Assembly: GCA_964536485.1 (NCBI GenBank)
Contig: CAZHXX010000004.1
Location: forward strand, 25,457-89,456
Direction: 5' to 3'
Length of the DNA: 64,000 nt
Source of the DNA: an uncultured Candidatus Saccharibacteria bacterium
GTDB lineage: Bacteria > Patescibacteriota > Saccharimonadia > Saccharimonadales > SZUA-47
Part shown: one piece after another, positions 1-64,000 of the stretch
Layout of the letters: every line of letters begins with the position of its first letter
Numbering within the stretch: the first letter of the stretch is position 1
Made by a program: the position numbers and the translations under genes
The notes under the pieces: model-generated
The model's database searches: none
What the model was told of the DNA's origin: nothing
What the model saw: the letters and a program-made list of their open reading frames with translations, nothing else

Positions 1-915
1 CCCAAGGCCAAAGCCTTTTTCACCATTTTTTGTGCGTGAACTATCAGCACGATAAAAACGCTCAAATATGTGAGGCAAGTCTTCTTCTGGTATGCCTTCG
101 CCTTCGTCGATTACTTTTATAACAGCTTTCTTGCCCTCAATTTCGGTAACGATTTTTATGCGCGCTTGCTCGGGGCTGTACTTCACGGCGTTATCTAGGA
201 GCACGACTAGTGCATCGGTGACTGCTTCTTGGTTTACGAGTACTTTTTTATTCGGAAGCTTGGTAACCGTAAATGACTGCCCTTTGTGAGAAGCAAGTGG
301 TTTTACTCTACTTACCGCTCCTTCAACAATAGCGGCAACTTTATAAGGCGCTTTTTCTAGTGTTTCTGATTCAAGGCGCGCCATTTTAAGCATATTCTCT
401 GTCAGGGCAGTAAGTTTATCGAGCTCTTCTATGGTGCTGGCAAGCTGTGTCCGCGCGTCATCTATAGTAAGCGAAGGATCGCTAAGTGCAATCTCATTCT
501 CTATACGCATAGCCGCAATAGGAGTTCGCAGTTCGTGAGACGCATCTGCAGTAAAGCGACTCTGAGCCTCATGAGCCTCTTCGATAGGCCTGAGTGTGCG
601 TCGGGCTAAGAAATAGCTTGCCACGCCACCTGCGACGGCTATCGAGATATTAAGTACAAAAAACTGTACCAATAAGTTATTACGGGCATGTTCGACACGC
701 TCAGTCTGGGCTTCATATAGTTCTTGGGCAAAACTTGAATTTTCACGCAAGAGGATTTGCTCGATCGGGCCAGGTGGCCGATGAATACTTCTCTGAATTT
801 CTCGAAAAGAAACGTTGTAGAGCAAAATACTAAAGAGCAGGCTGATGCACATAATGATACTCACGTAGATACTCGTGAGTTTTATTGATGCATTATGGAA
901 TAGATTTTTTTTCAT
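1..915 (-). CDS. Sensor histidine kinase, partial (N-terminus at 915; 3' end runs off the window)
   Basis: The reverse frame is open from the ATG at 915-913 to the window edge, so it is absent from the ORF track (no stop in window). My translation reads MKKNLFHNASIKLTSIYVSIIMCISLL..., with the H-box ADASHELRTPIAAM (reverse complement of about 505-545) and an ATPase region LLDNAVKYSP...VIDEGEGIPEEDLPHIFERFYRAD. It starts 6 nt after the response-regulator stop. Confidence 0.85.
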   Translation of the reverse strand, partial: MKKNLFHNASIKLTSIYVSIIMCISLLFSILLYNVSFREIQRSIHRPPGPIEQILLRENSSFAQELYEAQTERVEHARNNLLVQFFVLNISIAVAGGVASYFLARRTLRPIEEAHEAQSRFTADASHELRTPIAAMRIENEIALSDPSLTIDDARTQLASTIEELDKLTALTENMLKMARLESETLEKAPYKVAAIVEGAVSRVKPLASHKGQSFTVTKLPNKKVLVNQEAVTDALVVLLDNAVKYSPEQARIKIVTEIEGKKAVIKVIDEGEGIPEEDLPHIFERFYRADSSRTKNGEKGFGLG

Positions 916-921
916 GCTGAT

Positions 922-1599
922 TTACTTCAGGCCAAAACTGTAGCCAAAGCCTCGTCTCGTTCTAATAAGGTTAGGAAGGTCTGTAAAGGGTTTGTCGATT
1001 TTGTTACGTAAATAACCGACGTATACCTCAACCGTGTTTGGCAAAATATCCGCATCATAATCCCACACATGTTGAATGATATGTTCTTTTGTGACAATTC
1101 GTCCTTCACTACTCATAAGGTATTCTAGCAAGGCAAATTCTTTGGCAGTGAGCTCTATCTGACTTCCGTTGCGGATAGCGGTAAAGCTGTCGCGGTCAAG
1201 GATAAGCCCACTTGCTTCTATGGTCGTGTCCTGGGCTTCTTTGGGCCGGCGTAAAAGTGCACGAACTCTGGCAAGGAGCTCGATAAATGCAAAGGGTTTT
1301 ACGAGATAATCATCCGCTCCCGTGTTGAGCCCGTCAACACGGTCGAGCACTCGGTCCTTTGCGGTTAAGAGAAGTACTGGAGTGTGTATTGAAGCTTCTC
1401 GCATGGACTTCAATATGTCGAGCCCATCAACTCCAGGGAGCATGCGGTCAAGAATCACAAGGTCATAAGGTTCTGTCGTTGCCATAGCGAGCCCCTCTGT
1501 GCCGTCATGGCACATATCAACGGCAAAACTTTGACGCTCTAGCCCGCGCTTTACGGCTTGGGCGATTTTATGGTCATCTTCTACGATAAGGATTCTCAT
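922..1599 (-). CDS. OmpR-family response regulator
   Basis: 225 aa. Receiver domain MRILIVEDD...DLVILDRMLPGVDG...LLLTAKD. C-terminal winged-helix output LTAKEFALLEYL...IRTRRGFGY. Confidence 0.9.
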   Translation of the reverse strand: MRILIVEDDHKIAQAVKRGLERQSFAVDMCHDGTEGLAMATTEPYDLVILDRMLPGVDGLDILKSMREASIHTPVLLLTAKDRVLDRVDGLNTGADDYLVKPFAFIELLARVRALLRRPKEAQDTTIEASGLILDRDSFTAIRNGSQIELTAKEFALLEYLMSSEGRIVTKEHIIQHVWDYDADILPNTVEVYVGYLRNKIDKPFTDLPNLIRTRRGFGYSFGLK

Positions 1600-1640
1600 A
1601 CTATGTATTATACGGCTGAGTCTGAGAAAAGGCTGAAAAG

Positions 1641-1675
1641 CAAAAACACCCCGATTGCTCAGGGTGTTTTTATTT
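1641..1675 (-). terminator. Intrinsic terminator downstream of the RRM gene (bidirectional-looking)
   Basis: Stem aaacaccc (1644-1651) pairs with gggtgttt (1662-1669) around a 10-nt loop, flanked by A and T runs. It lies between the RRM stop (1690) and the response-regulator start (1599). Confidence 0.55.
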
Positions 1676-1689
1676 CTAGTCTGTTAGGA

Positions 1690-1938
1690 CTATCTTTCGC
1701 GTTCGCGTGCTTCACTTACGTGAATTGTGCGTCCACCAAGCTCTTTGTTGTCAAGACCAGCGATAGCTGCACGACCTTCGTCGTCGCTAGCGTATTCTAC
1801 GAATCCGAAGCCACGTGAGCGGCCGGTTTCGCGGTCAGTGATAACTTTTGCGCTTACGACTGAACCATAAGATGCAAATGCAGCTTGTAGTTCATCATCA
1901 GTAGTAGAGAACGGAAGTCCTCCGACAAATAGTTTCAT
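1690..1938 (-). CDS. RRM-type RNA-binding protein
   Basis: 82 aa with RNP-2 KLFVGGLPF and RNP-1 RGFGFVEY motifs. Confidence 0.9.
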   Translation of the reverse strand: MKLFVGGLPFSTTDDELQAAFASYGSVVSAKVITDRETGRSRGFGFVEYASDDEGRAAIAGLDNKELGGRTIHVSEARERER

Positions 1939-2112
1939 CTAGTGTGTTACTTTCCTCATTAATTTCACAGGCAAATCGACCATTCTTCCTAATGAGATTT
2001 CGTAACTGATTTTTCGTATACTATTCACTCTTATAAAGACTCTTGCAAGCACATTATCCCACAAAATATTAAAAACAACTAATTATTAATTGTTTTTAAA
2101 ATAAAAGTAGTG

Positions 2113-3510
2113 TTATCGGCAAATAATCTTTGCCGCACAAAGGCGAACTGCTTGCGACCAGGTAGGGAAGGCGTGCATTGTGTAGTCAATCTTAGAAGCT
2201 TTCATCCGCCACTGGACTGCAAGCACGAGCTCTTGAATCATTTCACCCGCTCGCGGTGCAACGATTGACGCACCAAGGATACGTCCTTTTTTGTCGGCAA
2301 TAATCTTTACAAAGCCAGTATCTTCTTGAGAGGTGTTTGCTCGCCCAATGACGGAAGTGGGCACCATTGCTACTTGGTATTTTTTGCCCTTGGCCCTTAA
2401 CTCATTTTCTGTTGCGCCAACAGAAGCAAATTCTGGGCTCACAAATATACAGCGGGGAACGGCTCGGTAATCTGCTCGGTGCTTAAGCTCGCTAAACATG
2501 TTTTGTGCAGCTAGCCTACTTTGATAGCTGGCAACATGAGTAAACATATAGCCTCCAGTCACATCCCCGACTGCATAAATATGAGGCATCGATGTTTGCA
2601 TATAACTGTCAACTTCAATACCTCGTTTTGAATCATATATAACGTGCGCGTTCTCGAGCCCAAGGTCCGTGTTGGGGACTTTCCCTGAAGCAAGCAGGAT
2701 ATCGTCAACTACGAGCTTGTGAACGGTGCCGTCTTGCTCATAAGCTACAAGCTTTTGTGAGCCTTTTTTCTCAACTCGCAACACTTTTGCATTTGTGTGA
2801 ACGGCAACACCATCTGCTTCAAAGATAGCCTGTAGTAAGTCACCCATCTCCTCGTCCTCACGCATAATAAGACGTGGTGCCGATTCTATGATGTGTACTT
2901 CAGCACCAAAAGTAGCAAAATAGTGCGTGAACTCGGCGCCAATTGCACCGCCACCAATAACACAGAGTTTTTTGGGTAGCGACGTCAGCTCAAGTGCTTG
3001 CCGGTATCCCATATAGCCTGTTTCTTTAAGCCCTTGAATAGGGGGGATAAAATTGTGTGTGCCAGTTGCAATCAGAAATGTGTGGGCAGTATAACGCTTG
3101 CCATGCACGCTTAAAGTCCACGGGTCCATGAAATGTGCATGGCCCTCAATGACAGTAATGCCTTCTGCCTCGTAGGCTTCTCTTCCTTCTTCTGTTCCTG
3201 TGTTGTGTACTGCTTCATCCTTCCATTTTTTTATAGCAGGGAAGTTTACGGAGACATTCTTGACGGTAATACCAAAGTCAGAAGCTTGCATAACCGTGCG
3301 GTATGTCTCGGCTGATTGCAGGAGCGCTTTCGTAGGGACACAACCAAAATTTGGGCATTCGCCTCCAAACTTTTCTTGTTCAACGACGGCAACTTTTTTA
3401 TTCTTGGCTCGCGCCATATGGGCGGCAACGCCTCCGCCTGCACCAGTGCCAATGACAATCAAGTCAAAATCTATTTCTTTTGGTTTCTTTGGTTTTGTTC
3501 TATATGCCAT
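2113..3510 (-). CDS. Class I pyridine nucleotide-disulfide (FAD) oxidoreductase, dihydrolipoyl dehydrogenase / glutathione reductase-like
   Basis: 465 aa. FAD fold DLIVIGTGAGGGVAA, redox-active CPNFGCVPTK (CxxxxC), second Rossmann motif VIGGGAIGAEF, dimer-interface motif HAFPTWSQ. It has an unusual C-terminal tail LCAAKIICR with two Cys. Confidence 0.85.
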   Translation of the reverse strand: MAYRTKPKKPKEIDFDLIVIGTGAGGGVAAHMARAKNKKVAVVEQEKFGGECPNFGCVPTKALLQSAETYRTVMQASDFGITVKNVSVNFPAIKKWKDEAVHNTGTEEGREAYEAEGITVIEGHAHFMDPWTLSVHGKRYTAHTFLIATGTHNFIPPIQGLKETGYMGYRQALELTSLPKKLCVIGGGAIGAEFTHYFATFGAEVHIIESAPRLIMREDEEMGDLLQAIFEADGVAVHTNAKVLRVEKKGSQKLVAYEQDGTVHKLVVDDILLASGKVPNTDLGLENAHVIYDSKRGIEVDSYMQTSMPHIYAVGDVTGGYMFTHVASYQSRLAAQNMFSELKHRADYRAVPRCIFVSPEFASVGATENELRAKGKKYQVAMVPTSVIGRANTSQEDTGFVKIIADKKGRILGASIVAPRAGEMIQELVLAVQWRMKASKIDYTMHAFPTWSQAVRLCAAKIICR

Positions 3511-3520
3511 ACCTGTTCTC

Positions 3521-3790
3521 CTACCAAATTACCCGATGATGTAGATACATATAAGCAGCATCCGGGTGGTACACCTGCAAATGTCGGGCAGCCATATGAC
3601 GAATATCATTGCTTGTCACTTCGTATTTTTTAGCAATCCATTCGTTCATGTCTTTCGCCACTTTGTCAGCGATAAGTTCAGCGCTTCCCATCGGTTCGCG
3701 CACTGATTGACATGCAGAAAAAATACTCGCATAGAGTTTGCGTTCGTCGTAGAGTTCATTATGACCGGCTCGTTTTACGACATGTTTCAT
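3521..3790 (-). CDS. Stand-alone ATP-cone domain protein
   Basis: The track ORF 3521..3904 overlaps the upstream gene by 109 nt. I trimmed the start to the internal ATG at 3790, giving MKHVVKRAGHNELYDERKLYASIF..., a typical ATP-cone N-terminus. No Zn-ribbon CxxC is present, so this is not a full NrdR. Confidence 0.75.
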   Translation of the reverse strand: MKHVVKRAGHNELYDERKLYASIFSACQSVREPMGSAELIADKVAKDMNEWIAKKYEVTSNDIRHMAARHLQVYHPDAAYMYLHHRVIW

Positions 3791-3795
3791 GCTAG

Positions 3796-4500
3796 TTACC
3801 CAAGGTTTATTGTTCCGTTTGCAATCATTATCAAAATCCACCCAAGCGCCACTAGGAGAAGTCCCATACCGAGACGCATGGTACCTTTTGACTCTTCTTT
3901 CCACTTGCTCACATCACTAATTTTTGTTCCACCAACAATCATCAGCAGTATTGTAATAAGTGGCGCAACAAAAATAATGTTGTAGAGCACCATAAGCCCC
4001 AGAGCGACAACATTAAAGTCCACACGGAGTATGGTGATGATCGCTAAGTAAGGCGCACCAGTACAAGGAAGTTCAACAGCAGCAACAAAGGCACCTAGAA
4101 GCATCACTCCCCAGATACTCTGATTTTGCGTCGACCAGTCATGTATCTTGTTGGCAAATTTTGTTGGGATCTGCAAAGAAAATCCCTTGCCGTACCAGAA
4201 GAAATCTTTTATCTCAAGAACGCCAGCTGCGATAACGAGTAAGCCCACAGCAATGCTTAAGTACTCTGCAATGACAATCGGTATGGCAGAGAAAAAATAT
4301 ACGAGTCCTAGGCCTGCAACGAGGTAGGTTGCAAAGATAGCAAATATGTACGCGGTGCCAACTTTTAAGAGACGTGCTGGGCTTCCACCTTGGCCCAACA
4401 CGACAGACACCATGAGTATCAAAACGCCAATCGCACAAGGGTTAATAGAGTCGATCGCAGCAGAGCCAACAACCAGCCCAAGAGTTGGTAAATCAAGCAT
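3796..4500 (-). CDS. CcdA/DsbD-family thiol-disulfide transporter (cytochrome c biogenesis protein transmembrane region)
   Basis: I trimmed the start to MLDLPTLGLVVGSAAIDSINPCAIGVL (ATG at 4500, 1 nt after the upstream stop). The protein is polytopic with two membrane-embedded Cys motifs: INPCAIG and ELPCTGAPY. Confidence 0.8.
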   Translation of the reverse strand: MLDLPTLGLVVGSAAIDSINPCAIGVLILMVSVVLGQGGSPARLLKVGTAYIFAIFATYLVAGLGLVYFFSAIPIVIAEYLSIAVGLLVIAAGVLEIKDFFWYGKGFSLQIPTKFANKIHDWSTQNQSIWGVMLLGAFVAAVELPCTGAPYLAIITILRVDFNVVALGLMVLYNIIFVAPLITILLMIVGGTKISDVSKWKEESKGTMRLGMGLLLVALGWILIMIANGTINLG

Positions 4501-4501
4501 A

Positions 4502-5452
4502 TTAGAGCGCCTCCTGATCGTATAGTTGGTTAACAGCGTCACGGAAAGGCGTAGCTTCTGACTCTCGTATATTGCAAAGCTTAGGGTTATAGCTAGAAAC
4601 ACCGAACTCTACGCATCGTGTCTCGTCTCGAATCCCGTACTGCTGGCAGAGTTTATCGGTACGACTCTTGAGTTTGTCGAACTCTACAATGACGCAGTCT
4701 CCCGGTGGCACCGTAGACTCATCGCGCATGACATAGTCTGCTGGATTCGAAAGCTTGGTTTGGGTATAGGTTTTAGCTTCTTTGTCATAGCGTATAAGGA
4801 ATGTCTGGAGCTCTGCATAGCCGTCCGCACTACACCCAATGCCGTTTTGTGCGGTGAGAATAGTATTCCCGTTGCTATCTGTGCTAACCATGTTTTTTAT
4901 GAGTTGTTGGTCGCCAGATGCTTTGTCTCCATCGTTGTCATCTTCAAAAATAGCCGGTTCGGTAGGAATAATAATTTTGTCTTGACGAATCTCGCCGCCA
5001 GTAACTTTCATAAATTTTTGGAGCGATGCATCGTAGTCTTTGTCTACGACGACACCTTCAAGGTGTATCCGCTTGTCGTCGTGCTCATGAAATGTACTGG
5101 TGCCAACTTTGTTGCTTAGGAATTCGTGTGGGTCACGGAGCTCGATTTCTTGACCGCACACCCAGAACTCAATGTCGGCATGCCAGTGCACCGGACCTTT
5201 TGAGTCGGAAATGGTATTGATATAGACGGTTGAGACGGTCAAGACGAGAGAGGGCACAATGATGGTGCCAGCAATGGCAAGAAAGAGTGGTTTCTTGAGA
5301 TTTTTGTGCTTTTTCTTGGTAATTATTCGAGAAGAAACAACAATAAGTGCGATCAGAACAAGAGACGCAACTAGGACAAGCCGAATGCTCAAGGCATTTA
5401 TACGACTTTCAATATCTCCCTCTGTGCTCGCAAGCAGTCCTAGCAGTTCCAT
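4502..5452 (-). CDS. Membrane-anchored exported Cys/His-rich protein of unknown function
   Basis: 316 aa. It has an N-terminal TM segment (LVLVASLVLIALIVV) followed by VHWHADIEFWVCGQEIEL...STFHEHDDKRIHLEG and 7 Cys. It is the first gene of a tightly packed four-gene operon. Confidence 0.6.
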   Translation of the reverse strand: MELLGLLASTEGDIESRINALSIRLVLVASLVLIALIVVSSRIITKKKHKNLKKPLFLAIAGTIIVPSLVLTVSTVYINTISDSKGPVHWHADIEFWVCGQEIELRDPHEFLSNKVGTSTFHEHDDKRIHLEGVVVDKDYDASLQKFMKVTGGEIRQDKIIIPTEPAIFEDDNDGDKASGDQQLIKNMVSTDSNGNTILTAQNGIGCSADGYAELQTFLIRYDKEAKTYTQTKLSNPADYVMRDESTVPPGDCVIVEFDKLKSRTDKLCQQYGIRDETRCVEFGVSSYNPKLCNIRESEATPFRDAVNQLYDQEAL

Positions 5453-5536
5453 AGCTGTAAACCCACCAAAAAATTAAATTGCTTATCGTTAAAATTCACT
5501 ATACCATAGGTGTTATTAGGGAACAACAGCTATTTC

Positions 5537-8356
5537 ATGAAGTGGTTTCAGAAAGACGTTCAGTCGATACTTAAAGAACAGATGGTGGTGGCCGAACACG
5601 GGCTTAGCACGGTGGTTGCCACGCAGCGCCAACAGAAGTTTGGCAAAAATCAGTTAGCGTCTGCGAAGAAGATTAACCCCTTAGCTCTTTTTATGGGGCA
5701 ATTCAAAGATGTGCTTGTCATTATCTTGCTAATCGCGGCGGTTGTCTCGTGGGGAGTAGGCGCTATTGGTGACGAAACACCAGCGCAGGAGCCTCACCAT
5801 TCAGCAGTCATCTGCGACCAGCGGGGCCTGCAACTAACCACTAGTGCGTCCGAGGAATGTAATGCCAATGTTGTTCAAAAAAGCCACTCATCCGAGGGTG
5901 CACAAGAGGCGCTTCTGATAATTGCTATCGTTATTGCTATAGCAACCATAGGGTTTTTTAATGAATACAAAGCAGAGAAGACGGTTGAAGCCCTTAAGAA
6001 GCTCGTAGGACAAAAAGCCAAGGTGAGGCGCGGTGGCACGGTGCAAGAGATTGATGCTGTCGATATCGTCCCCGGAGATATTGTCTTGCTTGAAGAAGGG
6101 GCGAAAGTCCCAGCGGACCTACGGCTTATTCAGGTGAGAGGACTGCAGATAAACGAAGCAAGTTTGACGGGTGAAAGTGTGCCTGTATCAAAACAGCAAG
6201 AGCTCATAAAAAAAGAGGCGACGCTGGGAGACCAAAAAAATATGGCTTTTGCAGGGACTTTTGTGACGCAGGGAACAGCAGAAGGCGTTGTGGTGGCGAT
6301 AGCTCAGCAGACAGAGCTAGGGAAAATAGCTACCTTGGTTAATGACATTGAGACAGAAGAGACGCCCATGCAGAGAAAACTTGATGAGCTTGGAAAAAAG
6401 CTGGGAATTTTGATACTTGCTATCTGTGCAATTGTTTTTGTTATTGTCCTGCTACTTGTTGATGAGGCAAAAGATCGGGACTTTCTGCAACGGGCAATTT
6501 TTGCCTTTACGGCAGCAGTGGCACTCGCAGTCGCGGCAATTCCTGAGGGGTTAGCGTTTGTGGTGCGAATTAGCCTCGCGCTGGGGGCACGCAGAATGGC
6601 GAGCAAAAATGCGCTTGTCAGAAGGCTTAGTGCAGTTGAAGCACTTGGAAGTACCGATGTTATTTGTTCAGACAAAACAGGAACACTAACAAAAGGTGAG
6701 ATGACCGTACGAGAAATTTATGCCGGAGACCAAACAATCGAAGTGAGTGGGACCGGCTATGAGCATCATGGGGATTTTGAAGTTGAAGGAAAAAAGGTAG
6801 CGTTGACTCATGCGCATGAACGGCTGTTACTTATTGGTGCTTTGTGCAATAACGCACGGCTAAAAGGTGAGGCTGTTTTGGGAGACCCCACAGAAGGAAG
6901 CCTGCTTATCTCGGCTATGAAGGCAGGCTATAACTACGAAAAAGTACAAGAAAATTACGCCCGCGTGAACGAAATTCCTTTTACGAGTGAGAGAAAATTT
7001 ATGACTACCATTCACCGGGTTGCGAGCAATCACTTTTTTGTTGCTTCAAAAGGTTCTGTGGAGGCAACTTTGGTACGATGCACGCATATGCTTTCAAAAA
7101 GTGGCAAAGTGATAAAGCTCAAACAAGAAGATAAGGAACGCATTCTTTTAAAGAACAACGAGTTCTCGCGCAAGGCTCTCCGGGTGCTCGCCTTTGCTTA
7201 TAAAGAAGAAAAAACAGAGCCAAAAGAAACAAAAGCGCTTGAAAAAGGGCTCGTGTTCGTCGGCCTGCAGGCAATGATGGATCCACCTCGAACAGAAGTT
7301 ATTGAAGTGATTCACCGCGTTCAGACAGAAGCCGGCATGCGCGTCATCATGATAACGGGTGACTATATAGAGACAGCAAAGGCCGTCGCAGAAGAAGTCG
7401 GTATTAACGGAGAAGCCATAAGTGGTGCTGAGCTAGAAGCTATGAGCCAAGAGGAATTCGAGGCTCGAGCAACCACTATATCAGTCTATGCTCGCTTAAA
7501 CCCAGAGCATAAGATTCGCATTGTTAAAGCCTTAAAAAAGCATGGCTACCAAGTCGCTATGACAGGTGACGGGGTAAACGACGCGCCCGCAATAAAAGCA
7601 GCAGATATTGGTATTGCCATGGGGATCACGGGGACCGATGCTAGCAAAGAAGCCGCAGATCTTATCTTGCTCGATGATAAATTCTTAACAATTATTAGCG
7701 CCATAGAAGAAGGACGCGGAATCTTTGACAATGTCCGAAAATTTGTAAACTTCCTTATCTCGTGCAATATAGCCGAGGTACTTGCCATTTTGTTTGGCAT
7801 CTTATTCTTTAACAATTTGCTCCTCACTGCAGCGCAACTACTTTTCATAAACATCGTGACCGATGGTCTCCCGGCAGTAGCATTAGGGAGTGACCCTACT
7901 CGGGCAGATGTCCTTAAGGCAAAGCCAAGCCGTTTTCAAGAAGCAATCCTGACAAAACGCGTGTGGACCGAGATTTTTATTTTTGGGTCTCTCATGACAG
8001 CTATCCTGCTTGTGCAGTATTGGTACAACCACACACATGAAAGCACGATGGCTGGTGTGTCGGCAGCTTTCACTGCAATGGTTGTCTACGAGCTTGTTCG
8101 TCTTGTAGACATTCGAACCGACTATAAAATTCGTTGGTTTTCAAATCCGCTTTTGTCAGTTTCGCTTCTTTTTTCTCTGCTCTTACAGTTTACCGTGCTC
8201 TACATACCGTTTTTGGCATCGTACTTTGAGGTAGGACCACTATCAAGTCATGACTGGTGGTTTATGCTGGGGGGATCCCTCGGCCTCTTCGTTACTATGA
8301 AGCTTCTTAATCCTCTTCTCGATAGTGTTGTTGGTCCTGAAAATCACGCAGCTTAG
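5537..8356 (+). CDS. P-type cation-transporting ATPase (P2, Ca2+/Mg2+-type)
   Basis: Motifs present: TGES, phosphorylation site CSDKTGTLT, MITGD, hinge TGDGVNDAPAIKAADIGIAMG, and IPEGLAFVV in TM4. I prefer the ATG at 5537 (MKWFQKDV...) over the track GTG start at 5510. Confidence 0.9.
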   Translation: MKWFQKDVQSILKEQMVVAEHGLSTVVATQRQQKFGKNQLASAKKINPLALFMGQFKDVLVIILLIAAVVSWGVGAIGDETPAQEPHHSAVICDQRGLQLTTSASEECNANVVQKSHSSEGAQEALLIIAIVIAIATIGFFNEYKAEKTVEALKKLVGQKAKVRRGGTVQEIDAVDIVPGDIVLLEEGAKVPADLRLIQVRGLQINEASLTGESVPVSKQQELIKKEATLGDQKNMAFAGTFVTQGTAEGVVVAIAQQTELGKIATLVNDIETEETPMQRKLDELGKKLGILILAICAIVFVIVLLLVDEAKDRDFLQRAIFAFTAAVALAVAAIPEGLAFVVRISLALGARRMASKNALVRRLSAVEALGSTDVICSDKTGTLTKGEMTVREIYAGDQTIEVSGTGYEHHGDFEVEGKKVALTHAHERLLLIGALCNNARLKGEAVLGDPTEGSLLISAMKAGYNYEKVQENYARVNEIPFTSERKFMTTIHRVASNHFFVASKGSVEATLVRCTHMLSKSGKVIKLKQEDKERILLKNNEFSRKALRVLAFAYKEEKTEPKETKALEKGLVFVGLQAMMDPPRTEVIEVIHRVQTEAGMRVIMITGDYIETAKAVAEEVGINGEAISGAELEAMSQEEFEARATTISVYARLNPEHKIRIVKALKKHGYQVAMTGDGVNDAPAIKAADIGIAMGITGTDASKEAADLILLDDKFLTIISAIEEGRGIFDNVRKFVNFLISCNIAEVLAILFGILFFNNLLLTAAQLLFINIVTDGLPAVALGSDPTRADVLKAKPSRFQEAILTKRVWTEIFIFGSLMTAILLVQYWYNHTHESTMAGVSAAFTAMVVYELVRLVDIRTDYKIRWFSNPLLSVSLLFSLLLQFTVLYIPFLASYFEVGPLSSHDWWFMLGGSLGLFVTMKLLNPLLDSVVGPENHAA

Positions 8357-8399
8357 ACGCACCAGGTACAGTTGCGCGAATTTATTAAATAAAATAGTA

Positions 8400-8428
8400 T
8401 TGACAAAAAACAAAGCATAAGCTATAAT
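8400..8428 (+). promoter_or_regulatory. Consensus sigma70-type promoter
   Basis: TTGACA (8400-8405), a 17-nt spacer, then TATAAT (8423-8428), read directly from the sequence. Confidence 0.6.
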
Positions 8429-8489
8429 ACTGGTATTGTTGATAAAACAAAAACCATCAGCAAAACAAATATAAAAAAGGAACAAAAGT

Positions 8490-8639
8490 ATGGTCTTCGG
8501 ACTTGGAACCAAAAAGGTTCATAAAGAATCAAAGTCATCAGCTAACGCGACAACTACGAGCTCTCAAGCTGAAGAAGCGGCAGAAATGCTGAAAAAGATG
8601 GAAGCAAAAAAAGACGCAGGCGATTGCCCGTTTTGTTAG
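8490..8639 (+). CDS. Candidate 49-aa micro-protein ending in CPFC
   Basis: The ORF runs from ATG 8490 to TAG 8637-8639. It translates to MVFGLGTKKVHKESKSSANATTTSSQAEEAAEMLKKMEAKKDAGDCPFC. It starts about 60 nt downstream of the consensus promoter and has only a weak SD (aaaaagga). It falls below the track's size cutoff. Confidence 0.3.
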   Translation: MVFGLGTKKVHKESKSSANATTTSSQAEEAAEMLKKMEAKKDAGDCPFC

Positions 8640-8651
8640 CGTAAATCTCAT

Positions 8652-8927
8652 GAGACACCCCTTTTGGGGTTTCTCTTCCCGCGGGGGAGTGGAGTAACTC
8701 CACTCCGACGGGTGCTCTTCCGGAAGAAGAAAAGCACAGAGAATAGTTTTTGGCGGGGACGAGTGATTTTAAAAACAAAAATAAAAATGTTTCTCTAAAA
8801 TCGCTCGCAACCCATCAAAAAGTTTCGAAAAATTTAATAAAAATCGATTGTTTTTCGAAGCACACCTATGACATACTAGTGAAGTCATAGACAAATCAAT
8901 AAAACTTTTAAAAACAAAAAGTTTTAT
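8652..8927. other. Run of seven consecutive stem-loops in non-coding DNA (candidate structured RNA, function unknown)
   Basis: Hairpins read by eye:
- gagacacccc/ggggtttctc (8652-8675)
- ggagtggag/ctccactcc inside cccg/cggg (8678-8712)
- gtgct..agcac (8712-8737)
- cgagtgatttta/taaaatcgctcg (8760-8808)
- tttcgaaaaa/tttttcgaag (8823-8870)
- ctatgac/gtcatag (8875-8899)
- ataaaactttt/aaaagttttat (about 8899-8927). Confidence 0.4.
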
Positions 8928-9144
8928 TGGTAAAACAAAAAACTATAAAAACAAAAAATAAGAAAGGAATACATCACTTTTAGTTCTTTTACCATCGTAA
9001 AAAAGGGAAAAGAGCATGTGTGGTAGAAAATCTCTGCAACACATTCAAGTGAAAAGCGACTATGAGTTACGAACGATCAGAATCAAAAAGCTTCTTGGTC
9101 AAAATATATGATCGAATCTTTGACGCAAAGTAGATTCTAAACTA

Positions 9145-9201
9145 ATAAAAAAACTTCTTCGGTAGTTTGTGTGAGTCAGTCACCGCCGAAGAAGTTTTTT
9201 G
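9145..9201. terminator. Bidirectional intrinsic terminator
   Basis: cttcttcgg (9154-9162) pairs with ccgaagaag (9186-9194), with an A-run upstream and tttttt (9195-9200) downstream. It sits 14 nt beyond the stop of the minus-strand gene 9215..10255. Confidence 0.6.
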
Positions 9202-9214
9202 TTTGCAAAAGATA

Positions 9215-10255
9215 TTATCTCTTAGAACAGGTAGGGTCTATAACCATTTCAATTTTGCGGAAAATAGATTCATTTTCTTCGCTGTATCCCAAGTCGGTGA
9301 TTGCTGGTTCCTCAACGATAATGCGGTCTTCAGGAATACCACGAGATCTAAGTTGGTTTTTGGCCTTCTCACCACGCATTTTTGCCACCTCGTAATCAGA
9401 TGCTCCTCGAATTGTTTGAAGCGTTCCTGCGTTGTAGGTGGTGCGAAGACGAATTATCCATTGCTTTTCGTTAGCGGCAATAGCAAAGCGTGCGATATCG
9501 TCATAGGCGTTTAGGACAGATTCTTCTTCTGTTGTGTCGGCTTTAAAGAAGACAATGGCGGATTTGTTTGCCACGGTTGAAAGAGGTTCGTACGTGGTGC
9601 TCCAGACAATAAAGTCTTCTTCCTGTGGAGTGTTTGCAAAGGCGTAATCTTTTTGCTCGACACATGCTAAAGAGCTGTATATATCAGTCGCTTGTTTGGG
9701 AGGAACGATTTGGTTTGGGTCAGGAAGTGATGCGGGCAATAGTGCTAATTTATCATCAAGTCCACCGGCAAAAACAAGTGATGATAGCTTTTCTCCATTG
9801 CTTACGTTAACTCCGATACGGGCATAAACACTTGGAGAATCTTTTAGCTCATAAAGAAAATACCAGTCTGGACCAACTTGCTTGCGTTCAACAACCTTAA
9901 AAGTTCCTTTCACCTGTTCTGCGGCTGTTGCAAGGAGCTTTTGTGCGTAGGCGTCTTGTTCTTTTGCAAGCGTGACGAGTTCTTCGGTATTTCCTTTTGA
10001 AGCAGCTGTCATTATGTTTGTTGCGTAGTCTTCTGCAGGTGAAGTTGGTTTGTTAAGGGTAAAATAGCCTACGATAAGCCCTGCAACTAATAGAAGGAAT
10101 GCGGTAAACAAAATAGAGTGTGCACGATGGGAGAGCCTTGGTACGCGGGTGTTGGTAGTAGGAGACGAGTCAGTGCTCACCGGATTCTGAGTAGGGGTAA
10201 CTGGTGTAGAGGGGGTAACGGTAGATTCTGTAGCTGATGATGTTTCTTTATCCAT
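9215..10255 (-). CDS. Membrane-anchored exported protein; the C-terminus weakly resembles an OmpA/MotB peptidoglycan-binding domain
   Basis: 346 aa. It has a T/S/P-rich N-terminus and one TM segment (ILFTAFLLLVAGLIVGYF). The C-terminal IRGASDYEVAKMRGEKAKNQLRSRGIPEDRIIV...FRKIEMVI loosely resembles the OmpA_C pattern. Confidence 0.5.
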   Translation of the reverse strand: MDKETSSATESTVTPSTPVTPTQNPVSTDSSPTTNTRVPRLSHRAHSILFTAFLLLVAGLIVGYFTLNKPTSPAEDYATNIMTAASKGNTEELVTLAKEQDAYAQKLLATAAEQVKGTFKVVERKQVGPDWYFLYELKDSPSVYARIGVNVSNGEKLSSLVFAGGLDDKLALLPASLPDPNQIVPPKQATDIYSSLACVEQKDYAFANTPQEEDFIVWSTTYEPLSTVANKSAIVFFKADTTEEESVLNAYDDIARFAIAANEKQWIIRLRTTYNAGTLQTIRGASDYEVAKMRGEKAKNQLRSRGIPEDRIIVEEPAITDLGYSEENESIFRKIEMVIDPTCSKR

Positions 10256-10367
10256 TGTATTGTTTCTGCTTATGTCTTTAATCGTACTACAGAAGCGTCT
10301 TAATTAAAACACGGGGCAGAAAATAAGCGTGACGCTATAGAGAAGAGTTTGTGTGCACTGTTTGTCG

Positions 10368-10427
10368 TCAAATAAAAAACCCACCTTTGAAGGTGAGTTG
10401 TTTATTTGGTAGCGGGAGTGAGATTTG
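10368..10427 (-). repeat. Displaced copy of the tRNA(CAU) 3' end (T-loop to CCA) plus its terminator
   Basis: This 60-nt segment matches 10552..10611 at 58/60 positions, 184 bp away. It contains tggtagcgggagtgagatttg (the tRNA 3' 21 nt, complement) and a hairpin terminator copy. Confidence 0.8.
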
Positions 10428-10551
10428 CCCACATTCTGCGGGCCCAGAATTTTCATGCGTCGAACAAGCTCGACCCTGAAAAGTTCTCTTGCGAAAGTTC
10501 ACTGAACTTTCTCACTCGCGACTTTACGGCGTTAAAATTTACTGCCCAATA

Positions 10552-10611
10552 TCAAATAAAAAACCCACCATTGTAGGTGAGTTGTTTATTTGGTAGCGGG
10601 AGTGAGATTTG
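10552..10611 (-). repeat. Partner copy of the 60-nt repeat (terminator plus 3' 21 nt of the functional tRNA)
   Basis: See 10368..10427. The hairpin is acccacc (10563-10569) with ggtgagt (10576-10582), followed on the minus strand by a T-run, and acts as the tRNA terminator. Confidence 0.8.
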
Positions 10612-10667
10612 AACTCGCGACCTCAGGCTTATGAGTCCTGCGCTCTAACCAACTGAGCTATCCCGCC
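10591..10667 (-). tRNA. tRNA with CAU anticodon (elongator Met or Ile2/lysidine type; not initiator)
   Basis: Reverse complement: GGCGGGATAGCTCAGTTGGTTAGAGCGCAGGACTCATAAGCCTGAGGTCGCGAGTTCAAATCTCACTCCCGCTACCA. It folds as a cloverleaf with anticodon loop CTCATAA and an encoded CCA. It has a G1-U72 wobble and a C50:A64 mismatch. Confidence 0.9.
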
Positions 10668-10722
10668 ATGGTTGGGCCTAATAGTGTTAGATTGTACCGG
10701 ATTTGTCTCTGTTTTTCCAGCC

Positions 10723-11277
10723 TTAAACTAGTTTTATCAGCGTCGCGTTATCGGAGAGCTGAAGAGGACTGTCAAAGGGAAGGTTTTGCAACACTCGCTG
10801 AACAGAACGGAGTAGTGCGCCATGGCTCACTAGTAGGATAGTATTTTCCGGTCGCCCTTTTGCATACTCTATTAATCGACTTGCACGTGCGTGAAGCTCC
10901 TCCAGCGTCTCTACTCCTTCGATGTCGTCAATGCATCGTGGGTTAGAATAATAGTATTCGGTTGATATCCCTAACTCCTTCGTGAAGTTCTTTCCTTCAA
11001 GAGTTCCAAAATTTCTTTCTTGCAAATCATCAACGTATTCAATGTCTGAAACACTATATCCAATAGCCTCAGCAATTTTCTTGGCAGTCACCTTTGTGCG
11101 TGTTCTTGGCGAGCATAGGATAGCATCAAAATTTATCCCGCTTTTTTTGATGCTCGTCCCTGCTGATATGGCTTGTTTAACCCCGGCGTCTGTTAAGGGG
11201 GTATCCAGAATCCCTGAGCAAACTTGAGCAACATTCATTACCGATTGACCATGTCGAATATAGTAGAGATTTTTCAC
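10723..11277 (-). CDS. Histidine phosphatase family protein (phosphoglycerate mutase-like)
   Basis: 184 aa. It has the RHGQS catalytic motif near the N-terminus (GTG start, YYIRHGQSVMN) and a late SHGA motif. Its start overlaps the upstream stop (GTGA). Confidence 0.8.
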   Translation of the reverse strand: MKNLYYIRHGQSVMNVAQVCSGILDTPLTDAGVKQAISAGTSIKKSGINFDAILCSPRTRTKVTAKKIAEAIGYSVSDIEYVDDLQERNFGTLEGKNFTKELGISTEYYYSNPRCIDDIEGVETLEELHARASRLIEYAKGRPENTILLVSHGALLRSVQRVLQNLPFDSPLQLSDNATLIKLV

Positions 11278-11747
11278 CTAATTCCCTTAAGTGATGCAAT
11301 GAGTGTTGTGTCTTCTAATTTTCTTTGCAAAGCAGAGAAGAGTGGCGTAGGCAACTCCTCAAGCTCGTACCAGCCTAGTTCACTACATTTGTGGGGCTCC
11401 ATTATTTTTGGCTCACCGTCAAATTCCGTAGTCTTATACAAAAAAGTGACGTAATGAAGCTTGTCGTCATGATGGGTATCATTGCTGTAGCCGATAAATT
11501 TAAGCACCGGGTTTTTTAGGCCGGTTTCTTCTTCCAGTTCTCTTGTCGCTGCATCAATAGGGTCTTCCATGAAATCAACGCCACCACCAGGAATCGCCCA
11601 GGAACCGGCGCCAACACTTCCTTCTCGCTTCATCATGAGATATTTGCCATCCCACTCGACAAATATTGCGACTGCAACGCCACTGTCGTGCGGTTTAGCA
11701 GATGGGCCGTCGTAGCGCACTAGTCTGCCTTTCCTTTGTTGAACCAT
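11274..11747 (-). CDS. NUDIX hydrolase
   Basis: Nudix box GGGVDFMEDPIDAATRELEEETGL. The start is uncertain: ATG at 11747, GTG at 11720 (1-nt overlap with the HD gene stop), or the track start at 11786. Confidence 0.8.
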   Translation of the reverse strand: MVQQRKGRLVRYDGPSAKPHDSGVAVAIFVEWDGKYLMMKREGSVGAGSWAIPGGGVDFMEDPIDAATRELEEETGLKNPVLKFIGYSNDTHHDDKLHYVTFLYKTTEFDGEPKIMEPHKCSELGWYELEELPTPLFSALQRKLEDTTLIASLKGIR

Positions 11748-12334
11748 TCGTCGTGAGATAAAATCTCTGTTTTGAACACCTTCCACAAGCTAGAAATTTC
11801 CTTGGACGGTGCTGTTTTCTCGTCTTTCAACGCAATAATATCCGAACGTTTTATATCATACTTTTTCCAAGTTTTACCTTGAGATAGTATCTGTAACACC
11901 ATCGGGGTGAGTTTATCGAGTGCTTTTACAAAAACACTTTCCGGGTCAGACTGTTGCTCGTACAACTCTATCGTAGCGCTCAGGTCAGGAAAATCAGCCC
12001 ACTCCTTTTTTAAAAGTAAGAGCGCTTCTGCTTCGCGCTTATTCTTTAGTAACTGCTGTTCTTTTGTTCTTCCCACCGCCATAACATCACCGGCATGAAT
12101 CTCGACAATATCATGGGCAAGAGCGTACTTGATTACTTTGTCCCTATTGAGGTGAGGGTAAAATCCGCATAAGTACCAGCCAAGCATTGCCAGATGAAAA
12201 CTGTGCTCAGTATCGGTCTCTCTTCGGTCTACTTGCTTACTTGTCGGAAGGTAAATAAGTCGCTCTATTTCAAGAAATTCGACGAGCAGAAGCTGTAGAT
12301 CAAGCAGTCTTCTTGCTTGTTGGGTGGTATTCAT
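11720..12334 (-). CDS. HD-domain phosphohydrolase (YfbR-like 5'-nucleotidase family)
   Basis: Metal ligands are present in TEHSFHLAML and AHDIVEIHAGD. I trimmed the start to MNTTQQARRLL (ATG at 12334). Confidence 0.75.
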   Translation of the reverse strand: MNTTQQARRLLDLQLLLVEFLEIERLIYLPTSKQVDRRETDTEHSFHLAMLGWYLCGFYPHLNRDKVIKYALAHDIVEIHAGDVMAVGRTKEQQLLKNKREAEALLLLKKEWADFPDLSATIELYEQQSDPESVFVKALDKLTPMVLQILSQGKTWKKYDIKRSDIIALKDEKTAPSKEISSLWKVFKTEILSHDEWFNKGKAD

Positions 12335-12351
12335 AGAAAATAGTATGACAG

Positions 12352-13230
12352 ATGATGAAACAAACGTATATCCTCGCAATTAGCGGAGGAGTTGACTCGG
12401 TCGTACTGCTTCACAAGCTTATGGCTGTTCGCCCATCTTGGGTGGACTATGTTGTTGCGCATGTCGATCATGGCATCCGTCCCGACTCTCAGGAGGATGC
12501 GCGTCTTGTACGGTCATTAGCCACAGAGTACGGGGTTCCATATGAAGAGTGCAATCTTTCTCTCGGCGCCAATACAAGCGAGGATGTTGCAAGGAAGGCT
12601 CGTTACAACTTTCTCTTTGAACTTAAAAAGCGCTACAAAGCAGAAGCAATCGTCACCGCTCACCATCAGGACGACGTTTTAGAGACGATGGTGATGAATA
12701 TATTGCGCGGGACAGGCCCCAGAGGACTCGTGGGTTTCAGTAGAAAAGGTATTGTACGGCCACTTCTTCAGACGCCCAAGAAAGAGCTACTTGCTTATGC
12801 AGAAAAACATGGACTTACCTGGCGTGAAGATACAACAAATAGTGACGTGACCTATCTGCGCAACTACGTACGCTTGCATATCATGCCAAAAATTGAGCCG
12901 AAGCGTGAGGAGCTCCTTGCTTTACGCAACAAGGTTGAAGGCTTTTACACAGAAATAGATGTGCTCAGCAAAGCCCTTTTGGTCCAGTCAACAAAAAAAC
13001 AAGAGCTCGTTCGCTCCCGCTTTGTCGTGCTCCCTCTGGTAGTGCAGCATGAGCTTCTCGCAACATGGCTTAGGCTGTATCACGTGCCGTTTGACAAACA
13101 GCTCATAAAACGAGCAACGCTGGCAATGAAAGTGTTGGCTCCGGGTAAGCAATGTGTGTTAGGACCTCAAACAAGCCTTGAAATGCAGAAAAAAAGCATT
13201 GTCCTAAAAGTACAGGGAAGCCATGTATAA
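12352..13230 (+). CDS. tilS: tRNA(Ile)-lysidine synthetase (short form)
   Basis: PP-loop ILAISGGVDSVVL, HHQDD motif, LRPLL. At 292 aa it lacks the long C-terminal domains of the E. coli type. Confidence 0.85.
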   Translation: MMKQTYILAISGGVDSVVLLHKLMAVRPSWVDYVVAHVDHGIRPDSQEDARLVRSLATEYGVPYEECNLSLGANTSEDVARKARYNFLFELKKRYKAEAIVTAHHQDDVLETMVMNILRGTGPRGLVGFSRKGIVRPLLQTPKKELLAYAEKHGLTWREDTTNSDVTYLRNYVRLHIMPKIEPKREELLALRNKVEGFYTEIDVLSKALLVQSTKKQELVRSRFVVLPLVVQHELLATWLRLYHVPFDKQLIKRATLAMKVLAPGKQCVLGPQTSLEMQKKSIVLKVQGSHV

Positions 13231-13239
13231 TCGTTATAT

Positions 13240-15126
13240 ATGGATAAAAAGAAGCTAAAGCGACCAATTGGCCAAAAGCCAGGTGGGAAGCGCAACAACA
13301 ATGTTCGGACAGTGCTATTTGTTTTATTACTTGTCTGCTTTGCCTTTATTGGGTTGTCGAGTTATGGACAAGGAGCAGACCTAGAGAAGGTAAGCCTTTC
13401 AAGTGTTGTTGATAGAGCCAACAAGGGTGAGATAGCTAAGATTGAAGTTATTAGTGATGACCTTAAAATTACCCCAAAGGGCAAAGATAAGCCAACACAA
13501 GAATCTCTAAAAGAAACTGGCTCAACTATTTATGATCAGGGGCTTGAACGAAACGACAAGAATGCCGATATGGTAGTGACCGTGACAAAACCTGACACGA
13601 GCGGAGAAGTGTGGACGAACATACTCTACACACTCGGTCCAGTCATTCTACTTGGTGGTCTGTTATTTTGGATGATGCGCAGTGCTCAAGGTCAGGGCAA
13701 CCAGGCGATGAGCTTTGGGAGAAGTAAGGCACGACTTTACGGAAACGAAAAAGAAAAAGTACTTTTCAAAGATATTGCTGGCAGTAACGAAGCCAAAGAC
13801 GACCTTGAAGAAATTGTCGACTTTTTGAAAAATCCTAAAAAATATGAAGGCTTAGGCGCTCGTATTCCAAAAGGTATGTTGCTAGTGGGACCTCCAGGAA
13901 CAGGTAAGACAATGCTTGCACGTGCTGTTGCCGGTGAAGCCGACGTACCATTCTTTAGTATCTCTGGGTCTGAATTTGTTGAAATGTTTGTAGGTGTCGG
14001 TGCATCACGAGTGCGAGATTTATTCGGTAAAGCTAAAAAGAATGCGCCATGTATTATCTTTGTTGACGAAATCGACGCCGTCGGGCGCCGACGTGGCTCA
14101 GGTATGGGTGGCGGTCATGATGAGCGCGAACAAACCCTTAACCAAATCTTAGTAGAAATGGATGGATTCGAACAAGGTGTCAATGTTATCGTCCTTGCTG
14201 CCACCAACCGTGCTGACGTGCTAGACCCAGCTTTACTCAGACCGGGGCGCTTTGACCGCCGTGTCAATATTGGCTTACCAGACCGCAAAGATCGCGAAGC
14301 AATTTTGAAAGTACATTTTGCTAAAAAACCGTTAGAAAAAAATGTTAATCTTGATGCTCTTGCGGCAAAAACTGCAGGCACGTCAGGAGCAGACCTTGCC
14401 AATATATCTAACGAAGCAGCCATTATTGCGGCTAAGCATAACAGAAAAACCATTACTCAAGATGACGTTACCGCAGCATTTGAAAAAGTAGCAATTGGGC
14501 CAGAACGCAAGAGTAAAGTGATGAATGATCACGAAAAAGAACTCACTGCTTATCATGAAGCTGGGCATGCGATTGTGGGGCACGTACTACCAGACAGCGA
14601 TGATGTTCATAAAGTCACCATAATTCCACGCGGTGGTACGGGTGGTGTAACCTGGTTCATCCCACCAGAAGACAAGAGCTATCACAGTATTGTTGAGTAC
14701 AAAGATATCCTTGCACGCATGCTTGGTGGTCGCATAGCCGAAGAAGTGATGTATGGGCTTGACCGAGTCACAACCGGGGCGGGGAACGACTTACAAAAAG
14801 CAGCAGAGCTTGCTCGTGAAATGGTGACGAATCAGGGAATGGGGAAGAAGCTACGCAACCAAGTGTTCCATACCGATGAAGGTATGATGATGGACCGAAT
14901 GATGCAAGAACGCCACTATTCTGACGATACAGCAAAGATAATTGACGATGAAGTTGAGGCGCTAATTACAGAGGCTGCTGAACGCGCTCGTCTTGTTATC
15001 TCGGCGAACAAAAAGAAACTTGAAGAACTAAAAAATGCTTTGCTTGAAAAAGAGACTGTGGAAGATGCAGAAGTAAAAGAAATCTTCCAAGGCACGCATA
15101 TGCCTAAGGCTGCTGCATTGTACTAA
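13240..15126 (+). CDS. ftsH: ATP-dependent zinc metalloprotease FtsH
   Basis: Two N-terminal TM segments, Walker A GPPGTGKT, Walker [12 protein letters not shown] region, and Zn site HEAGHA. Confidence 0.97.
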
Positions 15127-15181
15127 AATTAAGAATATTGTCATTTTCTTTAGTCTAAAAACCCCCTATAATTAGGGGTAC

Positions 15182-16768
15182 ATGAACAAAGCCCCTGCTC
15201 GTATTGTCAAAAAAATATCACTGCCCGGTGCGGCGAGTTTGCTTGCTGCTACCATGCTTTTATCGCAGATGCTGGGCTTCTTGCGGACAAAGCTTGTTTT
15301 TGCAAACTTTCCTGACACCGGCCCACAGAGCACTGATGTCTACTTTGCGATGTTTAAGATTCCGGATTTTTTCTTTTACATTTTGGCTGCAGGAGCACTT
15401 GGTGTTGCGTTTATCCCTATCCTTACTGAACATATGCAACGAAGTGACAGAAAAGGGGTATGGACACTCTCAACAAGCCTCATGAACTTCATGGCTCTGC
15501 TCATGTTTGTGGTTGGTGTCGTTATTATCGTTTTTGCAGAACCGCTTACCCACATAGTCGCGCCAAACTTGAGCTCCGAACAACTGCACAACGCTGTGCT
15601 CATCCTAAGGCTGATCGCGTTTAACCCGTTGTTTTTTACCGTTTCGGGGGTGCTTACTAGTACGCAACAAGTGTTTGGTCGTTTCTTCTTTTTTGCGATT
15701 ACGCCACTCGTGTATAACCTTACTCTCATTGCAAGTATCTTTTTGTTCAAAGATTCTCTGGGGCTTGTTGGGCTTGGTATAGGAGCGCTTATGGGGGGTC
15801 TGTTGCAGCTTGGTATTGCTTTTCTTGGCGTGACGGGGCTAAATTTTCACTGGAAGCCAGTCATATCTTTTAAAAATACAGATTTTCGCAAAGTGCTAAA
15901 GCAACTCCCTGCTCGCTCACTTGACCAAGGAGTCGACTCCTTAAACTCAATCGTCGAGACCAATAGAGCACGCTTGTTTGGGGACGGAGTGGTTTCTTCA
16001 TATGAGGGTGCCTTTGTGCTTCATACCGCACCAATTTTGCTTATCGGTTCGTCTATCTCAAATGCTGCTTTTCCGCGCTTGAGTGAACGACTTGCTCAAG
16101 GTCGGCCTGACTTGTTTCGTAAAGAATTCGTAGGTATCTTGCGAGTTATTATGTGGCTGTCAGTCCCAACTGTCGTTGTCGCTTATTTCTGCCGCGGGTA
16201 TCTTGCTCGTATTATTTTCACAAAGGGTTCGCCTGAAATTGCGCTTCTTCTTGGCTTTTTGTCTATCGCTATATTTTTCCGCTCGATGTACGCGCTCATT
16301 TCGCGTTATTTTTATGCACACAAAGACACCACGACACCGCTCATCATTTCTCTGTTTGCTATCGCGCTTAATATTATTTTGGTATTTACGCTTGCAAGCC
16401 CAACTACCTATGGTCCAGCAGGGCTTGCTCTTGCACAATCAATTGTCTCAGGAAGCGAATTGTTTATTATCGGGCTTGTTATGGTGAGCCGAGACAAAAA
16501 GATTCTTGACAAAGAGTTTTGGCGGTTTACTGGCCGACTTATTTCGGTGGCTGGTTTTACGACCATTGCCGCGTTTATTATGATAACTATCTTCCCACTC
16601 AATATAGCCGACACAGGATTTTTCCTACTTGGCTCTAAGCTAGGTGCTATCACGGCAGTAACTCTTCTGGTGCATGTTGGCGTCTCACTGATATTTGATT
16701 TTGGCGAAGCAAAAGCAACGATTCAAAAGATTAAAAAAGTCGTCTTAAAGCCAATCAAAATTCAGTAA
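15182..16768 (+). CDS. murJ: Lipid II flippase MurJ (MviN family)
   Basis: 528-aa polytopic protein. The N-terminus LLSQMLGFLRTKLVFANF matches the MurJ pattern. Confidence 0.85.
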   Translation: MNKAPARIVKKISLPGAASLLAATMLLSQMLGFLRTKLVFANFPDTGPQSTDVYFAMFKIPDFFFYILAAGALGVAFIPILTEHMQRSDRKGVWTLSTSLMNFMALLMFVVGVVIIVFAEPLTHIVAPNLSSEQLHNAVLILRLIAFNPLFFTVSGVLTSTQQVFGRFFFFAITPLVYNLTLIASIFLFKDSLGLVGLGIGALMGGLLQLGIAFLGVTGLNFHWKPVISFKNTDFRKVLKQLPARSLDQGVDSLNSIVETNRARLFGDGVVSSYEGAFVLHTAPILLIGSSISNAAFPRLSERLAQGRPDLFRKEFVGILRVIMWLSVPTVVVAYFCRGYLARIIFTKGSPEIALLLGFLSIAIFFRSMYALISRYFYAHKDTTTPLIISLFAIALNIILVFTLASPTTYGPAGLALAQSIVSGSELFIIGLVMVSRDKKILDKEFWRFTGRLISVAGFTTIAAFIMITIFPLNIADTGFFLLGSKLGAITAVTLLVHVGVSLIFDFGEAKATIQKIKKVVLKPIKIQ

Positions 16769-16824
16769 AATAAAACGGCTACTCTACCTCTGTTATTTGT
16801 TATTTGTATGATAGAATAAGGTAA

Positions 16825-18603
16825 ATGAGTCAAGACAAAATTAGAAATTTCTGTATTATTGCGCATATCGATCATGGGAAGAGTACGCTCGCAGACAGGT
16901 TACTTGAGATTACCGGTACTGTCGAAAAGCGAGAAATGAAGGCGCAACTACTCGACAAAATGGACCTCGAGCGTGAGCGAGGTATTACTATTAAGCTTGC
17001 TCCGGTTCGCATGAATTATAAGGGCCATCAACTTAACCTTATCGATACACCCGGGCATGTTGACTTTAGCTATGAAGTGTCCCGCAGTTTGCAGGCTTGC
17101 GAAGGGGCTATTTTGGTAGTGGATGCTTCGCAGGGTATTCAAGCACAGACACTCGCAAATGTGTACCTTGCGATGGAGGCGGACCTGACCATTATCCCCG
17201 TATTAAACAAGATAGATTTGCCTGCAGCAGACGTCCCGCGAGTTACAAACGAGGTTGTTAACTTACTCGGTTGCAAACCTGAAGACGTGCTTGCGATAAG
17301 CGCTAAAACCGGAGCTGGTGTTGATGCGTTGCTCGATGCAGTCGTAGAAAAAGTTGCTTCTCCAAAAGGTAACGTTGAAGCCGACGCTCGCGCTCTTATT
17401 TTTGACAGTTTCTACGACGAATACCGTGGTGTTATCGTATATGTTCGTACTATTGATGGCCGGCTACCAAAAGGGGCAGAAATTAAAATGCTCGCAACCG
17501 GTGCAGAGGGCGATGCCCTAGAAGTGGGGTACCTTTCACCAGATATGAAGGCAACCCCTTCACTCGAATCAGGCGAAATTGGTTATATAGTGACAAACTT
17601 TCATGACACAAGTGAAGCGCGTGTTGGCGATACGGTATCTCTAAAAAAGCAGTCCCCGCAAGCACTACCTGGTTATAAAGAAGTGAAACCGTTTGTGTAC
17701 GCTGGCTTTTTCCCAAATAGCAACGAGTTTTATCCGCAGTTAAAAGATGCGATAGAGAAATTAAAGTTAAGTGACTCGGCACTGCTTTATGTTCCTGAAA
17801 ACTCTCCGGTGCTTGGGCATGGATTTAGAATTGGCTTTTTGGGCTTGCTTCATATGGATATTGTGCGCGAACGTATTGAGCGCGAATTTAATATTGAGCT
17901 CATCGTCACTAACCCTTCTACTGACTATAAAGTGTCTCTTACCGATGGAACGGAACTTGACCTTACTAACGCAAGTCAGCTTCCGCCCACTCAAGAAATC
18001 ATCGAAATTCGAGAGCCATGGATTATGGGTGAGATTGTTGTACCAAAAGAATTTGTTGGTGCTGTTATTCAGCTTATAACGAGCTCGCGTGGGTTCCAGA
18101 AGAACATCAGCTACGTTGATGACCAGTTGGCACTCATAACTTTTGAAGCGCCTTTGGCAAACTTACTTACCGATTTTTATGACAAGCTAAAGAGCCAAAC
18201 ATCTGGTTACGGGAGTTTTAATTACGAGCTTGCAGATTACCGTGTGGAAGATCTAGTACGTCTTGATTTTTATGTTGCGGGGGATATCGTTGAAGCGCTC
18301 AGCCTCATGTGTCATCGAACTGAAGCGGTGTCACTTGGTAGAACAACTGTTGAAAAATTGAAAGATATTATTCCGCGACAGAACTTCAAGGTTTCGGTCC
18401 AGGCTGCGATTGGTGCAAAGTTTATCGCACGTGAAGATATCAGCGCTTTCCGCAAGGATGTTACTGTTGGGCTGTATGGCGGAGACGTCTCACGTAAAAA
18501 GAAGGTGCTTGCCAAACAGAAACGAGGCAAAGAGCGCTTAAAGCGATTTGGAAAAGTCGACTTACCAGCAGAAGCATTTACAGTATTGCTTAAAAGAGAT
18601 TAG
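16825..18603 (+). CDS. lepA: Translation elongation factor 4 (LepA)
   Basis: IRNFCIIAHIDHGKSTLADRLL, DTPGHVDF and NKID GTPase motifs, plus a LepA-type C-terminus. Confidence 0.97.
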   Translation: MSQDKIRNFCIIAHIDHGKSTLADRLLEITGTVEKREMKAQLLDKMDLERERGITIKLAPVRMNYKGHQLNLIDTPGHVDFSYEVSRSLQACEGAILVVDASQGIQAQTLANVYLAMEADLTIIPVLNKIDLPAADVPRVTNEVVNLLGCKPEDVLAISAKTGAGVDALLDAVVEKVASPKGNVEADARALIFDSFYDEYRGVIVYVRTIDGRLPKGAEIKMLATGAEGDALEVGYLSPDMKATPSLESGEIGYIVTNFHDTSEARVGDTVSLKKQSPQALPGYKEVKPFVYAGFFPNSNEFYPQLKDAIEKLKLSDSALLYVPENSPVLGHGFRIGFLGLLHMDIVRERIEREFNIELIVTNPSTDYKVSLTDGTELDLTNASQLPPTQEIIEIREPWIMGEIVVPKEFVGAVIQLITSSRGFQKNISYVDDQLALITFEAPLANLLTDFYDKLKSQTSGYGSFNYELADYRVEDLVRLDFYVAGDIVEALSLMCHRTEAVSLGRTTVEKLKDIIPRQNFKVSVQAAIGAKFIAREDISAFRKDVTVGLYGGDVSRKKKVLAKQKRGKERLKRFGKVDLPAEAFTVLLKRD

Positions 18604-18615
18604 AATAGGCGTAAG

Positions 18616-19332
18616 ATGCAAAAAGAAGACTTTATCACGTGGGCACGAAAGCTACAAGAAACTTACAATGCCAGTGATCAAGTTCGCGCGCAACTCTCTC
18701 AGGTGGATCTGCTGGCGATTGTGGGGCCAACAGGAGTTGGTAAAACAACCATCATAAATGAACTAGATGTCCCAGCGGTCATGAGCGATGTTACTCGCAA
18801 CATGCGACCAGACGAAAAAAATAATCAAAACTATCATTTTCGTGAAGATTATCTCGGTATTCTTCAAGAAATAAAAAACGGCTTGTTTGCACAATTTGTT
18901 GTCAGCGATGCAGGGGATTTCTATGGTACGCATATAGATGCCTATCCCACAAAAGACTGGTGCAGTATGGCCATTTTTGCAGATGCAATTCCTAGTTTTC
19001 GACAACTAGGCTTCCGAAAGGTGGTGCCTGTGTATATTATGCCCCCTGGCTATGTGGAGTGGATGCGACGTGTTGGTGCACAGCGCGAAGCGGATATTAC
19101 GAGTCGAATTGCTGAGGCAATTAAGTCCATTAAGACAGCGTTGCTTGACCCTGAGTATCATTTTGTATTGAACGATAGCTTGGAGCTTGCAGTGAAAGAC
19201 GTCAAGAAAATCATGGCAGGAGAACTACCCGATGAGCATCGTGCGCGACTCGCAAGAGAAACTGCTGATATTCTTTTAGAGCGTCTCGGCGACCAAGACG
19301 ACACAATGTACTTCTCAAACGAAGCTGAATAA
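18616..19332 (+). CDS. Guanylate kinase-like P-loop kinase, paralogue 1
   Basis: P-loop GPTGVGKTT. Gmk-like segment SDVTRNMRPDEKNNQNYHF...FYGT. Confidence 0.6.
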   Translation: MQKEDFITWARKLQETYNASDQVRAQLSQVDLLAIVGPTGVGKTTIINELDVPAVMSDVTRNMRPDEKNNQNYHFREDYLGILQEIKNGLFAQFVVSDAGDFYGTHIDAYPTKDWCSMAIFADAIPSFRQLGFRKVVPVYIMPPGYVEWMRRVGAQREADITSRIAEAIKSIKTALLDPEYHFVLNDSLELAVKDVKKIMAGELPDEHRARLARETADILLERLGDQDDTMYFSNEAE

Positions 19333-19346
19333 TTTATACTTACAAA

Positions 19347-20066
19347 ATGGAAGAGACGACAAAACAAACACTTACCGCGCTTCATGCAGCAGTTGCATCC
19401 TATGCTATGCCCGAACCGGCTAGAGCTTTGGTTGCTTCAGGGCAAGTAACGCTTCTGTGCGGGGTTACCGCATCAGGCAAGAATACAATCGCAAACTATT
19501 TAGTCGACCATGGTAATTATCAGCACGTTGTTTCGCATACGACTCGTTTGCCGCGCGAAAACCATGGAGTGCTCGAACAGAATGGTAAAGAATACTGGTT
19601 TGTGAACTCTGAACAAATGCTTGAACTTGTCGAAAACAAAGCATTTATAGAGGTTAAAGCGATTCATGGAGACACCTGTTATGGCACAAGCATTGAAGCT
19701 GTGAAGGTAGTCGTGGAAGCCGGTATGCATCCTGTGATGGAAATAGACGTGCAGGGAGCACTTGAATTGACCGAAGCAGTTCCAGGCCTAAGGCCACTGT
19801 TTATTTTGCCTCCAAGTTATGAAGTGTGGATGGAGCGTCTTGGCTCACGAGGCTTTATAAGCGATGGCGAAAAAATGCGTCGCTTAAGAAGCGCAAGCAT
19901 GGAAATAGAGACTGCACTCGACCACCCTGCATTCCTGCTTACCGTCAATCATGAGGTAGAGCTTACCGCTGCAGAAATCATCCGAGGCATCGACCTTAGT
20001 GCTGACACGCAGGCACACTACAGGCAACTCGCCAAAGACTTACTAGAAGCAATCCGAAGTATCTAA
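19347..20066 (+). CDS. Guanylate kinase family protein, paralogue 2 (the more canonical one)
   Basis: P-loop GVTASGKNT. Gmk signature SHTTRLPRENHGVLEQNGKEYWFV...CYGTS. Confidence 0.65.
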   Translation: MEETTKQTLTALHAAVASYAMPEPARALVASGQVTLLCGVTASGKNTIANYLVDHGNYQHVVSHTTRLPRENHGVLEQNGKEYWFVNSEQMLELVENKAFIEVKAIHGDTCYGTSIEAVKVVVEAGMHPVMEIDVQGALELTEAVPGLRPLFILPPSYEVWMERLGSRGFISDGEKMRRLRSASMEIETALDHPAFLLTVNHEVELTAAEIIRGIDLSADTQAHYRQLAKDLLEAIRSI

Positions 20067-20077
20067 CTATTATTCTG

Positions 20078-20260
20078 TTACTTTTTCTGACTGGATATAC
20101 GCCAAACCATGAGCAGACTCGATAGCATAGTCGTAACGAGCATAAGCACTATATCAAGTGATCTATCTATAGCATAGAAGAGTCCTAGTCCAAGCCATTG
20201 AGAAGAAATAATAAGCGCTACATAGGGCTCTTTTAAGAATGGTAATAAATCTTGTAGCAT
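20078..20260 (-). CDS. Small membrane protein (60 aa)
   Basis: Two hydrophobic segments. It starts 5 nt downstream of the ABC1 kinase stop on the same strand. Confidence 0.45.
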   Translation of the reverse strand: MLQDLLPFLKEPYVALIISSQWLGLGLFYAIDRSLDIVLMLVTTMLSSLLMVWRISSQKK

Positions 20261-20264
20261 TATT

Positions 20265-21692
20265 TTAGCTCCTTGTTAGTCTTTGTAATTTGTTGAAAAG
20301 TAGTGGGTTTGTTTCGGCAATTTTGCTGTACCAGTTCTCTATTGAGCGCGCTATAGACTCAGTATCTGAAGACCAAGCATTTGTTGAATTTTTCAGCCCA
20401 TTTTTTTGTACATAATCGACACAATTGCTGTATACCTTAGCCATTACATCTGGCTTTAAGGAAAAGCTCTCGAGCATTCGGTTAAACGTGCCAGCGCCAA
20501 CTTGCATTTCGCCCGCGTCAAACACTATATCTAAACCAAAGGAATTATTTTCGTTTATCACATTTATAAAAAGCTCGCGAATTCGGGCGTCGTTTAGGTA
20601 GAAAATTACGTCAGCATCATTTTTTCTGTTTTCAAATTTTTGTTTTGCATAATCTTTTATCTTGTACATGTAGTTTTTCTCGCTACTACTATCAACCGCT
20701 CTCAAAGCTCGGTAAAGGTCTGGTGCGTAAAAGTGAAATATTGCCTCAAAAAACTTATCAAAGTCAAAATTACCTTTATAAAATTGGTCATAGCAAGAGA
20801 CAAGGTCAAAAAACGCTGATCGGTTCCTTGGTGCTTGAGCAGTAATGCCAAAGTCTATAAGTCCAATCTTTGTGCCACCCTCAAGAAGCATGAGATTCCC
20901 AGGATGGGTGTCAGCGTGGACGTACTCTCCGTTTAGCGTGCTTAGTAATGACTGCGTGCCAAGTTCAGTTAGGAGACCGACAAAATCTTTATTTTCGGTA
21001 ATAGGTGTCTGATCAACAATGAGTTCGGTAAAGGGGATGCCAAAAAGTCGCTCTTGTACGATAATGTTTTTTGAGCAAAGCTCTAGATATGTATTAGGGA
21101 TAACTATGGTTGGATGACTCTTGAACTTTTCATGGAGGAGCTGAGCTTTATTAACTTCTTGAAGATAGTTAATTTCGTCTTTCGTAGTTTTAATAAATTG
21201 CTTTACAATTTCGTTAATTGGAAACTCTTGGTACTTAGAAAAAGTACGTACAAATAGGCTTACGATTTTGATCATCTTATGATCAAAGCCAATAAACTTT
21301 TCAACAGAAGGGCGAAGAACCTTTATGACAACAGGTTTTTCGTAGTAAGTAGCCCCGTAAACTTGAGCGAAAGAACCAGCTGCTATTGGCTCTGTACTGG
21401 TTAGTGACACATGGGAATTATTGATTTTCTGTAAGATTCTTTTAATATCAATTTGTTCGTAAGGAACTTGGTCAAAAACATGATAGATATGCTCAGAAGA
21501 CTTATTCAAAAATCCATCCTTAAGTACTAGTACTTGTAGAAACTTGACGTAAATCCCTCCAAGCTCTGAAAGTCGTACATAAATAAGATCAGGAATTTTT
21601 TCTTTTTTCCCGCTGAGAGAGAAAAGTAGCATGTCGGTTATGAGAGACATTATTGATGAAAATCTGTTTAATTTTTGACCAAATAAGCTCAT
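20265..21692 (-). CDS. ABC1/UbiB (AarF) atypical protein kinase family
   Basis: 475 aa. Motifs: IAAGSFAQVYGA...VVIKVLRP (nucleotide-binding Lys), HADTHPGNLML, IGLIDFG. Confidence 0.75.
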   Translation of the reverse strand: MSLFGQKLNRFSSIMSLITDMLLFSLSGKKEKIPDLIYVRLSELGGIYVKFLQVLVLKDGFLNKSSEHIYHVFDQVPYEQIDIKRILQKINNSHVSLTSTEPIAAGSFAQVYGATYYEKPVVIKVLRPSVEKFIGFDHKMIKIVSLFVRTFSKYQEFPINEIVKQFIKTTKDEINYLQEVNKAQLLHEKFKSHPTIVIPNTYLELCSKNIIVQERLFGIPFTELIVDQTPITENKDFVGLLTELGTQSLLSTLNGEYVHADTHPGNLMLLEGGTKIGLIDFGITAQAPRNRSAFFDLVSCYDQFYKGNFDFDKFFEAIFHFYAPDLYRALRAVDSSSEKNYMYKIKDYAKQKFENRKNDADVIFYLNDARIRELFINVINENNSFGLDIVFDAGEMQVGAGTFNRMLESFSLKPDVMAKVYSNCVDYVQKNGLKNSTNAWSSDTESIARSIENWYSKIAETNPLLFNKLQRLTRS

Positions 21693-21702
21693 AGGATAAT
21701 TA

Positions 21703-21864
21703 CTATTTTCTTCTCTTAAATATCATAAGAAATATTGCAAAGGTGAAAGTTTGGAGTAAGAAAAAGAATTTTAACCGAAGTACAGAGGAGTCAGTTAGTA
21801 GGGCCAGCAATATGCCAATCGCCCACGATACCACAATGACTATAGTTGCAGAAGCATATTTCAT
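21703..21864 (-). CDS. Candidate 53-aa membrane micro-protein
   Basis: My translation is MKYASATIVIVVSWAIGILLALLTDSSVLRLKFFFLLQTFTFAIFLMIFKRRK. It ends 10 nt upstream of the ABC1 kinase start and is below the track cutoff. Confidence 0.3.
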   Translation of the reverse strand: MKYASATIVIVVSWAIGILLALLTDSSVLRLKFFFLLQTFTFAIFLMIFKRRK

Positions 21865-21930
21865 TGAATATATCTTAACATCTTTAGTATCACGCTCGAG
21901 TCAAAAAAGACCAACCGGAACCTCTAATCA

Positions 21931-22815
21931 TTAAGAAAGTCCGAACAGGACTAGCCCTAGGACGATGATCGCAACTCCTAGATATTGGCGTTTCGCTACG
22001 TGTTCATTGAAGAAGAACCTCCCAATAAGTACCATGGGAACGACCTGAGCACCCTTGATTGCTGTAACGTAGCCGGCGTTAGGAGCATTAATCTTTGCAC
22101 TGTAGGTAAAGAACATATTAAACGCCATAGTAAAACCGATAAAAATCAGAGGATAACGGTAGTGAATAATCGTATTCTGTAATTTTTTCGTATAGCTTTT
22201 TTCTTTCTTTCCGGTTTGTCGGAAAAGCATTATAAGCATCACGAGCGGGACTGCAAAAAGTGATGATATGAAATTAAAATAGATAGGGTTTGTCTCACGG
22301 ATGGCAATTACTTCCAGTGGAGAATAAATGCCCCGCATCGCTACGACTCCTAAGATAAGAAGCACTGCCGGCCGGTTGTCGATAGCCGTTTTTGATGCAT
22401 GCTTTCTTTTTGCCACGAGATAAGCACCAACTATGACTAGGAGCCCAGCAAGAATTCCTTGCGTACTTGGTGTTTGCCCAAGAAGTAGGTAGGAGCCTAA
22501 AATTGAACTTACTGTCGTCAGGTTTATGAGCGGTGCGATGATAGATATATCACCAACTTGAATTGCCTTGTAATAACAAATCAAGTCAAGAGCACCAATA
22601 ACGGCGTATACGGCTAGTACTAGCTTAAACTGCCCGCTTAAATTTACAAGGTTATACCAAGTGGCGAAAGGGAGCATTAGTGCCATAAACGGCAGGGCGA
22701 AAAACTGCTGGAGCCACGCCATAGCAGAAGAGGGAACCTTATCTGCAAGATTTTTCTCGGTACTTCGTCGAATCACGAGAAGGTTCATCGCTAGCAGTGC
22801 ATAAATAAGCCACAT
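21931..22815 (-). CDS. EamA/DMT-family transporter
   Basis: 294 aa with about 10 TM segments and a two-EamA-repeat architecture. Confidence 0.75.
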   Translation of the reverse strand: MWLIYALLAMNLLVIRRSTEKNLADKVPSSAMAWLQQFFALPFMALMLPFATWYNLVNLSGQFKLVLAVYAVIGALDLICYYKAIQVGDISIIAPLINLTTVSSILGSYLLLGQTPSTQGILAGLLVIVGAYLVAKRKHASKTAIDNRPAVLLILGVVAMRGIYSPLEVIAIRETNPIYFNFISSLFAVPLVMLIMLFRQTGKKEKSYTKKLQNTIIHYRYPLIFIGFTMAFNMFFTYSAKINAPNAGYVTAIKGAQVVPMVLIGRFFFNEHVAKRQYLGVAIIVLGLVLFGLS

Positions 22816-22861
22816 CCGTTCAGTGTAGTACGACCTGTCGCTTAATCCAAGTCATGCTCTT

Positions 22862-22888
22862 TTAGCACTCTTGACGCTATAGTGCTAA
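22862..22888 (+). promoter_or_regulatory. CIRCE operator (HrcA binding site) upstream of hrcA-grpE
   Basis: TTAGCACTC-ttgacgcta-TAGTGCTAA, compared with the consensus TTAGCACTC-N9-GAGTGCTAA (1 mismatch). Confidence 0.85.
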
Positions 22889-22900
22889 AAGTGAGATAAT
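22871..22900 (+). promoter_or_regulatory. Putative promoter overlapping CIRCE
   Basis: TTGACG (22871-22876), an 18-nt spacer, then GATAAT (22895-22900). Confidence 0.5.
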
Positions 22901-23618
22901 GCATGTGATTATGAGCCCACGTCAAGAGAAGATATTACGAGCTATTGTTGAGCAGTATGCAGAAGTTGCCAGCCCTGTTGGTTCCCATTTGCTTGCAAAA
23001 CTTTTTAATGTTTCAAGTGCGACTATTCGTGCCGAGATGGCAGAGCTAGAGCGAGCAGGGTACATTAAACAGCCACACACCAGCGCCGGTAGGGTGCCTA
23101 CAGACAAAGGCTATCGCTTTTATGTGAACTTGGCATCAGAAGGTGGCATGCTAGAAACGCCTCCACAACGAGCAGAAAGAGCCCTGAGTGCACGTATTGG
23201 TGAGGGAAGTGTACCAGAGCGTGCAATTCGTAATACAGTTGATACCTTAGTGGAGCTTACGCATAACTTAGGCATAGCGACGATTGGCAAGCAACTTTAT
23301 ATGAGTGGGCTCTCTAACCTTTTTGGCCAGCCGGAATTTACTTTGCCTGGGCAGGTGCAAGAAGTGGCGCGCTTGCTCGACAACCTTGAACCTTGGTTGC
23401 GAGAAGCGGCTCCAAACCAACCTCTTAGTGTATACATCGGGAGCGAAAACCCTATTGGACGCAACAGTGGATGTAGTTTGATAATTAGTAAGTTTAGAAG
23501 CCCTTATTCTGACAGAAGCTTTATCGGGGTGCTTGGTCCTACAAGACAAAGCTACCGCGAAGTTATGAGCCTAGTAGAGAATGCAGGACAGATGCTGGAG
23601 AAGGCATTGTATGAGTAA
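22899..23618 (+). CDS. hrcA: Heat-inducible transcription repressor HrcA (short form)
   Basis: N-terminal winged HTH RQEKILRAIVEQYAEVASPVGSHLLA. It is only 235-239 aa. The alternative start ATG at 22911 would be leaderless if the predicted -10 is real. Confidence 0.8.
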   Translation: MHVIMSPRQEKILRAIVEQYAEVASPVGSHLLAKLFNVSSATIRAEMAELERAGYIKQPHTSAGRVPTDKGYRFYVNLASEGGMLETPPQRAERALSARIGEGSVPERAIRNTVDTLVELTHNLGIATIGKQLYMSGLSNLFGQPEFTLPGQVQEVARLLDNLEPWLREAAPNQPLSVYIGSENPIGRNSGCSLIISKFRSPYSDRSFIGVLGPTRQSYREVMSLVENAGQMLEKALYE

Positions 23619-24090
23619 GAAAAAAGACGAAGAAATTAATTATCAAGAAATTGCTGAACAGCTTGCTAAAGAGAATGCTTCGCTTAATGATGCGCTTTTG
23701 CGTGAACGTGCCGACGCAATGAATGTGCGAAAGCGTGCAGAAGACGAACGCATGAAGATGGCGGGTTTTTATAAAGGACATGTTGTCAAAGAGTTGTTGC
23801 CTGTTATAGACAACTTTGAACGCGCGTTGAAGCATGTTCCTAAAGAGCTTGAGACAAATGACTATATTAAGGGTATTCAAGGTGTCGTAAAGCAGTTTGA
23901 GCAGACGCTCGCAAAAATTGGCGTCGAAAGAATTAAAACTGTCGGGGAACATTTCGACCCAAACTTTCATGAAGCAGTCAGCATGGAAGAAGGTGACAGT
24001 GAGCACGAAACCGTCACTGAAGAACTGCAAAGTGGCTATAAGATCGGTGATGATGTTTTGCGTCATGCCATGGTACGCGTCAAGGGTTAA
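23611..24090 (+). CDS. grpE: Nucleotide exchange factor GrpE
   Basis: I trimmed the start to MSKKKDEE (ATGAGTAA overlap with the hrcA stop). Motifs: LLPVIDNFERAL and FDPNFHEAV. Confidence 0.9.
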   Translation: MSKKKDEEINYQEIAEQLAKENASLNDALLRERADAMNVRKRAEDERMKMAGFYKGHVVKELLPVIDNFERALKHVPKELETNDYIKGIQGVVKQFEQTLAKIGVERIKTVGEHFDPNFHEAVSMEEGDSEHETVTEELQSGYKIGDDVLRHAMVRVKG

Positions 24091-24102
24091 AAATTATTTC
24101 TT

Positions 24103-24387
24103 ATGTCTGAATCCAAGAGCACATCCGTAACTAACTTAAGAGCATTCGTATGCCCAGAAGAAGGAAGGATAAATAGAGCGGCAGAACTTTCGGCTGGCCT
24201 CAGGGCAGATCTAAGAATCATTAGAAGTGCAGTCGCGAGTGGTACTTTTACTCCTGAATATGGTGTAAGAACAATGAAACTTGAAGGTGGTCTGAGTCCA
24301 ACGCAAGAACTGCAACTGACTTCATGCCTTGGAAAAATAGCAGCTGATGCATGCCCAAACTATCCACTAAATAAAGTAGCCGAATGA
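24103..24387 (+). CDS. Hypothetical protein (94 aa)
   Basis: ORF only, with no recognisable motif. It lies between grpE and dnaK. Confidence 0.4.
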   Translation: MSESKSTSVTNLRAFVCPEEGRINRAAELSAGLRADLRIIRSAVASGTFTPEYGVRTMKLEGGLSPTQELQLTSCLGKIAADACPNYPLNKVAE

Positions 24388-24393
24388 TAAAAG

Positions 24394-24621
24394 CTATTTT
24401 TGTTTTTTGCTCTTTGTAATACCATAAAGCTTAATTGCTAAGTAGGGGATTATTAGTAGGGTTAAAAACAGAAACAGTACATGTATTCTGTCTGTTTTAG
24501 TTGGTTCTGCTCCAAATGTTGGATGCCCAAGCAAACTCATAATAGCCAGTATTATTAGTTCCACAATGATCATTAGAGGAATAACAAGTATATGGATTGC
24601 TTTTTTGAAGAATGTAAACAT
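24394..24621 (-). CDS. Small membrane protein (75 aa)
   Basis: Two clear hydrophobic helices (IPLMIIVELIILAIMSLL and VLFLFLTLLIIPYLAI). Confidence 0.45.
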   Translation of the reverse strand: MFTFFKKAIHILVIPLMIIVELIILAIMSLLGHPTFGAEPTKTDRIHVLFLFLTLLIIPYLAIKLYGITKSKKQK

Positions 24622-24656
24622 TTAACAAGTGTATCACATTATAAAAAAATGGAAAA

Positions 24657-24683
24657 TTAGCACTCTAAGTACTTGACTGCTAA
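24657..24683 (+). promoter_or_regulatory. CIRCE operator upstream of dnaK
   Basis: TTAGCACTC-taagtactt-GACTGCTAA (1 mismatch to the consensus). Confidence 0.85.
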
Positions 24684-24701
24684 AAATCGGTTTGCTACTA
24701 T
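24673..24701 (+). promoter_or_regulatory. Putative dnaK promoter overlapping CIRCE
   Basis: TTGACT (24673-24678), a 17-nt spacer, then TACTAT (24696-24701). Confidence 0.5.
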
Positions 24702-24703
24702 TA

Positions 24704-24730
24704 TTGGCAGAAGCATGCATAGAGTGCTAA
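24704..24730 (+). promoter_or_regulatory. Second, degenerate CIRCE-like element
   Basis: TTGGCAGAA-gcatgcata-GAGTGCTAA. The right half matches the consensus perfectly and the left half matches at 5/9. Confidence 0.4.
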
Positions 24731-24759
24731 TTTAGAAGCTAAGGAAAGGGTAAAAATAT

Positions 24760-26664
24760 ATGTCCAAAATTATCGGAATCGACCTAGGAACAACAAACTC
24801 GGCAATGGCTGTCATGCAGTCTGGAAAGCCAGAAATCATTGCAAACAGTGAAGGAAACCGTACAACGCCTTCTGTTGTGGCGCTAAACAAAAAAGGCGAA
24901 AGACTTGTTGGTGCGCTTGCACGCAGACAACAGGTAACAAATCCTAAAAATACTATCTATGAAGTAAAACGACTTATCGGTCGCAAATTCAGTGACAAAG
25001 AAGTGCAAAAAGACCTAAAGTTGATGGGCTACGAGATTGTAAAAAGTGGCACTGCAACTAAAGTAAAGATGGGTGACAAAGAATATAGCCCAGAAGAAGT
25101 AAGCGCCATGATTCTTGGTAAGCTCAAGGCGGATGCAGAAGCCTTCTTGGGCGAGAGCGTTTCAGAAGCAGTTATTACTGTTCCAGCATATTTTGACGAC
25201 AGCCAACGCCAGGCAACAAAAGATGCAGGTAAAATTGCTGGTCTTGAAGTGAAGCGTATCATTAACGAGCCAACAGCGGCAGCACTTGCCTACGGCCTCG
25301 ATAAAGAAGGCAAGGCAGAAGAGAAGATTGCTGTCTATGACCTTGGTGGTGGTACCTTTGACGTGTCAATTCTAGAGCTTGGTGACGGCGTGTTCGAAGT
25401 TAAGTCAACCAACGGTGACACACATCTGGGTGGTGCTGACTTTGACCGTGTCATCATTAACTATCTCGCCGACGAGTTCAAAAAAGAACACGGCATGGAC
25501 ATTACCAATGACAACGCAGCAATGCAACGTCTGCGTGATGAGGCAGAAAAAGCAAAGATTGAGCTCTCTACTGCACAAGAGGTAGATATTAACTTGCCTT
25601 TCTTGACTGCTGATGCAGATGGTCCAAAGCACTTTGAACATAAGCTATCACGAAGCAAGCTTGAAAGTCTCGTTATGGAGCTTATCGATAAGACAGCGGC
25701 ACCGTGCGAAAAGGCTCTAAAAGATGCAAAATTATCTGCTAAAGACATTGATGCTGTGGTGCTTGTTGGTGGTATGACCCGTATGCCTGCTGTGCAAGCA
25801 AAAGTAAAAGAGATCTTTGGCAAAGAGCCAATGAAGGGCGTAAACCCTGACGAAGTTGTTGCTGTGGGAGCCGCTATCCAAGGTGGTGTGCTTGCTGGAG
25901 ACGTAAAAGATGTCTTGCTACTTGATGTTACCCCACTTTCTGTCGGAATCGAAACAATGGGTGGTATTGCTACAAAGCTTATTACGCGTAACACGACCAT
26001 TCCTACAAGTAAGAGCGAAACATTCTCGACTGCTGCCGATAACCAGCCACAGGTTGAAATCCATGTGGTGCAGGGTGAGCGCGAAATGGTTGCCGACAAC
26101 AAGAGCCTTGGACGCTTTATCCTTGATGGAATTGCTCCAGCGCCACGTGGTATGCCACAAATTGAAGTGACCTTTAACATTGACGCAAACGGTATCTTGA
26201 ACGTTACTGCAAAAGACAAGGGAACTGGCAAAGAGCAGTCTATCACTATTCAAAACAGTGGTAACTTGGATAAAGAAGAGGTTGAGAAGATGGCAAAAGA
26301 TGCTGAGGCCAACGCTGAAGCAGACAAGAAAAAGCGCGAAGCCGTAGAAGCTCGCAACTTGCTTGAAAATGGTGTCTACCAGGCAGAAAAATTCTTAAGC
26401 GAGAACAAAGAGAAATTGAGCGAAGAAGACGTGAAGACGCTAGAAGAAGCGGTCAAGACAGCAAAGGAAGTACAAGGCAAAGAAGACGCCGACAAAGATG
26501 CGCTTGAATCTGCCGCAAAAGAGCTCACCGATAAAATGATGCCAATTGGCGCAAAGATGTATGAGCAAGCTTCGAAAGAGGAAGAAGCAAAAGGTGATGG
26601 TGAAAAGAAAGATGACGAGCCGGTAGAAGGCGAAGTCGTCGACGAAGAAAAAGACGAGAAATAA
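24760..26664 (+). CDS. dnaK: Molecular chaperone DnaK (Hsp70)
   Basis: [18 protein letters not shown], and a full-length Hsp70 with an acidic C-terminus. Confidence 0.98.
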
Positions 26665-26671
26665 AACGAAC

Positions 26672-26698
26672 AGGGCTCCGTAAGGAGCCCTTTTTTTG
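26672..26698 (+). terminator. Intrinsic terminator after dnaK
   Basis: agggctcc-gtaa-ggagccct followed by ttttttt. Confidence 0.8.
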
Positions 26699-26773
26699 CT
26701 GTGAATTAATTTTTGTCGATATCCAAAAGCAATATGTTCTTCGAGTTTTTGATGGTACGATGAGCGCAAAATT

Positions 26774-27289
26774 ATGAGTAATAAATTTGATAACTCGCTC
26801 ATTCAATATTATGAATTTGAGCTTGAAAGAGTGGCGCCGAGAGGAGTGGAAGCCGACAATTCGCTACTTCCTACGATCGATGAACTTGTACTAATGCTCA
26901 CTGAAGATGACGAGACGATAGATGATGGCTCGAAAATGTCTCATGCTTGGTCAGATCAAGAGAGCGACACCCAGAGTAGAGTTTATTTTCATGAGCTAAC
27001 TGGGTGGTCTGTGCTACTTCGCTGGCATGGCCATCATGGTGCAGAAGGACATAGTCTCCAATACTTCAATCATGTCCATGCTAATCCTGGCTTTATAAGA
27101 AGGCGTGAGTTTGGTGGAAGCATAGACTTGGTCGCTATTTATCAAAATTGGGTTATGGATGTAGAAAGACCATTTTGGGACTTGTACTCGGCGATTGTAG
27201 AGAGGGGAGAAGCATTGCCTCAAATTGATAACACTGGATATGAAGATATGTTAAAAAACTTAGAGCTGGGATTAGGTGACCTGTTATAA
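26774..27289 (+). CDS. Hypothetical protein (171 aa)
   Basis: ORF with core-like composition. It has a His-rich patch HGHHGAEGH and no family recognised. Confidence 0.5.
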   Translation: MSNKFDNSLIQYYEFELERVAPRGVEADNSLLPTIDELVLMLTEDDETIDDGSKMSHAWSDQESDTQSRVYFHELTGWSVLLRWHGHHGAEGHSLQYFNHVHANPGFIRRREFGGSIDLVAIYQNWVMDVERPFWDLYSAIVERGEALPQIDNTGYEDMLKNLELGLGDLL

Positions 27290-27394
27290 ACTGGAAATTT
27301 TCTCACCCTACTAAAAGTGCCTCTTAAACTGTATTTATGCGTTGGTGTAACAAAGTTCACAGTTCTTTAGCTAGCTCCGTGTAAAAATTAGTAT

Positions 27395-27919
27395 ATGTCT
27401 GCACCAACAAAAAACTGGGCTGTAGCGAGGCTCGAAGAGTTCTCTGTTGCAGAGGTGATGCGAAGCGGTTCCGCAGTATATCCAGATATCGGCGGCGCGA
27501 TTATGCACTTAGCTCAGCAAGATGATAGTCGTGCGCAGTATGAGATGCTTTATCACCTGGATCTTCACACCAAAGAGCCCGTCGCACTGTGGTCGCGCCG
27601 TATGACTGACGGTGTTCATACCATTGCAACGAGTAGGTGGGAAGACGAGTCATTTCTTATGCAAGATTTAAAATTGCCAAAAGAAAATGTCCCTGGCTTT
27701 TTGAGGCTTTATCTTTTCGGCAATGACTCAGCAGTAAGAGGGCTCCATAAAGCGTACAAGATAATAAAACTTGAAGGCCTTAATGGAACTCCTACTCGTG
27801 CAGAGATAGAGGATAGAATAACGGCATATGCACGCCATCCAACTGCAAGACGAACAATAACTTCTGCAGAGGGGATTGGTGCATTTGTCCGTCTTGTACG
27901 TAGCCTTGTTGTACGATAG
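27395..27919 (+). CDS. Hypothetical protein (174 aa)
   Basis: ORF only, with no motif recognised. Confidence 0.5.
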   Translation: MSAPTKNWAVARLEEFSVAEVMRSGSAVYPDIGGAIMHLAQQDDSRAQYEMLYHLDLHTKEPVALWSRRMTDGVHTIATSRWEDESFLMQDLKLPKENVPGFLRLYLFGNDSAVRGLHKAYKIIKLEGLNGTPTRAEIEDRITAYARHPTARRTITSAEGIGAFVRLVRSLVVR

Positions 27920-27938
27920 TTTGTTATACTCTCGGCTT

Positions 27939-28223
27939 ATGGATAACCCGCAAGAAGGTAGGCCAGAAGAATCAAACGTGGTCCCGCTTTTTAAAGATGG
28001 AGGCGCTATGCCACCACCAGTAGATGCTTCTGAAGGAGAGGCGCATGACATCGCCTTTGGCTTAAGCCCTGAAGCAATACAGCGTCTCATGGGTCACGTG
28101 TATGGCGGTGATACGTGGGAAAAAGAGCTGGATGAAAGACGTGTAGATGACGATATGAATGACCGGGAGCCAGAGCCACCAATAAGTATATTTAGACGTA
28201 ACGAAAAACCACCAGAAGCGTAG
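27939..28223 (+). CDS. Hypothetical acidic protein (94 aa)
   Basis: I trimmed the track ORF 27876..28223 to MDNPQEGRPEE to avoid overlap with the upstream gene. Confidence 0.4.
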   Translation: MDNPQEGRPEESNVVPLFKDGGAMPPPVDASEGEAHDIAFGLSPEAIQRLMGHVYGGDTWEKELDERRVDDDMNDREPEPPISIFRRNEKPPEA

Positions 28224-28322
28224 TTTACTGAGTAATTTTTGCTTTGTGGCATTGTTTGTGTGGGCCTATCTCTAAAATAGGTTAGCTTGTAAAAAATGAC
28301 GCTTCACTTTATTCTTTAGTTT

Positions 28323-29240
28323 ATGAAGCATAAGCAACAAGGGTTCGCACACGTTATTGTCTTGGTACTTTTTGTTATTATTTTCGTAGGAGCTGCAGGC
28401 TGGCTCGTTTACTCTCGCTCAAAGGATAAGCCTCAGGAAACTTCGTCAGAAACTCAACAAGCATCATCGTCGATATCCAAAGACGCAGCCACGGTAGAAG
28501 AAAAGAAAGTTGAGGAGGCGCCAAAAGAACCAGACTCAGCAGATACGCTCTCCACGCCGGAAAAGATCACAAGTGCCGATGCAAAAACTTACTTTATCTA
28601 TGGAGCACCAGCCGGGCAGAATAATAAAGACACAAAGACTATTGTTATCTCGCTTCCAGGGCACGGCACAACTGCCGATGACGGCTACAAGGCCTGGAAA
28701 GACCATCTGGATGGAAGTTTTGCACTGGCAGAGTTCAACTGGTGGCGCGGAACTGGTGAGAAGAAAACCGATTACTACGACCCACCTTCGGTCGTGCTAC
28801 AAGTACGAGCATTTCTAGACAAGCAAGGCTATGACTCAAACGATACGGTGATCCTTCATGGATTTTCGCGGGGAAGTGCTAATACCTATGCGGTGATCGC
28901 AAACGATAGGCTATCGCGTGGGTCAGTTTTTGATGCGGTTATATCGAACGCGGGTAAATATCAGGTAGATTTCCCACTTGTGGAGGGAAAGACATTTTCC
29001 GACGCAGAGCTCACGCAATTTTTCAAAGGTATCCCATGGGTACTTGCTTGTGGTGGAAAAGACGAAAACCCAACTCGGGATGGGTGCCCTGGCATGGAAG
29101 AAACGAAAGGTTTCCTAGAAGCGCACCAAGCAAATGTACTTGGCATTGTCACCGACCCAAACCTCGGTCATGGCGCCTTTCATATGTCAAAACTGGGGCT
29201 CCCTAAACAGGCGCTCGATCTTATTCGCAACGCGCTATAA
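28323..29240 (+). CDS. Exported alpha/beta hydrolase (esterase-like)
   Basis: Signal anchor FAHVIVLVLFVIIFVGAAGWLV, nucleophile elbow HGFSRGS (GxSxG), and late GGKDEN and HGAFH motifs. Confidence 0.65.
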   Translation: MKHKQQGFAHVIVLVLFVIIFVGAAGWLVYSRSKDKPQETSSETQQASSSISKDAATVEEKKVEEAPKEPDSADTLSTPEKITSADAKTYFIYGAPAGQNNKDTKTIVISLPGHGTTADDGYKAWKDHLDGSFALAEFNWWRGTGEKKTDYYDPPSVVLQVRAFLDKQGYDSNDTVILHGFSRGSANTYAVIANDRLSRGSVFDAVISNAGKYQVDFPLVEGKTFSDAELTQFFKGIPWVLACGGKDENPTRDGCPGMEETKGFLEAHQANVLGIVTDPNLGHGAFHMSKLGLPKQALDLIRNAL

Positions 29241-29304
29241 GTTATCGCTGACAGAAATATAAAAAAGAGCTATACTTCACACATAATCATATAAGGAGAT
29301 ACAA

Positions 29305-29679
29305 ATGAAAAAGCGAAGTCCTATAGCAGTACTATTACTTACCATAATTACTTTTGGTATTTACGGTATTTATTGGGAAGTTGTAACAAAAGGTGAATTG
29401 GTAAGAAAAGGTGCAGACATACCAACTGCTCTTTTACTTATTGTCCCAATCGCAAACATTTGGTGGGCTTATAAGTATTGTATGGGTGTAGAGAAGGTAA
29501 CAAATGGTAAGATGTCAGGCGTGCTCGCGCTTGTATTGATGCTCGTTTTGGGTGTGGTCGGAATGGCAATTTTGCAGGACGCATACAACAATGTTCCTGC
29601 GGAAGTAGCTCAAGCTCCAGCACCTTCTCCAGAGGTTCCATCGACTCCAGTCACACCTACCGCACCAACAACAATGTAA
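29305..29679 (+). CDS. DUF4234-like small membrane protein
   Basis: ITFGIYGIYW motif, three TM segments, and a Pro-rich tail. Good SD (aaggag) upstream. Confidence 0.6.
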   Translation: MKKRSPIAVLLLTIITFGIYGIYWEVVTKGELVRKGADIPTALLLIVPIANIWWAYKYCMGVEKVTNGKMSGVLALVLMLVLGVVGMAILQDAYNNVPAEVAQAPAPSPEVPSTPVTPTAPTTM

Positions 29680-29694
29680 TCTGTAAATTTAAAA

Positions 29695-29724
29695 AAGACT
29701 AGTTATTACGGCTAGTCTTTTTTA
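29695..29724 (+). terminator. Intrinsic terminator
   Basis: aagactag...ctagtctt followed by ttttt. Confidence 0.7.
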
Positions 29725-29864
29725 TGCGCATGTTTCAGAAAATCTCCGTTCTAATTCTATAGAAGCTGCTGGTTCTGACTAGCTTATAAGCACCATTGAT
29801 TGAAATTTTACAGGTGTAAGCTTACAATACAAGCATAAAGGTTTTGCTACAAAAGTAGCGTCGT

Positions 29865-30764
29865 ATGTTGCTTATGAAGCTTGAGACAGTTCGAGAGAAA
29901 ATTCGATATAGTGTGTTACGAGTTCGGGCTATTTTTATTGGGAAGCCTAAAGTATTCATGCTTTTCATGGCTATTGGGACAGTTCTACTGGTTTGCCTAT
30001 TTGAGTATGGAAGAGCGTGGTTTTATATGCGCTCAGTTGAAAGCTATCGTTCTTCTGCAAATATGCAGATGTTACAGCAAGATGTTGATAAGCTTGTGCG
30101 CTCTGTAGAGCTTATGACACCACCCTATTTTTGCCATATTACCGCTCCTAATTTACTAACAAGTGCCGACAGCGCTTACGTAACAGAAAGAAATAGCGAA
30201 CTTACTCCAGAAAAAATAGTCTCACGTTTGCGCGATCAATTCCAACTTGTCGACCACCCACCTGCATATAGTACGCTCGCCCCGTCGTTTTTGTTGATAA
30301 AAAAGGCGCAGAGCGAAAGTGCAAAAATGCATGATGCAGTCTTAAAACTCAAAGAACTTGTTACAGACGACGTGCGCTCCGGCTATTGTCTTGAGCTTAC
30401 GGACGCACTTTCCCAGGTGTATTTTATAAAGGACATCCAGACTCCTGAAGGAGTCTCTGCATTACTCCCGGGCCAAGTGGAAGATTTTCAGGTACGAGTT
30501 AGTAAAACCAAAGAAACATTGTTGTCGATGCGCTTTCCTGAACCATTTACGACACAGCACACTGACTTTATCAGAATACTGAACGAGATTGCGGTGAGTC
30601 TTAGACAAAACGAAAATAACTATGTAGAGTTTGCGCGTCGTCTAGGAGCTGAAAAGTTGGAGATAGATGGGCTGTTAGAAACCATTCGATCACAAACAAC
30701 AGACTTGCAACAGCGACCTATGCAAATAGCGCTTACCGCGCAGGTGCTGTACGGCTCACGCTAG
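29865..30764 (+). CDS. Hypothetical membrane-anchored protein (299 aa)
   Basis: One N-terminal TM segment (FMLFMAIGTVLLVCLF) and no motif recognised. Confidence 0.5.
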   Translation: MLLMKLETVREKIRYSVLRVRAIFIGKPKVFMLFMAIGTVLLVCLFEYGRAWFYMRSVESYRSSANMQMLQQDVDKLVRSVELMTPPYFCHITAPNLLTSADSAYVTERNSELTPEKIVSRLRDQFQLVDHPPAYSTLAPSFLLIKKAQSESAKMHDAVLKLKELVTDDVRSGYCLELTDALSQVYFIKDIQTPEGVSALLPGQVEDFQVRVSKTKETLLSMRFPEPFTTQHTDFIRILNEIAVSLRQNENNYVEFARRLGAEKLEIDGLLETIRSQTTDLQQRPMQIALTAQVLYGSR

Positions 30765-30782
30765 TCCTATATACTACCTTCT

Positions 30783-32189
30783 ATGAAGCAGACGCTCGCA
30801 CTCGCAATCTTAGACGCAGGTCACTCTATCTTTTTGACGGGGCCGGCCGGTTCAGGAAAGACGTATGTGCTCAACGAATTTATCCGTGAGGCGCGCACGC
30901 AAGGAAAGTCGGTTGCGGTTACTGCATCGACAGGCTTAGCGGCAACGCATCTTGGTGGCAATACTATCCATTCTTGGGCAGGGATTGGTATAGCAGATGA
31001 ACTGAACAAAAGACACGTTGGCGATTTAAGTAAAAGTAGACGAGACCAAATAGAGAACGCCGACATACTAATTATTGACGAGGTATCGATGCTACACGAC
31101 TACCGACTCGATATGGTAGAAGAGGTCTGTAGACTTGTGCGTGGAGGCGACAAGCCGTTTGGTGGGTTGCAAATAATTCTTAGTGGTGACTTTTATCAGC
31201 TCCCTCCGGTAAATAGGGACGACTCACGTCAGGGGGGCTTTGTAACAGGAAGCCGGGCCTGGGAAGAGCTTGACCCTGTTATCTGCTATCTCGAAGAACA
31301 ACATCGTCAAGACGACGACGAGCTTCTCGAAATACTTACTGCTCTGCGTTCAAACGATTTGCGGCGCAGGCACGCAGAGGCATTGTTGGCCAGAAAAACT
31401 GTACGCACACCTTTTGACGACCCAGTTACAGAGCTCTATACCACCAACATAAATGTCGACTCCGTAAATGACTCTAAATTGCGCACTATGCCAGGGGAAG
31501 TCCACGAGTACACTATGACCTCAACCGGAAAAGCTGGTGCTGTAGAAAGCCTAAAAAAATCGTGTCTAGCGCCCGAAGTGCTTCAGCTCAAGGAAGGTGC
31601 CTTTGTGATGTTCGTAAAAAACTCACCAGAAAAAAAGTACGTCAACGGCACCTTGGGAACGGTAGTTGGCTTCGATAAAACAACAGATTATCCAATCATA
31701 CTGACAAAGCAGGGTAGGCACGTAGAAACAAAACCAGACACTTGGGAGATGCGTGATGGTGAAAAAAAGGTCGCCAGTCTCACTCAGCTTCCTTTGCGCT
31801 TGGCATGGGCTATCACCGTTCATAAAAGTCAGGGTATGACGCTTGATGGGGCCCATGTGGATTTAAGCAATGCATTCGTCCCGGGGATGGGTTATGTTGC
31901 ATTGTCGCGTGTACGAAGTCTTGCCTCTCTAACGCTTGGAGGGCTTAATCGTACGGCGCTCATGATGCATGAGGAAGCGTATGATCTTGACGATATGTTG
32001 CGCCGTACATCGGCAAGGCACGCAAAAATTTATGAAAAGCTTGAAGCAGACTATCTATTGAGCAAAGATGCAAGAGTTAAGTCGCCCAAAAAAGTTTCTT
32101 CTGATACTGGTGCAGGATGGCAGGCAAAACAGTTAAGCAACTATCTAAGTTGCTCGGTCGCCACGAAGGGAGCGTGCGTGCTCGACTGA
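30783..32189 (+). CDS. Pif1/RecD-like SF1B DNA helicase
   Basis: Walker A GPAGSGKTY, Walker B LIIDEVSM, SGDFYQLPPV, and AITVHKSQG...VALSRV. Confidence 0.85.
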   Translation: MKQTLALAILDAGHSIFLTGPAGSGKTYVLNEFIREARTQGKSVAVTASTGLAATHLGGNTIHSWAGIGIADELNKRHVGDLSKSRRDQIENADILIIDEVSMLHDYRLDMVEEVCRLVRGGDKPFGGLQIILSGDFYQLPPVNRDDSRQGGFVTGSRAWEELDPVICYLEEQHRQDDDELLEILTALRSNDLRRRHAEALLARKTVRTPFDDPVTELYTTNINVDSVNDSKLRTMPGEVHEYTMTSTGKAGAVESLKKSCLAPEVLQLKEGAFVMFVKNSPEKKYVNGTLGTVVGFDKTTDYPIILTKQGRHVETKPDTWEMRDGEKKVASLTQLPLRLAWAITVHKSQGMTLDGAHVDLSNAFVPGMGYVALSRVRSLASLTLGGLNRTALMMHEEAYDLDDMLRRTSARHAKIYEKLEADYLLSKDARVKSPKKVSSDTGAGWQAKQLSNYLSCSVATKGACVLD

Positions 32190-32280
32190 AAAAACATTTT
32201 GGCGACGCACTCTTTCAGAAGTAAGGCATGTTTTCTGTGGTGCCTTTATTTTAAGTACGAAACGCTCTACAATAAGCAGT

Positions 32281-32655
32281 ATGTTCTCGCTAGTAACACT
32301 TGGTAAAAAAGTAGGTATTCTCTTCGTCATCACGGTGCTGAGTGCCGTTACTAATTTTTATGCACCTTCCTCATATTCTTTTGTTCCAAACCAAGGGTTA
32401 AAAACAGAATCGCGTCTACATTCATCAGGCCAGCAGATTTGTGACCAGACATGCACGGTAAATACTCAAGGGAGCTATAGCCGTTCGTCAGCGACGCTGG
32501 CCCTCCTTGATGAATCGGTGGCCTCAATACCTCCAGGTAGTCTCATTGTCGGAGTAGCTGTGCTGTGCGTAGCCGTGTATAGCTACACGCGCAAAAAGTA
32601 TGTTTTTTACAGCTTGCGTAACTTTCAGCAAGCCTATTGTTTATGGAGATTTTGA
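32281..32655 (+). CDS. Hypothetical membrane protein (124 aa)
   Basis: N-terminal and C-terminal hydrophobic segments. No family recognised. Confidence 0.45.
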   Translation: MFSLVTLGKKVGILFVITVLSAVTNFYAPSSYSFVPNQGLKTESRLHSSGQQICDQTCTVNTQGSYSRSSATLALLDESVASIPPGSLIVGVAVLCVAVYSYTRKKYVFYSLRNFQQAYCLWRF

Positions 32656-32700
32656 TCGTTCCTTTTTTACTGATTATCCAATCAATGGAAAGGAAGAAAG

Positions 32701-33852
32701 ATGATCTATGTAGTTTCAAGAGTAGTAAGTGGTGCTTACCGCTTTATCGCAAAACCTATTTTGTTTAGATTCTCACCGGATGGCGTGCATGAAACGATGA
32801 TACGCACCGGAAACTTCTTACAAAAGAGTAAGCTTTTTTGTAAGATTACGCATAAAACACTTGCCTATGACGACCCTGTGCTACGTACAACGATACTCGG
32901 GGTGGAGCTACGCAATCCGCTTGGACTTAGTGCTGGGCTGGACAAAGATGCAAAAATTGTCAGTATGGCTCAAGCCATTGGGTTTGGGTTTATCGAATGC
33001 GGGTCAGTAACGTATGAGCACTATGAAGGTAATAAAAAACCCTGGTACACACGGCTCCCAAAAAGTCGTTCGATAATTGTAAACTCGGGCCTAAAGAGTG
33101 AGGGTGCTCGAGCGGTTATTGAGCGGGCAAAAAGCTATCCGCAAGACATGCTAAAAAGCTTTCCTCTTAATGTCTCAATCGCCAAAACTAACAGTAAAAA
33201 TACCGCAACAAAACAGCAAGGCATCGATGATTATGTCGCGTCATTCGAACTGTGGGAGAAGACGGGAAATGCCCGTTACTATACGATAAATATATCTTGC
33301 CCAAACACTTTCGGGGGCGAGCCTTTTACTACCCCTGAAGATCTGGAGGATTTGCTTCGGGCAGTAGATAAATTGCGCGTCCGTCGTCCGGTATTTGTCA
33401 AGTTCCCTATAGACAAAAGTTGGGCCGAAACAAAGAAATTACTTGATGTTTGCGCCCGTCATGCTGTGCAGGGTATTACTTTGGGAAATTTGTACAAAGA
33501 CAGAAAGACAGTGAAGCTAGAAGAGAGCTTTGATGTGTCGATAAAGGGTAATTTTAGTGGGAAGCCTTGTTGGGAAAAGTCCAATGAGCTACTAAAAAAG
33601 ATGTATGCTGAGTATAGCGACAGGTTTGTGTTTAGCGGAGTGGGTGGAGTATTTACCGCAGAAGATGCCTATACAAAGATTCGTTTAGGTGCTTCAGTTG
33701 TTGAGTTTGTCACCGGGCTCATATTCCAGGGTCCAGCGGTTGTAGGGCAAATGAATAGAGAGCTGGCTCTTCTGCTCAAGCGAGATGGATTTGCGCACGT
33801 GGCAGATGCAGTTGGTGTAGATGTAAAAAAAATTAAGGAGAAAAAGAAATGA
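32701..33852 (+). CDS. pyrD: Dihydroorotate dehydrogenase homologue, class 2-like with a divergent active site
   Basis: It aligns by eye to E. coli PyrD: NPLGLSAGLDKDAK, GFGFIECGSVT, INISCPNT (E. coli has INISSPNT), SGVGGV, GASVVEFVTGLIFQGP. The class-2-type N-terminal extension is present. Confidence 0.75.
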   Translation: MIYVVSRVVSGAYRFIAKPILFRFSPDGVHETMIRTGNFLQKSKLFCKITHKTLAYDDPVLRTTILGVELRNPLGLSAGLDKDAKIVSMAQAIGFGFIECGSVTYEHYEGNKKPWYTRLPKSRSIIVNSGLKSEGARAVIERAKSYPQDMLKSFPLNVSIAKTNSKNTATKQQGIDDYVASFELWEKTGNARYYTINISCPNTFGGEPFTTPEDLEDLLRAVDKLRVRRPVFVKFPIDKSWAETKKLLDVCARHAVQGITLGNLYKDRKTVKLEESFDVSIKGNFSGKPCWEKSNELLKKMYAEYSDRFVFSGVGGVFTAEDAYTKIRLGASVVEFVTGLIFQGPAVVGQMNRELALLLKRDGFAHVADAVGVDVKKIKEKKK

Positions 33853-34475
33853 CAATAACATCCGTAAAAAAATGGTGGGCCAAACATATACAGGCAAAGA
33901 AGCTTTTCCCGTTTTTCCTTATCTTCTTTGGGCTTCTAGGAATGCTTGCCTCTGGGGCTATCGCCATCGAAAAAGAGCATTTGCTTAAACATCCCGAAGT
34001 GGAGCTTATTTGTAATATTAACCCCGTATATTCATGTAGCAACGTTTTCATGTCTCCTCAATCGCAGATTCTTGGGGTAAGTAATGAGTATATTGGAATC
34101 GCAATTTTTGCCGTCTTGCTCACGGTCGGCGTAGTGGTGCTAGCGGGCGCGAAGCTAAAAAATTGGTTTTGGTATGCTTTTCTTGCTGGGATGCTCGGGT
34201 TCATGATGATGGTGCTATGGTTTTTTAGGCAGTCGGTGTATGTTATTGGGTCTTTGTGTATATTTTGTTCTATCGTGTGGTTCTCGGCTTGGGCCATAAC
34301 AACAAGTGGCTTTTGCTGGATGTACGATAATGGGTATCTGAGTGGGCTTAAAAAATACGATAAAGTCCTCTCTCTTATCCGTAGGAATAGTGTGCTTATC
34401 TGGTTCTTGTTCATCGTAACGCTAGCGGGGCTAATTCTTAAACACTTCTGGTACTACTACGGTCAGTATTTTTAA
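33849..34475 (+). CDS. Vitamin K epoxide reductase (VKOR) family protein
   Basis: Loop Cys pair CNINPVYSC and a TM CXXC motif (CIFC), with 4-5 TM segments. ATGA overlap with the pyrD-like stop. Confidence 0.8.
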   Translation: MTITSVKKWWAKHIQAKKLFPFFLIFFGLLGMLASGAIAIEKEHLLKHPEVELICNINPVYSCSNVFMSPQSQILGVSNEYIGIAIFAVLLTVGVVVLAGAKLKNWFWYAFLAGMLGFMMMVLWFFRQSVYVIGSLCIFCSIVWFSAWAITTSGFCWMYDNGYLSGLKKYDKVLSLIRRNSVLIWFLFIVTLAGLILKHFWYYYGQYF

Positions 34476-34490
34476 TTCTTTACATAAATA

Positions 34491-34519
34491 TTGACAATTA
34501 GTAAAAAATAATATACAAT
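34491..34519 (+). promoter_or_regulatory. Near-consensus promoter
   Basis: TTGACA (34491-34496), a 17-nt spacer, then TACAAT (34514-34519). Confidence 0.55.
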
Positions 34520-34583
34520 ATATCTATTGTGTGTTCGTTTCGTACGAACGGCAAAAACAAAAATATAAACAATAGATATAAAA

Positions 34584-34784
34584 ATGGATACATTGCTAGA
34601 ACTTGAAAGCTTGCAACAAAAAAGTACGTTAAGTTTTGCTCAGGCTTTTTCTTTGTGTATGTTTATTACTGCGACTACCTTTTTAGGTATCGTTCATGGT
34701 AAACATTCAGAAAAAACTGTGCAACATCTTGAGATACCGGTCATTCATAATGCGGTACGAACTGGTCGACGAATGGAAGAGTAA
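34584..34784 (+). CDS. Hypothetical 66-aa ORF (coding status doubtful)
   Basis: ORF only, with no SD. It lies between the promoter/palindrome region and the dnaJ CIRCE. Confidence 0.3.
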   Translation: MDTLLELESLQQKSTLSFAQAFSLCMFITATTFLGIVHGKHSEKTVQHLEIPVIHNAVRTGRRMEE

Positions 34785-34790
34785 TTCCTG

Positions 34791-34817
34791 TTGGCACTCG
34801 ACCTTATGAAGTGCTAA
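34791..34817 (+). promoter_or_regulatory. CIRCE operator upstream of dnaJ
   Basis: TTGGCACTC-gaccttatg-AAGTGCTAA (2 mismatches to the consensus). Confidence 0.75.
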
Positions 34818-34916
34818 AATATGGAGTATGATTTATCGATACTTCGTTCGAAATAGTACAGTAAGCAGTGGTTTTGAAGTCCTATATGCTAACCAAAAGC
34901 GGGAGCAGTAGAGACT

Positions 34917-36020
34917 ATGTCTAAGCGTGATTATTATGAAGTACTTGGAGTGGGAAAGTCAGCCTCTGATGATGAAATAAAAAAAGCCTTTCGCCGTAAG
35001 GCTATAGAACTGCACCCAGATAAAGAGGGCGGAGACGAAGCAAAGTTTAAAGAGGTAAACGAAGCTTACGAGGTCTTGAAAGACCAGCAAAAACGCCAGC
35101 GCTATGATCAGTTTGGACATGCGGGTGTTGGTGGCGCCAGTGGCGCAGGCGGTAATCCGTTCCAAGGTTTTGGCGGACAGGGGCATAGTGTTAACTTTGA
35201 CTTTGATGATCTTGGTGGCTTTGGAGATTTGTTTGGAAGTTTTTTTGGAGGTGGCGGACGACAGAAGCAACGCAAGCCAGAACGCGGTCGTGATGTGGAG
35301 ATGGAAATGGTCCTAGACTTTGAAGAAGCAATCTTTGGTGTCGAGACCGATGTAAAACTAAATCTTCACGATGTATGCGAACACTGTAAGGGTACAACAG
35401 TCGAGCCTGGGTATGAACTAAAAACCTGTGACACATGTAAAGGGTCTGGCCAAGAAGTGCGTGTCGCGCAAACTATTTTTGGCAACATACAGCAAGCGGT
35501 CACTTGCCAAAAATGTAATGGCAAAGGCAAGATACCAGAGCAAAAGTGTAGTGTGTGTAGTGGAAGCGGGATAGAGAGAAAAGACAAGAATATCACCGTC
35601 AAGATTCCTGCTGGTATTGACGACGGCTCAACTATACGCCTAACGGGCTATGGGGAGTCTACGGCAAATGGAAATAAAGGAGACTTGTACGTGCATGTTC
35701 GGGTCAAGCCTCACAAAGAGTTTACGCGCGAAGGTGAGCTGGTCTTAAGCAAGGTTCATGTTGACATGGTTGATGCTGCACTGGGGACAGAAATTGATGT
35801 GGCGACAGTTGACGGTGCAGTGCGTATGAAAGTCCCTGCTGGGACGCAAACAGGCACAGACTTTAAGCTTTCTGGCCATGGTGTGCCTTACCTTCGTCGC
35901 GAAGGTCGCGGGGCCCATATCGTGACGGTAGTGGTAGATACGCCAACAAAACTCTCAAAAGAACAAAAAGACATTCTTGAGCAGTTCAAAGCGAATGCAA
36001 AAAAAGGCTGGTTTAAGTAG
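34917..36020 (+). CDS. dnaJ: Molecular chaperone DnaJ
   Basis: J-domain with HPD (ELHPDKEGG), a G/F-rich region, and four CxxCxGxG zinc-finger repeats. Confidence 0.97.
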
Positions 36021-36032
36021 CTCAGTCGGGGT

Positions 36033-36161
36033 ATGATGAAGCAAATGCTTCAAAAAAAACCAGATCAGCTCGAAGAAGGGTTTATTACCATGATTGTTCT
36101 TATGGTCGTTATTCTTACGGCCGTAATTTATTTTGCATATAAACGCGTAACCTCGGGTTAG
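36033..36161 (+). CDS. Candidate 42-aa single-TM micro-protein
   Basis: My translation is MMKQMLQKKPDQLEEGFITMIVLMVVILTAVIYFAYKRVTSG. It is below the track cutoff and lies immediately upstream of the ATP-grasp pair. Confidence 0.35.
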   Translation: MMKQMLQKKPDQLEEGFITMIVLMVVILTAVIYFAYKRVTSG

Positions 36162-36171
36162 TGAGTTTTAG

Positions 36172-37245
36172 ATGAACCTATTAACAAAAACAGATATAGC
36201 CGGTCTAAAAGGTATTGGCTCAAGTATGAGAGGCGTCTTGCAAGAGTTCTATGGTAGAGGAGCAGCTGTTTCACTTGTGAGTGAAGATAGTCAGCGCGCT
36301 GAATATCTCTTTCACGTTGAAGTTGACGATCTTCAAATCCCTTTAGTTTCTGCTAGGCTTAATTTTTATTCTGTACTTAATTCACTTATTTCTCAAAAAG
36401 TTACTTCAAACAAATGGACGACATACAAGCTCTGTCAGGCGTATGGTGTCCCAACTCCGGTGACAGAAAAACTCACTACTGCTAATGATAAAAGCGAGTT
36501 AATTAATGTCTACGATTCTGTAGTGGTAAAACCGCTCGATGGAGCGCACGGTGATGGTATTACAACTGATATAACGACAGATGACGACCTGCAGAGAGCA
36601 GTACAGAACGCAAAAAAGTTTAGTGAAATAGTGCTGGTTCAACAGATGGTCAAAGGAGATGATTATCGTTTACTCTTTTTAAACTATAAATTGGCCAGTG
36701 CAGTAAAAAGGGTGCCTCCCTATGTTGTTGGTGATGGAGTACGCACAGTGGGTGAACTTATCGCAATAAAGAATAAAGAGCGAACAGAGTTTCGAGAAGG
36801 ACTGAGGAAGGGTCAATTTTCCGATTCCGATATGAGGGGATCAATATCAAATATACCCATGGATGAAGTGGAAGAGTTTAACGGTGAGGACTTTATGAAG
36901 TACACGCCGAATTTAAATGAAAAAGTTCAGTTGCTTAATAAGGCGAATGTGAGCCTTGGCGGACAAACGGAAGTGGTAGATGTTAGTGCAAACACCCCTC
37001 TTATACAGTCTATTGAACAAACCCTGCGAGTGTTGCAGCTAAGTATTTGTGGCGTAGATATCTTATCCGACCACCTGGAGAATGGCATTTTTAGTGCTGA
37101 TAGCACTTATGTCATCGAGTATAATGCTTCCCCAGGTTTTAGATTGCATGAGTTTCCGTTTTCCGGGCATGCGTACCCTGTTTCGCAAGTCGTCGCGGAC
37201 CTAATAGTAGAAAAACAAAAGCAGTTGCAAAAAAGTGATTATTAA
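36172..37245 (+). CDS. Stand-alone ATP-grasp ligase, cyanophycin synthetase N-domain / GshB-like
   Basis: VVVKPLDGAHGDGI, VQQMVKGDDYRLLF, RVPPYVVGDGVRTVGELI, NVSLGGQTEVVDV, GVDIL, VIEYNASPGFRLH. Confidence 0.75.
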   Translation: MNLLTKTDIAGLKGIGSSMRGVLQEFYGRGAAVSLVSEDSQRAEYLFHVEVDDLQIPLVSARLNFYSVLNSLISQKVTSNKWTTYKLCQAYGVPTPVTEKLTTANDKSELINVYDSVVVKPLDGAHGDGITTDITTDDDLQRAVQNAKKFSEIVLVQQMVKGDDYRLLFLNYKLASAVKRVPPYVVGDGVRTVGELIAIKNKERTEFREGLRKGQFSDSDMRGSISNIPMDEVEEFNGEDFMKYTPNLNEKVQLLNKANVSLGGQTEVVDVSANTPLIQSIEQTLRVLQLSICGVDILSDHLENGIFSADSTYVIEYNASPGFRLHEFPFSGHAYPVSQVVADLIVEKQKQLQKSDY

Positions 37246-37300
37246 TATATAATATACATCTTGTATTAGGATAACCCAACCGACAAAGGTAAGGCACCAA

Positions 37301-38674
37301 ATGAAAAAGACATTACTCCCAATTAACTACAATCGCGCCACTCAAATAGCTTCATTTCATGACGACCAACTTACCTTTATGCTAAACGAAAAGTATTTTG
37401 ATGACTACGTTATGTTGCTTCCAAAAGAAAATATGACCGTACTCACCGAAGAGCTAGGCTTTAGCGGGAAGGTAGCCGTCCTAAAGACTAACAATGACTT
37501 CCCATCACTAGACAGCGCACTAAAGTCAAAAAAATTCACCGACTTTGTACGAGATAATCCTCGCAGAAAAGTAGTAATTTATTCTCCGATAGATCCTCCT
37601 TATAAAGTGAACCCGTTGACATATCTAATGAACTCCCCAACGATCGCACATGCATATGAGAATAAACGTTATTTCCGCGATGAATTCTCTGACCTAATAA
37701 GAATGCCTGAGTACGAGATAAAAAATGTTGATGATTTAAATAAAGTCTCATCATATAAAGAATTGCGAGACGAATTCGGCGAAATGGTACTACAAGATGA
37801 AGAGTCCCACGGTAGCAGGGGTACTTATATCGTTAAGAGCCTAGATGAATATGTGGATGCGGTTAAGTCACTGAAAAAACACTCTTACGGTCGCTCCGTA
37901 GTCGTTTCTAAGTACATAAAGGGCCAAACTTGTAGTATCCAGGTCTGTATAACAAAATACGGTATTTTCAGCGGTGGTGTACAAAAACAATTAATCAACA
38001 GTAAATATCTTTGCAACACGAAGCTTGAGGATGCGACAAAGTGGTGCGGAGGTGAAGTAGGCGGAGAATATCCAGACATCGTACAGCACCAAGCACAAGA
38101 AATCGCAAGCGTAGTCGGCTCAGAACTATCAAGTCATGGCTATAAGGGTATTTTTGGAGTTGATCTAATTATTACTCCAAACAACGAAGTGTATGCAATA
38201 GAAATAAACGCACGATTAACAGGCTATTCACACCTTATTAGCGACATGCAACTTAAGGAGGGGAAAATACCTTTCATGTTGTTGCATATACTAGAACTCG
38301 GCAGTATACCTTACGAGGTAACTGATCTGGATGCGCTACCAAGCATGGCAAGATACAAGAAGCCTGTGTCTTATATGATCATTACTAATAAAAATGAAGA
38401 GCCAATTTTGATTGAAAAGAAAGTTAGGCTAGGTATCTATAGAATTGTTAATAATACGCTAGAGTTTATTAAAGCTGGATACTCAATTTCCGACCTGAAG
38501 ACAGAAGATATGGTTATAATAAGTGCGAAATTCGTAGAGGGTGAGTCAATCGCAAGTGGAAGGCGTATTCTGCAGGTAACCAAGCTAGGCAGGTGTATGC
38601 AGAAACAAGACCTCGGTCCTCGCTCAAGACAGATTATTGAAGTTATAAAAACACACTTTGGCATCCCAGAGTAA
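37301..38674 (+). CDS. ATP-grasp domain protein (second ligase, unknown specificity)
   Basis: 457 aa. C-terminal ATP-grasp core: MVLQDEESHGSRGTYIV, VVVSKYIKG, GIFGVDLIITPNNEVYAIEINARLTG. Confidence 0.65.
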   Translation: MKKTLLPINYNRATQIASFHDDQLTFMLNEKYFDDYVMLLPKENMTVLTEELGFSGKVAVLKTNNDFPSLDSALKSKKFTDFVRDNPRRKVVIYSPIDPPYKVNPLTYLMNSPTIAHAYENKRYFRDEFSDLIRMPEYEIKNVDDLNKVSSYKELRDEFGEMVLQDEESHGSRGTYIVKSLDEYVDAVKSLKKHSYGRSVVVSKYIKGQTCSIQVCITKYGIFSGGVQKQLINSKYLCNTKLEDATKWCGGEVGGEYPDIVQHQAQEIASVVGSELSSHGYKGIFGVDLIITPNNEVYAIEINARLTGYSHLISDMQLKEGKIPFMLLHILELGSIPYEVTDLDALPSMARYKKPVSYMIITNKNEEPILIEKKVRLGIYRIVNNTLEFIKAGYSISDLKTEDMVIISAKFVEGESIASGRRILQVTKLGRCMQKQDLGPRSRQIIEVIKTHFGIPE

Positions 38675-38728
38675 GCTACACCTTTAGTCTCTTTGGTTAA
38701 GGTCTTTTTGATACGTTACTATAGTAGT

Positions 38729-39196
38729 ATGAAAAGAATTCAAAAAGCCTTATCTTTTATATGGCCTTCACGCAATGTCTTTCCTTTTCTGCTGGGATTA
38801 TTTCTCTTCGTGTTATTACTATTTTTGGGCATAAAGACGATAGGTCGTAACGATATGCTAGTAGCTCCGCTCGGTACCATTTCACTAGAATATGCCAAAA
38901 CGGCCTCTGAGCGTGAAACTGGGCTCATGAATCGTCAGAAGCTTGATGACAATACTGGTATGCTATTTGTTTTTGATAGGGGGGAGGCGAATTGTTTCTG
39001 GATGAAAGATACTTTTATGCCGCTCGATATGATTTGGCTAGATCATACTAAAAAAGTAGTTTTTGTGCACCAAAATGCTGTGCCACAATCGGAGACTTCT
39101 CTTTGTCCAGATGCCCCAGCTACATATGTGCTAGAGGTGAATGCGGGTCAAGCGGATAAACTTGGCCTAGTGGTGGGTGCACAAGCTGATTTTTAA
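38729..39196 (+). CDS. DUF192 (COG1430) family protein
   Basis: I trimmed the start to MKRIQKAL. It has a signal anchor, and GMLFVF...CFWMKDTFMPLDMIWLD...VLEVNAG matches the DUF192 pattern. Confidence 0.7.
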   Translation: MKRIQKALSFIWPSRNVFPFLLGLFLFVLLLFLGIKTIGRNDMLVAPLGTISLEYAKTASERETGLMNRQKLDDNTGMLFVFDRGEANCFWMKDTFMPLDMIWLDHTKKVVFVHQNAVPQSETSLCPDAPATYVLEVNAGQADKLGLVVGAQADF

Positions 39197-39199
39197 CGC

Positions 39200-39697
39200 T
39201 TGTGCTACACTACATCTGTGACAACATTACTTATTAGCGCGTTTATTCTTACTGCTCTCCCTTTAACGTTGCTGGTATTTTTAAATACGAATGCTGGTAT
39301 TATGTTCCTTGCTTCATGTGCTGGACTTGTACTCCTTGAGTCGCTTGACCCTACTGTGGTAACGACTGCCGGTGCTATTGTCCCGGGAGAAGGTGAAGCA
39401 TTCGTCCGACTTGCAGTTGTGCTGCTCTCATTAGTTTTTGCAGCAGTAATGTTTCGCAATAGTATCTCTAAGGCACAACTGCCGGTGCATACACTCATAG
39501 TCTTGTTGCTAGGAGCTATACTGACTATACTATTGCCTTCGGCAACGGGAGTAACGTGGCTTCTTGATACGTCAAAAGAATCTTTGTGGCAGAATGTAAA
39601 CGACTACCGAACGCTCCTTATAGCTTCAGGTTTCGCTCTTAGTTTACTTGCTATCTTGCTCGCTAAGCCGGCAAAACATGGCAAAGAGAAGCACTAG
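39200..39697 (+). CDS. Integral membrane protein (about 165 aa; TTG/GTG start uncertain)
   Basis: 5 hydrophobic segments. It starts 4 nt after the DUF192 stop. Confidence 0.5.
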   Translation: MCYTTSVTTLLISAFILTALPLTLLVFLNTNAGIMFLASCAGLVLLESLDPTVVTTAGAIVPGEGEAFVRLAVVLLSLVFAAVMFRNSISKAQLPVHTLIVLLLGAILTILLPSATGVTWLLDTSKESLWQNVNDYRTLLIASGFALSLLAILLAKPAKHGKEKH

Positions 39698-39703
39698 TAG
39701 ATT

Positions 39704-39970
39704 TTAGAGTGCAAGTAGTAGAGAAACAAGAATCGCAGGTACTACATAACCACTAAGCATAAGTTTTTGATTCTTAGTCTTCAAAAGCTCTAGGATACTA
39801 CTCGTTACAAGACCAGTGACCCCGACAAAGGGCACACCGACTATAGCCAGTAAGCCATTGCCAAGACCTTCTACCTCACCCGAATCAGAAAGAAGCGTTG
39901 TAATGAAATAAGTCAGAAGGGGACTTAGGGTGGCAAGAACGAGAACTGTGTAATAGGTTTTCTTCTGCAT
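39704..39970 (-). CDS. Small membrane protein (88 aa)
   Basis: 3 hydrophobic segments, ORF only. Confidence 0.45.
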   Translation of the reverse strand: MQKKTYYTVLVLATLSPLLTYFITTLLSDSGEVEGLGNGLLAIVGVPFVGVTGLVTSSILELLKTKNQKLMLSGYVVPAILVSLLLAL

Positions 39971-40031
39971 AACTGCATACTAGATGAATAATAAGCAACA
40001 GTCAACTTGACCAGTAACTCGACATGCCAAC

Positions 40032-40054
40032 TAAAAAGCCCACCTTTTGGTGGA
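40032..40054 (-). terminator. Short hairpin terminator after tRNA-Lys
   Basis: On the minus strand: CCACC-aaaa-GGTGG followed by GCTTTTT. Confidence 0.45.
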
Positions 40055-40063
40055 CTGTTTAGT

Positions 40064-40140
40064 TGGAGGGCCCAGTGAGACTTGAACTCACGACACCCTG
40101 CTTAAAAGGCAGGTGCTCTAACCAGCTGAGCTATGGGCCC
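40064..40140 (-). tRNA. tRNA-Lys (UUU)
   Basis: Reverse complement: GGGCCCATAGCTCAGCTGGTTAGAGCACCTGCCTTTTAAGCAGGGTGTCGTGAGTTCAAGTCTCACTGGGCCCTCCA. It forms a perfect cloverleaf with anticodon loop CTTTTAA and an encoded CCA. Confidence 0.95.
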
Positions 40141-40223
40141 GGAAAAATTTTTAGGCAATTCTTTGTTTGTGCAAGGAATTACGACTAAAACAGAGGTAAT
40201 TTTAACTAATTTAGCACAAAAAG

Positions 40224-40688
40224 TCAATGCCTGCGTCCCCTCACGAGACTCGGATGTGATGCTTTTATCTTTTTATTGTTCGAGGGCGTCGCGAATTGCA
40301 AAAAAGCAGGTTTCGGCGTATAGTCACTCCTAAAAAGTAGCGGGTTTGCATCGTTAAGCCCAATGCCGTTATACCAGCTTTGTCTATCGATGAGACCAAG
40401 AAAGCCAAAATTAGGGCATACGATTGGTCCGACTTCGAGGCAAGCGCCAAGCATATCGCTATATATTTTTGCCTGCTTCTCATCTTTTTGCTTGTCAGTC
40501 CCCTCAACGTCATGCATATTCACATCAAACTCTGCTACATAGACTTTTATTCCAAGGCCTGCGAATCTTCGCATATTCTGCACAACAGCATCTTTGGTAG
40601 ACGCATACAACAATCGTAGATGTCTATGGTCTGAATGCTCTGTAAGAATAGCTACAGGGTGAGTGAGCAGACATACCTCAGTTAAACA
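40224..40688 (-). pseudogene. Remnant of a glycoside hydrolase family 10 (xylanase-like) gene, C-terminal half only
   Basis: RRFAGLGIKVYVAEFDV resembles the GH10 nucleophile region (..ITELDI). FGFLGLIDRQSW and PLLFRSDYTPKPAF resemble the GH10 C-terminus. The frame is open only from 40688, has no ATG, and lacks the N-terminal half. Confidence 0.45.
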
Positions 40689-40732
40689 CTATATTTAAGT
40701 GATATAATATACCTAACTAACGAGAGAAAAAT

Positions 40733-41434
40733 ATGTCTGGACACAGTAAATGGTCAACAATTAAACGACAAAAAGCAGTTACTGATGCAAAGCGCGGGGC
40801 TGTCTTTACACGACTTGGTAACATGATAGCTATTGCTGCACGTGGTGGCACTGACCCGACAATGAATTCAACGCTGGCTATGGCTATAGATAAGGCAAAA
40901 GCAGCGAATATGCCACTGAGTAATATCGAACGAGCAATTCAGCGCGTATCTGATAAGAACGCCACGCAGATGCTTGAAGTTATGTATGAAGGCTATGGTC
41001 CTGGCGGAGTCGCCGTGCTTGTTGAGTGCGCAACCGACAACATCAACCGGACATATCCGGAAGTAAAAAATGCCTTTAACAAAAAAGGCGGAAGCATCGC
41101 AGAAAAAGGCGCAGTGGCATTCCAGTTTACAAGAAAAGGTCTCATTACAGTAAAAGCAACAGGTGAGGATGCGCTACTTACGATTCTTGATGCTGGTGCA
41201 GAAGATGCAGTTGAAGAAGACGGCGAAATGACTGTTTATACGGACTCCAAAGAGCTTGCCAAAGTGCGGGACGCAATAAAGGCTTCCGGCCTTGAAGTGG
41301 TTGACGCGGAGCTAAGCCATGTTCCTAACACGACCGTGTCATTGGATGGTGAAAAGCAGGAAAAACTCTTCAATCTTCTTGAGGCGCTTGAAGATATTGA
41401 TGATGTAGTAAATACTCATACAAATCTCGCATGA
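40733..41434 (+). CDS. yebC: YebC/PmpR-family transcriptional regulator
   Basis: MSGHSKWSTIKRQKAVTDAKRG N-terminus, 233 aa. Confidence 0.95.
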   Translation: MSGHSKWSTIKRQKAVTDAKRGAVFTRLGNMIAIAARGGTDPTMNSTLAMAIDKAKAANMPLSNIERAIQRVSDKNATQMLEVMYEGYGPGGVAVLVECATDNINRTYPEVKNAFNKKGGSIAEKGAVAFQFTRKGLITVKATGEDALLTILDAGAEDAVEEDGEMTVYTDSKELAKVRDAIKASGLEVVDAELSHVPNTTVSLDGEKQEKLFNLLEALEDIDDVVNTHTNLA

Positions 41435-41904
41435 AAATTCTTGGTATTGACCCAGGAAGTGGCATTATTGGCTTTGGACTCATAGAGCGTAAGAGTAGCG
41501 CAAAAATGCTTGACGCAGGGGTGATTCGCACAACGATTGGTGATGAGACTGCGATGAGACTTTTGGAACTCTATACCTCCCTAAAGGAGCTTGTAGAAGA
41601 GCTTAAGCCGGATGTTGCAGTAGTAGAAAAGCTATTTTTTGCTCAAAATGTCACGACGGCAATGACGGTATCGCAAGCACGTGGGGTCATATTACTTTGT
41701 TTCGCAGAAGCAAATATCCCGATTTATGAATACACGCCATTGCAGATAAAAATGGCAATGACAGGCTATGGGAGGGCAACAAAAGCCCAGATTCAGGAAA
41801 TGGTAAGAGTACAGCTGGGGTTAAAAAATAAGCCAAAGCCAGATGACTGCGCAGACGCCCTGGCGGCTGCGCTCACGCACATCTCTACGCTTCGTGTACA
41901 ATAG
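41431..41904 (+). CDS. ruvC: Holliday junction resolvase RuvC
   Basis: MKILGIDPGSGIIGFG and the late ADALAAALTH motif. ATGA overlap with yebC. Confidence 0.92.
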   Translation: MKILGIDPGSGIIGFGLIERKSSAKMLDAGVIRTTIGDETAMRLLELYTSLKELVEELKPDVAVVEKLFFAQNVTTAMTVSQARGVILLCFAEANIPIYEYTPLQIKMAMTGYGRATKAQIQEMVRVQLGLKNKPKPDDCADALAAALTHISTLRVQ

Positions 41905-41908
41905 AGAT

Positions 41909-42484
41909 ATGATTGCACGTTTGCGAGGGAAAGTATTAGAACATGACAATGATATTACCGTTATTGACTGCGCCGGGGTGGGGTATGCCGTACATGTATG
42001 TTATGACGAACAGCAACGGCTAAATGTTGGGGGCTCTTGTGATTTATATATTGCAGAACAGATAAAAGAAGATGCGCATGAGTTATTTGGCTTTAGTTCA
42101 AAATCACGCAAGCTGTTGTTTGATCTGCTGACAAGCGTGAATGGCATTGGGCCAAAAGCCGCAATGGCTATTTTAAACGTCGGGAGTGAAGGGCAGGTGA
42201 GAAGCGCCGTCGCAACGGGCGATACGAAGTTCATAAGTGCTGCAAAAGGGGTAGGTAAAAAAGTTGCTGAGCGAGCTGTTGTGGACTTAAAAAACAAGGT
42301 CGGGCTTGAAGCCAGCGCGGACGCTACAGATTTTCTTGGTGATGCGGCAATTACTGATGAAGCGGTAGAAGCATTAGTGGCTCTAGGGCATAGTCCGCAG
42401 GATGCAGCTGAATTGTTGCGAGGAATCGATGCTACGCTTTCAACTGGCGACAGAATCAAACAAGCACTAAAGGCGAAAAGATAA
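41909..42484 (+). CDS. ruvA: Holliday junction branch migration protein RuvA
   Basis: I trimmed the start to MIARLRGKV. Motifs: GVGY.V and the HhH segment [13 protein letters not shown]. Confidence 0.92.
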
Positions 42485-43527
42485 TGGCAATTGAACGAAT
42501 CGTTGATCCAACGCAAGACGACGACAATGCAACACCAGACGAATTGCGCATTGAGAACATTTTACGGCCCACGACATTCTCTGACTATGTCGGACAAGAA
42601 CGAGTGAAAAGTATCTTGCAGGTTTCAATCGATGCAGCTAAAAAGCGCGGTGAGCCGCTAGATCACATCCTGCTTTATGGGCCACCGGGTCTAGGCAAGA
42701 CAACACTCGCAAACATAATTGCCAAAGAGATGGGCGCGCAAATTAGAGTAACCAGCGGTCCAGCTATCGATCGAGCCGCAGATCTTGCAAGTATTCTTAC
42801 GAATCTTGGTGACGGAGACGTGCTTTTTATTGATGAAATTCACCGGCTTAATCGCTCAGTAGAAGAAGTGTTATATTCTGCTATGGAGGACTATGCGATC
42901 GACATTATGCTTGGTAAAGGCCCAAGTGCGAGAAGTTTGCGGCTTGATGTGCCGAAGTTTACGCTAATTGGGGCGACAACGCGCACTGGTGCGCTTGCTG
43001 CTCCTCTGCGTGACCGTTTTGGCATGCTTCATCGACTCGAGTACTATACGCCTGAAGAGATTGCCACGATTGTACAGCGTTCAGCAAAGCTCCTGGGGAC
43101 GGAAGTGAAACCAAGTGCTGCCCAGTCATTATCCACTCGTTCACGCCTAACGCCACGAATTGCAAACCGTCTTCTGAAGCGAGTGCGAGATTATGCCGAT
43201 GTTAACGGTGACGGCATTATAGATCAGGTGACAACCGATAAGGCGCTGGCCCTCTTAGAAATAGATGGGTATGGGCTCGATCCTGCCGACCGATTACTCC
43301 TCAATGCTATTATCGAGAATCACGGCGGTGGCCCTGTAGGACTGAACACGCTTGCAGCAGTACTCGGCGATGAAGTGAGTACTGTTGAGGATTTTTACGA
43401 ACCATATTTAATGCAAATCGGCTTCTTGGAGCGGACTCCACGGGGACGCAAAGCGACTCCACGTGCGTATACACATCTTGGTAAAACTCCGCAAAAAGCC
43501 GAGGATCAGCAAGAAAAACTGTTATAA
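42484..43527 (+). CDS. ruvB: Holliday junction DNA helicase RuvB
   Basis: [36 protein letters not shown] overlap with ruvA. Confidence 0.97.
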
Positions 43528-43536
43528 TAACTGATT

Positions 43537-44187
43537 ATGCACCCACTAACTAATTCCATGGAACGTGTTGATGACGACGAGAAGAAACTTGCGGAAATTC
43601 ACAAGCACCCACTCGGTATTATCTTTTTATATATTCAAGCAACCATAGGGCTTATAGTCGCGGTTGGGCTTGCATACTTTCTACTTCCTGTCGTGGTGAC
43701 AAACACAGATGACGCGTTCTTTTACGGCAACTTGTTCGCCGCTGTTTCTGTCACGTTAGCATTTATCGTGATTCTAATTGCAACGTTTATTTACCGCCAA
43801 AACAGACTTATATTGACCGACCGCAACCTCACTCAGACACTGCAGTATGGCTTATTCAACCGTAAGGTATCTCAGTTAAACATGACAAATGTTGAGGACG
43901 TTACTGCTATCCAGAATGGCATTCTTTCAACGGTCTTTAATGTGGGGACGCTCAAAATTGAAACAGCCGGTGAGCAGATGAATTTTAATTTTAGTTTTTG
44001 CCCTAACCCTGGGTACTACGCAAAGATTATTTTAGACGCTAGAGAATGTATGTTGGGACAGATGGAAGGTGCGTCACAGTCTCAAGGTGCGCCTAAGACC
44101 ACCGCCTCAGTCTCGACAAACACCGCTCCTGACCTCTCAGCCATAAAAGAACTTGGCGCAGAAACACTGAAGCAGGCACAACAGTAA
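43537..44187 (+). CDS. Membrane protein with a bacterial PH (YdbS/YdbT-like, DUF304) domain
   Basis: Two TM segments followed by LILTDRNLTQ...VGTLKIETAGE. Confidence 0.6.
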   Translation: MHPLTNSMERVDDDEKKLAEIHKHPLGIIFLYIQATIGLIVAVGLAYFLLPVVVTNTDDAFFYGNLFAAVSVTLAFIVILIATFIYRQNRLILTDRNLTQTLQYGLFNRKVSQLNMTNVEDVTAIQNGILSTVFNVGTLKIETAGEQMNFNFSFCPNPGYYAKIILDARECMLGQMEGASQSQGAPKTTASVSTNTAPDLSAIKELGAETLKQAQQ

Positions 44188-44200
44188 ACGTAGTTCTTTG

Positions 44201-44515
44201 TTAGTTATCGACGAATGGGTTACTTCTGCCTGGGTCAAACTTAGAGTCGACCTCATTTGCCTGATCGTTGAGGGCAGCTTTGAAATCTTCAAGTGTTTTG
44301 GCATCAATTTGTTTGTATTTGATAAGTGCCTTGCCCTCATTAAAACGTGTCTCATTTCTTGGGATGGTCAAAAAACTCTGCGTCCGTAAAAGGGCAAATG
44401 CAAGTGCTGCGCCAAGGATAACAAAAATTAATATGAATCGATGCCTTGTGGCGAGCATCAATGCTTTTTGCCCAGCAAGACGAAGTTTTTCAGTACTTTT
44501 TTTCATATCTTTCAT
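44201..44515 (-). CDS. Small membrane-anchored protein at the end of the pilMNO operon
   Basis: 104 aa with one TM segment (FILIFVILGAALAFALL). Same strand as pilO and 15 nt after its stop. Confidence 0.5.
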   Translation of the reverse strand: MKDMKKSTEKLRLAGQKALMLATRHRFILIFVILGAALAFALLRTQSFLTIPRNETRFNEGKALIKYKQIDAKTLEDFKAALNDQANEVDSKFDPGRSNPFVDN

Positions 44516-44530
44516 TACTCTATGCTATCC

Positions 44531-45115
44531 TTACGGTTTCAAAAACGCATTTAATGTTAGATTCACACTTGCAAGCTGGCCCGGAATCGCTTTGTCGGGG
44601 CTTATCTCTAGGTTTGCAATTTGAACAAGGCGACCATTCTGCTCAATTTCAACGAGTAGTCGCAACAAGGTTTCGTAGCTTATCTCTTCAACAGACATTG
44701 TGAAAGGATAAGAAAAGACACCGGCGACGTCTTTAAACTGTTCGGTTCCGGACAGATCAGAGGGACTTTCGTTGCTTGTAAAGTTGAGAGCACCAATATT
44801 CTTTTGTGGAATACCTGCTTCAGCACTAGCAGTAAACATGACATCTGCTATGAGTTTTTCTTGTTCTTTTTTGGTTGGAAGAAGCGTATTCAGCAATTTT
44901 TCAGACTCTTCAACATAGGTCGCACTCTTTTTTGTATTCTTTATAGCAATGATTTTCTCTTGGGCAACGTCAGTATCGGCCTGCAGGTCAGCAATAGTAG
45001 AAGCTTTTGCACCAAGTTGCTGGTTCCCCCAATAGAAGGCGCCAATAATACCGCAAAAGGACAACACAGTTGTCGCGATCATCACGTAGTAAAACTGTTT
45101 CGCGTCAAGTTTCAT
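44531..45115 (-). CDS. pilO: Type IV pilus assembly protein PilO-like
   Basis: 194 aa. N-terminal TM segment, then a coiled coil and an alpha/beta domain. It sits after pilN with zero-nt spacing. Confidence 0.6.
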   Translation of the reverse strand: MKLDAKQFYYVMIATTVLSFCGIIGAFYWGNQQLGAKASTIADLQADTDVAQEKIIAIKNTKKSATYVEESEKLLNTLLPTKKEQEKLIADVMFTASAEAGIPQKNIGALNFTSNESPSDLSGTEQFKDVAGVFSYPFTMSVEEISYETLLRLLVEIEQNGRLVQIANLEISPDKAIPGQLASVNLTLNAFLKP

Positions 45116-45772
45116 TTATTGTCCTCCCTTCTTTTCGGTGCTTGCCTGTGCTGCGGCGTCTGCTGCTGCCTTTTTTGCTGCTTCGGCAGCCGCAGCTTTC
45201 CGAGCTGCTTCCGCCGTTCCGGTGAAGCTTGCTGTAATAGAGGCATTCGCTTGGTAAGCAGGAATACTTCCGTCAGAGTTTGTTCCTCCTTTTGGAGTGA
45301 GCGTTGCTATGTCGGCTGCTTCAAACAGCTTTGAATCAACCAAGTTACGTATGGTGACTGGGCCCAAATCGGCAGTTCGCAAATCTACATCTAATTTAAG
45401 TGGGTCGGTGACACCGCCAGTTAGCGTCAGGGCATTAAGCACTACTCCATCTGGGAGTACGGCAGCAATTTTAGGAATAAGCTCAGAAAAACTGACGGAC
45501 TTTGCCTTAATATTCTTTGCTGTCTCGAGTCGCGTAGCTATAGATTCAATGGATTGTATGTCTTTTTCTAACAATGTAATTTCGTCTTGGCTCGTCTGTA
45601 GCTTTGTGCGCAGAGAGGGTTCGTCGGAGCCCACAAATTGAATTCCGGCAATCATAATACCAGCAGTAACAACGGCGGTTGCTAAGAGCGCAATGCTATA
45701 GCCAAAAAGCGAAATATTTTTTCTTCCATAGCGACGTGCTTCTTTTACTTGAGGAGGGAGAAGATTAATCAT
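45116..45772 (-). CDS. pilN: Type IV pilus assembly protein PilN-like
   Basis: MINLLPPQVKEARR N-terminus (PilM-binding motif) followed by a TM segment. 4-nt overlap with pilM. Confidence 0.7.
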   Translation of the reverse strand: MINLLPPQVKEARRYGRKNISLFGYSIALLATAVVTAGIMIAGIQFVGSDEPSLRTKLQTSQDEITLLEKDIQSIESIATRLETAKNIKAKSVSFSELIPKIAAVLPDGVVLNALTLTGGVTDPLKLDVDLRTADLGPVTIRNLVDSKLFEAADIATLTPKGGTNSDGSIPAYQANASITASFTGTAEAARKAAAAEAAKKAAADAAAQASTEKKGGQ

Positions 45773-46830
45773 TTCATAAGCTCCTGTGCCTTCACCATGC
45801 TAAGCCCGCTTGCGGTTGTATACATAGTTGTCTCTAGTTCGTGTGGAGGTTGAAGTTTTCCAAAAGAGATGTTGTTCCAGGGTGCACAAAGACGTGTTGG
45901 TACGCGAGTTTTGTCAGTGATAAAGGTACTTAGGCCTGGGAGATTTGCGCCACCTCCAAGAATAATAATTTGACCGATTGAACTCCCTACAGACTCTCTG
46001 TCGGCAAAGTAACGCATCACTTTACGAATCTCGGTGATAAGTTTATTGAGCTCTGGTTCAGCAGCCTTCACAATCTTGTCTTGCTTTTTACTTAGTTCAA
46101 GACCGTAACGAGTTTTTATGCCGTGCGCTTGTTGCAGGCTAACGCCGAGCGCTTCTGCAATGTGTTGTGTGATACGCTCACCGGAGCAATCAACGGTCCC
46201 CGTAGCACGAATCGCAGACCCATCATAGATTGATAGGTCGCAGGCACTTGATCCTATATCAACGATAAGAGTAGGGACATCATGTGCTTCTGCATGGACA
46301 ACAATTCGTGTGACGGCAGAGATATTTGACTCTATGAGTCCAACTTCTAGCCCAAGAGCATTAAACACCACAAGATATGAATCTATGATAACCTTAGGGC
46401 AAGCAACTACCTGAACCTCTATCTCACCGTTATCTCGCTCTTCCACGATGCCATAGTCGTAGTAGAGGTCTTCAAGTGCCATAGGGATTGATTGGTCTAC
46501 TTCGAGCTGAACAGCACTGGCAAGGTCTGATTTAGACATAGCAGGAAGCGTAAGCGCTCGACTAAAGCTATGGGCGTTAGGGAGTGAGATAGCGGCATGC
46601 CTCGTAGTAAGCTTACCTACAAGGTTTTTCTCGATAAGTTCGTAGGCGACTTTTATGATAGCTTCCGGATCGACGATGACACCATCTTTGATTGCGAGTG
46701 GGTCAAAAGTTGCAGTGCCGTATCCAGAAACTACAGCGCCCTTTTTTGTCTGCATGACCTGCATTATCTTGATAGTGCTTCGTCCAATATCGAAGCCAAA
46801 CATTGGTTTATCTTGGTAAAAAATGCCCAT
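45769..46830 (-). CDS. pilM: Type IV pilus assembly protein PilM (actin-like ATPase fold)
   Basis: FGFDIGRSTIKIMQV, VDIGSSACDLSI, ILGGGANLPGL. Confidence 0.85.
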   Translation of the reverse strand: MGIFYQDKPMFGFDIGRSTIKIMQVMQTKKGAVVSGYGTATFDPLAIKDGVIVDPEAIIKVAYELIEKNLVGKLTTRHAAISLPNAHSFSRALTLPAMSKSDLASAVQLEVDQSIPMALEDLYYDYGIVEERDNGEIEVQVVACPKVIIDSYLVVFNALGLEVGLIESNISAVTRIVVHAEAHDVPTLIVDIGSSACDLSIYDGSAIRATGTVDCSGERITQHIAEALGVSLQQAHGIKTRYGLELSKKQDKIVKAAEPELNKLITEIRKVMRYFADRESVGSSIGQIIILGGGANLPGLSTFITDKTRVPTRLCAPWNNISFGKLQPPHELETTMYTTASGLSMVKAQELMK

Positions 46831-46933
46831 CCCAGTATGTTCTTCTTCTCAATCCTTTATCAGTGGATTAGTGTTAGTCTTTAAGCATAAGTATAACGTA
46901 AAAAAACAAAAGACGCGAATGCTAAAAGCTTCA

Positions 46934-46966
46934 AATTAAAAACCCGCTCGTAGTTGAGCGGGTTTT
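46934..46966 (-). terminator. Intrinsic terminator after the pilin gene
   Basis: aacccgctc-gtagtt-gagcgggtt with T-runs on both strands, 18 nt beyond the pilin stop. Confidence 0.75.
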
Positions 46967-46983
46967 TGTAGAACCTAGTAAGT

Positions 46984-47445
46984 TTAGTTCAAACTAGTCT
47001 TAGAGTAAGCTGATTCCTTTTCAAGGTAAGCCTTCAAAACGTATTTGCCACAAGAGTGACCTGTTGCAGGTGTTGCACAGTTGCTATAGCCAGCATATGC
47101 GTACTCGTTATCGTTATCAACAGTTGGGCTTGGTGCATTAGTACTTGCAGTAAATGTTGAAGCAATCGTGTCACCATCAGCATCAAGCAACGCACCCTGG
47201 TCTATACCTGCAAACGTTCCAGCTGCAAGCGCTGAATCTGGGTAACCACCTTGTTCGTTATAGTACTCTTCAAGTTTCTGGTACAAGCTGTTAATGTCAT
47301 TCTTTCGAACAGTGTCACGTCCTTTTGCTTGTGCACCTTGGAAGTTCGTAAGAACTAAGGTTGCCAAGATACCGATAATAGCAATCACGATCAAGAGCTC
47401 GATGATTGTAAAACCGGCTTGTAGATTCTTTTGTAGTTTGAGCAT
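46984..47445 (-). CDS. pilA: Type IV pilin
   Basis: Class III signal MLKLQKNLQAG|FTIIELLIVIAIIGILA with Glu+5. C-terminal Cys pair (NCATPATGHSC). Confidence 0.92.
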   Translation of the reverse strand: MLKLQKNLQAGFTIIELLIVIAIIGILATLVLTNFQGAQAKGRDTVRKNDINSLYQKLEEYYNEQGGYPDSALAAGTFAGIDQGALLDADGDTIASTFTASTNAPSPTVDNDNEYAYAGYSNCATPATGHSCGKYVLKAYLEKESAYSKTSLN

Positions 47446-47518
47446 TGGAGCCCACCTCCTTGTGTTAATTATAAAGCGTTCTTTTACGTTATTACTTAGT
47501 AAAAGGCTTATGGTTAAG

Positions 47519-47547
47519 AGTATCTACGACTCGTCCTTGGGTGTCAA
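47519..47547 (-). promoter_or_regulatory. Putative pilin promoter
   Basis: On the minus strand: TTGACA (reverse complement of 47542-47547), a 17-nt spacer, then GATACT (reverse complement of 47519-47524). A strong SD aaggaggtg precedes the ATG. Confidence 0.55.
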
Positions 47548-47566
47548 GTTTTTTTTAATGTTTGGG

Positions 47567-48784
47567 CTAGATTTTGTTGGCGAGAGAGCTGATAGGACCA
47601 ATGACGCTTACTGCAATTAGCCCAACCATACCACCCATAACCACAATCAAAATAGGCTCCAGAATTGAACTAAGTCCGTCGACTGCCGCATCAACCTCTT
47701 CTTCGTAAAAGTCGGCTACTTTTACAAGGACAGTATCTGTCTGACCGGTCTCCTCTCCAATACTAAGCATTTGACTGACGATAGGAGGGAAGACGGCGCT
47801 TTTGCTGAGTGACACACTTAAAGGTTCGCCATTTGCTACACTTTTTGCACCATCAAGAAGTTCTTTTTCTACGACCGCGTTACCAACTGCTTTTGCCGTA
47901 ATCTCGAGTGAGTCAAGCACCGTTACCCCTGCGCCCATAAGACTAGCGAAGATACGCGAGAACCGCGCAACAATAATTTTCGTGACAATGATATTGATGC
48001 CAGGCAACTTTAAGAGTAGCTGATCTCTTGTTTTTCTTCCGCGAGGAGTTTTAAGAAACTTACGCAAATAAATAGCCGTTCCAACCACAACTCCAACGTG
48101 GATAAACCAAAAATTAATCAGAACATGGCTTATACCAAGCATTACTTTGGTAATAGTAGGCAGGTCGCCACCCGTAAGATCTGCAATAATGGTGCCAACT
48201 TTTGGCACCACTACGGTCATGAGGGCAATAAACACGAGTACCGTAATCGTAATAAGCACCATTGGGTAAGTCATAGCGGACTTAAATTTTGCCCGAATTG
48301 CGGCATCTTTCTCTTGTTGGATGGCAAGCTTTTTTAGAATTTCGTCTAGAATACCCCCTGCTTCACCAGCGCGGATCATGTTGACGTAAATAGGATTGAA
48401 CGCATCACTATGTTTTTCAAGCGCATCTGCAAATGCCATACCACCCTCGACGTCTTTGCTAATTTGGGTAAGGTGTTTTTTTAAGCCCGCACTCTCCGTC
48501 TGAGCATGCATCGTTGAGAGGCTACGAACAAGCGGAACCCCGGCGTTGATCATGGTAGCAAGTTGGCGAGTGAAGATGACGAGATCTTTTGGTTTTACCT
48601 TGTTGCTTTTGTCGAGAAAACCTATGTGTATTTCGCCCTTTTTCTTCTGAACTTTTTTTATGACCAGCGGCTTAAGCCGGAGACGAACCAATGAACTACG
48701 CGCTGCATTTTCATCTGCAGCCTCTAAAACGCCAGAGTGCTGTTTTTGATCTTCGCCGGTTGCAGTATATTCAAATTTAGCCAC
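47567..48784 (-). CDS. pilC: Type IV pilus platform protein PilC (GspF family)
   Basis: 405 aa with two T2SSF repeats and 3 TM segments. Confidence 0.9.
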   Translation of the reverse strand: MAKFEYTATGEDQKQHSGVLEAADENAARSSLVRLRLKPLVIKKVQKKKGEIHIGFLDKSNKVKPKDLVIFTRQLATMINAGVPLVRSLSTMHAQTESAGLKKHLTQISKDVEGGMAFADALEKHSDAFNPIYVNMIRAGEAGGILDEILKKLAIQQEKDAAIRAKFKSAMTYPMVLITITVLVFIALMTVVVPKVGTIIADLTGGDLPTITKVMLGISHVLINFWFIHVGVVVGTAIYLRKFLKTPRGRKTRDQLLLKLPGINIIVTKIIVARFSRIFASLMGAGVTVLDSLEITAKAVGNAVVEKELLDGAKSVANGEPLSVSLSKSAVFPPIVSQMLSIGEETGQTDTVLVKVADFYEEEVDAAVDGLSSILEPILIVVMGGMVGLIAVSVIGPISSLANKI

Positions 48785-48799
48785 GATATATCATCCTTG

Positions 48800-50593
48800 T
48801 TATTCTCGGGTTACTCGTAAGATTTCTTCTATAGTGGTCATGCCGAGGAGCGCTTTTATAAGGCCATCAAGTTGCATAGTAACCATACCTTCTTTAATGG
48901 ACTGAGCTTGAATCTCTTCGCTGGTGCCGTTGCTTACGATGAGTTTCTGAACTTGTTCAGTATTCTTGAGTACTTCATAAATACCCATTCTTCCTTTGTA
49001 GCCTGTTCGATCGTTTGGAAGATCTGCCTTTGGCCTCCAGAGCACTAGCTTGCTTGTCTTTGGCTTGCCAAAATGTTCCTGAGCTTCCTGAAGTAACTTA
49101 AAGATAACGTCCCAGTCTGCCTTTGTTTTGATGCCAAACACTCGCTCAATTTCTTTTCTTTCTTCTTCGCTTGGCGTGTACTGCTCGCAATCCTCTGCAA
49201 TTAAACGGCGCACCAGTCGTTGCCCAATCACCACCCGGACGACACTAGCAATAAGAAATGGCTCAATGTTCATGTCGAGGAGACGCGGAAGGCAGGTTGC
49301 AGCGTTGTTTGTGTGCAAGGTACTAAACACAAGGTGACCAGTCAAAGCTGCTTGCACGCCAAGACCAGCCGTTTCACCATCGCGAATCTCTCCCACCATA
49401 ATAATGTTCGGATCTTGACGGAGTAGAGCGCGGAGTCCGGCGACAAATGTCATGCCCGCTACTGGGTTTACTTGGGTTTGGTTAACACCCTCAAGCTTAT
49501 ATTCAACTGGATCTTCGATGGTGCTGATGTTGACATCGGGTTTATTGAGTATGTGAAGGACGCTGTGAAGCGTCGTGGACTTTCCAGATCCTGTTGGGCC
49601 GGTGACTAAGATCATGCCGTGTGGCTGAATACTTGCTTCTTGAATGTCGTGAAGAGCTTTGCCCCAGAAACCAAGTGTCTCTAGGCTTAGCGGTTCACTT
49701 GACTCATCAAGCACACGCATGACGACCTTTTCACCCTCAGTTATAGGCAGTGTAGACACACGAAACGCAAATATTCGACCATTCAATGAAATTTTAAACC
49801 GACCATCTTGTGGCGCACGGCGCTCGTCAATTTTAAGGTTAGACAAAATCTTAATACGCGACACTAAAGCGCTCAGGGTTCGCTTAGGAAGACGATTTGC
49901 TTCGCGCAAGACACCATCTACTCGGTAGCGAATAAGCACTTGTTTGTCGCGAGGCTCAATATGTATATCGCTCGCGCCAGACTTAATTGCATATTCTATG
50001 ATGAGATTGACCGTTTGTGCGATAGGGGAATCTTCAGCTATGTCTTCTTCAGTAATGTCCTCGTCATCATCCTCGTCGTCATCTTTTCCATCGGTAACTA
50101 TTTTTGATATTTCGTTGCCAATATTGCCTCGATACTGGTCAAGCACCGACAAAATATTAAAATGAGTTGCGATAAAAATCTTAATCTTTTGGCCAAAGAG
50201 CTTGTGAAGCACATCGAGCGCTTGAAGATCGTCAGGGTCTTCCATGGCGATGGAGCGAGGTTCTTCTTTGTCGTCAAGTGAGCCTTCAAATACCACCATG
50301 TTGTAGAGCTTTGCAATGTGTTCTGGAAGTTGTTTTAGAACTTCTTTACTGACTTCTTTTGCATTTATTTCGACGAACGGAACGCCAATTTCGTCAGCGT
50401 ATGCTTGTACAAGCTCTGAGTCGCTCATAACGTTTTGTTTTGTTATGAGCTCAGATAGATCAATTTTTTCGGTTTTTGCTTGTTCGAGCAGGGTAGCAAT
50501 TTTGTCATCGTCAAAAGCCCCACTTTTATGGAGTATCTCTACGACAGTTGACTCTGGAATTCTCATCTTTTGTATTTGGCGATACGAAGCCAC
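48800..50593 (-). CDS. pilB: Type IV pilus assembly ATPase PilB (GspE family)
   Basis: Walker A GPTGSGKSTT, Asp box, Walker B IMVGEIRD, His box, and an acidic linker DDDEDDDED. Confidence 0.92.
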   Translation of the reverse strand: MASYRQIQKMRIPESTVVEILHKSGAFDDDKIATLLEQAKTEKIDLSELITKQNVMSDSELVQAYADEIGVPFVEINAKEVSKEVLKQLPEHIAKLYNMVVFEGSLDDKEEPRSIAMEDPDDLQALDVLHKLFGQKIKIFIATHFNILSVLDQYRGNIGNEISKIVTDGKDDDEDDDEDITEEDIAEDSPIAQTVNLIIEYAIKSGASDIHIEPRDKQVLIRYRVDGVLREANRLPKRTLSALVSRIKILSNLKIDERRAPQDGRFKISLNGRIFAFRVSTLPITEGEKVVMRVLDESSEPLSLETLGFWGKALHDIQEASIQPHGMILVTGPTGSGKSTTLHSVLHILNKPDVNISTIEDPVEYKLEGVNQTQVNPVAGMTFVAGLRALLRQDPNIIMVGEIRDGETAGLGVQAALTGHLVFSTLHTNNAATCLPRLLDMNIEPFLIASVVRVVIGQRLVRRLIAEDCEQYTPSEEERKEIERVFGIKTKADWDVIFKLLQEAQEHFGKPKTSKLVLWRPKADLPNDRTGYKGRMGIYEVLKNTEQVQKLIVSNGTSEEIQAQSIKEGMVTMQLDGLIKALLGMTTIEEILRVTRE

Positions 50594-50753
50594 CCTTTTT
50601 ATCTTCCCAATCGTATCATGCTTATGCTCAAAGCGCTAGAGTTTCAAGAGGGATTATATTGTTCGCTTCGTCTAACTTAGCATGTTAATAGTTGTGTATA
50701 GACATATGCGCTATACTAGTAAGTACAAGAGTTGAATTAAAGAGGGAACAATC

Positions 50754-51785
50754 ATGGCAAAAGAGAAGGCATCAAAGAAGCTAGAAGACAAATCTACCAG
50801 TGATGAAGGGAAGCAAAAAGCACTCTCTCTAGCTATGGACCAAATTGAGAAACAGTTTGGTAAAGGTTCAATTATGCATCTTGAGGGAGACAACAGGATT
50901 GATGTTGAATGTATCCCTACAGGATCGTTGAGTCTTGATATCGCTCTCGGTGGTGGTATCCCAAAGGGTCGTATCATTGAAATTTATGGGCCGGAATCTA
51001 GCGGGAAGACAACGTTGACACTTCATGCAGTTGCCGAAGTGCAGAAGAGCGGCGGTACAGCAGCCTTCATAGATGCTGAGCATGCACTTGACCCAGCTTA
51101 CGCAAAGCGACTGGGGGTCAACATTGAGACGTTATTGGTGAGCCAGCCGGACAGCGGTGAACAGGCGCTTGAGATTGTTGAGACATTGGTCCGTAGTAAT
51201 GCGGTTGATATTGTGGTCATTGACTCTGTTGCAGCGCTTGTGCCTCAGGCAGAAATTGAAGGTGACATGGGTGACTCGCACATGGGCTTGCAAGCACGCC
51301 TTATGAGCCAAGCATTGAGAAAACTTACCAGTATTATTAGCAGAAGCAAGTGTACGGTTATATTTATCAACCAGCTTCGTATGAAGATTGGCGTGATGTT
51401 TGGCAACCCAGAGACAACAACGGGTGGAAACGCCTTAAAATTCTACGCAAGTGTACGCATGGATATTCGCCGCACCAGCCAGATTAAAGTTGGCGAAGAC
51501 GCCATCGGGAACAGAGTAAAAGTGAAAATTGTAAAGAATAAGATTGCTCCACCTTTCCGTGTGGCAGAGTTTGACATTATGTATAACCAGGGTATCAGTA
51601 CTGAAGGGGATGTTCTGGATCTTGCAACAGAGAAGGGAATTGTCGAAAAAGCCGGTGCTTGGTTTGCATACGGTGGGAGCAATGTCGCACAAGGCCGTGA
51701 GGCTGCAAAGCAGTATCTCAAGGATAATCCAGAAGTCCTAGCTGAAATTTCTGAAAAAGTCCGTGCTAGCGTCGCAGAGGCTTAG
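50754..51785 (+). CDS. recA: Recombinase RecA
   Basis: [10 protein letters not shown] and the [20 protein letters not shown] motifs. Confidence 0.98.
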
Positions 51786-51804
51786 CCTTCTTTGAGGGTG
51801 TTCA

Positions 51805-52413
51805 ATGAAGATAACCCAGCTTAAGCAACAAATAAAAGACGCTGAACGTGTGTCGGTATTTGTTGATGAAAAGTATAGTTTCTCGCTGACTCTTGACCAG
51901 GTACTCCAAGAAAAGCTAAAAAAAGGGGTTGAGCTTACCGTCGACCAACTTGAACGCCTGAAGAAGCTTAGTGGCGAAGGAAAACTTCGTTCTCGAGCAC
52001 TTGAGTGGCTCATGGGAAGACCACATTCTGAGCGAGAGCTTCGCGAGTATTTGTACCGTAAAAAGGCAGAAAAAGAGCAGATCGAAGCTCTTGTGAGTGA
52101 ATTTAGCGAAAAGAAATATATTAATGATGAAAATTTCGCCCGCTGGTTTGTTGAAGGTCGTCTACGAAAAAATAAGAGTGAACGGGCCATAAAAGCGGAG
52201 CTTATGAGCAAAGGCGTCTCCCCTTTAACTATACAAAGTGTAGTGACTGAACTTCGTAGCTCTACACAAAGTAGTGATAGGGAGACTCTTCAACATTTAG
52301 TTAACAAGTTACGTAAAAGAGCGCGTTATCAAGATGAGCGTAAGTTATTAAGCTACTTGATATCAAAGGGGTTTAGCTATAGCGATATAAAAGAGGTGCT
52401 TGAAGAAACATAG
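51805..52413 (+). CDS. recX: Recombination regulator RecX
   Basis: 202 aa immediately downstream of recA, with the repeated helical RecX pattern (SERELREYL, NDENFARWF). Confidence 0.8.
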   Translation: MKITQLKQQIKDAERVSVFVDEKYSFSLTLDQVLQEKLKKGVELTVDQLERLKKLSGEGKLRSRALEWLMGRPHSERELREYLYRKKAEKEQIEALVSEFSEKKYINDENFARWFVEGRLRKNKSERAIKAELMSKGVSPLTIQSVVTELRSSTQSSDRETLQHLVNKLRKRARYQDERKLLSYLISKGFSYSDIKEVLEET

Positions 52414-52415
52414 TA

Positions 52416-52937
52416 TTAGGCCGGTTGTTGAGAGCGTTCCAGACCTCTATTGCGTACTTTGCTATCTTTTATAACGATATAGCGATCGTTTATTTCAACA
52501 ATTTGGCTCCGGTCTATCATGAGCTGTTGGGAAGTAAAGCTTCTGAGTAAGCTTTGGCTTACATAGAGCTTTTTTATAAAGAGCGTTTGGTCGTCTACAG
52601 CGTAGTCTTCTACTTTTCCGATGGTACGCTTGTTTTCGTTCTTAACTGTTTTGCCGATTATTTCAAACCCCAGATCGATGATACTCCTCAAACGAATCAT
52701 GTCTTCGACGAGCGTGAGCGAGGTGTGGTCATTCACTACAATCCCTTTTGTGATGATATCTCGCACTTCGCCAGCGGGAAGTACGTATGCTTCTCTTTCT
52801 CGGAGTGCAGTTGCGTACCAACCTTCTATCTTGAGGTTGTTGGGGTTCAGCACCGGGCTGAGTGCATGTCCTATGGGGCCTCCGGTGCGAAGCGATAAGA
52901 TTTTGCGGTCATAATAGATACTTGATAGCTGAAGCAT
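52416..52937 (-). CDS. PRC-barrel-like domain protein
   Basis: 173 aa with two similar halves, each resembling a PRC barrel (ILSLRTGGPIGHA...; IGKTVKNENKRTIGKVEDY). The assignment is tentative. Confidence 0.4.
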   Translation of the reverse strand: MLQLSSIYYDRKILSLRTGGPIGHALSPVLNPNNLKIEGWYATALREREAYVLPAGEVRDIITKGIVVNDHTSLTLVEDMIRLRSIIDLGFEIIGKTVKNENKRTIGKVEDYAVDDQTLFIKKLYVSQSLLRSFTSQQLMIDRSQIVEINDRYIVIKDSKVRNRGLERSQQPA

Positions 52938-53013
52938 GGTACAAAACTAAGTATAGCAAGTTAGTACTTGCATAAGTACGCAGTATAAAACTGGTAAGAT
53001 AGACACAGTAGAA

Positions 53014-53490
53014 ATGAAAAAAGAATTCTCGACACATAACGAACAAGAAACGATTGCGCTGGGTATTGCTATTGGAAGTACTCTTCGTGGAGGAGAAATA
53101 ATTCTGCTTAAGAGTGATGTGGGCGGTGGCAAGACTACTTTTACACGTGGCCTAGCGGAAGGACTCGGGAGTTCTGAAGAGGTGAGTAGCCCTACCTTTG
53201 TGATAGCGCACGTGTACATAGGCAGGCACGAACTACATCACTATGATTTATATCGGCTTGGCGATATGGGGCTGATGAACGAAGAGCTTCAAGAAACAAT
53301 CAGTGACGGGAGCGCGGTCGTAGTCATCGAATGGCCAGATATAGTAGAGGCAACATTCCCCCCGGAGCGACTCGTGGACGTAACACTGCGCCGAACAAAG
53401 TCAGCTGAGACTGATCGAGATATGACATTTACTTTTCCGGAAACTCTCTCGTACATGTTTAGCTCTCTTCGTGGAGGGACAACCCCATGA
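53014..53490 (+). CDS. tsaE: tRNA t6A37 biosynthesis ATPase TsaE
   Basis: GDVGGGKTTFTRGLAEGLG...SPTF motif. Confidence 0.9.
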   Translation: MKKEFSTHNEQETIALGIAIGSTLRGGEIILLKSDVGGGKTTFTRGLAEGLGSSEEVSSPTFVIAHVYIGRHELHHYDLYRLGDMGLMNEELQETISDGSAVVVIEWPDIVEATFPPERLVDVTLRRTKSAETDRDMTFTFPETLSYMFSSLRGGTTP

Positions 53491-53873
53491 TGACGCTTGC
53501 GCTGCGCACCGATGCGCCCGTTGCCGAGCTTTATGTTTATCAAGACATGACGCTTATGGCAAAAGATACCTGGGAGGCGCACCGAGCGCTTTCAGATACT
53601 ATTCTAGCGCGAATTCATTTTCTGCTAGAGAGCGTCAACTGCTCGTATACTCAGGTTCAAAAAGTTATTGTCTATGAAGGGCCAGGTTCCTTTACTGGGT
53701 TACGGATTGGCCACAGTGTTGCAAATGCTTTTGCTTATAGCCTAGGTATTTCTGTTGTTGCGACGAGCGGAGATGATTGGCTTAGTAAAGGTCTTGAGAC
53801 TAGCGCGGGGCTTTTCACACCAGTAGCGCCTTTCTACGGTGCAGACGCACACATTACGCAACCAAAAAAGTAG
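53487..53873 (+). CDS. tsaB: TsaB-like protein, N-terminal domain only
   Basis: GPGSFTGLRIGHSVANAFA motif. It is only 128 aa. ATGA overlap with tsaE. Confidence 0.75.
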   Translation: MMTLALRTDAPVAELYVYQDMTLMAKDTWEAHRALSDTILARIHFLLESVNCSYTQVQKVIVYEGPGSFTGLRIGHSVANAFAYSLGISVVATSGDDWLSKGLETSAGLFTPVAPFYGADAHITQPKK

Positions 53874-53902
53874 TAATTAAATCAACACTCGTTATAAAAA
53901 TG

Positions 53903-53931
53903 TTGACAAGCATAACAGGTAAGAATACACT
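53903..53931 (+). promoter_or_regulatory. Putative promoter of the surface-protein gene
   Basis: TTGACA (53903-53908), a 17-nt spacer, then TACACT (53926-53931). SD aaggag at 54016-54021. Confidence 0.5.
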
Positions 53932-54031
53932 TCCCTTTGTAGTAATTAAAAACACGAAAACTGCAAAAAAGAAAAAGCTTTAAGAGGTGCTTCTCTTTTA
54001 GGCAGACAAAAGAAAAAGGAGAAATGTACAG

Positions 54032-55258
54032 ATGAAAAAAGGACACATAAAAGCACGACTTGTTGCGACTATGGTAAGTGTTTTGTCACCCCTTGCACTC
54101 GTTGCGCCAGCGCAAGCGGCCACGCAAACATTCATGCCACTAGACGCAACCAACTTAGGGAAAATGAGCGCTGGTACGAGCTGGGTGAGTGGCATTGCGC
54201 CAGTAAATGGTGATACCGTAGTCTTTCCTGTTAGCGCAAATTACCAAACAGTTAATAACGACATATCAAGCTTGTCACTCGCGAAGATAGTGTTTAGTGG
54301 CGAAGTAACAACCACAAGCTCAAAGAGTTTTGAAATATCAGGCAACGGTCTCACCCTTACTGAAGGTATAGATGCGATCATGACTGGGAATGGTGGAGAT
54401 CATTCGGTAGCCACAAGTGTAACGCTAGGTGCTAACGCTACTTTCAAAACCTCAGGCTCAAACACATTAAGCGTTGGCGATGACGATACCGAGACAACAC
54501 TAGATCTAGGGACACACGACCTTACCCTTGATGCAAGTGGCGGGACCATCTCGTTACTTGGTGATATAGCTGGTTCAGGTAAAATTACCAAAACTGGAAC
54601 TGGTAAAGTAAGCTTACTCGCAACGCCAGGAGCTGGTTACGCTGGATCATTCGAGGTTAGCGAAGGTTCACTCAGTATTGATGATACGTTTGGTGCTGCT
54701 AATGTCGTCATTAATGGGGGGACTCTTAAGGGCTCTGGTGCTGTAGGGGACGTGACTATGTCGAGTGGAGCGATTGCCCCTGGTAATAGTCCTGGCTGTC
54801 TTAATCCAAGTGGTCTATCCTTTACTGGCGGTGAATATGATGTTGAGATTGCTGGTCATTCTGGCTTGAGCTGTGATTATGACCAGATGGTTGTTATGGG
54901 TTCAATTGATCTCGGTTCCGCAACAACGTTAAAAGTAACACTTTTGAATGGATACACTCCAGCGACAAATGATGTATTTAGCATCATTCTTAATGACGGC
55001 ACCGATGCAGTACAGGGTACCTTCAAGGGCCTAAATGAGGGGGATAAATTTACGGTCGGAGCATATACGTATCAGATTTCTTATAAAGGTGGGGACGGTA
55101 ATGATGTTACCCTGACTGCTACGGGCACTCCAAGTGCGCCAGATACAGGGAGCAACTCTCTGCTTGCAAACCCATTTGTGACTCTCGCTACAGCGTTAAG
55201 TGTTGCGGGTGCACTTGTTGGATACCGAATGCACGAGACAAAGAAAGCTCGCAAATAA
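54032..55258 (+). CDS. Secreted beta-strand repeat surface protein with a sortase sorting signal
   Basis: Signal peptide ...LVAPAQA|AT. The repeat GSGKITKTGTGKVSLL...GSLSIDD...INGGTLKGSG resembles autotransporter-associated beta-strand repeats. The C-terminus is SAPDTGSN, then a hydrophobic helix, then KKARK. Confidence 0.6.
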   Translation: MKKGHIKARLVATMVSVLSPLALVAPAQAATQTFMPLDATNLGKMSAGTSWVSGIAPVNGDTVVFPVSANYQTVNNDISSLSLAKIVFSGEVTTTSSKSFEISGNGLTLTEGIDAIMTGNGGDHSVATSVTLGANATFKTSGSNTLSVGDDDTETTLDLGTHDLTLDASGGTISLLGDIAGSGKITKTGTGKVSLLATPGAGYAGSFEVSEGSLSIDDTFGAANVVINGGTLKGSGAVGDVTMSSGAIAPGNSPGCLNPSGLSFTGGEYDVEIAGHSGLSCDYDQMVVMGSIDLGSATTLKVTLLNGYTPATNDVFSIILNDGTDAVQGTFKGLNEGDKFTVGAYTYQISYKGGDGNDVTLTATGTPSAPDTGSNSLLANPFVTLATALSVAGALVGYRMHETKKARK

Positions 55259-55349
55259 AGAGACTGAGCACTTTACAACTAGACGTAACGCCCGCTCTTG
55301 CTGAAAACGCAGGAGTGGGTGTTACGCGTTATAAGTAAAAACGACATAC

Positions 55350-56423
55350 ATGGAATACAAACACACGACAAAAATGGCGCCACGAGCAGCAGAGCGTATA
55401 AAAAAATACGATGCCTATATTAGACGTGATTCGCAGGCACAATATAGCCGTCGAGCACGGGTTCCTGTAGACAGCCTGTCGGGTCGTATTCGCGCGGTTT
55501 CAGCTTCGGATAAAGCTTCTTCTCCTGTAAATATGCCGTCGCCTCGTCCTGCTATGGCAAAGGAAGGTGCAGTTATAGCTAGCTCATTGAGGGCTACGCG
55601 TAAGAATACACCATATACACCTATGAGTATTGCACAGCAGGTTGCGCTATTCTCGGTGCACCAAGCTAAAGCAAGCCGACAGGATATTCTGGCAGAGGAG
55701 TTCTCTGGGAGTTATCAAGAAATTCCAGCACGAAGACAAAAATTATCACGTACTCAAAAACTTTTTTATGGTGCAGGGACGCTCGTCTTTTTATTCGCCT
55801 TTGGCGTGAGCATTCAGGGTATCATTATGAATCAACAAGCAAAAGAGAAGATAGGAGTACTTGGTGCGCAAACCCAAAAACCTGATGAATACGGGGTTCC
55901 AGAGGGTAGTGGTGACCAGCCAGCTGAGGCAGCCGTGTCAAAATCTGCGCTGGCCGCTTATAACGTGAGCCCCGAACTGCCTAGGTATCTGCGTATTCCC
56001 GAGCTCGGAGTCTTTGCTCGCATTAAGCACACGGGGGTCACGCAAGATGGCGCAATTGATGCCCCAAAGAACATCAACGATGTAAGCTGGTATGACCAGA
56101 GTGCGCAACCAGGGAGCGAAACGGGTTCGTCATTACTTCTGGGACATGTATCAGGGTGGACGGCACCAGGTGTTTTTAAAAAAATCAATCAGCTAAAATC
56201 GGGCATGCGCTTCGAGATAGAGAAGGGTAGCGGAGAGAAGATTACCTATGAAGTAACCCATGGTGAGAGTATTCCGCTCGACATTTTAAATATGGGGAAA
56301 ATATTAACACCCGAGGTCACAGGAGAACACGACTTGAAGCTAATGACTTGTGCTGGTCGGTTTAACCGTGAAGCTGATAGGTTTGAAGAGCGGTATGTGG
56401 TCTACGCAAAAATAGTGCGCTAA
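55350..56423 (+). CDS. Sortase-family transpeptidase with a long N-terminal extension
   Basis: Catalytic His (LLLGHVSG), Cys (LKLMTCAG) and Arg (ERYVVYA). One TM segment at about aa 140, preceded by about 135 basic residues. Confidence 0.8.
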   Translation: MEYKHTTKMAPRAAERIKKYDAYIRRDSQAQYSRRARVPVDSLSGRIRAVSASDKASSPVNMPSPRPAMAKEGAVIASSLRATRKNTPYTPMSIAQQVALFSVHQAKASRQDILAEEFSGSYQEIPARRQKLSRTQKLFYGAGTLVFLFAFGVSIQGIIMNQQAKEKIGVLGAQTQKPDEYGVPEGSGDQPAEAAVSKSALAAYNVSPELPRYLRIPELGVFARIKHTGVTQDGAIDAPKNINDVSWYDQSAQPGSETGSSLLLGHVSGWTAPGVFKKINQLKSGMRFEIEKGSGEKITYEVTHGESIPLDILNMGKILTPEVTGEHDLKLMTCAGRFNREADRFEERYVVYAKIVR

Positions 56424-56638
56424 GAGGCTTGCACAGGCACCTTGCACACGCGTATTATAGAAGCTTAGGTGAGTCTTAAATGTGTGAGACCCTCCCATTG
56501 TTCAATTTTTATTATCTATATTCGATTTATTGTTTTAAAACCTACAAATTCTTGAGGCTAATGAAGTGATAGTGAGCGCCGACAGAATCTAGAAGAATTT
56601 TAGAACAGCTCGAGACAACAAAGAAAGGGGGATCCAGT

Positions 56639-58153
56639 ATGGGTCCAGAGGTGATTGTCGCTGCATTAGTCGCGCTTGGCGCAGGCTATGGTGTAAGCAA
56701 CTATACAACAAAGAAAAAAATTGGAAGTGCCGAAGAAGAGGCGACGAAAGAACTTGAGAAAGCAAAAAAGGAATCCGCAAAATTGCTTGCAGAAGCAAAA
56801 GAAGACGCGATAAAGCTTGCTGACGAGACACGCCGAGAAGATCAGAAAAGACGAAGTGAAATCAAGGAAGTTGAAAAACGGCTTCTCGATCGCGAAACCA
56901 ACTTAGACAAGAAGCTTGATGAACTCGATAAGCGCGCTGAAAAGTTACGTGTTTCTGAGTCTGAAGTAGAAGAGCTTAAGAATGAGATTCGTGATATCCG
57001 CAGTAAGCAACAAGACAAACTTGAGAAGATTGCCAAGCTAACAAAGTCTGATGCTGCTGAAAAGCTCATGCAAATGACCGAACGAGACATCAAGGAAGAC
57101 CTAAAAGGTCTCGTTAATAAATTGCAAAATGAAGCAAAAGAAAATGCCGAAGAACTGGCTGGCATGTATATTGTGCAAGCTATGGAACGCATGGCGAGCG
57201 AAGTAACAGCAGAGCGCACCATAACAGCTTTAAAACTTACTGACGAAGAAATGAAAGGTCGTATCATCGGCAAGGAAGGCCGAAATATTCAAGCTATTCA
57301 AAAGGCAACTGGTGTTGATGTGATGGTGGATGACACTCCGGGCATGGTAGTGCTTTCAAGCTTTGACCCTATTCGTCGTGAAGTTGCCAAAAGAGTCATG
57401 GAAATGCTCATGAAAGATGGGCGTATTCACCCCGGCAGAATTGAGGAGGTTGTAGAGAGAGCTCAAAAAGAAGTTCAGAAAGATGTTGTTCGGGCTGGAG
57501 AAGATGCAGCACGTGAAGTGGGTATTGTCGGGATTCCAAAAGAAATCTTACAGCTTTTGGGCGAACTTAAATACCGAACAAGCTATGGCCAGAATGTGCT
57601 AAAACATTCGACGGAAATGGCTCACATGGCTGGTATCTTGGCAGAACAGCTTGGAGCCAATGTGAAGGTAGCGAAATATGCAGCACTTATTCACGATATG
57701 GGCAAGGCTCTTACGCATAAGATGGAAGGTAAACACCATCATATTAGTGGTGAAATGGCTCGTAAATACGGTGTTCCTGAAGAAGTTGCTCTTGCCGCTG
57801 AACAGCATCATGACGATGTTGAAGCAACAAGTACCGAAGCAGTCATCATTCGTGTAGTAGATGCAATTTCTGCTTCACGGCCGGGGGCACGAAACATCAG
57901 TGCGGAAAACTTTGCAGAACGTATGCGCGATCTCGAAAACACAGCGCTTGGCTTCGAAGGGGTGGAGAAAGCTTATGCCATAAGTGCTGGGCGTGAAGTC
58001 CGGGTCTTTGTGAAGCCGGTGCATATCGATGACCTCGGTGCTATCAAGCTTGCTCGTGATCTTGCAAACAAGATAGAGAGTACCATGCAGTATCCAGGGA
58101 CAATAAAAGTAAATGTAATACGTGAGACGCGTGCTATAGAATTTGCAAAATAG
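56639..58153 (+). CDS. rny: Ribonuclease Y
   Basis: N-terminal TM segment, coiled coil, KH domain (GRIIGKEGRNIQ) and HD domain (HSTEMAHMA...LIHDMGK). Confidence 0.95.
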   Translation: MGPEVIVAALVALGAGYGVSNYTTKKKIGSAEEEATKELEKAKKESAKLLAEAKEDAIKLADETRREDQKRRSEIKEVEKRLLDRETNLDKKLDELDKRAEKLRVSESEVEELKNEIRDIRSKQQDKLEKIAKLTKSDAAEKLMQMTERDIKEDLKGLVNKLQNEAKENAEELAGMYIVQAMERMASEVTAERTITALKLTDEEMKGRIIGKEGRNIQAIQKATGVDVMVDDTPGMVVLSSFDPIRREVAKRVMEMLMKDGRIHPGRIEEVVERAQKEVQKDVVRAGEDAAREVGIVGIPKEILQLLGELKYRTSYGQNVLKHSTEMAHMAGILAEQLGANVKVAKYAALIHDMGKALTHKMEGKHHHISGEMARKYGVPEEVALAAEQHHDDVEATSTEAVIIRVVDAISASRPGARNISAENFAERMRDLENTALGFEGVEKAYAISAGREVRVFVKPVHIDDLGAIKLARDLANKIESTMQYPGTIKVNVIRETRAIEFAK

Positions 58154-58173
58154 ACTCTTTGCGCGTGCATGAA

Positions 58174-58206
58174 AAGAAGCCATATGAAAATGGCTTCTTT
58201 TTTTGT
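58174..58206 (+). terminator. Intrinsic terminator after rny
   Basis: agaagccat-atgaaa-atggcttct followed by ttttttt. Confidence 0.8.
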
Positions 58207-58353
58207 TGAACAACTCAAAACAGTCCCGGCTTCCACATTTATGTACATACTATGAAAAGCGAGCTTTTTCTCTCCAAAAGCACTTGCGTTTTAATCATGC
58301 TTATCCTAAACTGTTAGAAGGTATTTTTACAAGATAAAACAAGGGCGCAAATC

Positions 58354-61300
58354 TTGTTGCAAAAAAAGAGACTATTTGGAGGGCTATTTGTACTATTGTC
58401 GTTGCTGGCAGTTGTGCTTATTGTTGCACTAAGGCCAGTGAAGGTCCCTGTTAATGGGCTGTTGCGTCAGTCCAACGGAACTCCTGTGAGTGACGGATAT
58501 TATGACCTGCGCGTTGTCGGGTTTAATGCCCAGAGCGGGTTGCAGACTATAGAGCAGGACTTTCAAGATGTGTTTGTGAGTAGTGGCCAGTATGAGGTGC
58601 CGGTAAATTTGAATCGTTTTTCTGCGACAGGAGATACTTATCTCCAGATTTGTCGTACCGAGGTACCTACTTCTGCTAAGGATGGCATCGAGACCAATGT
58701 GCCGGACGGCTGTAAACAACCAGTCGAGGAGAAGGACACCTTCACATACGCTGAATGTCCACAGACTATCTCCATTAATGCCGCAGGTGGTCTTGCGCGG
58801 CTTCTCGGTGAAAGACAGGCATCACTCTTCAGTCAGTGTGTCTATGAAGCAAAAGATACTTCAGGGAACGATCTTCCTTTGGCTCCTTCTGAAGCGCAGC
58901 AGCCAAGTGTCGTGGCGCTAAAAGGCGACAAAGGAGATACTGGTGAAGCTGGGCTTTCCGGTGAAACTGGATCTAAAGGTGAAACTGGTGAACAGGGTGC
59001 TCCTGGCAAAGATGGTGCTAATGGAGCCACGGGTGCAGCAGGCCCGGTAGGGCCAGTAGGGCCTCAGGGAGCAATAGGGCCGGCCGGCGATCCTGCTACA
59101 GACGACCAAACACTTTCTTTTGGAGGCGCGAGCATCCTTTCGATAGCTGGCGGTAATTCTGTTAGTCTCGCATCGCTTCTTGATAATACTGATACATTAG
59201 CAAGTTTATCCTGTGCGAATGGCCAGGTGGCGCAGTGGAACACGATTGCTTGGCAATGTGCTTCAGCATCGGTTGATACTGACCAGCAAACACTTGCAGT
59301 CATTGGTTCTGGTGCTGGAAGGCAACTTCAAATTTCTGGCGGTAATACTGTTGGGCTATCTGATAACGACACAACGTATAGCGCTGGAACAGGACTTACT
59401 TTAGCAGGAACAGCATTTTCGCTTGCGACTTCGGGGGTTAGTGCTGGAAGTTATGGCTCTGCAACACAAATACCAACGCTTACTGTGGATGCTCAAGGGA
59501 GAATTACCAGTGTTACAACTGCTACTATTACCGACGCCGACACTTTAGCTGGTCTTTCTTGCTCAAGCAACCAGGTTGCTAAGTGGAATGGGAGCGCATG
59601 GGTATGTGCAAATGATACAGACACCAACACTGACGCACAGACCCTGAATCTTTCTGTTAACACGTTAAGTATAAGTGGCGGAAACTCCGTGAATCTTGCG
59701 AGCTATCTCGATAACACTGACGCCCAAACGGTAAGTTATTCGACCGGTACCAAGCTCTTGTCTATTAGTGGGGGCAACACGGCAGATTTATCCTCTCTTT
59801 TAGATAACACTGATGCACAAGATTTGTCACTCACCTCAAATACACTCAGTCTTACAGGGGACGCTTCTACCGTTGATTTAACTCCTTACCTAGATAATAC
59901 CGATACACTCGCCAGTCTCTCCTGTTCGAGTGGTCAGGTAGCACAGTGGAATGGTTCTGTGTGGGTTTGTGCATCCGCCTCGGTTGATACAGACGACCAG
60001 ACTCTGAGCTACACAGCCGGTACACAAACGCTCACAATTTCAGAAGGGAATAGTGTTTTTCTTTCTAGTCTTCTCGACAACACCGATAGTCAAGCAATCT
60101 CACTGACCGGTAACACCTTGTCTATATCTGGTAATGTTGGCACTGTCGACCTCTCCGGTTACTTAGACGACACCGTCTTAAGCGAAGCCCAAGTAGATAG
60201 CTATGTCTCTAACAATGGCTACCTTACGAGTGAAGTTGATGGCAGTACGACCAATGAATTGCAAGACCTAAACCTCAGTGGCAATACACTCACTCTTACC
60301 GTCATCGGTTCCCCCACTAACATTGATCTTAGTCCTTACTTAGATAACACCGACACCCAAGACCTTAGTCTTATTGGCAATACACTTAGTCTTGTTGCTG
60401 GTGGTTCAGTAGATTTATCTGGCTACTTAGATAACACTGACGCACAAGATCTTACTCGCACTGGTAATATCTTGGCTCTCACTAATGACGCTGGTACGGT
60501 TGATCTCTCAGATCTTCTCGACAACACCGATAGTCAAAACCTCTTCTTCACTATTAACGCACCAAACGGTACTGACCCAACTGCAGACAGTGCAACCGAC
60601 ACGCTTAATCTTGCAGATGGTGCTGGCATTACCATCACAGGTGACAGCACTACGGATACGCTTACTATTGCGTCAGTATTAGGTACCAGCATAGACAGTA
60701 GCGAAATTACTGACGGTACTATTACCTTTGCAGACATTGCAAACAATAGTTGTGGAACTGATGAAATCTTTAAGTTTAATGGTTCTGCTTGGTACTGTGG
60801 CGCAGATAATGACACGGCAGTCTCAGAAGCAGCAGTTGAAGCCTTTATCTTTGACGCAGACAATACAGGGACACTCAGCTCAGGCACCCTCGCTCTTGGC
60901 TCACTCAGCTACACTGGCACCCTAAGTGATACTAACATTGCCGACGCTCTCACTATTAGTTCTTCTGGTTCTGTGGCTGACGGTGCACTTAGTGCCAATG
61001 TCTCACTGTTTGGTAGCTCAGTAGACTCTAGTGAGATTACCAATGGCACGGTGACTGGTACTGACCTTGCCAGTGCTACTATCCTCTTTAGCAATATTGC
61101 TCAGAACGGCTGCAGTGGCAACCAGATCATGAAGTGGAATGGCTCTGCCTGGGCTTGTGCCGCAGACGTTGACACTGACACTGATGCACAGAATCTCTTC
61201 CAGACACTTAATGCAGACAATGGTACCGACCCAGTTGCTGACAGTGCCACCGACACACTTAACTTGGTCAGTGGAGCAGGAGTCACTATTACTGGCGACA

Positions 61301-64000
61301 GTACCACCGACACCTTAACTATTGCTGCAACCCTAGGCACTACCATCACTAGTGCAGAAATAGTTGACGGAGAAATAGTTAGTGCCGACATCGCTGATGG
61401 CACCATCACCGGTACCGACATTGCTTCAGGTACCGTAGCTAACGCTAATCTCGTCAACTCCTCACTCACCGTTACCGCAGGTACTGGTCTCAGCAGTGGC
61501 GGAAGTGTTTCGCTCGGTGGCACAGTCACGTTGAGTGCAACTCTAGGAACAGACATCGTTAGTGGTGAGATTGTCGACGGAACTATTACTGCAACAGACG
61601 TTGCAGGAAACGTCTTCATTGAACTAGGCAGAGCAACAGCACAAACAGATACCTCTACAAACAGCACTATCTTCGTGAACAAGACAGGTGTCTCAGGTAA
61701 CCTTGTGCAGTTGCAAGCAAGCGCTGTAAACAAATTCGTCGTTGGCTTTGACGGCACCATAGATACAGCCAGTGTTGATGCAACCAGCATCGTTGACGGT
61801 AGTGTCACAAATACAGATCTTGCCAATAGCTCGGTTACTGCAACCGCAGGCTCAGGTCTTACGGGTGGCGGAAGTGTCTCACTTGGTGGCACGACGACCC
61901 TCAACATTGGGGCTGGTAACGGTATTACGGTTAATGCTGACGATATTGCGGTTCGAGCCGCTGCGTCTGCTGATGCCTTGTCGTCAACAACGAGCTCCGG
62001 CTCTGGTCTTGAAGTATTAGCTAGTGGTGTTGCACTCCTCCAAGGCTGTAGTGATGGACAAGTCTTAAAGTGGACAGAAAGCTCAGATGTATGGGGCTGT
62101 GCTAATGACACCGATACCAACACAGATGCTCAGACCCTCAGTCTCGTCACGAATACCTTATCTATTAGTGGTGGTAACTCAGTCTCACTGGCTAGCTACC
62201 TAGACAACACAGATAACCAGAACCTCTTCCTTACTATTAGTACTCCAGATGCAGGTAATCCTGCTGCAGATAGCTCAACAGATACGCTTACGCTTGCAAA
62301 CGGCTCAGGTATTGCTATTACCAGTAATGGCACCACCGACACCATCACTATTGCCGCTACCCTTGGTACCGACATTACAAGCGCCGAGATAGTCGATGGC
62401 ACCATCACCGGTACCGACATTGCTTCAGGTACCGTAGCTAACGCTAATCTCGTCAACTCCTCACTCACCGTTACCGCAGGTACTGGTCTCAGCAGTGGCG
62501 GAAGTGTTTCGCTCGGTGGCACAGTCACGTTGAGTGCAACTCTAGGAACAGACATCGTTAGTGGTGAGATTGTCGACGGAACTATTACTGCAACAGACGT
62601 TGCAGGAAACGTCTTCATTGAACTAGGCAGAGCAACAGCACAAACAGATACCTCTACAAACAGCACTATCTTCGTGAACAAGACAGGTGTCTCAGGTAAC
62701 CTTGTGCAGTTGCAAGCAAGCGCTGTAAACAAATTCGTCGTTGGCTTTGACGGCACCATAGATACAGCCAGTGTTGATGCAACCAGCATCGTTGACGGTA
62801 GTGTCACAAATACAGATCTTGCCAATAGCTCGGTTACTGCAACCGCAGGCTCAGGTCTTACGGGTGGCGGAAGTGTCTCACTTGGTGGCACGACGACCCT
62901 CAACATTGGGGCTGGTAACGGTATTACGGTTAATGCTAATGATATTGCAGTCACTGCCGATGGGCTGAACTTTACTGAACTGTCAGATACACTCTCGTTG
63001 GACGCCTCCACTACTATTAGTCTTGGCGCAAATAACTTCACGACAAACCTTAATAGTACCGGTGATTTTGCAATTCAGTTTGCCGGCAACACTGTATTCA
63101 GCATACTTGATACAGGGGCAGTCTCTATCGGTAATATTCTCGCAGATCAAACAATAGGAGTAGATAACGGAACCGGTACGATCAATATCTCTACCGACAG
63201 TGACGCAAATACGACCAACATTGGTACAGGTACGGCAGCCGACACGGTAACGATTGGTGATTCAAATGCAAATGTTTCGCTCACCGATGCACAATGGAGT
63301 ATTAGTGGCGCGGGTGCAGCAAGCTTTGCAAGCTTCTCTGGTTCAGGTCTTGCAGATTGTGACCAAAACGATGATACATTGAAGTGGGATAGTACGACTT
63401 CGCAGTTTAGTTGTGGAACAAATCGAGCAACCTTCCATAACATTCTTGATGGCAACTATACAAACACAACAATTACTCCAAGTGATGTTGATGCTGATGC
63501 TGACGCAACAGATGATATTGGATTTGCCGTGGGTGCAAATGAAACGTGGGTCTTTGAAATGTGGGTGAACTTCAACTCACCAGTAGCAGCTGACTCAATG
63601 TGGAATATTAATGCACCAACTGGCGCGACATGTCATACCTCTTACAACAACTTGGAGGATGGTGTCTCTATTGGAAATATGGCATGCGGTGCTTCTACAG
63701 GCAACCAAGCTACTAATGCCACTCCAGACACAAACGTTTTTGCAGGGACAATTGCTACAGGGGCAACAGCTGGAAACGTACAGCTACAATTTAGGCAGAA
63801 CGCAGCGAGCGGTACCTCTACTGTATTTGCGGGAAGTTATGTGACAGCATATAGAACTTCTGGTGCAGACTATGCAGAAACCTACTATACGAAGGAATTT
63901 GATGTCAGACAAGGAATGATAGTTGCCCTCACGGGAGAAGGACGAAGCCAAGTTGCAAAGGCGGGTGTTCCTTATGACAACCATCAGCTGGGTATTGTAA
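58354..64000 (+). CDS. Giant repetitive surface fibre protein (more than 1881 aa; 3' end beyond the window)
   Basis: The frame with position mod 3 = 1 is open from the stop at 58315-58317 to the window edge. The only start candidates are TTG at 58354 or 58357. My translation begins with the signal anchor LQKKRLFGGLFVLLSLLAVVLIVAL. After that come collagen-like GXY triplets, repeated LDNTD..LS..GN.LS..GG.SV.L modules, and Cys loops. It is not in the ORF track, probably because it has no in-window stop and a non-ATG start. Confidence 0.85.
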   Translation, partial: MLQKKRLFGGLFVLLSLLAVVLIVALRPVKVPVNGLLRQSNGTPVSDGYYDLRVVGFNAQSGLQTIEQDFQDVFVSSGQYEVPVNLNRFSATGDTYLQICRTEVPTSAKDGIETNVPDGCKQPVEEKDTFTYAECPQTISINAAGGLARLLGERQASLFSQCVYEAKDTSGNDLPLAPSEAQQPSVVALKGDKGDTGEAGLSGETGSKGETGEQGAPGKDGANGATGAAGPVGPVGPQGAIGPAGDPATDDQTLSFGGASILSIAGGNSVSLASLLDNTDTLASLSCANGQVAQWNTIAWQCASASVDTDQQTLAVIGSGAGRQLQISGGNTVGLSDNDTTYSAGTGLTLAGTAFSLATSGVSAGSYGSATQIPTLTVDAQGRITSVTTATITDADTLAGLSCSSNQVAKWNGSAWVCANDTDTNTDAQTLNLSVNTLSISGGNSVNLASYLDNTDAQTVSYSTGTKLLSISGGNTADLSSLLDNTDAQDLSLTSNTLSLTGDASTVDLTPYLDNTDTLASLSCSSGQVAQWNGSVWVCASASVDTDDQTLSYTAGTQTLTISEGNSVFLSSLLDNTDSQAISLTGNTLSISGNVGTVDLSGYLDDTVLSEAQVDSYVSNNGYLTSEVDGSTTNELQDLNLSGNTLTLTVIGSPTNIDLSPYLDNTDTQDLSLIGNTLSLVAGGSVDLSGYLDNTDAQDLTRTGNILALTNDAGTVDLSDLLDNTDSQNLFFTINAPNGTDPTADSATDTLNLADGAGITITGDSTTDTLTIASVLGTSIDSSEITDGTITFADIANNSCGTDEIFKFNGSAWYCGADNDTAVSEAAVEAFIFDADNTGTLSSGTLALGSLSYTGTLSDTNIADALTISSSGSVADGALSANVSLFGSSVDSSEITNGTVTGTDLASATILFSNIAQNGCSGNQIMKWNGSAWACAADVDTDTDAQNLFQTLNADNGTDPVADSATDTLNLVSGAGVTITGDSTTDTLTIAATLGTTITSAEIVDGEIVSADIADGTITGTDIASGTVANANLVNSSLTVTAGTGLSSGGSVSLGGTVTLSATLGTDIVSGEIVDGTITATDVAGNVFIELGRATAQTDTSTNSTIFVNKTGVSGNLVQLQASAVNKFVVGFDGTIDTASVDATSIVDGSVTNTDLANSSVTATAGSGLTGGGSVSLGGTTTLNIGAGNGITVNADDIAVRAAASADALSSTTSSGSGLEVLASGVALLQGCSDGQVLKWTESSDVWGCANDTDTNTDAQTLSLVTNTLSISGGNSVSLASYLDNTDNQNLFLTISTPDAGNPAADSSTDTLTLANGSGIAITSNGTTDTITIAATLGTDITSAEIVDGTITGTDIASGTVANANLVNSSLTVTAGTGLSSGGSVSLGGTVTLSATLGTDIVSGEIVDGTITATDVAGNVFIELGRATAQTDTSTNSTIFVNKTGVSGNLVQLQASAVNKFVVGFDGTIDTASVDATSIVDGSVTNTDLANSSVTATAGSGLTGGGSVSLGGTTTLNIGAGNGITVNANDIAVTADGLNFTELSDTLSLDASTTISLGANNFTTNLNSTGDFAIQFAGNTVFSILDTGAVSIGNILADQTIGVDNGTGTINISTDSDANTTNIGTGTAADTVTIGDSNANVSLTDAQWSISGAGAASFASFSGSGLADCDQNDDTLKWDSTTSQFSCGTNRATFHNILDGNYTNTTITPSDVDADADATDDIGFAVGANETWVFEMWVNFNSPVAADSMWNINAPTGATCHTSYNNLEDGVSIGNMACGASTGNQATNATPDTNVFAGTIATGATAGNVQLQFRQNAASGTSTVFAGSYVTAYRTSGADYAETYYTKEFDVRQGMIVALTGEGRSQVAKAGVPYDNHQLGIV
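58924..59094 (+). repeat. Collagen-like Gly-X-Y tract (19 uninterrupted triplets) inside the giant gene
   Basis: GDKGDTGEAGLSGETGSKGETGEQGAPGKDGANGATGAAGPVGPVGPQGAIGPAGDP, read in frame. Confidence 0.9.
61396..61938 (+). repeat. 543-bp perfect direct repeat, copy 1 (in frame, inside the giant gene)
   Basis: Compared line by line with 62395..62937 and found identical. The offset is 999 bp (333 codons). Confidence 0.9.
62395..62937 (+). repeat. 543-bp perfect direct repeat, copy 2
   Basis: See copy 1. The flanks on both sides are related at the protein-repeat level only and clearly diverged at the nucleotide level. Confidence 0.9.

Follow-up and report, generated by a model that had tools for sequence, protein, structure and literature searches.

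A predicted small-protein operon with a conserved structured RNA in a long intergenic gap of Candidatus Saccharibacteria

Among small-ORF genes and dual-function RNAs, the described systems that stand closest to the locus reported here are RNAIII/delta-toxin and the psm genes of Staphylococcus aureus, SgrS/SgrT and SR1/SR1P. The comparators among micropeptides of P-type ATPases are phospholamban, sarcolipin, KdpF, MgtS and MgtR, and to our knowledge every pump micropeptide described so far spans the membrane once as a helix. Precedents also exist for short cysteine motifs, as the tetrad CPFC is a glutaredoxin-type active site (CP[FY]C motif) and two-Cys hooks, e.g. that of Rad50, bind zinc between two chains. 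Genomes of Saccharibacteria measure about 1 Mb and hold very little non-coding DNA. A preprint on the transcriptome of strain TM7x states that its genome still lacks any validated small RNA (10.1101/2022.03.25.485537).

The locus is an 858-bp gap at positions 8357-9214 of the window, i.e. of the whole 64-kb stretch of DNA that was analysed, and is bounded on the left by the stop of a 948-aa P-type ATPase (5510-8356, plus strand) and on the right by the stop of a 346-aa ORF on the minus strand (9215-10255). Comparison with more than 30 related loci, taken from Ca. Saccharibacteria MAGs and metagenome contigs, makes it highly probable that the gap represents an autonomous plus-strand unit found across Candidatus Saccharibacteria, a small-protein operon embedded in a structured RNA. 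Like known small-ORF genes and dual-function RNAs, the unit combines ORFs of 22-49 codons with a strong predicted promoter and a terminator of its own and with much RNA structure.

The gap and the recurrent unit within it

The gap had been singled out by a sequence-only reading as unusually long, and a crude ORF map agreed with this, giving a median spacer of 72 nt in the 64-kb window and only five further spacers of more than 300 nt. The largest other 'gap' of the window (59304-60533) was set aside, as it reads as repetitive coding sequence. Adenine accounts for 40% of the bases in the gap vs 28.5% in the window, and five of the six copies of AAAACAAAAA present in the window lie inside the gap, in keeping with the A-rich tract of at least four repeat copies reported before. 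When the sequence was re-read, every item listed by the sequence-only reading was found again at about the position it had been given. The features are collected in Table 1.

Table 1. Features of the gap, in window coordinates
Feature	Position	Strand	Description
Promoter P1	8400-8428	+	-35 TTGACA (8400-8405), 17-nt spacer, -10 TATAAT (8423-8428)
5' leader stem-loop	8436-8463	+	GTTGAT/ATCAGC arms, A-rich loop AAAACAAAAA; in MFE fold
Shine-Dalgarno-like AAGGAA	8477-8482	+	7 nt 5' of ORF1 ATG; direct sequence reading
ORF1	8490-8639	+	49 aa: MVFGLGTKKVHKESKSSANATTTSSQAEEAAEMLKKMEAKKDAGDCPFC; from translation, homologues and pN/pS
Post-ORF1 hairpin	8652-8675	+	GAGAcACCCC-UUUU-GGGGUuUCUC; stable, U tract weak
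Two GC-rich hairpins	8678-8737	+	8678-8712 (including GGAGTGGAGT/ACTCCACTCC) and 8712-8737
Conserved structured element P1/P2	8747-8821	+	helices P1 and P2; covariation in relatives
Hairpins A and B	8822-8861, 8867-8889	+	MFE fold; loop of B, AUACUAGU, conserved
Internal promoter-like motif	8848-8877	+	TTGTTT (8848-8853), 18 nt, TGaCATACT (8869-8877); overlaps hairpins A/B
AT-only hairpin	8897-8929	+	CAATAAAACTTTT/AAAAGTTTTATTG; arms of 13 nt, 100% complementary
A-rich tract	8930-8968	+	AAAACAAAAA repeats, then conserved GAAAGGA (8962-8968)
Structured insertion	8976-9051	+	between GAAAGGA and ORF2; hairpin Y 8983-9015, hairpin Z 9016-9044 (MFE fold)
ORF2	9062-9133	+	23 aa: MSYERSESKSFLVKIYDRIFDAK; unannotated micro-gene, universal coding part of unit
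Intrinsic terminator	9145-9201	both	stem 9148-9162 with 9186-9200; common to convergent 346-aa gene

Promoter P1 agreed with the sigma-70-type consensus at 12/12 positions (TTGACA and TATAAT, 16-18 nt apart), bearing out its earlier description as a textbook TTGACA-17-TATAAT site. Its spacer segment AAAGCATAAGC showed no variation among relatives, and the composite TATTGACA-N6-AAAGCATAAGCTATAAT was the same in all 10 loci reached via the ATPase and occurred once in the window vs 0 expected. Matches to the promoter in metagenomes had ORF2 downstream in 22/22 cases with enough 3' DNA. As far as sequence comparison goes, promoter P1 is specific to this unit, and it probably fires, and strongly. 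The pattern GTTGA..(A-rich)..TCAAC recurred at the equivalent position of the leader in all loci listed by the comparison, and relatives carried an AAAGGA-type motif ahead of ORF1. No conserved antisense promoter was seen in the gap, and the sole promoter-like site on its minus strand (8406-8379, 9/12 positions) is directed away from the unit.

The stem of the terminator comprises 15 nt, 100% complementary, with A6 upstream and T6 downstream, as expected of the bidirectional terminator that had been proposed; a simple scan had missed it because its loop is 23 nt long. Across 14 distinct loci it was 95% paired and six pairs were changed on both sides, with a covariation score of 0.30 vs 0.135 in shuffles (0/500). 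The hairpin contains a conserved motif, AGTCAGTCA (9174-9182), and GGTCAGTC was present in the terminator loop of most loci.

The closest ATPase relatives (59-75% identity) belong to Ca. Saccharibacteria/Saccharimonadia MAGs, and each has a gene-free zone of 0.7-1.3 kb 3' of the pump. The order of the unit in relatives was promoter, 5' stem-loop, ORF1, structured spacer with a covarying helix, ORF2 and terminator, of which promoter, leader, ORF2 and terminator were always retained and ORF1 and the spacer were optional. Compact versions, e.g. L091, carry ORF2 directly 3' of the leader, and the distant loci L104 and L009 remain collinear, with a short spacer after promoter and ORF1 and then GAAAGG, a second micro-ORF and the terminator. 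More than chance is indicated by this recurrence, which in more than 30 independent loci takes in the promoter, the two real ORFs, one helix and the terminator. In genomes so short of non-coding DNA, retention of a unit of ~0.3-1 kb in dozens of lineages, together with a base-identical promoter, speaks for a function that is important and probably highly expressed.

Two micro-genes

Translation of ORF1 gave the 49-codon frame with the DCPFC end that had been read before. Its homologues showed 58-82% identity, and a search of 1.84 billion proteins yielded a family of 56 clusters at 50% identity, which conserves an MxFGLG N-terminus and a helix, joined by a variable linker rich in K/S/T, and ends in C-[PAE]-F-C. 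Relatives of ORF1 occur in at least one other CPR phylum, and the module as a whole is wide in Saccharibacteria. Among 19 distinct sequences pN/pS was 0.16 in frame and 1.6-1.7 off frame, and by this measure ORF1 is a protein-coding gene under purifying selection. The sole invariant residues of the family are Cys46, Phe48 and Cys49, with Asp or Glu just before, and the terminal CxFC may bind metal or be redox-active. AlphaFold2 placed a helix at residues 22-42 with low confidence elsewhere (mean pLDDT 67), and the maximum Kyte-Doolittle mean over 19 aa was -0.43. Neither ORF1 nor its family matched a family among Pfam, NCBIfam and PDB profiles; SHOCT-like, DUF6243 and Mnt were rejected, as their matches were weak, inconsistent and far under the cut-offs. 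A protein listed so far only as 'hypothetical' is thereby given a family context.

The 31-codon ORF at 9016-9111, which the sequence-only reading had taken for a second micro-gene, is physically present and not conserved: the ATG in that frame was missing in 20/24 loci, the stops were variable with open-frame lengths of 6-56 codons, and pN/pS was 1.14. ORF2 lies in a different frame and was found in every locus reaching far enough downstream (26 loci, 24 distinct DNA sequences). Of the 24 distinct sequences, 23 have a coding length of 22 codons, and that of the window has 23; the position of the stop is conserved throughout, and ORF2 starts with ATG, GTG or TTG among relatives. Entropy by codon position was 0.72, 0.48 and 1.10 and thus highest at the third, pN/pS was 0.35 in frame vs 0.97 and 1.14 off frame, and Arg codons alternated between CGT and AGA. 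On these statistics ORF2 is a protein-coding gene and the real second gene of the unit. Exact look-up of ten ORF2 variants in ~15 billion proteins found none present. The last 13 aa of ORF2 are amphipathic (muH 0.59-0.68), and the maximum Kyte-Doolittle mean over 19 aa was -0.53. As ARAGORN found no tmRNA, ORF2 is no tag peptide. No good Shine-Dalgarno motif lies within 15 nt of the ATG in the window, where GAAAGGA is 93 nt upstream; GAAAGG precedes the ORF2 start by 10-14 nt in L091, L100, L081 and L101, and GAAAGGA is the ORF2 ribosome-binding site in compact relatives.

Coding selection on both ORFs contradicts a purely non-coding large RNA, one of the options raised earlier, even if part of the spacer still is conserved RNA structure. 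A transcript of ~750 nt carrying micro-proteins plus RNA, raised as another option, gained comparative support, with the correction that its second micro-ORF had been misidentified.

Predicted transcript and structured spacer

In the model that we favour, the near-perfect sigma-70-type promoter would start an RNA of ~770 nt, whose 5' end forms a stem-loop followed by the A-rich leader. Translation of ORF1 would yield a soluble protein of 49 aa that opens with a hydrophobic MxFGLG stretch, continues through a disordered linker rich in lysine and serine and a single helix, and closes with an Asp/Glu-Cys-x-Phe-Cys tail. The stable hairpin after the ORF1 stop would be followed by a spacer with a covarying two-helix core and an invariant internal loop, and then by the A-rich tract and the GAAAGGA ribosome-binding motif leading into ORF2, a 23-aa peptide with an amphipathic-helix C-terminal half. 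The strong intrinsic terminator, with its conserved internal motif, would end the transcript. We infer transcription of the unit, its boundaries and its translation from these signals, and the 5' and 3' hairpins would be expected to stabilise the RNA.

The MFE fold of the plus strand between 8435 and 9206 had a free energy of -222 kcal/mol vs -152 ± 7 in shuffles (z = -10) and contained, between 8652 and 8929, all of the seven consecutive hairpins that had been proposed. A hairpin was present just 3' of the ORF1 stop in 20/20 distinct ORF1-containing loci, its sequence differing and its pairing being kept in relatives (dG -16 to -34 kcal/mol), and it could terminate part of transcription. The segment 8678-8737 represents the lineage-variable part of the spacer and was unalignable or absent in the multi-locus alignment. 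A likeness of GUGCUCUUCCGGAAGAAG (8712-8729) to the tetraloop region of SRP RNA was considered and dropped, since the Rfam SRP models gave no match and the segment is not conserved.

Within the P1/P2 element, helix P1 pairs 8747-8757 with 8811-8821 and helix P2 pairs 8760-8771 with 8796-8807; the internal loop, GA opposite CAA, is invariant and the apical loop is variable. The element was found in 23 distinct loci, some of them without ORF1, and 83% of cells were paired vs 32-49% in slid controls. Two-sided pair changes numbered 12 vs 6.6 in shuffles (reached by 0/500), these counts being indicative rather than a formal R-scape result, as they were made on related sequences from which variable loops had been removed by hand. 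U-G pairs are frequent, which identifies the plus strand as the RNA strand. The internal loop was also considered as a possible kink-turn, but direct reading of the sequence shows no G-A step in the bulged strand, where a kink-turn needs one, and the idea was abandoned. Wherever it is present the element lies upstream of ORF2, forming the 5' UTR in compact units, of which L091 is without it, and it may represent a protein- or ligand-binding site that tunes ORF2 expression; for a riboswitch, neither an expression platform nor a ligand could be named. Covariation, by which the sequence-only reading had wished the hairpins to be judged, was thus seen for the P1/P2 element and the terminator, but 8678-8737 and the AT-only hairpin 8897-8929, the latter specific to this lineage, were not conserved in the alignment. 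Of the structured insertion, GTTCTTTT.CC...GGGAAAAGAGC is conserved in L001, L003 and L011, and L007 has at this position a simple hairpin, CACTTTTA..TAAAAGTG; in the modelled fold, a helix CACUU/AAGUG possibly closes the insertion.

At the gathering threshold, Rfam 15 detected tRNAs only in the whole window (n=2) and tRNAs only in seven related loci; no model of a riboswitch, of a large ncRNA such as OLE, ROOL, GOLLD or raiA, or of 6S, tmRNA, RNase P or SRP RNA reached its threshold. A permissive scan of 8200-9400 (E <= 10) returned nothing but compositional hits under threshold, such as those to SpR18 and miRNA models. The best of the Rfam matches was isrJ (RF01393; 8423-8472, E = 0.01, 27.6 bits vs a gathering threshold of 37 bits). 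This model aligned to the -10 box plus A-rich leader while skipping 26 of its positions, and, as isrJ is a Salmonella island sRNA, the match was regarded as compositional. The Rfam comparison that had been suggested for the region accordingly assigned it to no known family. No description of this two-peptide unit was found in the literature searched, and no part of it matches a described family.

The internal promoter-like motif bears on whether the unit is one operon. It spans 30 nt with fixed spacing in 13/24 distinct loci and could make ORF2 a separate transcript. Two transcription units, with P1 giving ORF1 plus structured RNA to ~8860 and an extended -10 promoter at 8848-8877 giving an ORF2 RNA of ~320 nt, are in our estimate less probable than one operon and yet a serious alternative. 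The hexamer-like ends of the motif, its invariant TG and its variable middle are what a promoter would look like, the distance between ORF1 and ORF2 exceeds 400 nt in the window, and the post-ORF1 hairpin resembles a weak terminator; however, CATACT agrees with only 4/6 positions of the -10 consensus, and the compact loci L081, L084, L099, L100, L101 and L091 lack the motif and have P1 alone before ORF2. Moreover, the halves of the motif lie in hairpins A and B, where compensatory changes in both stems were read by eye from the alignment (TATGAC/GTCATA vs TGTGAC/GTCACA, and TTCGAAAAA/TTTTTCGAA vs TTCCTAAAAACAA/TTGTTTTTAGGAA), pointing to constraint at the RNA level.

Alternatively, the main product of the locus could be RNA: like RNAIII or SgrS, it would be large, structured and either non-coding or dual-function, the peptides would be of secondary importance, and the P1/P2 element, the AUACUAGU loop and the AGUCAGUCA terminator motif would serve as binding sites for proteins or other RNAs. 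The fold is very stable, the covarying helix has an invariant internal loop, the loops carry conserved sequence motifs, unlike ordinary terminators and spacers, and the invariant promoter is typical of housekeeping RNAs. We nevertheless consider this reading unlikely, given the clear protein-level purifying selection on both ORFs. Units that lack ORF1 retain the P1/P2 element, in favour of this reading, but L091 is without the element and only promoter, leader, ORF2 and terminator are universal; much of the spacer (8678-8737, 8897-8929) is not conserved, and no Rfam family was recovered even at E <= 10. The small-protein operon remains the reading that we prefer.

The neighbouring pump and comparison with known systems

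The neighbouring pump is a PMR1/SERCA-like P2A ATPase. In metagenome loci found via the promoter and not via the pump, the unit lay downstream of the pump in 12 of ~19, and it did so as well in L103 and in the distant L105. In most loci an ORF1-like gene adjoins the pump. It lies 3' of the pump in L009 and L010, whereas in L012 (Levyibacteriota) and L013 it is upstream and divergently oriented, so that ORF1-type genes are neighbours of the pump in two gene orders and across ATPase identities of 50-82%. No ORF1-like gene was found near 65 more distant, non-CPR pump homologues. ORF1 may act with the neighbouring P2A-type (Ca2+/Mn2+-like) ATPase.

An accessory or regulatory role of ORF1, and possibly of ORF2, towards the P2A-type cation pump next to it would account for the position of ORF1 beside the pump, downstream in Saccharibacteria and divergently upstream in L012 and L013, and for its absence near the 65 distant homologues. 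As an explanation of the unit it is nonetheless improbable to us. Genes unrelated to the pump are upstream of the unit in L085, L087, L093, L100, L101, L102 and L106, ORF1 is missing from the pump-adjacent units L008, L011 and L081, and within one phylum the neighbourhood may equal inherited synteny. Both peptides are without a hydrophobic segment, their 19-aa Kyte-Doolittle maxima being below 0, and the pump, searched for a Cys pair or CxxC that could complete a zinc site with ORF1, had none. From the earlier idea of a pump regulator, what stands is the conserved neighbourhood, including a different gene order in another CPR phylum; the association is not obligatory, and both peptides are without the transmembrane helix by which known pump-regulating micropeptides are defined.

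A type I toxin-antitoxin-like or selfish small-peptide module, or a decayed mobile element beside the tRNA, is extremely improbable: a short ORF, a strong promoter and long structured untranslated regions do recall hok- and zor-type loci, and many loci have a tRNA-Met close to the unit, but the peptides are hydrophilic or amphipathic and not hydrophobic, ORF1 and ORF2 have no second copy in the window and are absent from 2.9 million viral contigs, ORF, family and repeat surveys of the window revealed neither an integrase gene nor flanking repeats, a conserved antisense promoter was likewise not seen, and the unit is syntenic across many genomes under purifying selection. The single-copy, syntenic and selected state of the unit and its absence from viral contigs likewise speak against the decayed element beside the tRNA that the sequence-only reading had offered as an option. 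By these comparisons the unit is a real, undescribed small-gene module and not a decayed element.

The locus adds a gene of 22-23 codons that is invisible to annotation pipelines, a candidate new structured RNA motif, and a testable hypothesis that links a micro-protein with a C-terminal CxFC to a Ca2+/Mn2+-type pump in CPR bacteria. Even with a mundane role of the peptides, it would be a useful marker and would supply the genetics now emerging for Saccharibacteria, some of which are reported to be naturally transformable, with a native promoter and terminator that are both strong. More speculatively, and in our judgement doubtful, the module could be a new kind of soluble accessory system made of two uncharacterised micro-proteins, of which one has never been annotated, and a conserved RNA element, all expressed from an invariant consensus promoter. 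If so, candidate roles would be that of a partner of the P2A cation pump, sensing metal or redox state with its Cys tail, or that of an amphipathic effector peptide, made in large amounts for the episymbiotic lifestyle, and the P1/P2 RNA would be a new cis-regulatory, protein- or ligand-binding motif.

Compared with phospholamban, sarcolipin, KdpF, MgtS and MgtR, the unit shares a tiny protein encoded beside a P-type pump in a conserved neighbourhood. In contrast to these membrane helices, neither of the two peptides contains a hydrophobic segment, ORF1 is rich in Lys and Ser, largely disordered and ends in CxFC, and the unit has its own promoter and occurs also away from the pump. The invariant Cys46, Phe48 and Cys49 of ORF1 recall CxxC metal sites of the C-terminal or hook type as well as the CP[FY]C of glutaredoxins; however, glutaredoxin and thioredoxin-fold proteins comprise ~80-110 aa with the CxxC at a helix N-terminus, whereas ORF1 has 49 aa, one predicted helix, its CxFC at the extreme C-terminus (AlphaFold2) and no Pfam match, and its two Cys would be insufficient for a tetrahedral metal site within one chain. 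Type I toxin-antitoxin systems differ in their hydrophobic peptide, which the unit lacks. Like small-ORF genes missed by annotation, ORF2 is under the length limits of gene callers and absent from protein databases. Its amphipathic helical half has about the size of phenol-soluble modulins, although ORF2 is near neutral and less hydrophobic, with a mean hydrophobicity of -0.2 to 0 vs +0.1 to +0.2 for modulins. From the dual-function RNAs, finally, the unit differs in having no sequence similarity to them and no known base-pairing target, in the ~420 nt of partly conserved structure that separate its two ORFs, and in its host, which belongs to a reduced-genome episymbiont phylum.

Conservation of the gap downstream of the P-type ATPase

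The gap at 8357–9214 probably holds a conserved transcription unit that encodes two real micro-proteins together with a functional RNA element (see table for coordinates). As remarked in the sequence-only reading, its 850 bp are unusual: the median spacer in the window was 72 nt in a crude ORF map, and the sole larger apparent gap proved to be repetitive coding sequence. This 1.2 kb 'gap' (∼59250–60600 and onward) is a long open frame with imperfect tandem repeats of ∼60–70 aa each and a recurring ...YLDNTD.Q.LSL.GNTLSL... motif, probably a large repetitive surface protein.

Features of the gap and its flanking genes
Feature	Position	Strand	Basis or remark
P-type ATPase, 948 aa	5510–8356	+	stop codon forms left edge of gap
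Promoter, TTGACA-17-TATAAT	8400–8428	+	consensus score 12/12
ORF1, 49 codons, ending DCPFC	8490–8639	+	translation
Putative extended −10 promoter (TTGTTT, 18 nt, TG-a-CATACT)	8848–8877	+	sequence motif
ORF2, 23 codons, MSYERSESKSFLVKIYDRIFDAK	9062–9133	+	conserved block; frame differs from 9016–9111
Terminator, perfect 15 bp stem flanked by A and T runs	within 9145–9201		inverted-repeat search
346 aa ORF without family match	9215–10255	−	stop codon forms right edge of gap

The ATPase carries the Pfam domains Cation_ATPase_N, E1-E2_ATPase and Cation_ATPase_C, and its best NCBIfam models, PMR1- and SERCA-type Ca2+ pumps, place it in type P2A. Its nearest relatives (59–75% identity) belong to MAGs labelled Candidatus Saccharibacteria, Saccharimonadia or Saccharimonadales, whose loci also have 0.7–1.3 kb without a long ORF after the pump, the next gene varying by locus. 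Comparison of the syntenic gaps, by BLAST against the relatives' loci and a 10-locus alignment, revealed conserved blocks at the promoter, ORF1, 8747–8920 and 9062–9200. A CAT-anticodon tRNA (tRNA-Met type, from sequence) lies on the plus strand directly 3' of the unit terminator in the related loci L002, L003, L005, L010, L093 and L103; in the window, tRNA-Met (10591–10667) is on the minus strand behind the 346 aa ORF, suggesting that the window lineage underwent a local insertion or inversion.

The textbook promoter, ORF1 and the terminator described in the sequence-only reading are all present, and five of the six window copies of the A-rich repeat AAAACAAAAA fall within the gap. The promoter, including its spacer, is identical in 10/10 aligned loci (TATTGACA-N6-AAAGCATAAGCTATAAT), the pump proteins of which differ by 25–40%, and it occurs once in the window. 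Scanning public metagenome contigs with the promoter pattern yielded 22 further loci and, because a unit of this kind follows in each of them that extends far enough downstream, the promoter sequence is, as judged from these contigs, specific to this unit. In one contig, L092 (WBZQ01008589.1), the exact promoter and leader stand at the contig end and the upstream 3 kb are very GC-rich, unlike Saccharibacteria; this may be a chimeric assembly. The spacer (8406–8422, AAAGCATAAGC), invariant in the 10 loci, reads AAAGCTTATGC at the same position of the distant locus L106 (∼1085–1115), the central ATAA being exchanged for its reverse complement TTAT and the AGC...GCT flanks being kept. This pattern suggests a putative dyad operator (AGC-N4-GCT) for a regulator, between the −35 and −10 boxes.

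Downstream of the promoter the unit comprises, in order, a 5' stem-loop (GTTGA..TCAAC) with an A-rich loop, an A-rich leader with an AAGGA motif, ORF1, a stable hairpin right behind the ORF1 stop, variable hairpins, a conserved two-helix element, two more hairpins, an A-rich tract ending in GAAAGGA, an inserted hairpin pair in the window lineage, ORF2 and the terminator. Promoter, leader, ORF2 and terminator are invariably present. In L091, ORF2 starts 90 nt past the −35 box; L081, L100 and L101 pass from leader to two-helix element to ORF2 without ORF1, which is absent from L008 and L011 as well. In the compact units (L081, L084, L096, L099, L100 and L101), the palindrome CTGCAG tips short hairpins before ORF2, e.g. 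AAAATACTGCAGTATTTT, and recurs ∼40–60 nt past the ORF2 stop. As the more distant versions retain a pair of micro-ORFs in this order, the second of them preceded by GAAAGG (a 67 aa ORF1 followed by MSEVQLGFEVSPTKHPLIKIIDKWL in L104; a 52 aa ORF1 followed by a 33 aa ORF starting MEALSQLGYEL in L009), the ancestral state looks like a bicistronic micro-protein operon.

The two micro-ORFs

ORF1 homologues share 58–82% identity, and searching 1.84 billion representative proteins with a profile recovered 56 clusters, nearly all of 45–90 aa. The N-terminus of the family is conserved (M-x-F/L-G-L-G); a variable linker rich in lysine, serine and threonine leads to a helix that is again conserved (DEAAxxLKKMEAKK), and an invariant C-x-F-C forms the C-terminal extremity. 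Over the 24 conserved C-terminal codons, pN/pS was 0.16 in frame versus 1.6–1.7 in the other two frames. AlphaFold2 predicted only a helix at residues 22–42 (mean pLDDT 67), and neither ORF1 nor its relatives matched a family in Pfam, NCBIfam or PDB.

ORF2 was found in all 26 loci reaching far enough, which represent 24 distinct DNA sequences; 23 of these have 22 codons, and the window has 23. Its start codon among relatives is ATG, GTG or TTG, amino acid exchanges are conservative (R/K, I/L/M/F, D/E), Arg codons alternate synonymously between CGT and AGA, variation is greatest at third codon positions, and pN/pS was 0.35 in frame versus 0.97 and 1.14 off frame. The C-terminal 13 residues form an amphipathic stretch. 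Exact look-up of ten ORF2 variants in ∼15 billion predicted proteins found none, as expected for a frame below the gene-caller length limit. The sequence-only reading had placed a second, 31-codon micro-ORF at 9016–9111; this frame exists but is not conserved, lacking an ATG in 20/24 relatives and having variable stop positions, and was rejected as a real gene. On sequence evidence, ORF1 and ORF2 are two real micro-genes, ORF2 being new.

RNA structure and transcription of ORF2

The minimum free energy fold of 8435–9206 (−222 kcal/mol) lies well below shuffled sequences (−152 ± 7 kcal/mol, z = −10). It contains all of the seven consecutive hairpins reported earlier (8652–8929); the 10-locus alignment shows those at 8678–8737 and 8897–8929 to be particular to the window lineage. 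For the two-helix element (8747–8821), the variable apical loops were cut out, both arms were aligned across 23 distinct loci and pairs were counted: 83% of cells were paired (90% in the P2 helix) versus 32–49% in slid controls, and 12/23 pairs changed on both sides versus 6.6 in column shuffles, with 0/500 shuffles reaching 12. The terminator stem was 95% paired with six covarying pairs in 14 loci. Compensatory changes thus occur in both structures, the counts, from related sequences in hand-trimmed alignments, being good evidence rather than a formal significance test. Since the many U-G pairs would read as A-C mismatches on the opposite strand, the RNA is, by this pairing pattern, the plus strand. 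The internal loop of the two-helix element, with [G/A]A facing CAA, hardly varies, nor do the pairs that close it, and the terminator interior keeps the motif (G)GTCAGTCA, which is unusual for terminators. In 20/20 distinct ORF1-containing loci there is a hairpin behind the ORF1 stop, with varying sequence and maintained pairing; the arms (8652–8675 in the window and the equivalent in 19 other loci) are typically GAGAGGAGG and CCTCCTCTC, one Shine-Dalgarno-like and the other resembling an anti-Shine-Dalgarno.

ORF2 in the window may be read from the long transcript of the 8400–8428 promoter (P1) or from a shorter one starting at an internal promoter, or the two may coexist. That it has its own promoter in the window lineage is possible, if somewhat doubtful: the motif at 8848–8877 resembles an extended −10 promoter and keeps its exact spacing in 13/24 distinct loci, but both its halves lie in hairpins with compensatory changes (by eye) and compact loci lack it. 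No Shine-Dalgarno motif stands close to the window ORF2: the conserved GAAAGGA is found 93 nt upstream of the ATG, and two inserted hairpins, perhaps closed by a short helix (CACUU/AAGUG), intervene. The related locus L007 has a simple hairpin at this position.

Relation to the pump and nature of the unit

Pump neighbours were counted in loci found via the promoter, which are unbiased towards the pump: the unit lies downstream of the ATPase in 12 and of different genes, such as those for a two-component system (L100) or a 333 aa protein without known role (L102), in six or seven, three loci being too short to tell. The pump is also upstream in L103, found via an ORF1 homologue, and in the distant, GC-richer L105, and is missing upstream in L106. 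When the pattern M..FGL...C.FC was scanned in all 80 ATPase loci with 6 kb flanks, such micro-ORFs appeared beside CPR-type pumps only, either downstream of the pump in Saccharibacteria (including L009 and L010) or divergently upstream (L012, Levyibacteriota, and L013), with none in 65 pump loci of other phyla or elsewhere in the flanks. In L012 the ORF1-like gene (42 aa, MAIFGLFSSG...KSCEFC; 5776–5904, minus strand) lies between the plus-strand genes of a 193 aa membrane protein (5172–5753), which may resemble the membrane-spanning portion of a divalent-cation transporter of the MgtE type, and of the P-type pump (5941–8664). Saccharibacteria pumps (window 8330–8353; L001–L007 and L015) end in a short His-containing tail, G-x-E-N-H-x-H (VGPENHAA in the window). 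Among the homologues listed, the more distant ones lack this tail, which might serve in metal binding or docking.

That a neighbourhood persists in two different gene orders is classically taken to hint at a functional link, and the pump connection raised in the sequence-only reading stays a reasonable but unproven lead. We nevertheless consider it unlikely that ORF1 works with the adjacent pump: the association is not obligatory, some pump-adjacent units lack ORF1, the pump lacks a matching Cys pair and neither peptide has a hydrophobic segment. To our knowledge, the micropeptides of P-type pumps known so far are all membrane helices, from which ORF1 and ORF2 differ in this respect.

Among the natures first considered for the gap, a transcript with micro-proteins and a structured RNA was essentially right, its second ORF now being corrected to ORF2. 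A purely non-coding RNA was rejected given the in-frame coding selection on both ORFs; no Rfam family matched at curated thresholds, permissive matches being compositional only, and no tmRNA was found. The interior of a decayed element was rejected, as both ORFs are under selection, the unit is conserved across relatives and 2.9 million viral contigs held no related sequence. For the two-protein unit, the most likely general mechanism is that a stable, strongly transcribed mRNA would deliver two small soluble or amphipathic proteins; protection of the RNA would fall to the 5' hairpin and terminator, and tuning of ORF2 expression to the conserved helix.

A full-text literature search found no description of the unit, and a TM7x transcriptome preprint states that small RNAs are still to be validated in that genome (10.1101/2022.03.25.485537). 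The nearest known kind is a bacterial small-protein gene or a peptide-encoding structured RNA, to which the unit belongs in general design; its families, however, are new, as is a layout in which two micro-ORFs enclose a conserved RNA element.

What the first reader, a model, noticed from the sequence alone, without database searches (positions are those of the whole stretch)
32701..34475. Class-2-type DHOD homologue with a Cys catalytic base, translationally coupled to a VKOR
The 383-aa protein aligns by eye along its length with E. coli PyrD, a class 2 membrane and quinone-dependent enzyme. The alignment includes the N-terminal extension that forms the quinone site. At the catalytic-base position it reads INISCPNT where class 2 enzymes have INISSPNT. 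Established knowledge is that Ser is the base in class 2 and Cys in class 1. The orotate-binding ATNTT segment is replaced by TLGNLY.

The stop codon overlaps the start of a VKOR-family gene (ATGA at 33849-33852), which has the CNINPVYSC loop pair and a CIFC motif. VKOR passes electrons from disulfide-bond formation to a quinone, and class 2 DHOD exchanges electrons with the same pool. No other pyrimidine-biosynthesis or respiratory genes are visible in the window. The inference is that the pair forms a small quinone loop. The flavoenzyme, possibly running in reverse or on a different substrate, would regenerate the quinone VKOR needs for extracytoplasmic disulfide formation in a cell without a respiratory chain.
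Basis: partly seen in the sequence, partly recalled or inferred. Interest (0 to 1): 0.65.

Follow-up and report, generated by a model that had tools for sequence, protein, structure and literature searches.

The report
Disulfide-bond enzyme paired with repurposed flavoenzyme
A tiny symbiotic bacterium with no respiratory chain couples the membrane enzyme that makes protein disulfide bonds (VKOR) to a remodelled copy of a pyrimidine-synthesis flavoenzyme; many relatives fuse the two into one protein, and the flavoenzyme probably recycles the quinone VKOR needs.

Summary
Bases 32701-33852 encode a 383-aa class-2-type dihydroorotate dehydrogenase (DHOD) homologue reading N-I-S-C-P-N at the catalytic-base position. 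Its fold matches human and M. tuberculosis DHODH, including the quinone-binding N-terminal helices. Its stop codon overlaps (ATGA) the start of a canonical VKOR (C55/C63 loop pair, C137-I-F-C140).

The Cys alone is not diagnostic. Ordinary PyrD enzymes of free-living Balneolaceae carry it, and one such enzyme sits in a pyr operon.

The window protein belongs to a large clade confined almost entirely to Patescibacteria (CPR). This clade has three distinguishing features:
- It has lost two orotate-contacting residues conserved in class 1A and class 2 DHODs (Asn to Val127, Thr to Leu264).
- It sits without pyrimidine genes.
- VKOR is its one recurrent genetic partner. VKOR is adjacent in both gene orders and orientations, or fused, in 18 of 71 loci. 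At least 120 protein clusters are single VKOR+DHO_dh polypeptides.

Best reading: a minimal quinone loop. VKOR reduces a scavenged quinone while oxidising exported-protein thiols. The cytoplasm-facing DHOD-derived FMN enzyme re-oxidises the quinol onto an unidentified acceptor. The genetic link is strongly supported. The direction of electron flow and the acceptor are inferred. I found no paper describing this.

The parts
32281..32655 (+). 124-aa small membrane ORF directly upstream (two hydrophobic segments, CxxxC in the middle). It may belong to the same transcription unit. Function unknown.
   Evidence: ORF; no Pfam hit; hydropathy. A homologue sits at the same position upstream of the DHOD-like gene in L009 (E 3.8e-15). 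124-aa genes occupy the same place in L085 and L086.
32701..33852 (+). DHOD-like FMN enzyme, 383 aa, class-2 architecture, CPR 'group C' (Cys base, altered orotate pocket).
32701..32880 (+). N-terminal helical domain (residues ~1-60), the counterpart of the quinone-binding alpha1-alpha2 domain of class 2 DHODs. It contains His30 (32788-32790), which aligns to human His56 and E. coli His19.
   Evidence: AF2 helices at 2-21, 26-40 and 44-54. Foldseek alignments to full-length class 2 DHODH cover ~358-389 columns. His is present in 96 of 97 Cys-clade sequences. Human quinone-site residues are listed in PMC7762340.
33052..33054 (+). Arg118, which aligns to human Arg136 and E. coli Arg102 (quinone/inhibitor-site arginine).
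   Evidence: Invariant in 97 of 97 Cys-clade and 21 of 21 Ser-clade sequences; PMC7762340.
33079..33081 (+). Val127, at the position of the orotate-binding Asn (E. coli N111, human N145, L. lactis N67).
   Evidence: Column 436 of the alignment: Asn in all 21 Ser-type sequences, in the 23 'group B' Cys-type sequences and in L. lactis; Val or Ile in 74 of the 97 Cys-clade sequences.
33289..33306 (+). N197-I-S-C200-P-N202 active-site motif. Cys200 (33298-33300) sits at the catalytic-base position.
   Evidence: Cys in 120 of 120 closest homologues, 70 of 70 CPR loci and 137 of 150 best cluster representatives. Alignment.
33400..33402 (+). Lys234, which aligns to the FMN-binding Lys (E. coli K217, human K255, L. 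lactis K164).
   Evidence: Invariant in all groups.
33487..33492 (+). Asn263-Leu264. The Asn is retained (E. coli N246). The following Thr/Ser (E. coli T247, human T285, L. lactis S194) is replaced by Leu.
   Evidence: Column 631: Thr in all Ser-type and group B sequences; Leu in 71 of the 97 Cys-clade sequences.
33835..33852 (+). Translational-coupling junction: AAGGAG (33835-33840), then ATGA (33849-33852), where the VKOR start overlaps the DHOD-like stop.
   Evidence: Sequence. The same ATGA overlap occurs in L024 and, with the gene order reversed, in L008. A 4-nt overlap occurs in L087.
33849..34475 (+). VKOR-family thiol:quinone oxidoreductase, 208 aa, about 5 hydrophobic segments, Lys-rich N-terminus.
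   Evidence: Pfam PF07884, 107 bits; hydropathy.
34011..34037 (+). VKOR loop cysteine pair Cys55...Cys63 (C-x7-C) in the first extracytoplasmic loop.
   Evidence: The equivalent cysteines are invariant in 120 fusion proteins (C36, C44 of P0278).
34257..34268 (+). VKOR active-site Cys137-Ile-Phe-Cys140 (CXXC) at the outer end of TM4.
   Evidence: The equivalent cysteines are invariant in 120 fusion proteins (C116, C119 of P0278).
34491..34519 (+). Promoter-like site (TTGACA-17-TACAAT, 11/12) just after the VKOR stop. It marks the likely start of the next unit (dnaJ), so the pair ends here.
   Evidence: This is a consensus match only.

Best explanation
The two genes encode a self-contained electron outlet for extracytoplasmic disulfide-bond formation in a cell that has no respiratory chain.

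Proposed mechanism:
1. VKOR oxidises a thioredoxin-like partner or exported proteins through its loop Cys pair and CXXC. Candidate substrates encoded in the window are the type IV pilin and the giant Cys-pair-rich surface protein.
2. VKOR passes the electrons to a membrane quinone. The cell must scavenge this quinone, because CPR genomes lack quinone synthesis.
3. The DHOD-derived FMN enzyme sits on the cytoplasmic face. It binds the resulting quinol in its conserved N-terminal quinone tunnel and re-oxidises it.
4. The enzyme passes the electrons, with Cys200 as proton donor, to a cytoplasmic acceptor that is no longer orotate. The acceptor is unidentified. Candidates are an enoate such as fumarate, or O2.

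What is shown: gene identity, active-site changes, the conserved and rearranged adjacency, the fusion proteins, and the topology.

What is inferred: that a quinone mediates between the two enzymes, that the flavoenzyme works in the quinol-oxidising direction, and what the acceptor is.
For: 1. Rosetta-stone fusions.
- Nine of ten long representatives are VKOR(N-terminal)+DHO_dh proteins.
- All 120 best database hits to one such protein carry PF07884+PF01180.
- Seven clear fused ORFs occur in genome loci of Woesebacteria, Roizmanbacteria, WWE3 and others.
- In the fusion alignment both active sites are invariant: VKOR C36, C44, C116, C119 and DHOD-like N334, S336, C337, P338, N339, K373, N402.

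2. Adjacency.
- VKOR is the top neighbour by ORF clustering and by Pfam census. Nine of 135 nearest genes are VKOR, and every other family has 4 or fewer.
- The arrangement varies. VKOR-to-DHOD-like occurs in L008, L023, L026 and L027. DHOD-like-to-VKOR occurs in the window, L024, L039, L050 and L085-L089. L002 is convergent and L056 divergent. ATGA overlaps occur in both gene orders.
- Altogether 18 of 71 loci against ~0.2 expected.

3. Every fused or adjacent DHOD-like protein is 'group C': Cys base plus Val/Ile at N111 and Leu at T247.

4. Not a pyrimidine enzyme by context.
- There are no pyrB/C/E/F genes in the window or in the 70 CPR loci.
- The cultivated Saccharibacterium Southlakia annotates this gene but no pyrB/C/E/F. 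The authors state that it lacks nucleotide synthesis and a respiratory chain.

5. The quinone site is kept (His30 and Arg118 nearly or fully invariant), and the class-2 fold includes the N-terminal helices.

6. Topology. The fusions have 4 TM segments followed by a K/R-rich linker, which places the flavoenzyme in the cytoplasm. The fusion model is confident as one body (pLDDT 94.1, pTM 0.91).

7. Need for the function.
- The pilin has two Cys, and the 1882-aa-plus surface ORF has 10 close Cys pairs.
- CPR VKOR-MdbA linkage is known (PMC6744442).
- VKOR is essential in Southlakia, and DHOD-like mutants are depleted (calls NE/GD/GD; normalised reads 529 to 119 to 61).

8. CPR lack quinone synthesis, and scavenging has been proposed (PMC8407418, PMC6031116).

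9. Thermodynamics (own knowledge). Both enzymes reducing a quinone with no oxidase present would be a dead end, so a series arrangement is the parsimonious reading.
Against: - The protein passes NCBI's equivalog cut-offs for quinone-dependent DHOD, and most catalytic residues are kept.
- Only about a quarter of CPR loci keep VKOR next to it. In Southlakia the genes are 42 kb apart. There the DHOD-like gene gives only a growth defect while VKOR is essential.
- No acceptor is identified. Many fusion proteins replace the FMN/substrate-contacting Lys (E. coli K66) by Tyr, which argues against a dicarboxylate such as fumarate in that subclade.
- Electron flow from quinol to a DHOD-type flavin would be uphill unless the flavin potential has shifted (own knowledge, untested).
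- Group B shows that Cys is compatible with normal DHOD function.
- My neighbour-joining tree recovers the groups, but strict-split bootstrap support is only 14-26%.
- No biochemical data exist.
Confidence: 0.55

Rival explanations
1. It is an ordinary quinone-dependent PyrD. It oxidises dihydroorotate (for example host-derived) to orotate. It lies next to VKOR only because both use the same scarce scavenged quinone, or by operon accident.
For: It exceeds the NCBIfam class-2 DHOD cut-offs. It keeps Lys82, Asn197, Asn202, Lys234 and Asn263 and the FMN and quinone motifs. Cys-type class-2 enzymes in pyr operons exist.
Against: - Asn111 and Thr247, conserved in class 1A and class 2 DHODs, are replaced by Val/Ile and Leu throughout the clade.
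- No pyr genes lie nearby in 71 loci. Southlakia annotates none of pyrB/C/E/F, so orotate would have no onward route.
- Two quinone reducers without an oxidase give no turnover.
- Stable fusion in at least 120 protein clusters is hard to explain by accident.
Confidence: 0.12
2. Both enzymes are quinone reducers working in parallel. They keep a scavenged quinone in the quinol state as a membrane antioxidant, as mammalian DHODH and VKOR/FSP1 do in suppressing ferroptosis. Alternatively they feed a cyo-type quinol oxidase where one is present.
For: The DHODH and VKOR literature converges on quinol-based lipid protection. Some soil CPR carry ubiquinol oxidase operons without quinone synthesis. CPR have few oxidative-stress defences.
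Against: The rival needs an unknown electron donor for the altered pocket. It offers no reason for 1:1 fusion or translational coupling of two independent reducers. Microgenomates with fusions are mostly described as lacking oxidases (literature, not tested here).
Confidence: 0.12
3. The DHOD-like protein is catalytically dead (some NCBI records call the fusions 'dihydroorotate dehydrogenase 2, nonfunctional'). It serves only as a quinone-holding or membrane-docking subunit for VKOR.
For: The source annotation reads 'nonfunctional'. Substrate-binding residues are lost. In one subclade Lys66 is replaced by Tyr. A scavenged quinone must be retained somehow.
Against: N-x-S-C-P-N, the FMN-binding Lys and the Gly-rich phosphate motifs are invariant across hundreds of divergent sequences. 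This indicates selection on catalysis, not only on the N-terminal tunnel.
Confidence: 0.08
4. Electron flow is reversed. The flavoenzyme oxidises a cytoplasmic donor and reduces the quinone. VKOR then uses the quinol to reduce extracytoplasmic disulfides or oxidised residues, giving a DsbD-like reductive pathway.
For: A donor-to-quinone direction is the native direction of class 2 DHODs. L087 has DsbD_TM/thioredoxin genes 4 kb away.
Against: All characterised VKOR and DsbB homologues move electrons from thiols to quinone (established knowledge; PMC6744442 for the Actinomyces model). Quinol to disulfide is unfavourable for mena- or ubiquinol (own knowledge).
Confidence: 0.05

Closest known systems
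Class 2 (quinone-dependent) dihydroorotate dehydrogenase, e.g. E. coli PyrD (1F76), human DHODH, M. tuberculosis DHODH (8OFW)
   Same: The same fold, including the N-terminal two-helix quinone domain (target-normalised TM 0.88-0.94). It keeps the FMN-binding Lys and Gly motifs, His/Arg of the quinone site, and Asn172, Asn177 and Asn246. It scores above two NCBIfam class-2 cut-offs.
   Different: - Cys instead of Ser as base.
- Asn111 to Val, Thr247 to Leu, Asn139 to Ser, Tyr318 to Val/Ile, and the Leu181-Arg182 loop becomes Gly-Glu.
- No pyrimidine pathway around it.
- Genetically coupled or fused to VKOR.
Cys-type class-2-architecture PyrD ('group B' here): Balneolaceae (Rhodohalobacter, Fodinibius, Aliifodinibius) and relatives
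   Same: Class-2 architecture with N-x-S-C-P-N (118 of 119 homologues). It is the sister group of the CPR clade in my neighbour-joining tree.
   Different: Group B keeps Asn111, Arg112, Asn139, Thr247 and Tyr318. One member sits in a pyrC-pyrBI-pyrE-pyrF-pyrD operon. No VKOR link was seen in the two group B contexts examined (L082, L083).
Class 1A DHOD (L. lactis PyrDa, trypanosomatid DHOD), dihydroorotate:fumarate oxidoreductase
   Same: Cys as acid/base in an N-x-S-C-P-N motif. It is the precedent that a DHOD active site with Cys can reduce an enoate (fumarate) at the same site (established knowledge).
   Different: Class 1A is cytosolic, with no N-terminal quinone domain. The class 1 HMMs score 49-68 bits against cut-offs of 269-301. 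It keeps Asn67 and Ser194, which the window protein lacks.
Bacterial VKOR systems: M. tuberculosis VKOR, Synechococcus VKOR-thioredoxin fusion, Actinomyces oris VKOR-MdbA
   Same: The 4-TM core, the loop Cys pair and CXXC, and a role in re-oxidising a thioredoxin-like oxidase of exported proteins. VKOR next to an MdbA-like gene is already noted in CPR (PMC6744442).
   Different: In those systems the quinol is re-oxidised by the respiratory chain. Known VKOR fusions are to periplasmic thioredoxin-like domains on the donor side. Here the fusion or adjacency is to a cytoplasmic flavoenzyme on the acceptor side.
E. coli DsbB, menaquinone and anaerobic terminal reductases (fumarate or nitrate reductase)
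   Same: The same logic: disulfide formation is sustained without O2 by passing electrons from the quinol to a cytoplasm-facing reductase (established knowledge).
   Different: In E. coli the reductases are general respiratory complexes. Here a single dedicated DHOD-derived FMN protein, sometimes on the same polypeptide, would do the job.
Ero1 and Erv/ALR flavin sulfhydryl oxidases
   Same: A flavin serves as the terminal electron outlet for oxidative protein folding in a compartment without a respiratory chain.
   Different: Unrelated folds. They use FAD with an adjacent CXXC, have no quinone intermediate, and use O2 as acceptor.

Membership tests
Class 2 quinone-dependent DHOD (EC 1.3.5.2; TIGR01036) | PF01180 FMN-binding TIM barrel with FMN-contacting Lys and Gly motifs | tested here: met
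   Pfam 183.7 bits. Lys234, Gly313-Gly316 and Gly344 are invariant. AF2 and Foldseek.
Class 2 quinone-dependent DHOD (EC 1.3.5.2; TIGR01036) | N-terminal alpha1-alpha2 domain forming the quinone tunnel, with conserved His and Arg | tested here: met
   Helices at 2-54 in the model. Alignment from residue ~13 to E. coli, H. pylori and M. tuberculosis enzymes. His30 in 96 of 97 and Arg118 in 97 of 97 sequences. Actual quinone binding is not testable here.
Class 2 quinone-dependent DHOD (EC 1.3.5.2; TIGR01036) | Serine catalytic base (E. coli S175, human S215) | tested here: not met
   Cys200. This feature is also not met by the apparently genuine PyrD of Balneolaceae, so it is a weak criterion.
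Class 2 quinone-dependent DHOD (EC 1.3.5.2; TIGR01036) | Complete orotate-binding set (E. coli K66, N111, N172, N177, N246, T247) | tested here: not met
   K82, N197, N202 and N263 are kept. N111 becomes V127 and T247 becomes L264, and these changes are clade-wide.
Class 2 quinone-dependent DHOD (EC 1.3.5.2; TIGR01036) | Curated HMM score above the family cut-off | tested here: met
   TIGR01036 245.8 vs 200; NF003652 282 vs 267. The eight other class-2 sub-models score below their cut-offs.
Class 2 quinone-dependent DHOD (EC 1.3.5.2; TIGR01036) | Works in de novo pyrimidine synthesis (pyrB, pyrC, pyrE, pyrF in the genome) | tested here: inconclusive
   None in the 64-kb window or in 70 CPR loci. 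None are annotated in the complete Southlakia genome table. The rest of this organism's genome was not available.
Class 2 quinone-dependent DHOD (EC 1.3.5.2; TIGR01036) | Dihydroorotate:quinone oxidoreductase activity | not testable with these tools
   Requires an enzyme assay.
Class 1A DHOD (fumarate-dependent) | Cys base, no N-terminal quinone domain, class 1 HMM above cut-off | tested here: not met
   Cys is present, but an N-terminal domain is present too. NF002702 scores 49.5 vs 301 and TIGR01037 64 vs 270. PDB class 1A hits reach only E ~1e-7 to 1e-8.
VKOR family (PF07884) | Four-helix TM core, loop Cys pair, CXXC at the outer end of TM4, Ser/Thr after the second loop Cys | tested here: met
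   Pfam 107 bits over profile positions 3-129 of 134. C55-x7-C63 followed by S-N-V-F-M-S, and C137-I-F-C140. Hydropathy.
VKOR family (PF07884) | Thiol:quinone oxidoreductase activity with a thioredoxin-like partner | not tested
   No DsbA/MdbA-like gene was found among the window proteins scanned. In Southlakia a small thioredoxin-fold gene overlaps the VKOR start. Activity needs an experiment.
VKOR-DHO_dh coupled module (proposed here) | Group C DHOD-like gene (Cys + Val/Ile111 + Leu247) adjacent to or fused with VKOR | tested here: met
   Window: ATGA-overlapped pair. The same pair occurs in close relatives L085-L089, in other arrangements, and as fusions.

The most novel reading that the evidence does not exclude
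A DHOD paralogue has been converted into a new enzyme activity, a monotopic FMN-dependent quinol:acceptor reductase. Together with VKOR, as a gene pair or a single polypeptide, it forms a two-component trans-membrane redox module. This module is the terminal electron outlet for oxidative protein folding across much of the Candidate Phyla Radiation. It would explain how cells with no respiratory chain and no quinone synthesis keep making disulfide-bonded pili and surface proteins.
Probability: 0.5. Interest if true: 0.85.

Novelty: new variant of a known kind. Interest (0 to 1): 0.78.

Why it matters
CPR/Patescibacteria make up a large share of bacterial diversity. They depend on disulfide-bonded pili and surface proteins to live on their hosts, and VKOR is essential in the one species with Tn-seq data. 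Yet they have no respiratory chain to re-oxidise the quinol that VKOR produces. The papers I could search do not address this gap.

The VKOR-DHOD-like pairing and fusion points to a concrete, testable answer. It also identifies a widespread 'quinone-dependent dihydroorotate dehydrogenase' annotation in CPR genomes that is probably wrong in function. That annotation affects metabolic reconstructions, because it suggests a pyrimidine step or a respiratory quinone reductase that is not there.

The finding also offers:
- a natural single-chain VKOR-flavoenzyme suited to structural work on how quinone is exchanged between two sites;
- evidence that the textbook rule 'class 2 = Ser base' has a large natural exception.

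Tried and rejected
- Exact look-up of the window protein's contig found nothing on record. The rest of the genome could not be surveyed for pyr, quinone or oxidase genes.
- A search for pyrB/C/E/F homologues, using the L082 operon proteins as queries, gave one hit in the window and all CPR loci, in L052. It turned out to be an ornithine carbamoyltransferase.
- The ABC1/UbiB-like kinase of the window does not recur near the DHOD-like gene in other loci.
- Neighbour-joining phylogeny: the best tree gives clean A/B/C splits and ((C,B),A) when rooted on L. lactis. Strict monophyly under bootstrap is only 2-28% rooted and 14-26% unrooted, even after removing five rogue sequences. I therefore do not claim a resolved phylogeny.
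- I considered 'Cys means class-1-like chemistry, hence not a DHOD' and rejected it as an argument after finding group B.
- I considered orotate as the acceptor (simple reversal) and rejected it on thermodynamic grounds (own knowledge).
- I considered fumarate. Support is limited to the class 1A precedent and one locus with a TfrA/FrdA-like neighbour. The Lys66-to-Tyr change in the fusion clade weakens it.
- The L006 'fusion' in a Saccharimonadales MAG may be a frameshift artefact. Its VKOR part seems to keep a fifth TM segment. It is therefore not counted among the seven clear fusions, although it is included in the 18 of 71 adjacent-or-fused loci.
- Literature searches for VKOR, DsbB or CPR together with DHOD found only ferroptosis and unrelated papers.


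Full report
**1. The observation**

The VKOR ATG (33849-33851) overlaps the DHOD-like TGA (33850-33852), and an AAGGAG lies 8 nt upstream.

The first protein is a DHO_dh domain protein (Pfam 183.7 bits). Its best NCBIfam matches are all 'quinone-dependent DHOD' models, and two are above cut-off (TIGR01036 245.8 vs 200; NF003652 282 vs 267). Class 1 models are far below theirs. Human DHODH is the best solved relative (E 1.5e-47). Bacterial class 2 enzymes align from residue ~13, so the N-terminal extension is included.

An AF2 model (pLDDT 94.5, pTM 0.93) superposes on human, H. pylori and M. tuberculosis class 2 DHODH with target-normalised TM 0.88-0.94.

The motif I-N-I-S-C-P-N-T is residues 196-203. 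T-L-G-N-L-Y replaces the I-A-T-N-T-T of E. coli.

The second protein is a canonical VKOR (Pfam 107 bits) with Cys55-x7-Cys63 and Cys137-I-F-Cys140.

**2. Three kinds of class-2-architecture DHOD**

I aligned the window protein with:
- 96 Cys-type and 9 Ser-type cluster representatives;
- ten proteobacterial and actinobacterial PyrD from genome loci;
- E. coli PyrD (L081), human DHODH (sequence), and L. lactis DHODA (my recalled sequence, verified 100% identical to 1DOR).

Three groups emerge.

| Group | Base | Pocket (E. coli numbering) | Where found |
|---|---|---|---|
| A | Ser | Full canonical set: K66, N111, R112, F115, N139, N172, N177, N246, T247, Y318 | Canonical class 2 enzymes |
| B | Cys | N111, R112, N139, T247 and Y318 all kept | Free-living bacteria, including Balneolaceae |
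| C | Cys | Val/Ile at N111, Leu at T247, Ser at N139, Ile/Val at Y318; Gly-Glu where class 2 enzymes have Leu181-Arg182 | CPR, including the window protein |

Asn111 and Thr247 correspond to L. lactis Asn67 and Ser194. These positions are therefore conserved across class 1A and class 2 and are lost only in group C.

What group C keeps:
- Lys82 (K66, although about a quarter of the clade has Tyr here);
- Asn197, Asn202, Lys234 and Asn263;
- the Gly-rich FMN motifs;
- His30 and Arg118, the quinone-site pair (human His56 and Arg136; PMC7762340).

Group C is very large:
- 120 of the 120 closest homologues have Cys.
- 70 of 70 CPR genome loci have Cys.
- 137 of the 150 best 50%-identity cluster representatives have Cys.
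- Among the 97 full-length Cys-type sequences aligned (96 representatives plus the window protein), roughly three quarters are group C.

A neighbour-joining tree built without the diagnostic columns recovers the three groups, with C sister to B. Strict bootstrap support is low, at 14-26%, so the branching order is provisional.

**3. The Cys is not the informative feature**

Group B protein P0215 lies in a pyrC-pyrBI-pyrE-pyrF-pyrD operon on a 3.7-Mb contig. Of its 119 nearest homologues, 118 have N-x-S-C-P-N. These include the PyrD of cultured Rhodohalobacter, Fodinibius and Aliifodinibius.

Class-2 architecture with a Cys base is therefore an ordinary, apparently functional PyrD variant. The argument for a new function must rest on the pocket changes and the context.

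**4. Context**

The window comes from a Patescibacteria genome, probably Saccharibacteria-related. The nearest genome loci are Saccharibacteria MAGs.

Genes in the window:
- hrcA-grpE-dnaK, a Pif1 helicase, a 124-aa membrane ORF, the DHOD-like gene, VKOR, dnaJ, ATP-grasp genes and ruvCAB;
- type IV pilus genes, a sortase, and a surface ORF of at least 1882 aa;
- nucleotide-salvage enzymes (two guanylate kinases, NUDIX, HD);
- an ABC1/UbiB-like kinase.

It contains no pyrimidine-synthesis, respiratory or quinone-synthesis genes.

A search with the four pyr proteins of L082 found nothing in the window. In 70 CPR loci it found only an ornithine carbamoyltransferase.

For the cultivated Saccharibacterium Southlakia epibionticum, the complete gene table lists a 'quinone-dependent dihydroorotate dehydrogenase' (SEML1_0225). 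It lists no dihydroorotase, aspartate carbamoyltransferase, orotate phosphoribosyltransferase or OMP decarboxylase. The authors state that the organism lacks nucleotide synthesis and a respiratory chain (PMC10633639). That SEML1_0225 is group C is inferred from all Saccharibacteria loci here being group C. I could not read its sequence.

**5. The link to VKOR**

An iterative VKOR profile run on six-frame ORFs found VKOR next to, or fused with, the DHOD-like gene in 17 of 70 CPR loci. The window makes 18 of 71.

| Arrangement | Loci |
|---|---|
| VKOR upstream, same strand | L008, L023, L026, L027 |
| VKOR downstream, same strand | L024, L039, L050, window |
| Convergent | L002 |
| Divergent | L056 |
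| Single ORF of 515-545 aa | L043, L045, L047, L060, L062, L064, L070 |
| Doubtful fusion | L006 |

ATGA overlaps occur in both gene orders.

In the window's own subclade (83%, 69% and 63% identical proteins) the DHOD-like-to-VKOR overlap is kept even where the flanking genes differ.

VKOR is the top family in an ORF-clustering census. It is also top in a Pfam census of the nearest genes, at 9 of 135, while every other family has 4 or fewer. Chance expectation is about 0.2 loci (p < 1e-27, ignoring phylogenetic dependence).

Nine of ten long cluster representatives are VKOR+DHO_dh proteins. A search with the Woesebacteria fusion returned 120 of 120 best hits with both Pfam domains. They come from Woesebacteria, Roizmanbacteria and other Microgenomates. 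In their alignment the four VKOR cysteines and the DHOD-like N-x-S-C-P-N, Lys and Asn are invariant. All fused or adjacent DHOD-like proteins are group C.

**6. Topology**

The fusions have four hydrophobic segments with the Cys pair in the first outer loop and CXXC at the start of TM4. A K/R-rich linker follows. This places the flavoenzyme on the cytoplasmic side, as expected from the known N-in/C-in topology of the 4-TM VKOR core (established knowledge).

AF2 models the whole fusion confidently as one body (pLDDT 94.1, pTM 0.91). Its flavoenzyme part matches class 2 DHODH.

**7. Mechanism**

*Shown:* two enzymes that each have a quinone site are selected to be made together, or as one chain, in organisms reported to lack both a respiratory chain and quinone synthesis (PMC10633639, PMC8407418, PMC6031116).

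*Inferred:* they act in series on one quinone.

VKOR homologues move electrons from thiols to quinone (established knowledge; the Actinomyces MdbA-VKOR model is cited for CPR in PMC6744442). The partner would therefore re-oxidise the quinol.

Simple reversal of the DHOD reaction is not credible. The orotate/dihydroorotate couple is far more negative than mena- or ubiquinone (own knowledge). This fits the loss of two orotate-contacting residues.

A Cys acid/base is what the DHOD-fold enzymes that reduce C=C bonds use (class 1A with fumarate, dihydropyrimidine dehydrogenase with uracil; own knowledge). But group B shows that Cys also serves ordinary DHO oxidation.

The acceptor is unknown:
- Fumarate and O2 are thermodynamically possible.
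- One locus (L052) has a malic enzyme and a TfrA/FrdA-like flavoprotein flanking the gene.
- The Lys66-to-Tyr change in the fusion clade speaks against a dicarboxylate there.

Likely clients of the pathway are encoded in the window: a pilin with two Cys and a giant ORF with ten close Cys pairs.

In Southlakia Tn-seq:
- VKOR is essential (calls GD/ES/ES).
- The DHOD-like gene is called NE/GD/GD, with normalised reads falling from 529 to 119 to 61 over the passages.

This is compatible with an important but not exclusive route for quinone regeneration. It does not discriminate strongly between the hypotheses.

**8. Comparison with what is known**

The fold and most motifs are class 2 DHOD, but two defining features are not met: the Ser base and the full orotate set. 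A third, the pathway context, is unmet wherever it could be checked. I therefore do not file the protein as PyrD, despite its HMM scores.

VKOR membership is met. The overall logic resembles E. coli DsbB, menaquinone and anaerobic reductases, and more distantly the Ero1/Erv flavin outlets.

Known VKOR fusions are to thioredoxin-like domains on the electron-donor side. A fusion to a flavoenzyme on the acceptor side is not mentioned in any paper I could search. Databases simply name these proteins 'quinone-dependent dihydroorotate dehydrogenase', in a few records with 'nonfunctional' added.

**9. Verdict**

- The functional pairing is strongly supported by comparative evidence.
- The emphasis on the Cys was misplaced.
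- The direction of electron flow and the acceptor remain hypotheses that need enzyme assays and genetics.

I rate this a new variant of a known kind of system, with high interest. It gives a concrete and testable answer to how a very large, respiration-less branch of bacteria sustains oxidative protein folding.

Noticed in passing
L082:8001-9083 (P0215); P0411-P0469 (Balneolaceae proteins): A large group of apparently genuine PyrD enzymes has class-2 architecture but a Cys catalytic base and a canonical orotate pocket. One lies in a pyrC-pyrBI-pyrE-pyrF-pyrD operon. Others are from cultured Rhodohalobacter, Fodinibius and Aliifodinibius. This contradicts the textbook rule 'class 2 = Ser, class 1 = Cys'.
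   Followed up: partly
P0135 (550 aa); PAP2 genes beside the DHOD-like gene, e.g. L025:5183-5842(-) and L016:5210-5869(-): A PAP2 membrane phosphatase is fused N-terminally to a group C DHOD-like domain in one cluster representative. PAP2 genes neighbour the DHOD-like gene in about 5 loci. This is a second membrane-protein partner with no explanation.
   Followed up: no
window 20265-21692 (-): An ABC1/UbiB-family atypical kinase (Pfam 121.9 bits). This family is usually tied to quinone biosynthesis or handling. Here it occurs in a window with no quinone-synthesis genes, from a lineage reported to lack quinone synthesis. It does not recur near the DHOD-like gene in other loci.
   Followed up: partly
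window 32281-32655 (+); L009:5573-5941: A conserved 124-aa ORF lies directly upstream of the DHOD-like gene. It has two hydrophobic segments and a CxxxC in the middle and gives no Pfam hit. It is also present upstream in L009, and 124-aa genes occupy the same place in L085 and L086.
   Followed up: partly
window 58354-63999 (+), runs off the window end: A giant ORF of at least 1882 aa with collagen-type repeats and 20 cysteines arranged in 10 close pairs (spacing 15-27 residues). It is presumably a disulfide-rich surface protein. The ORF listing does not show it because it runs off the end of the window.
   Followed up: partly
window 45772-50593 (-) and 55350-56423 (+): A type IV pilus cluster (pilM, a pilin with an N-methylation motif and a single C-terminal Cys pair at 123/132, pilC, pilB) and a sortase. 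This is a typical CPR surface apparatus and a likely set of clients for the VKOR pathway.
   Followed up: partly
window 18616-19332 and 19347-20066 (+): Two tandem guanylate-kinase-family paralogues. The first is much more divergent (E 8.5e-9 vs 4.5e-25).
   Followed up: no
L052:4880-8831: In a MAG labelled Woesearchaeota, the group C gene is flanked by a malic enzyme and, convergently, by a TfrA/FrdA/SdhA-like fumarate-reductase flavoprotein (594 bits, below the TfrA cut-off of 718). This is a single hint of a C4-dicarboxylate connection.
   Followed up: partly
Fusion proteins, e.g. P0278 residue Tyr222; loci L035, L040, L042-L045, L047, L050 and others: In the Microgenomates-type subclade, which includes most VKOR fusions, the FMN/substrate-contacting Lys (E. 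coli K66, human K100) is replaced by Tyr (G-F-D-Y). This implies a further change in substrate chemistry within group C.
   Followed up: no
L006:3221-5035: A 604-aa VKOR+DHO_dh ORF in a Saccharimonadales MAG. The VKOR part appears full length, with five TM segments, which would put the flavoenzyme on the wrong side of the membrane. It may be a frameshift artefact of an overlapped gene pair rather than an independent fusion.
   Followed up: partly
L087:1-1367 (-): About 4 kb upstream of a DHOD-like-VKOR pair lie a DsbD_TM/AhpC-TSA/thioredoxin fusion gene and a thioredoxin gene. This gives a cluster of extracytoplasmic thiol-redox functions in one relative.
   Followed up: no
window 40227-40613 (-) next to tRNA 40067-40140 (-): A 129-aa ORF matches only the C-terminal third of glycoside hydrolase family 10 (profile positions 215-308 of 311). 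It is probably a gene remnant beside a tRNA gene.
   Followed up: no
Loci L031, L036, L042-L044, L050, L055, L062, L068 (labelled 'uncultured Gammaproteobacteria'); L052, L066 (labelled 'Woesearchaeota'): These records carry CPR-type group C genes, some of them VKOR fusions or pairs. Their taxonomic labels look doubtful. If the archaeal labels are right, the module also occurs in DPANN archaea.
   Followed up: no
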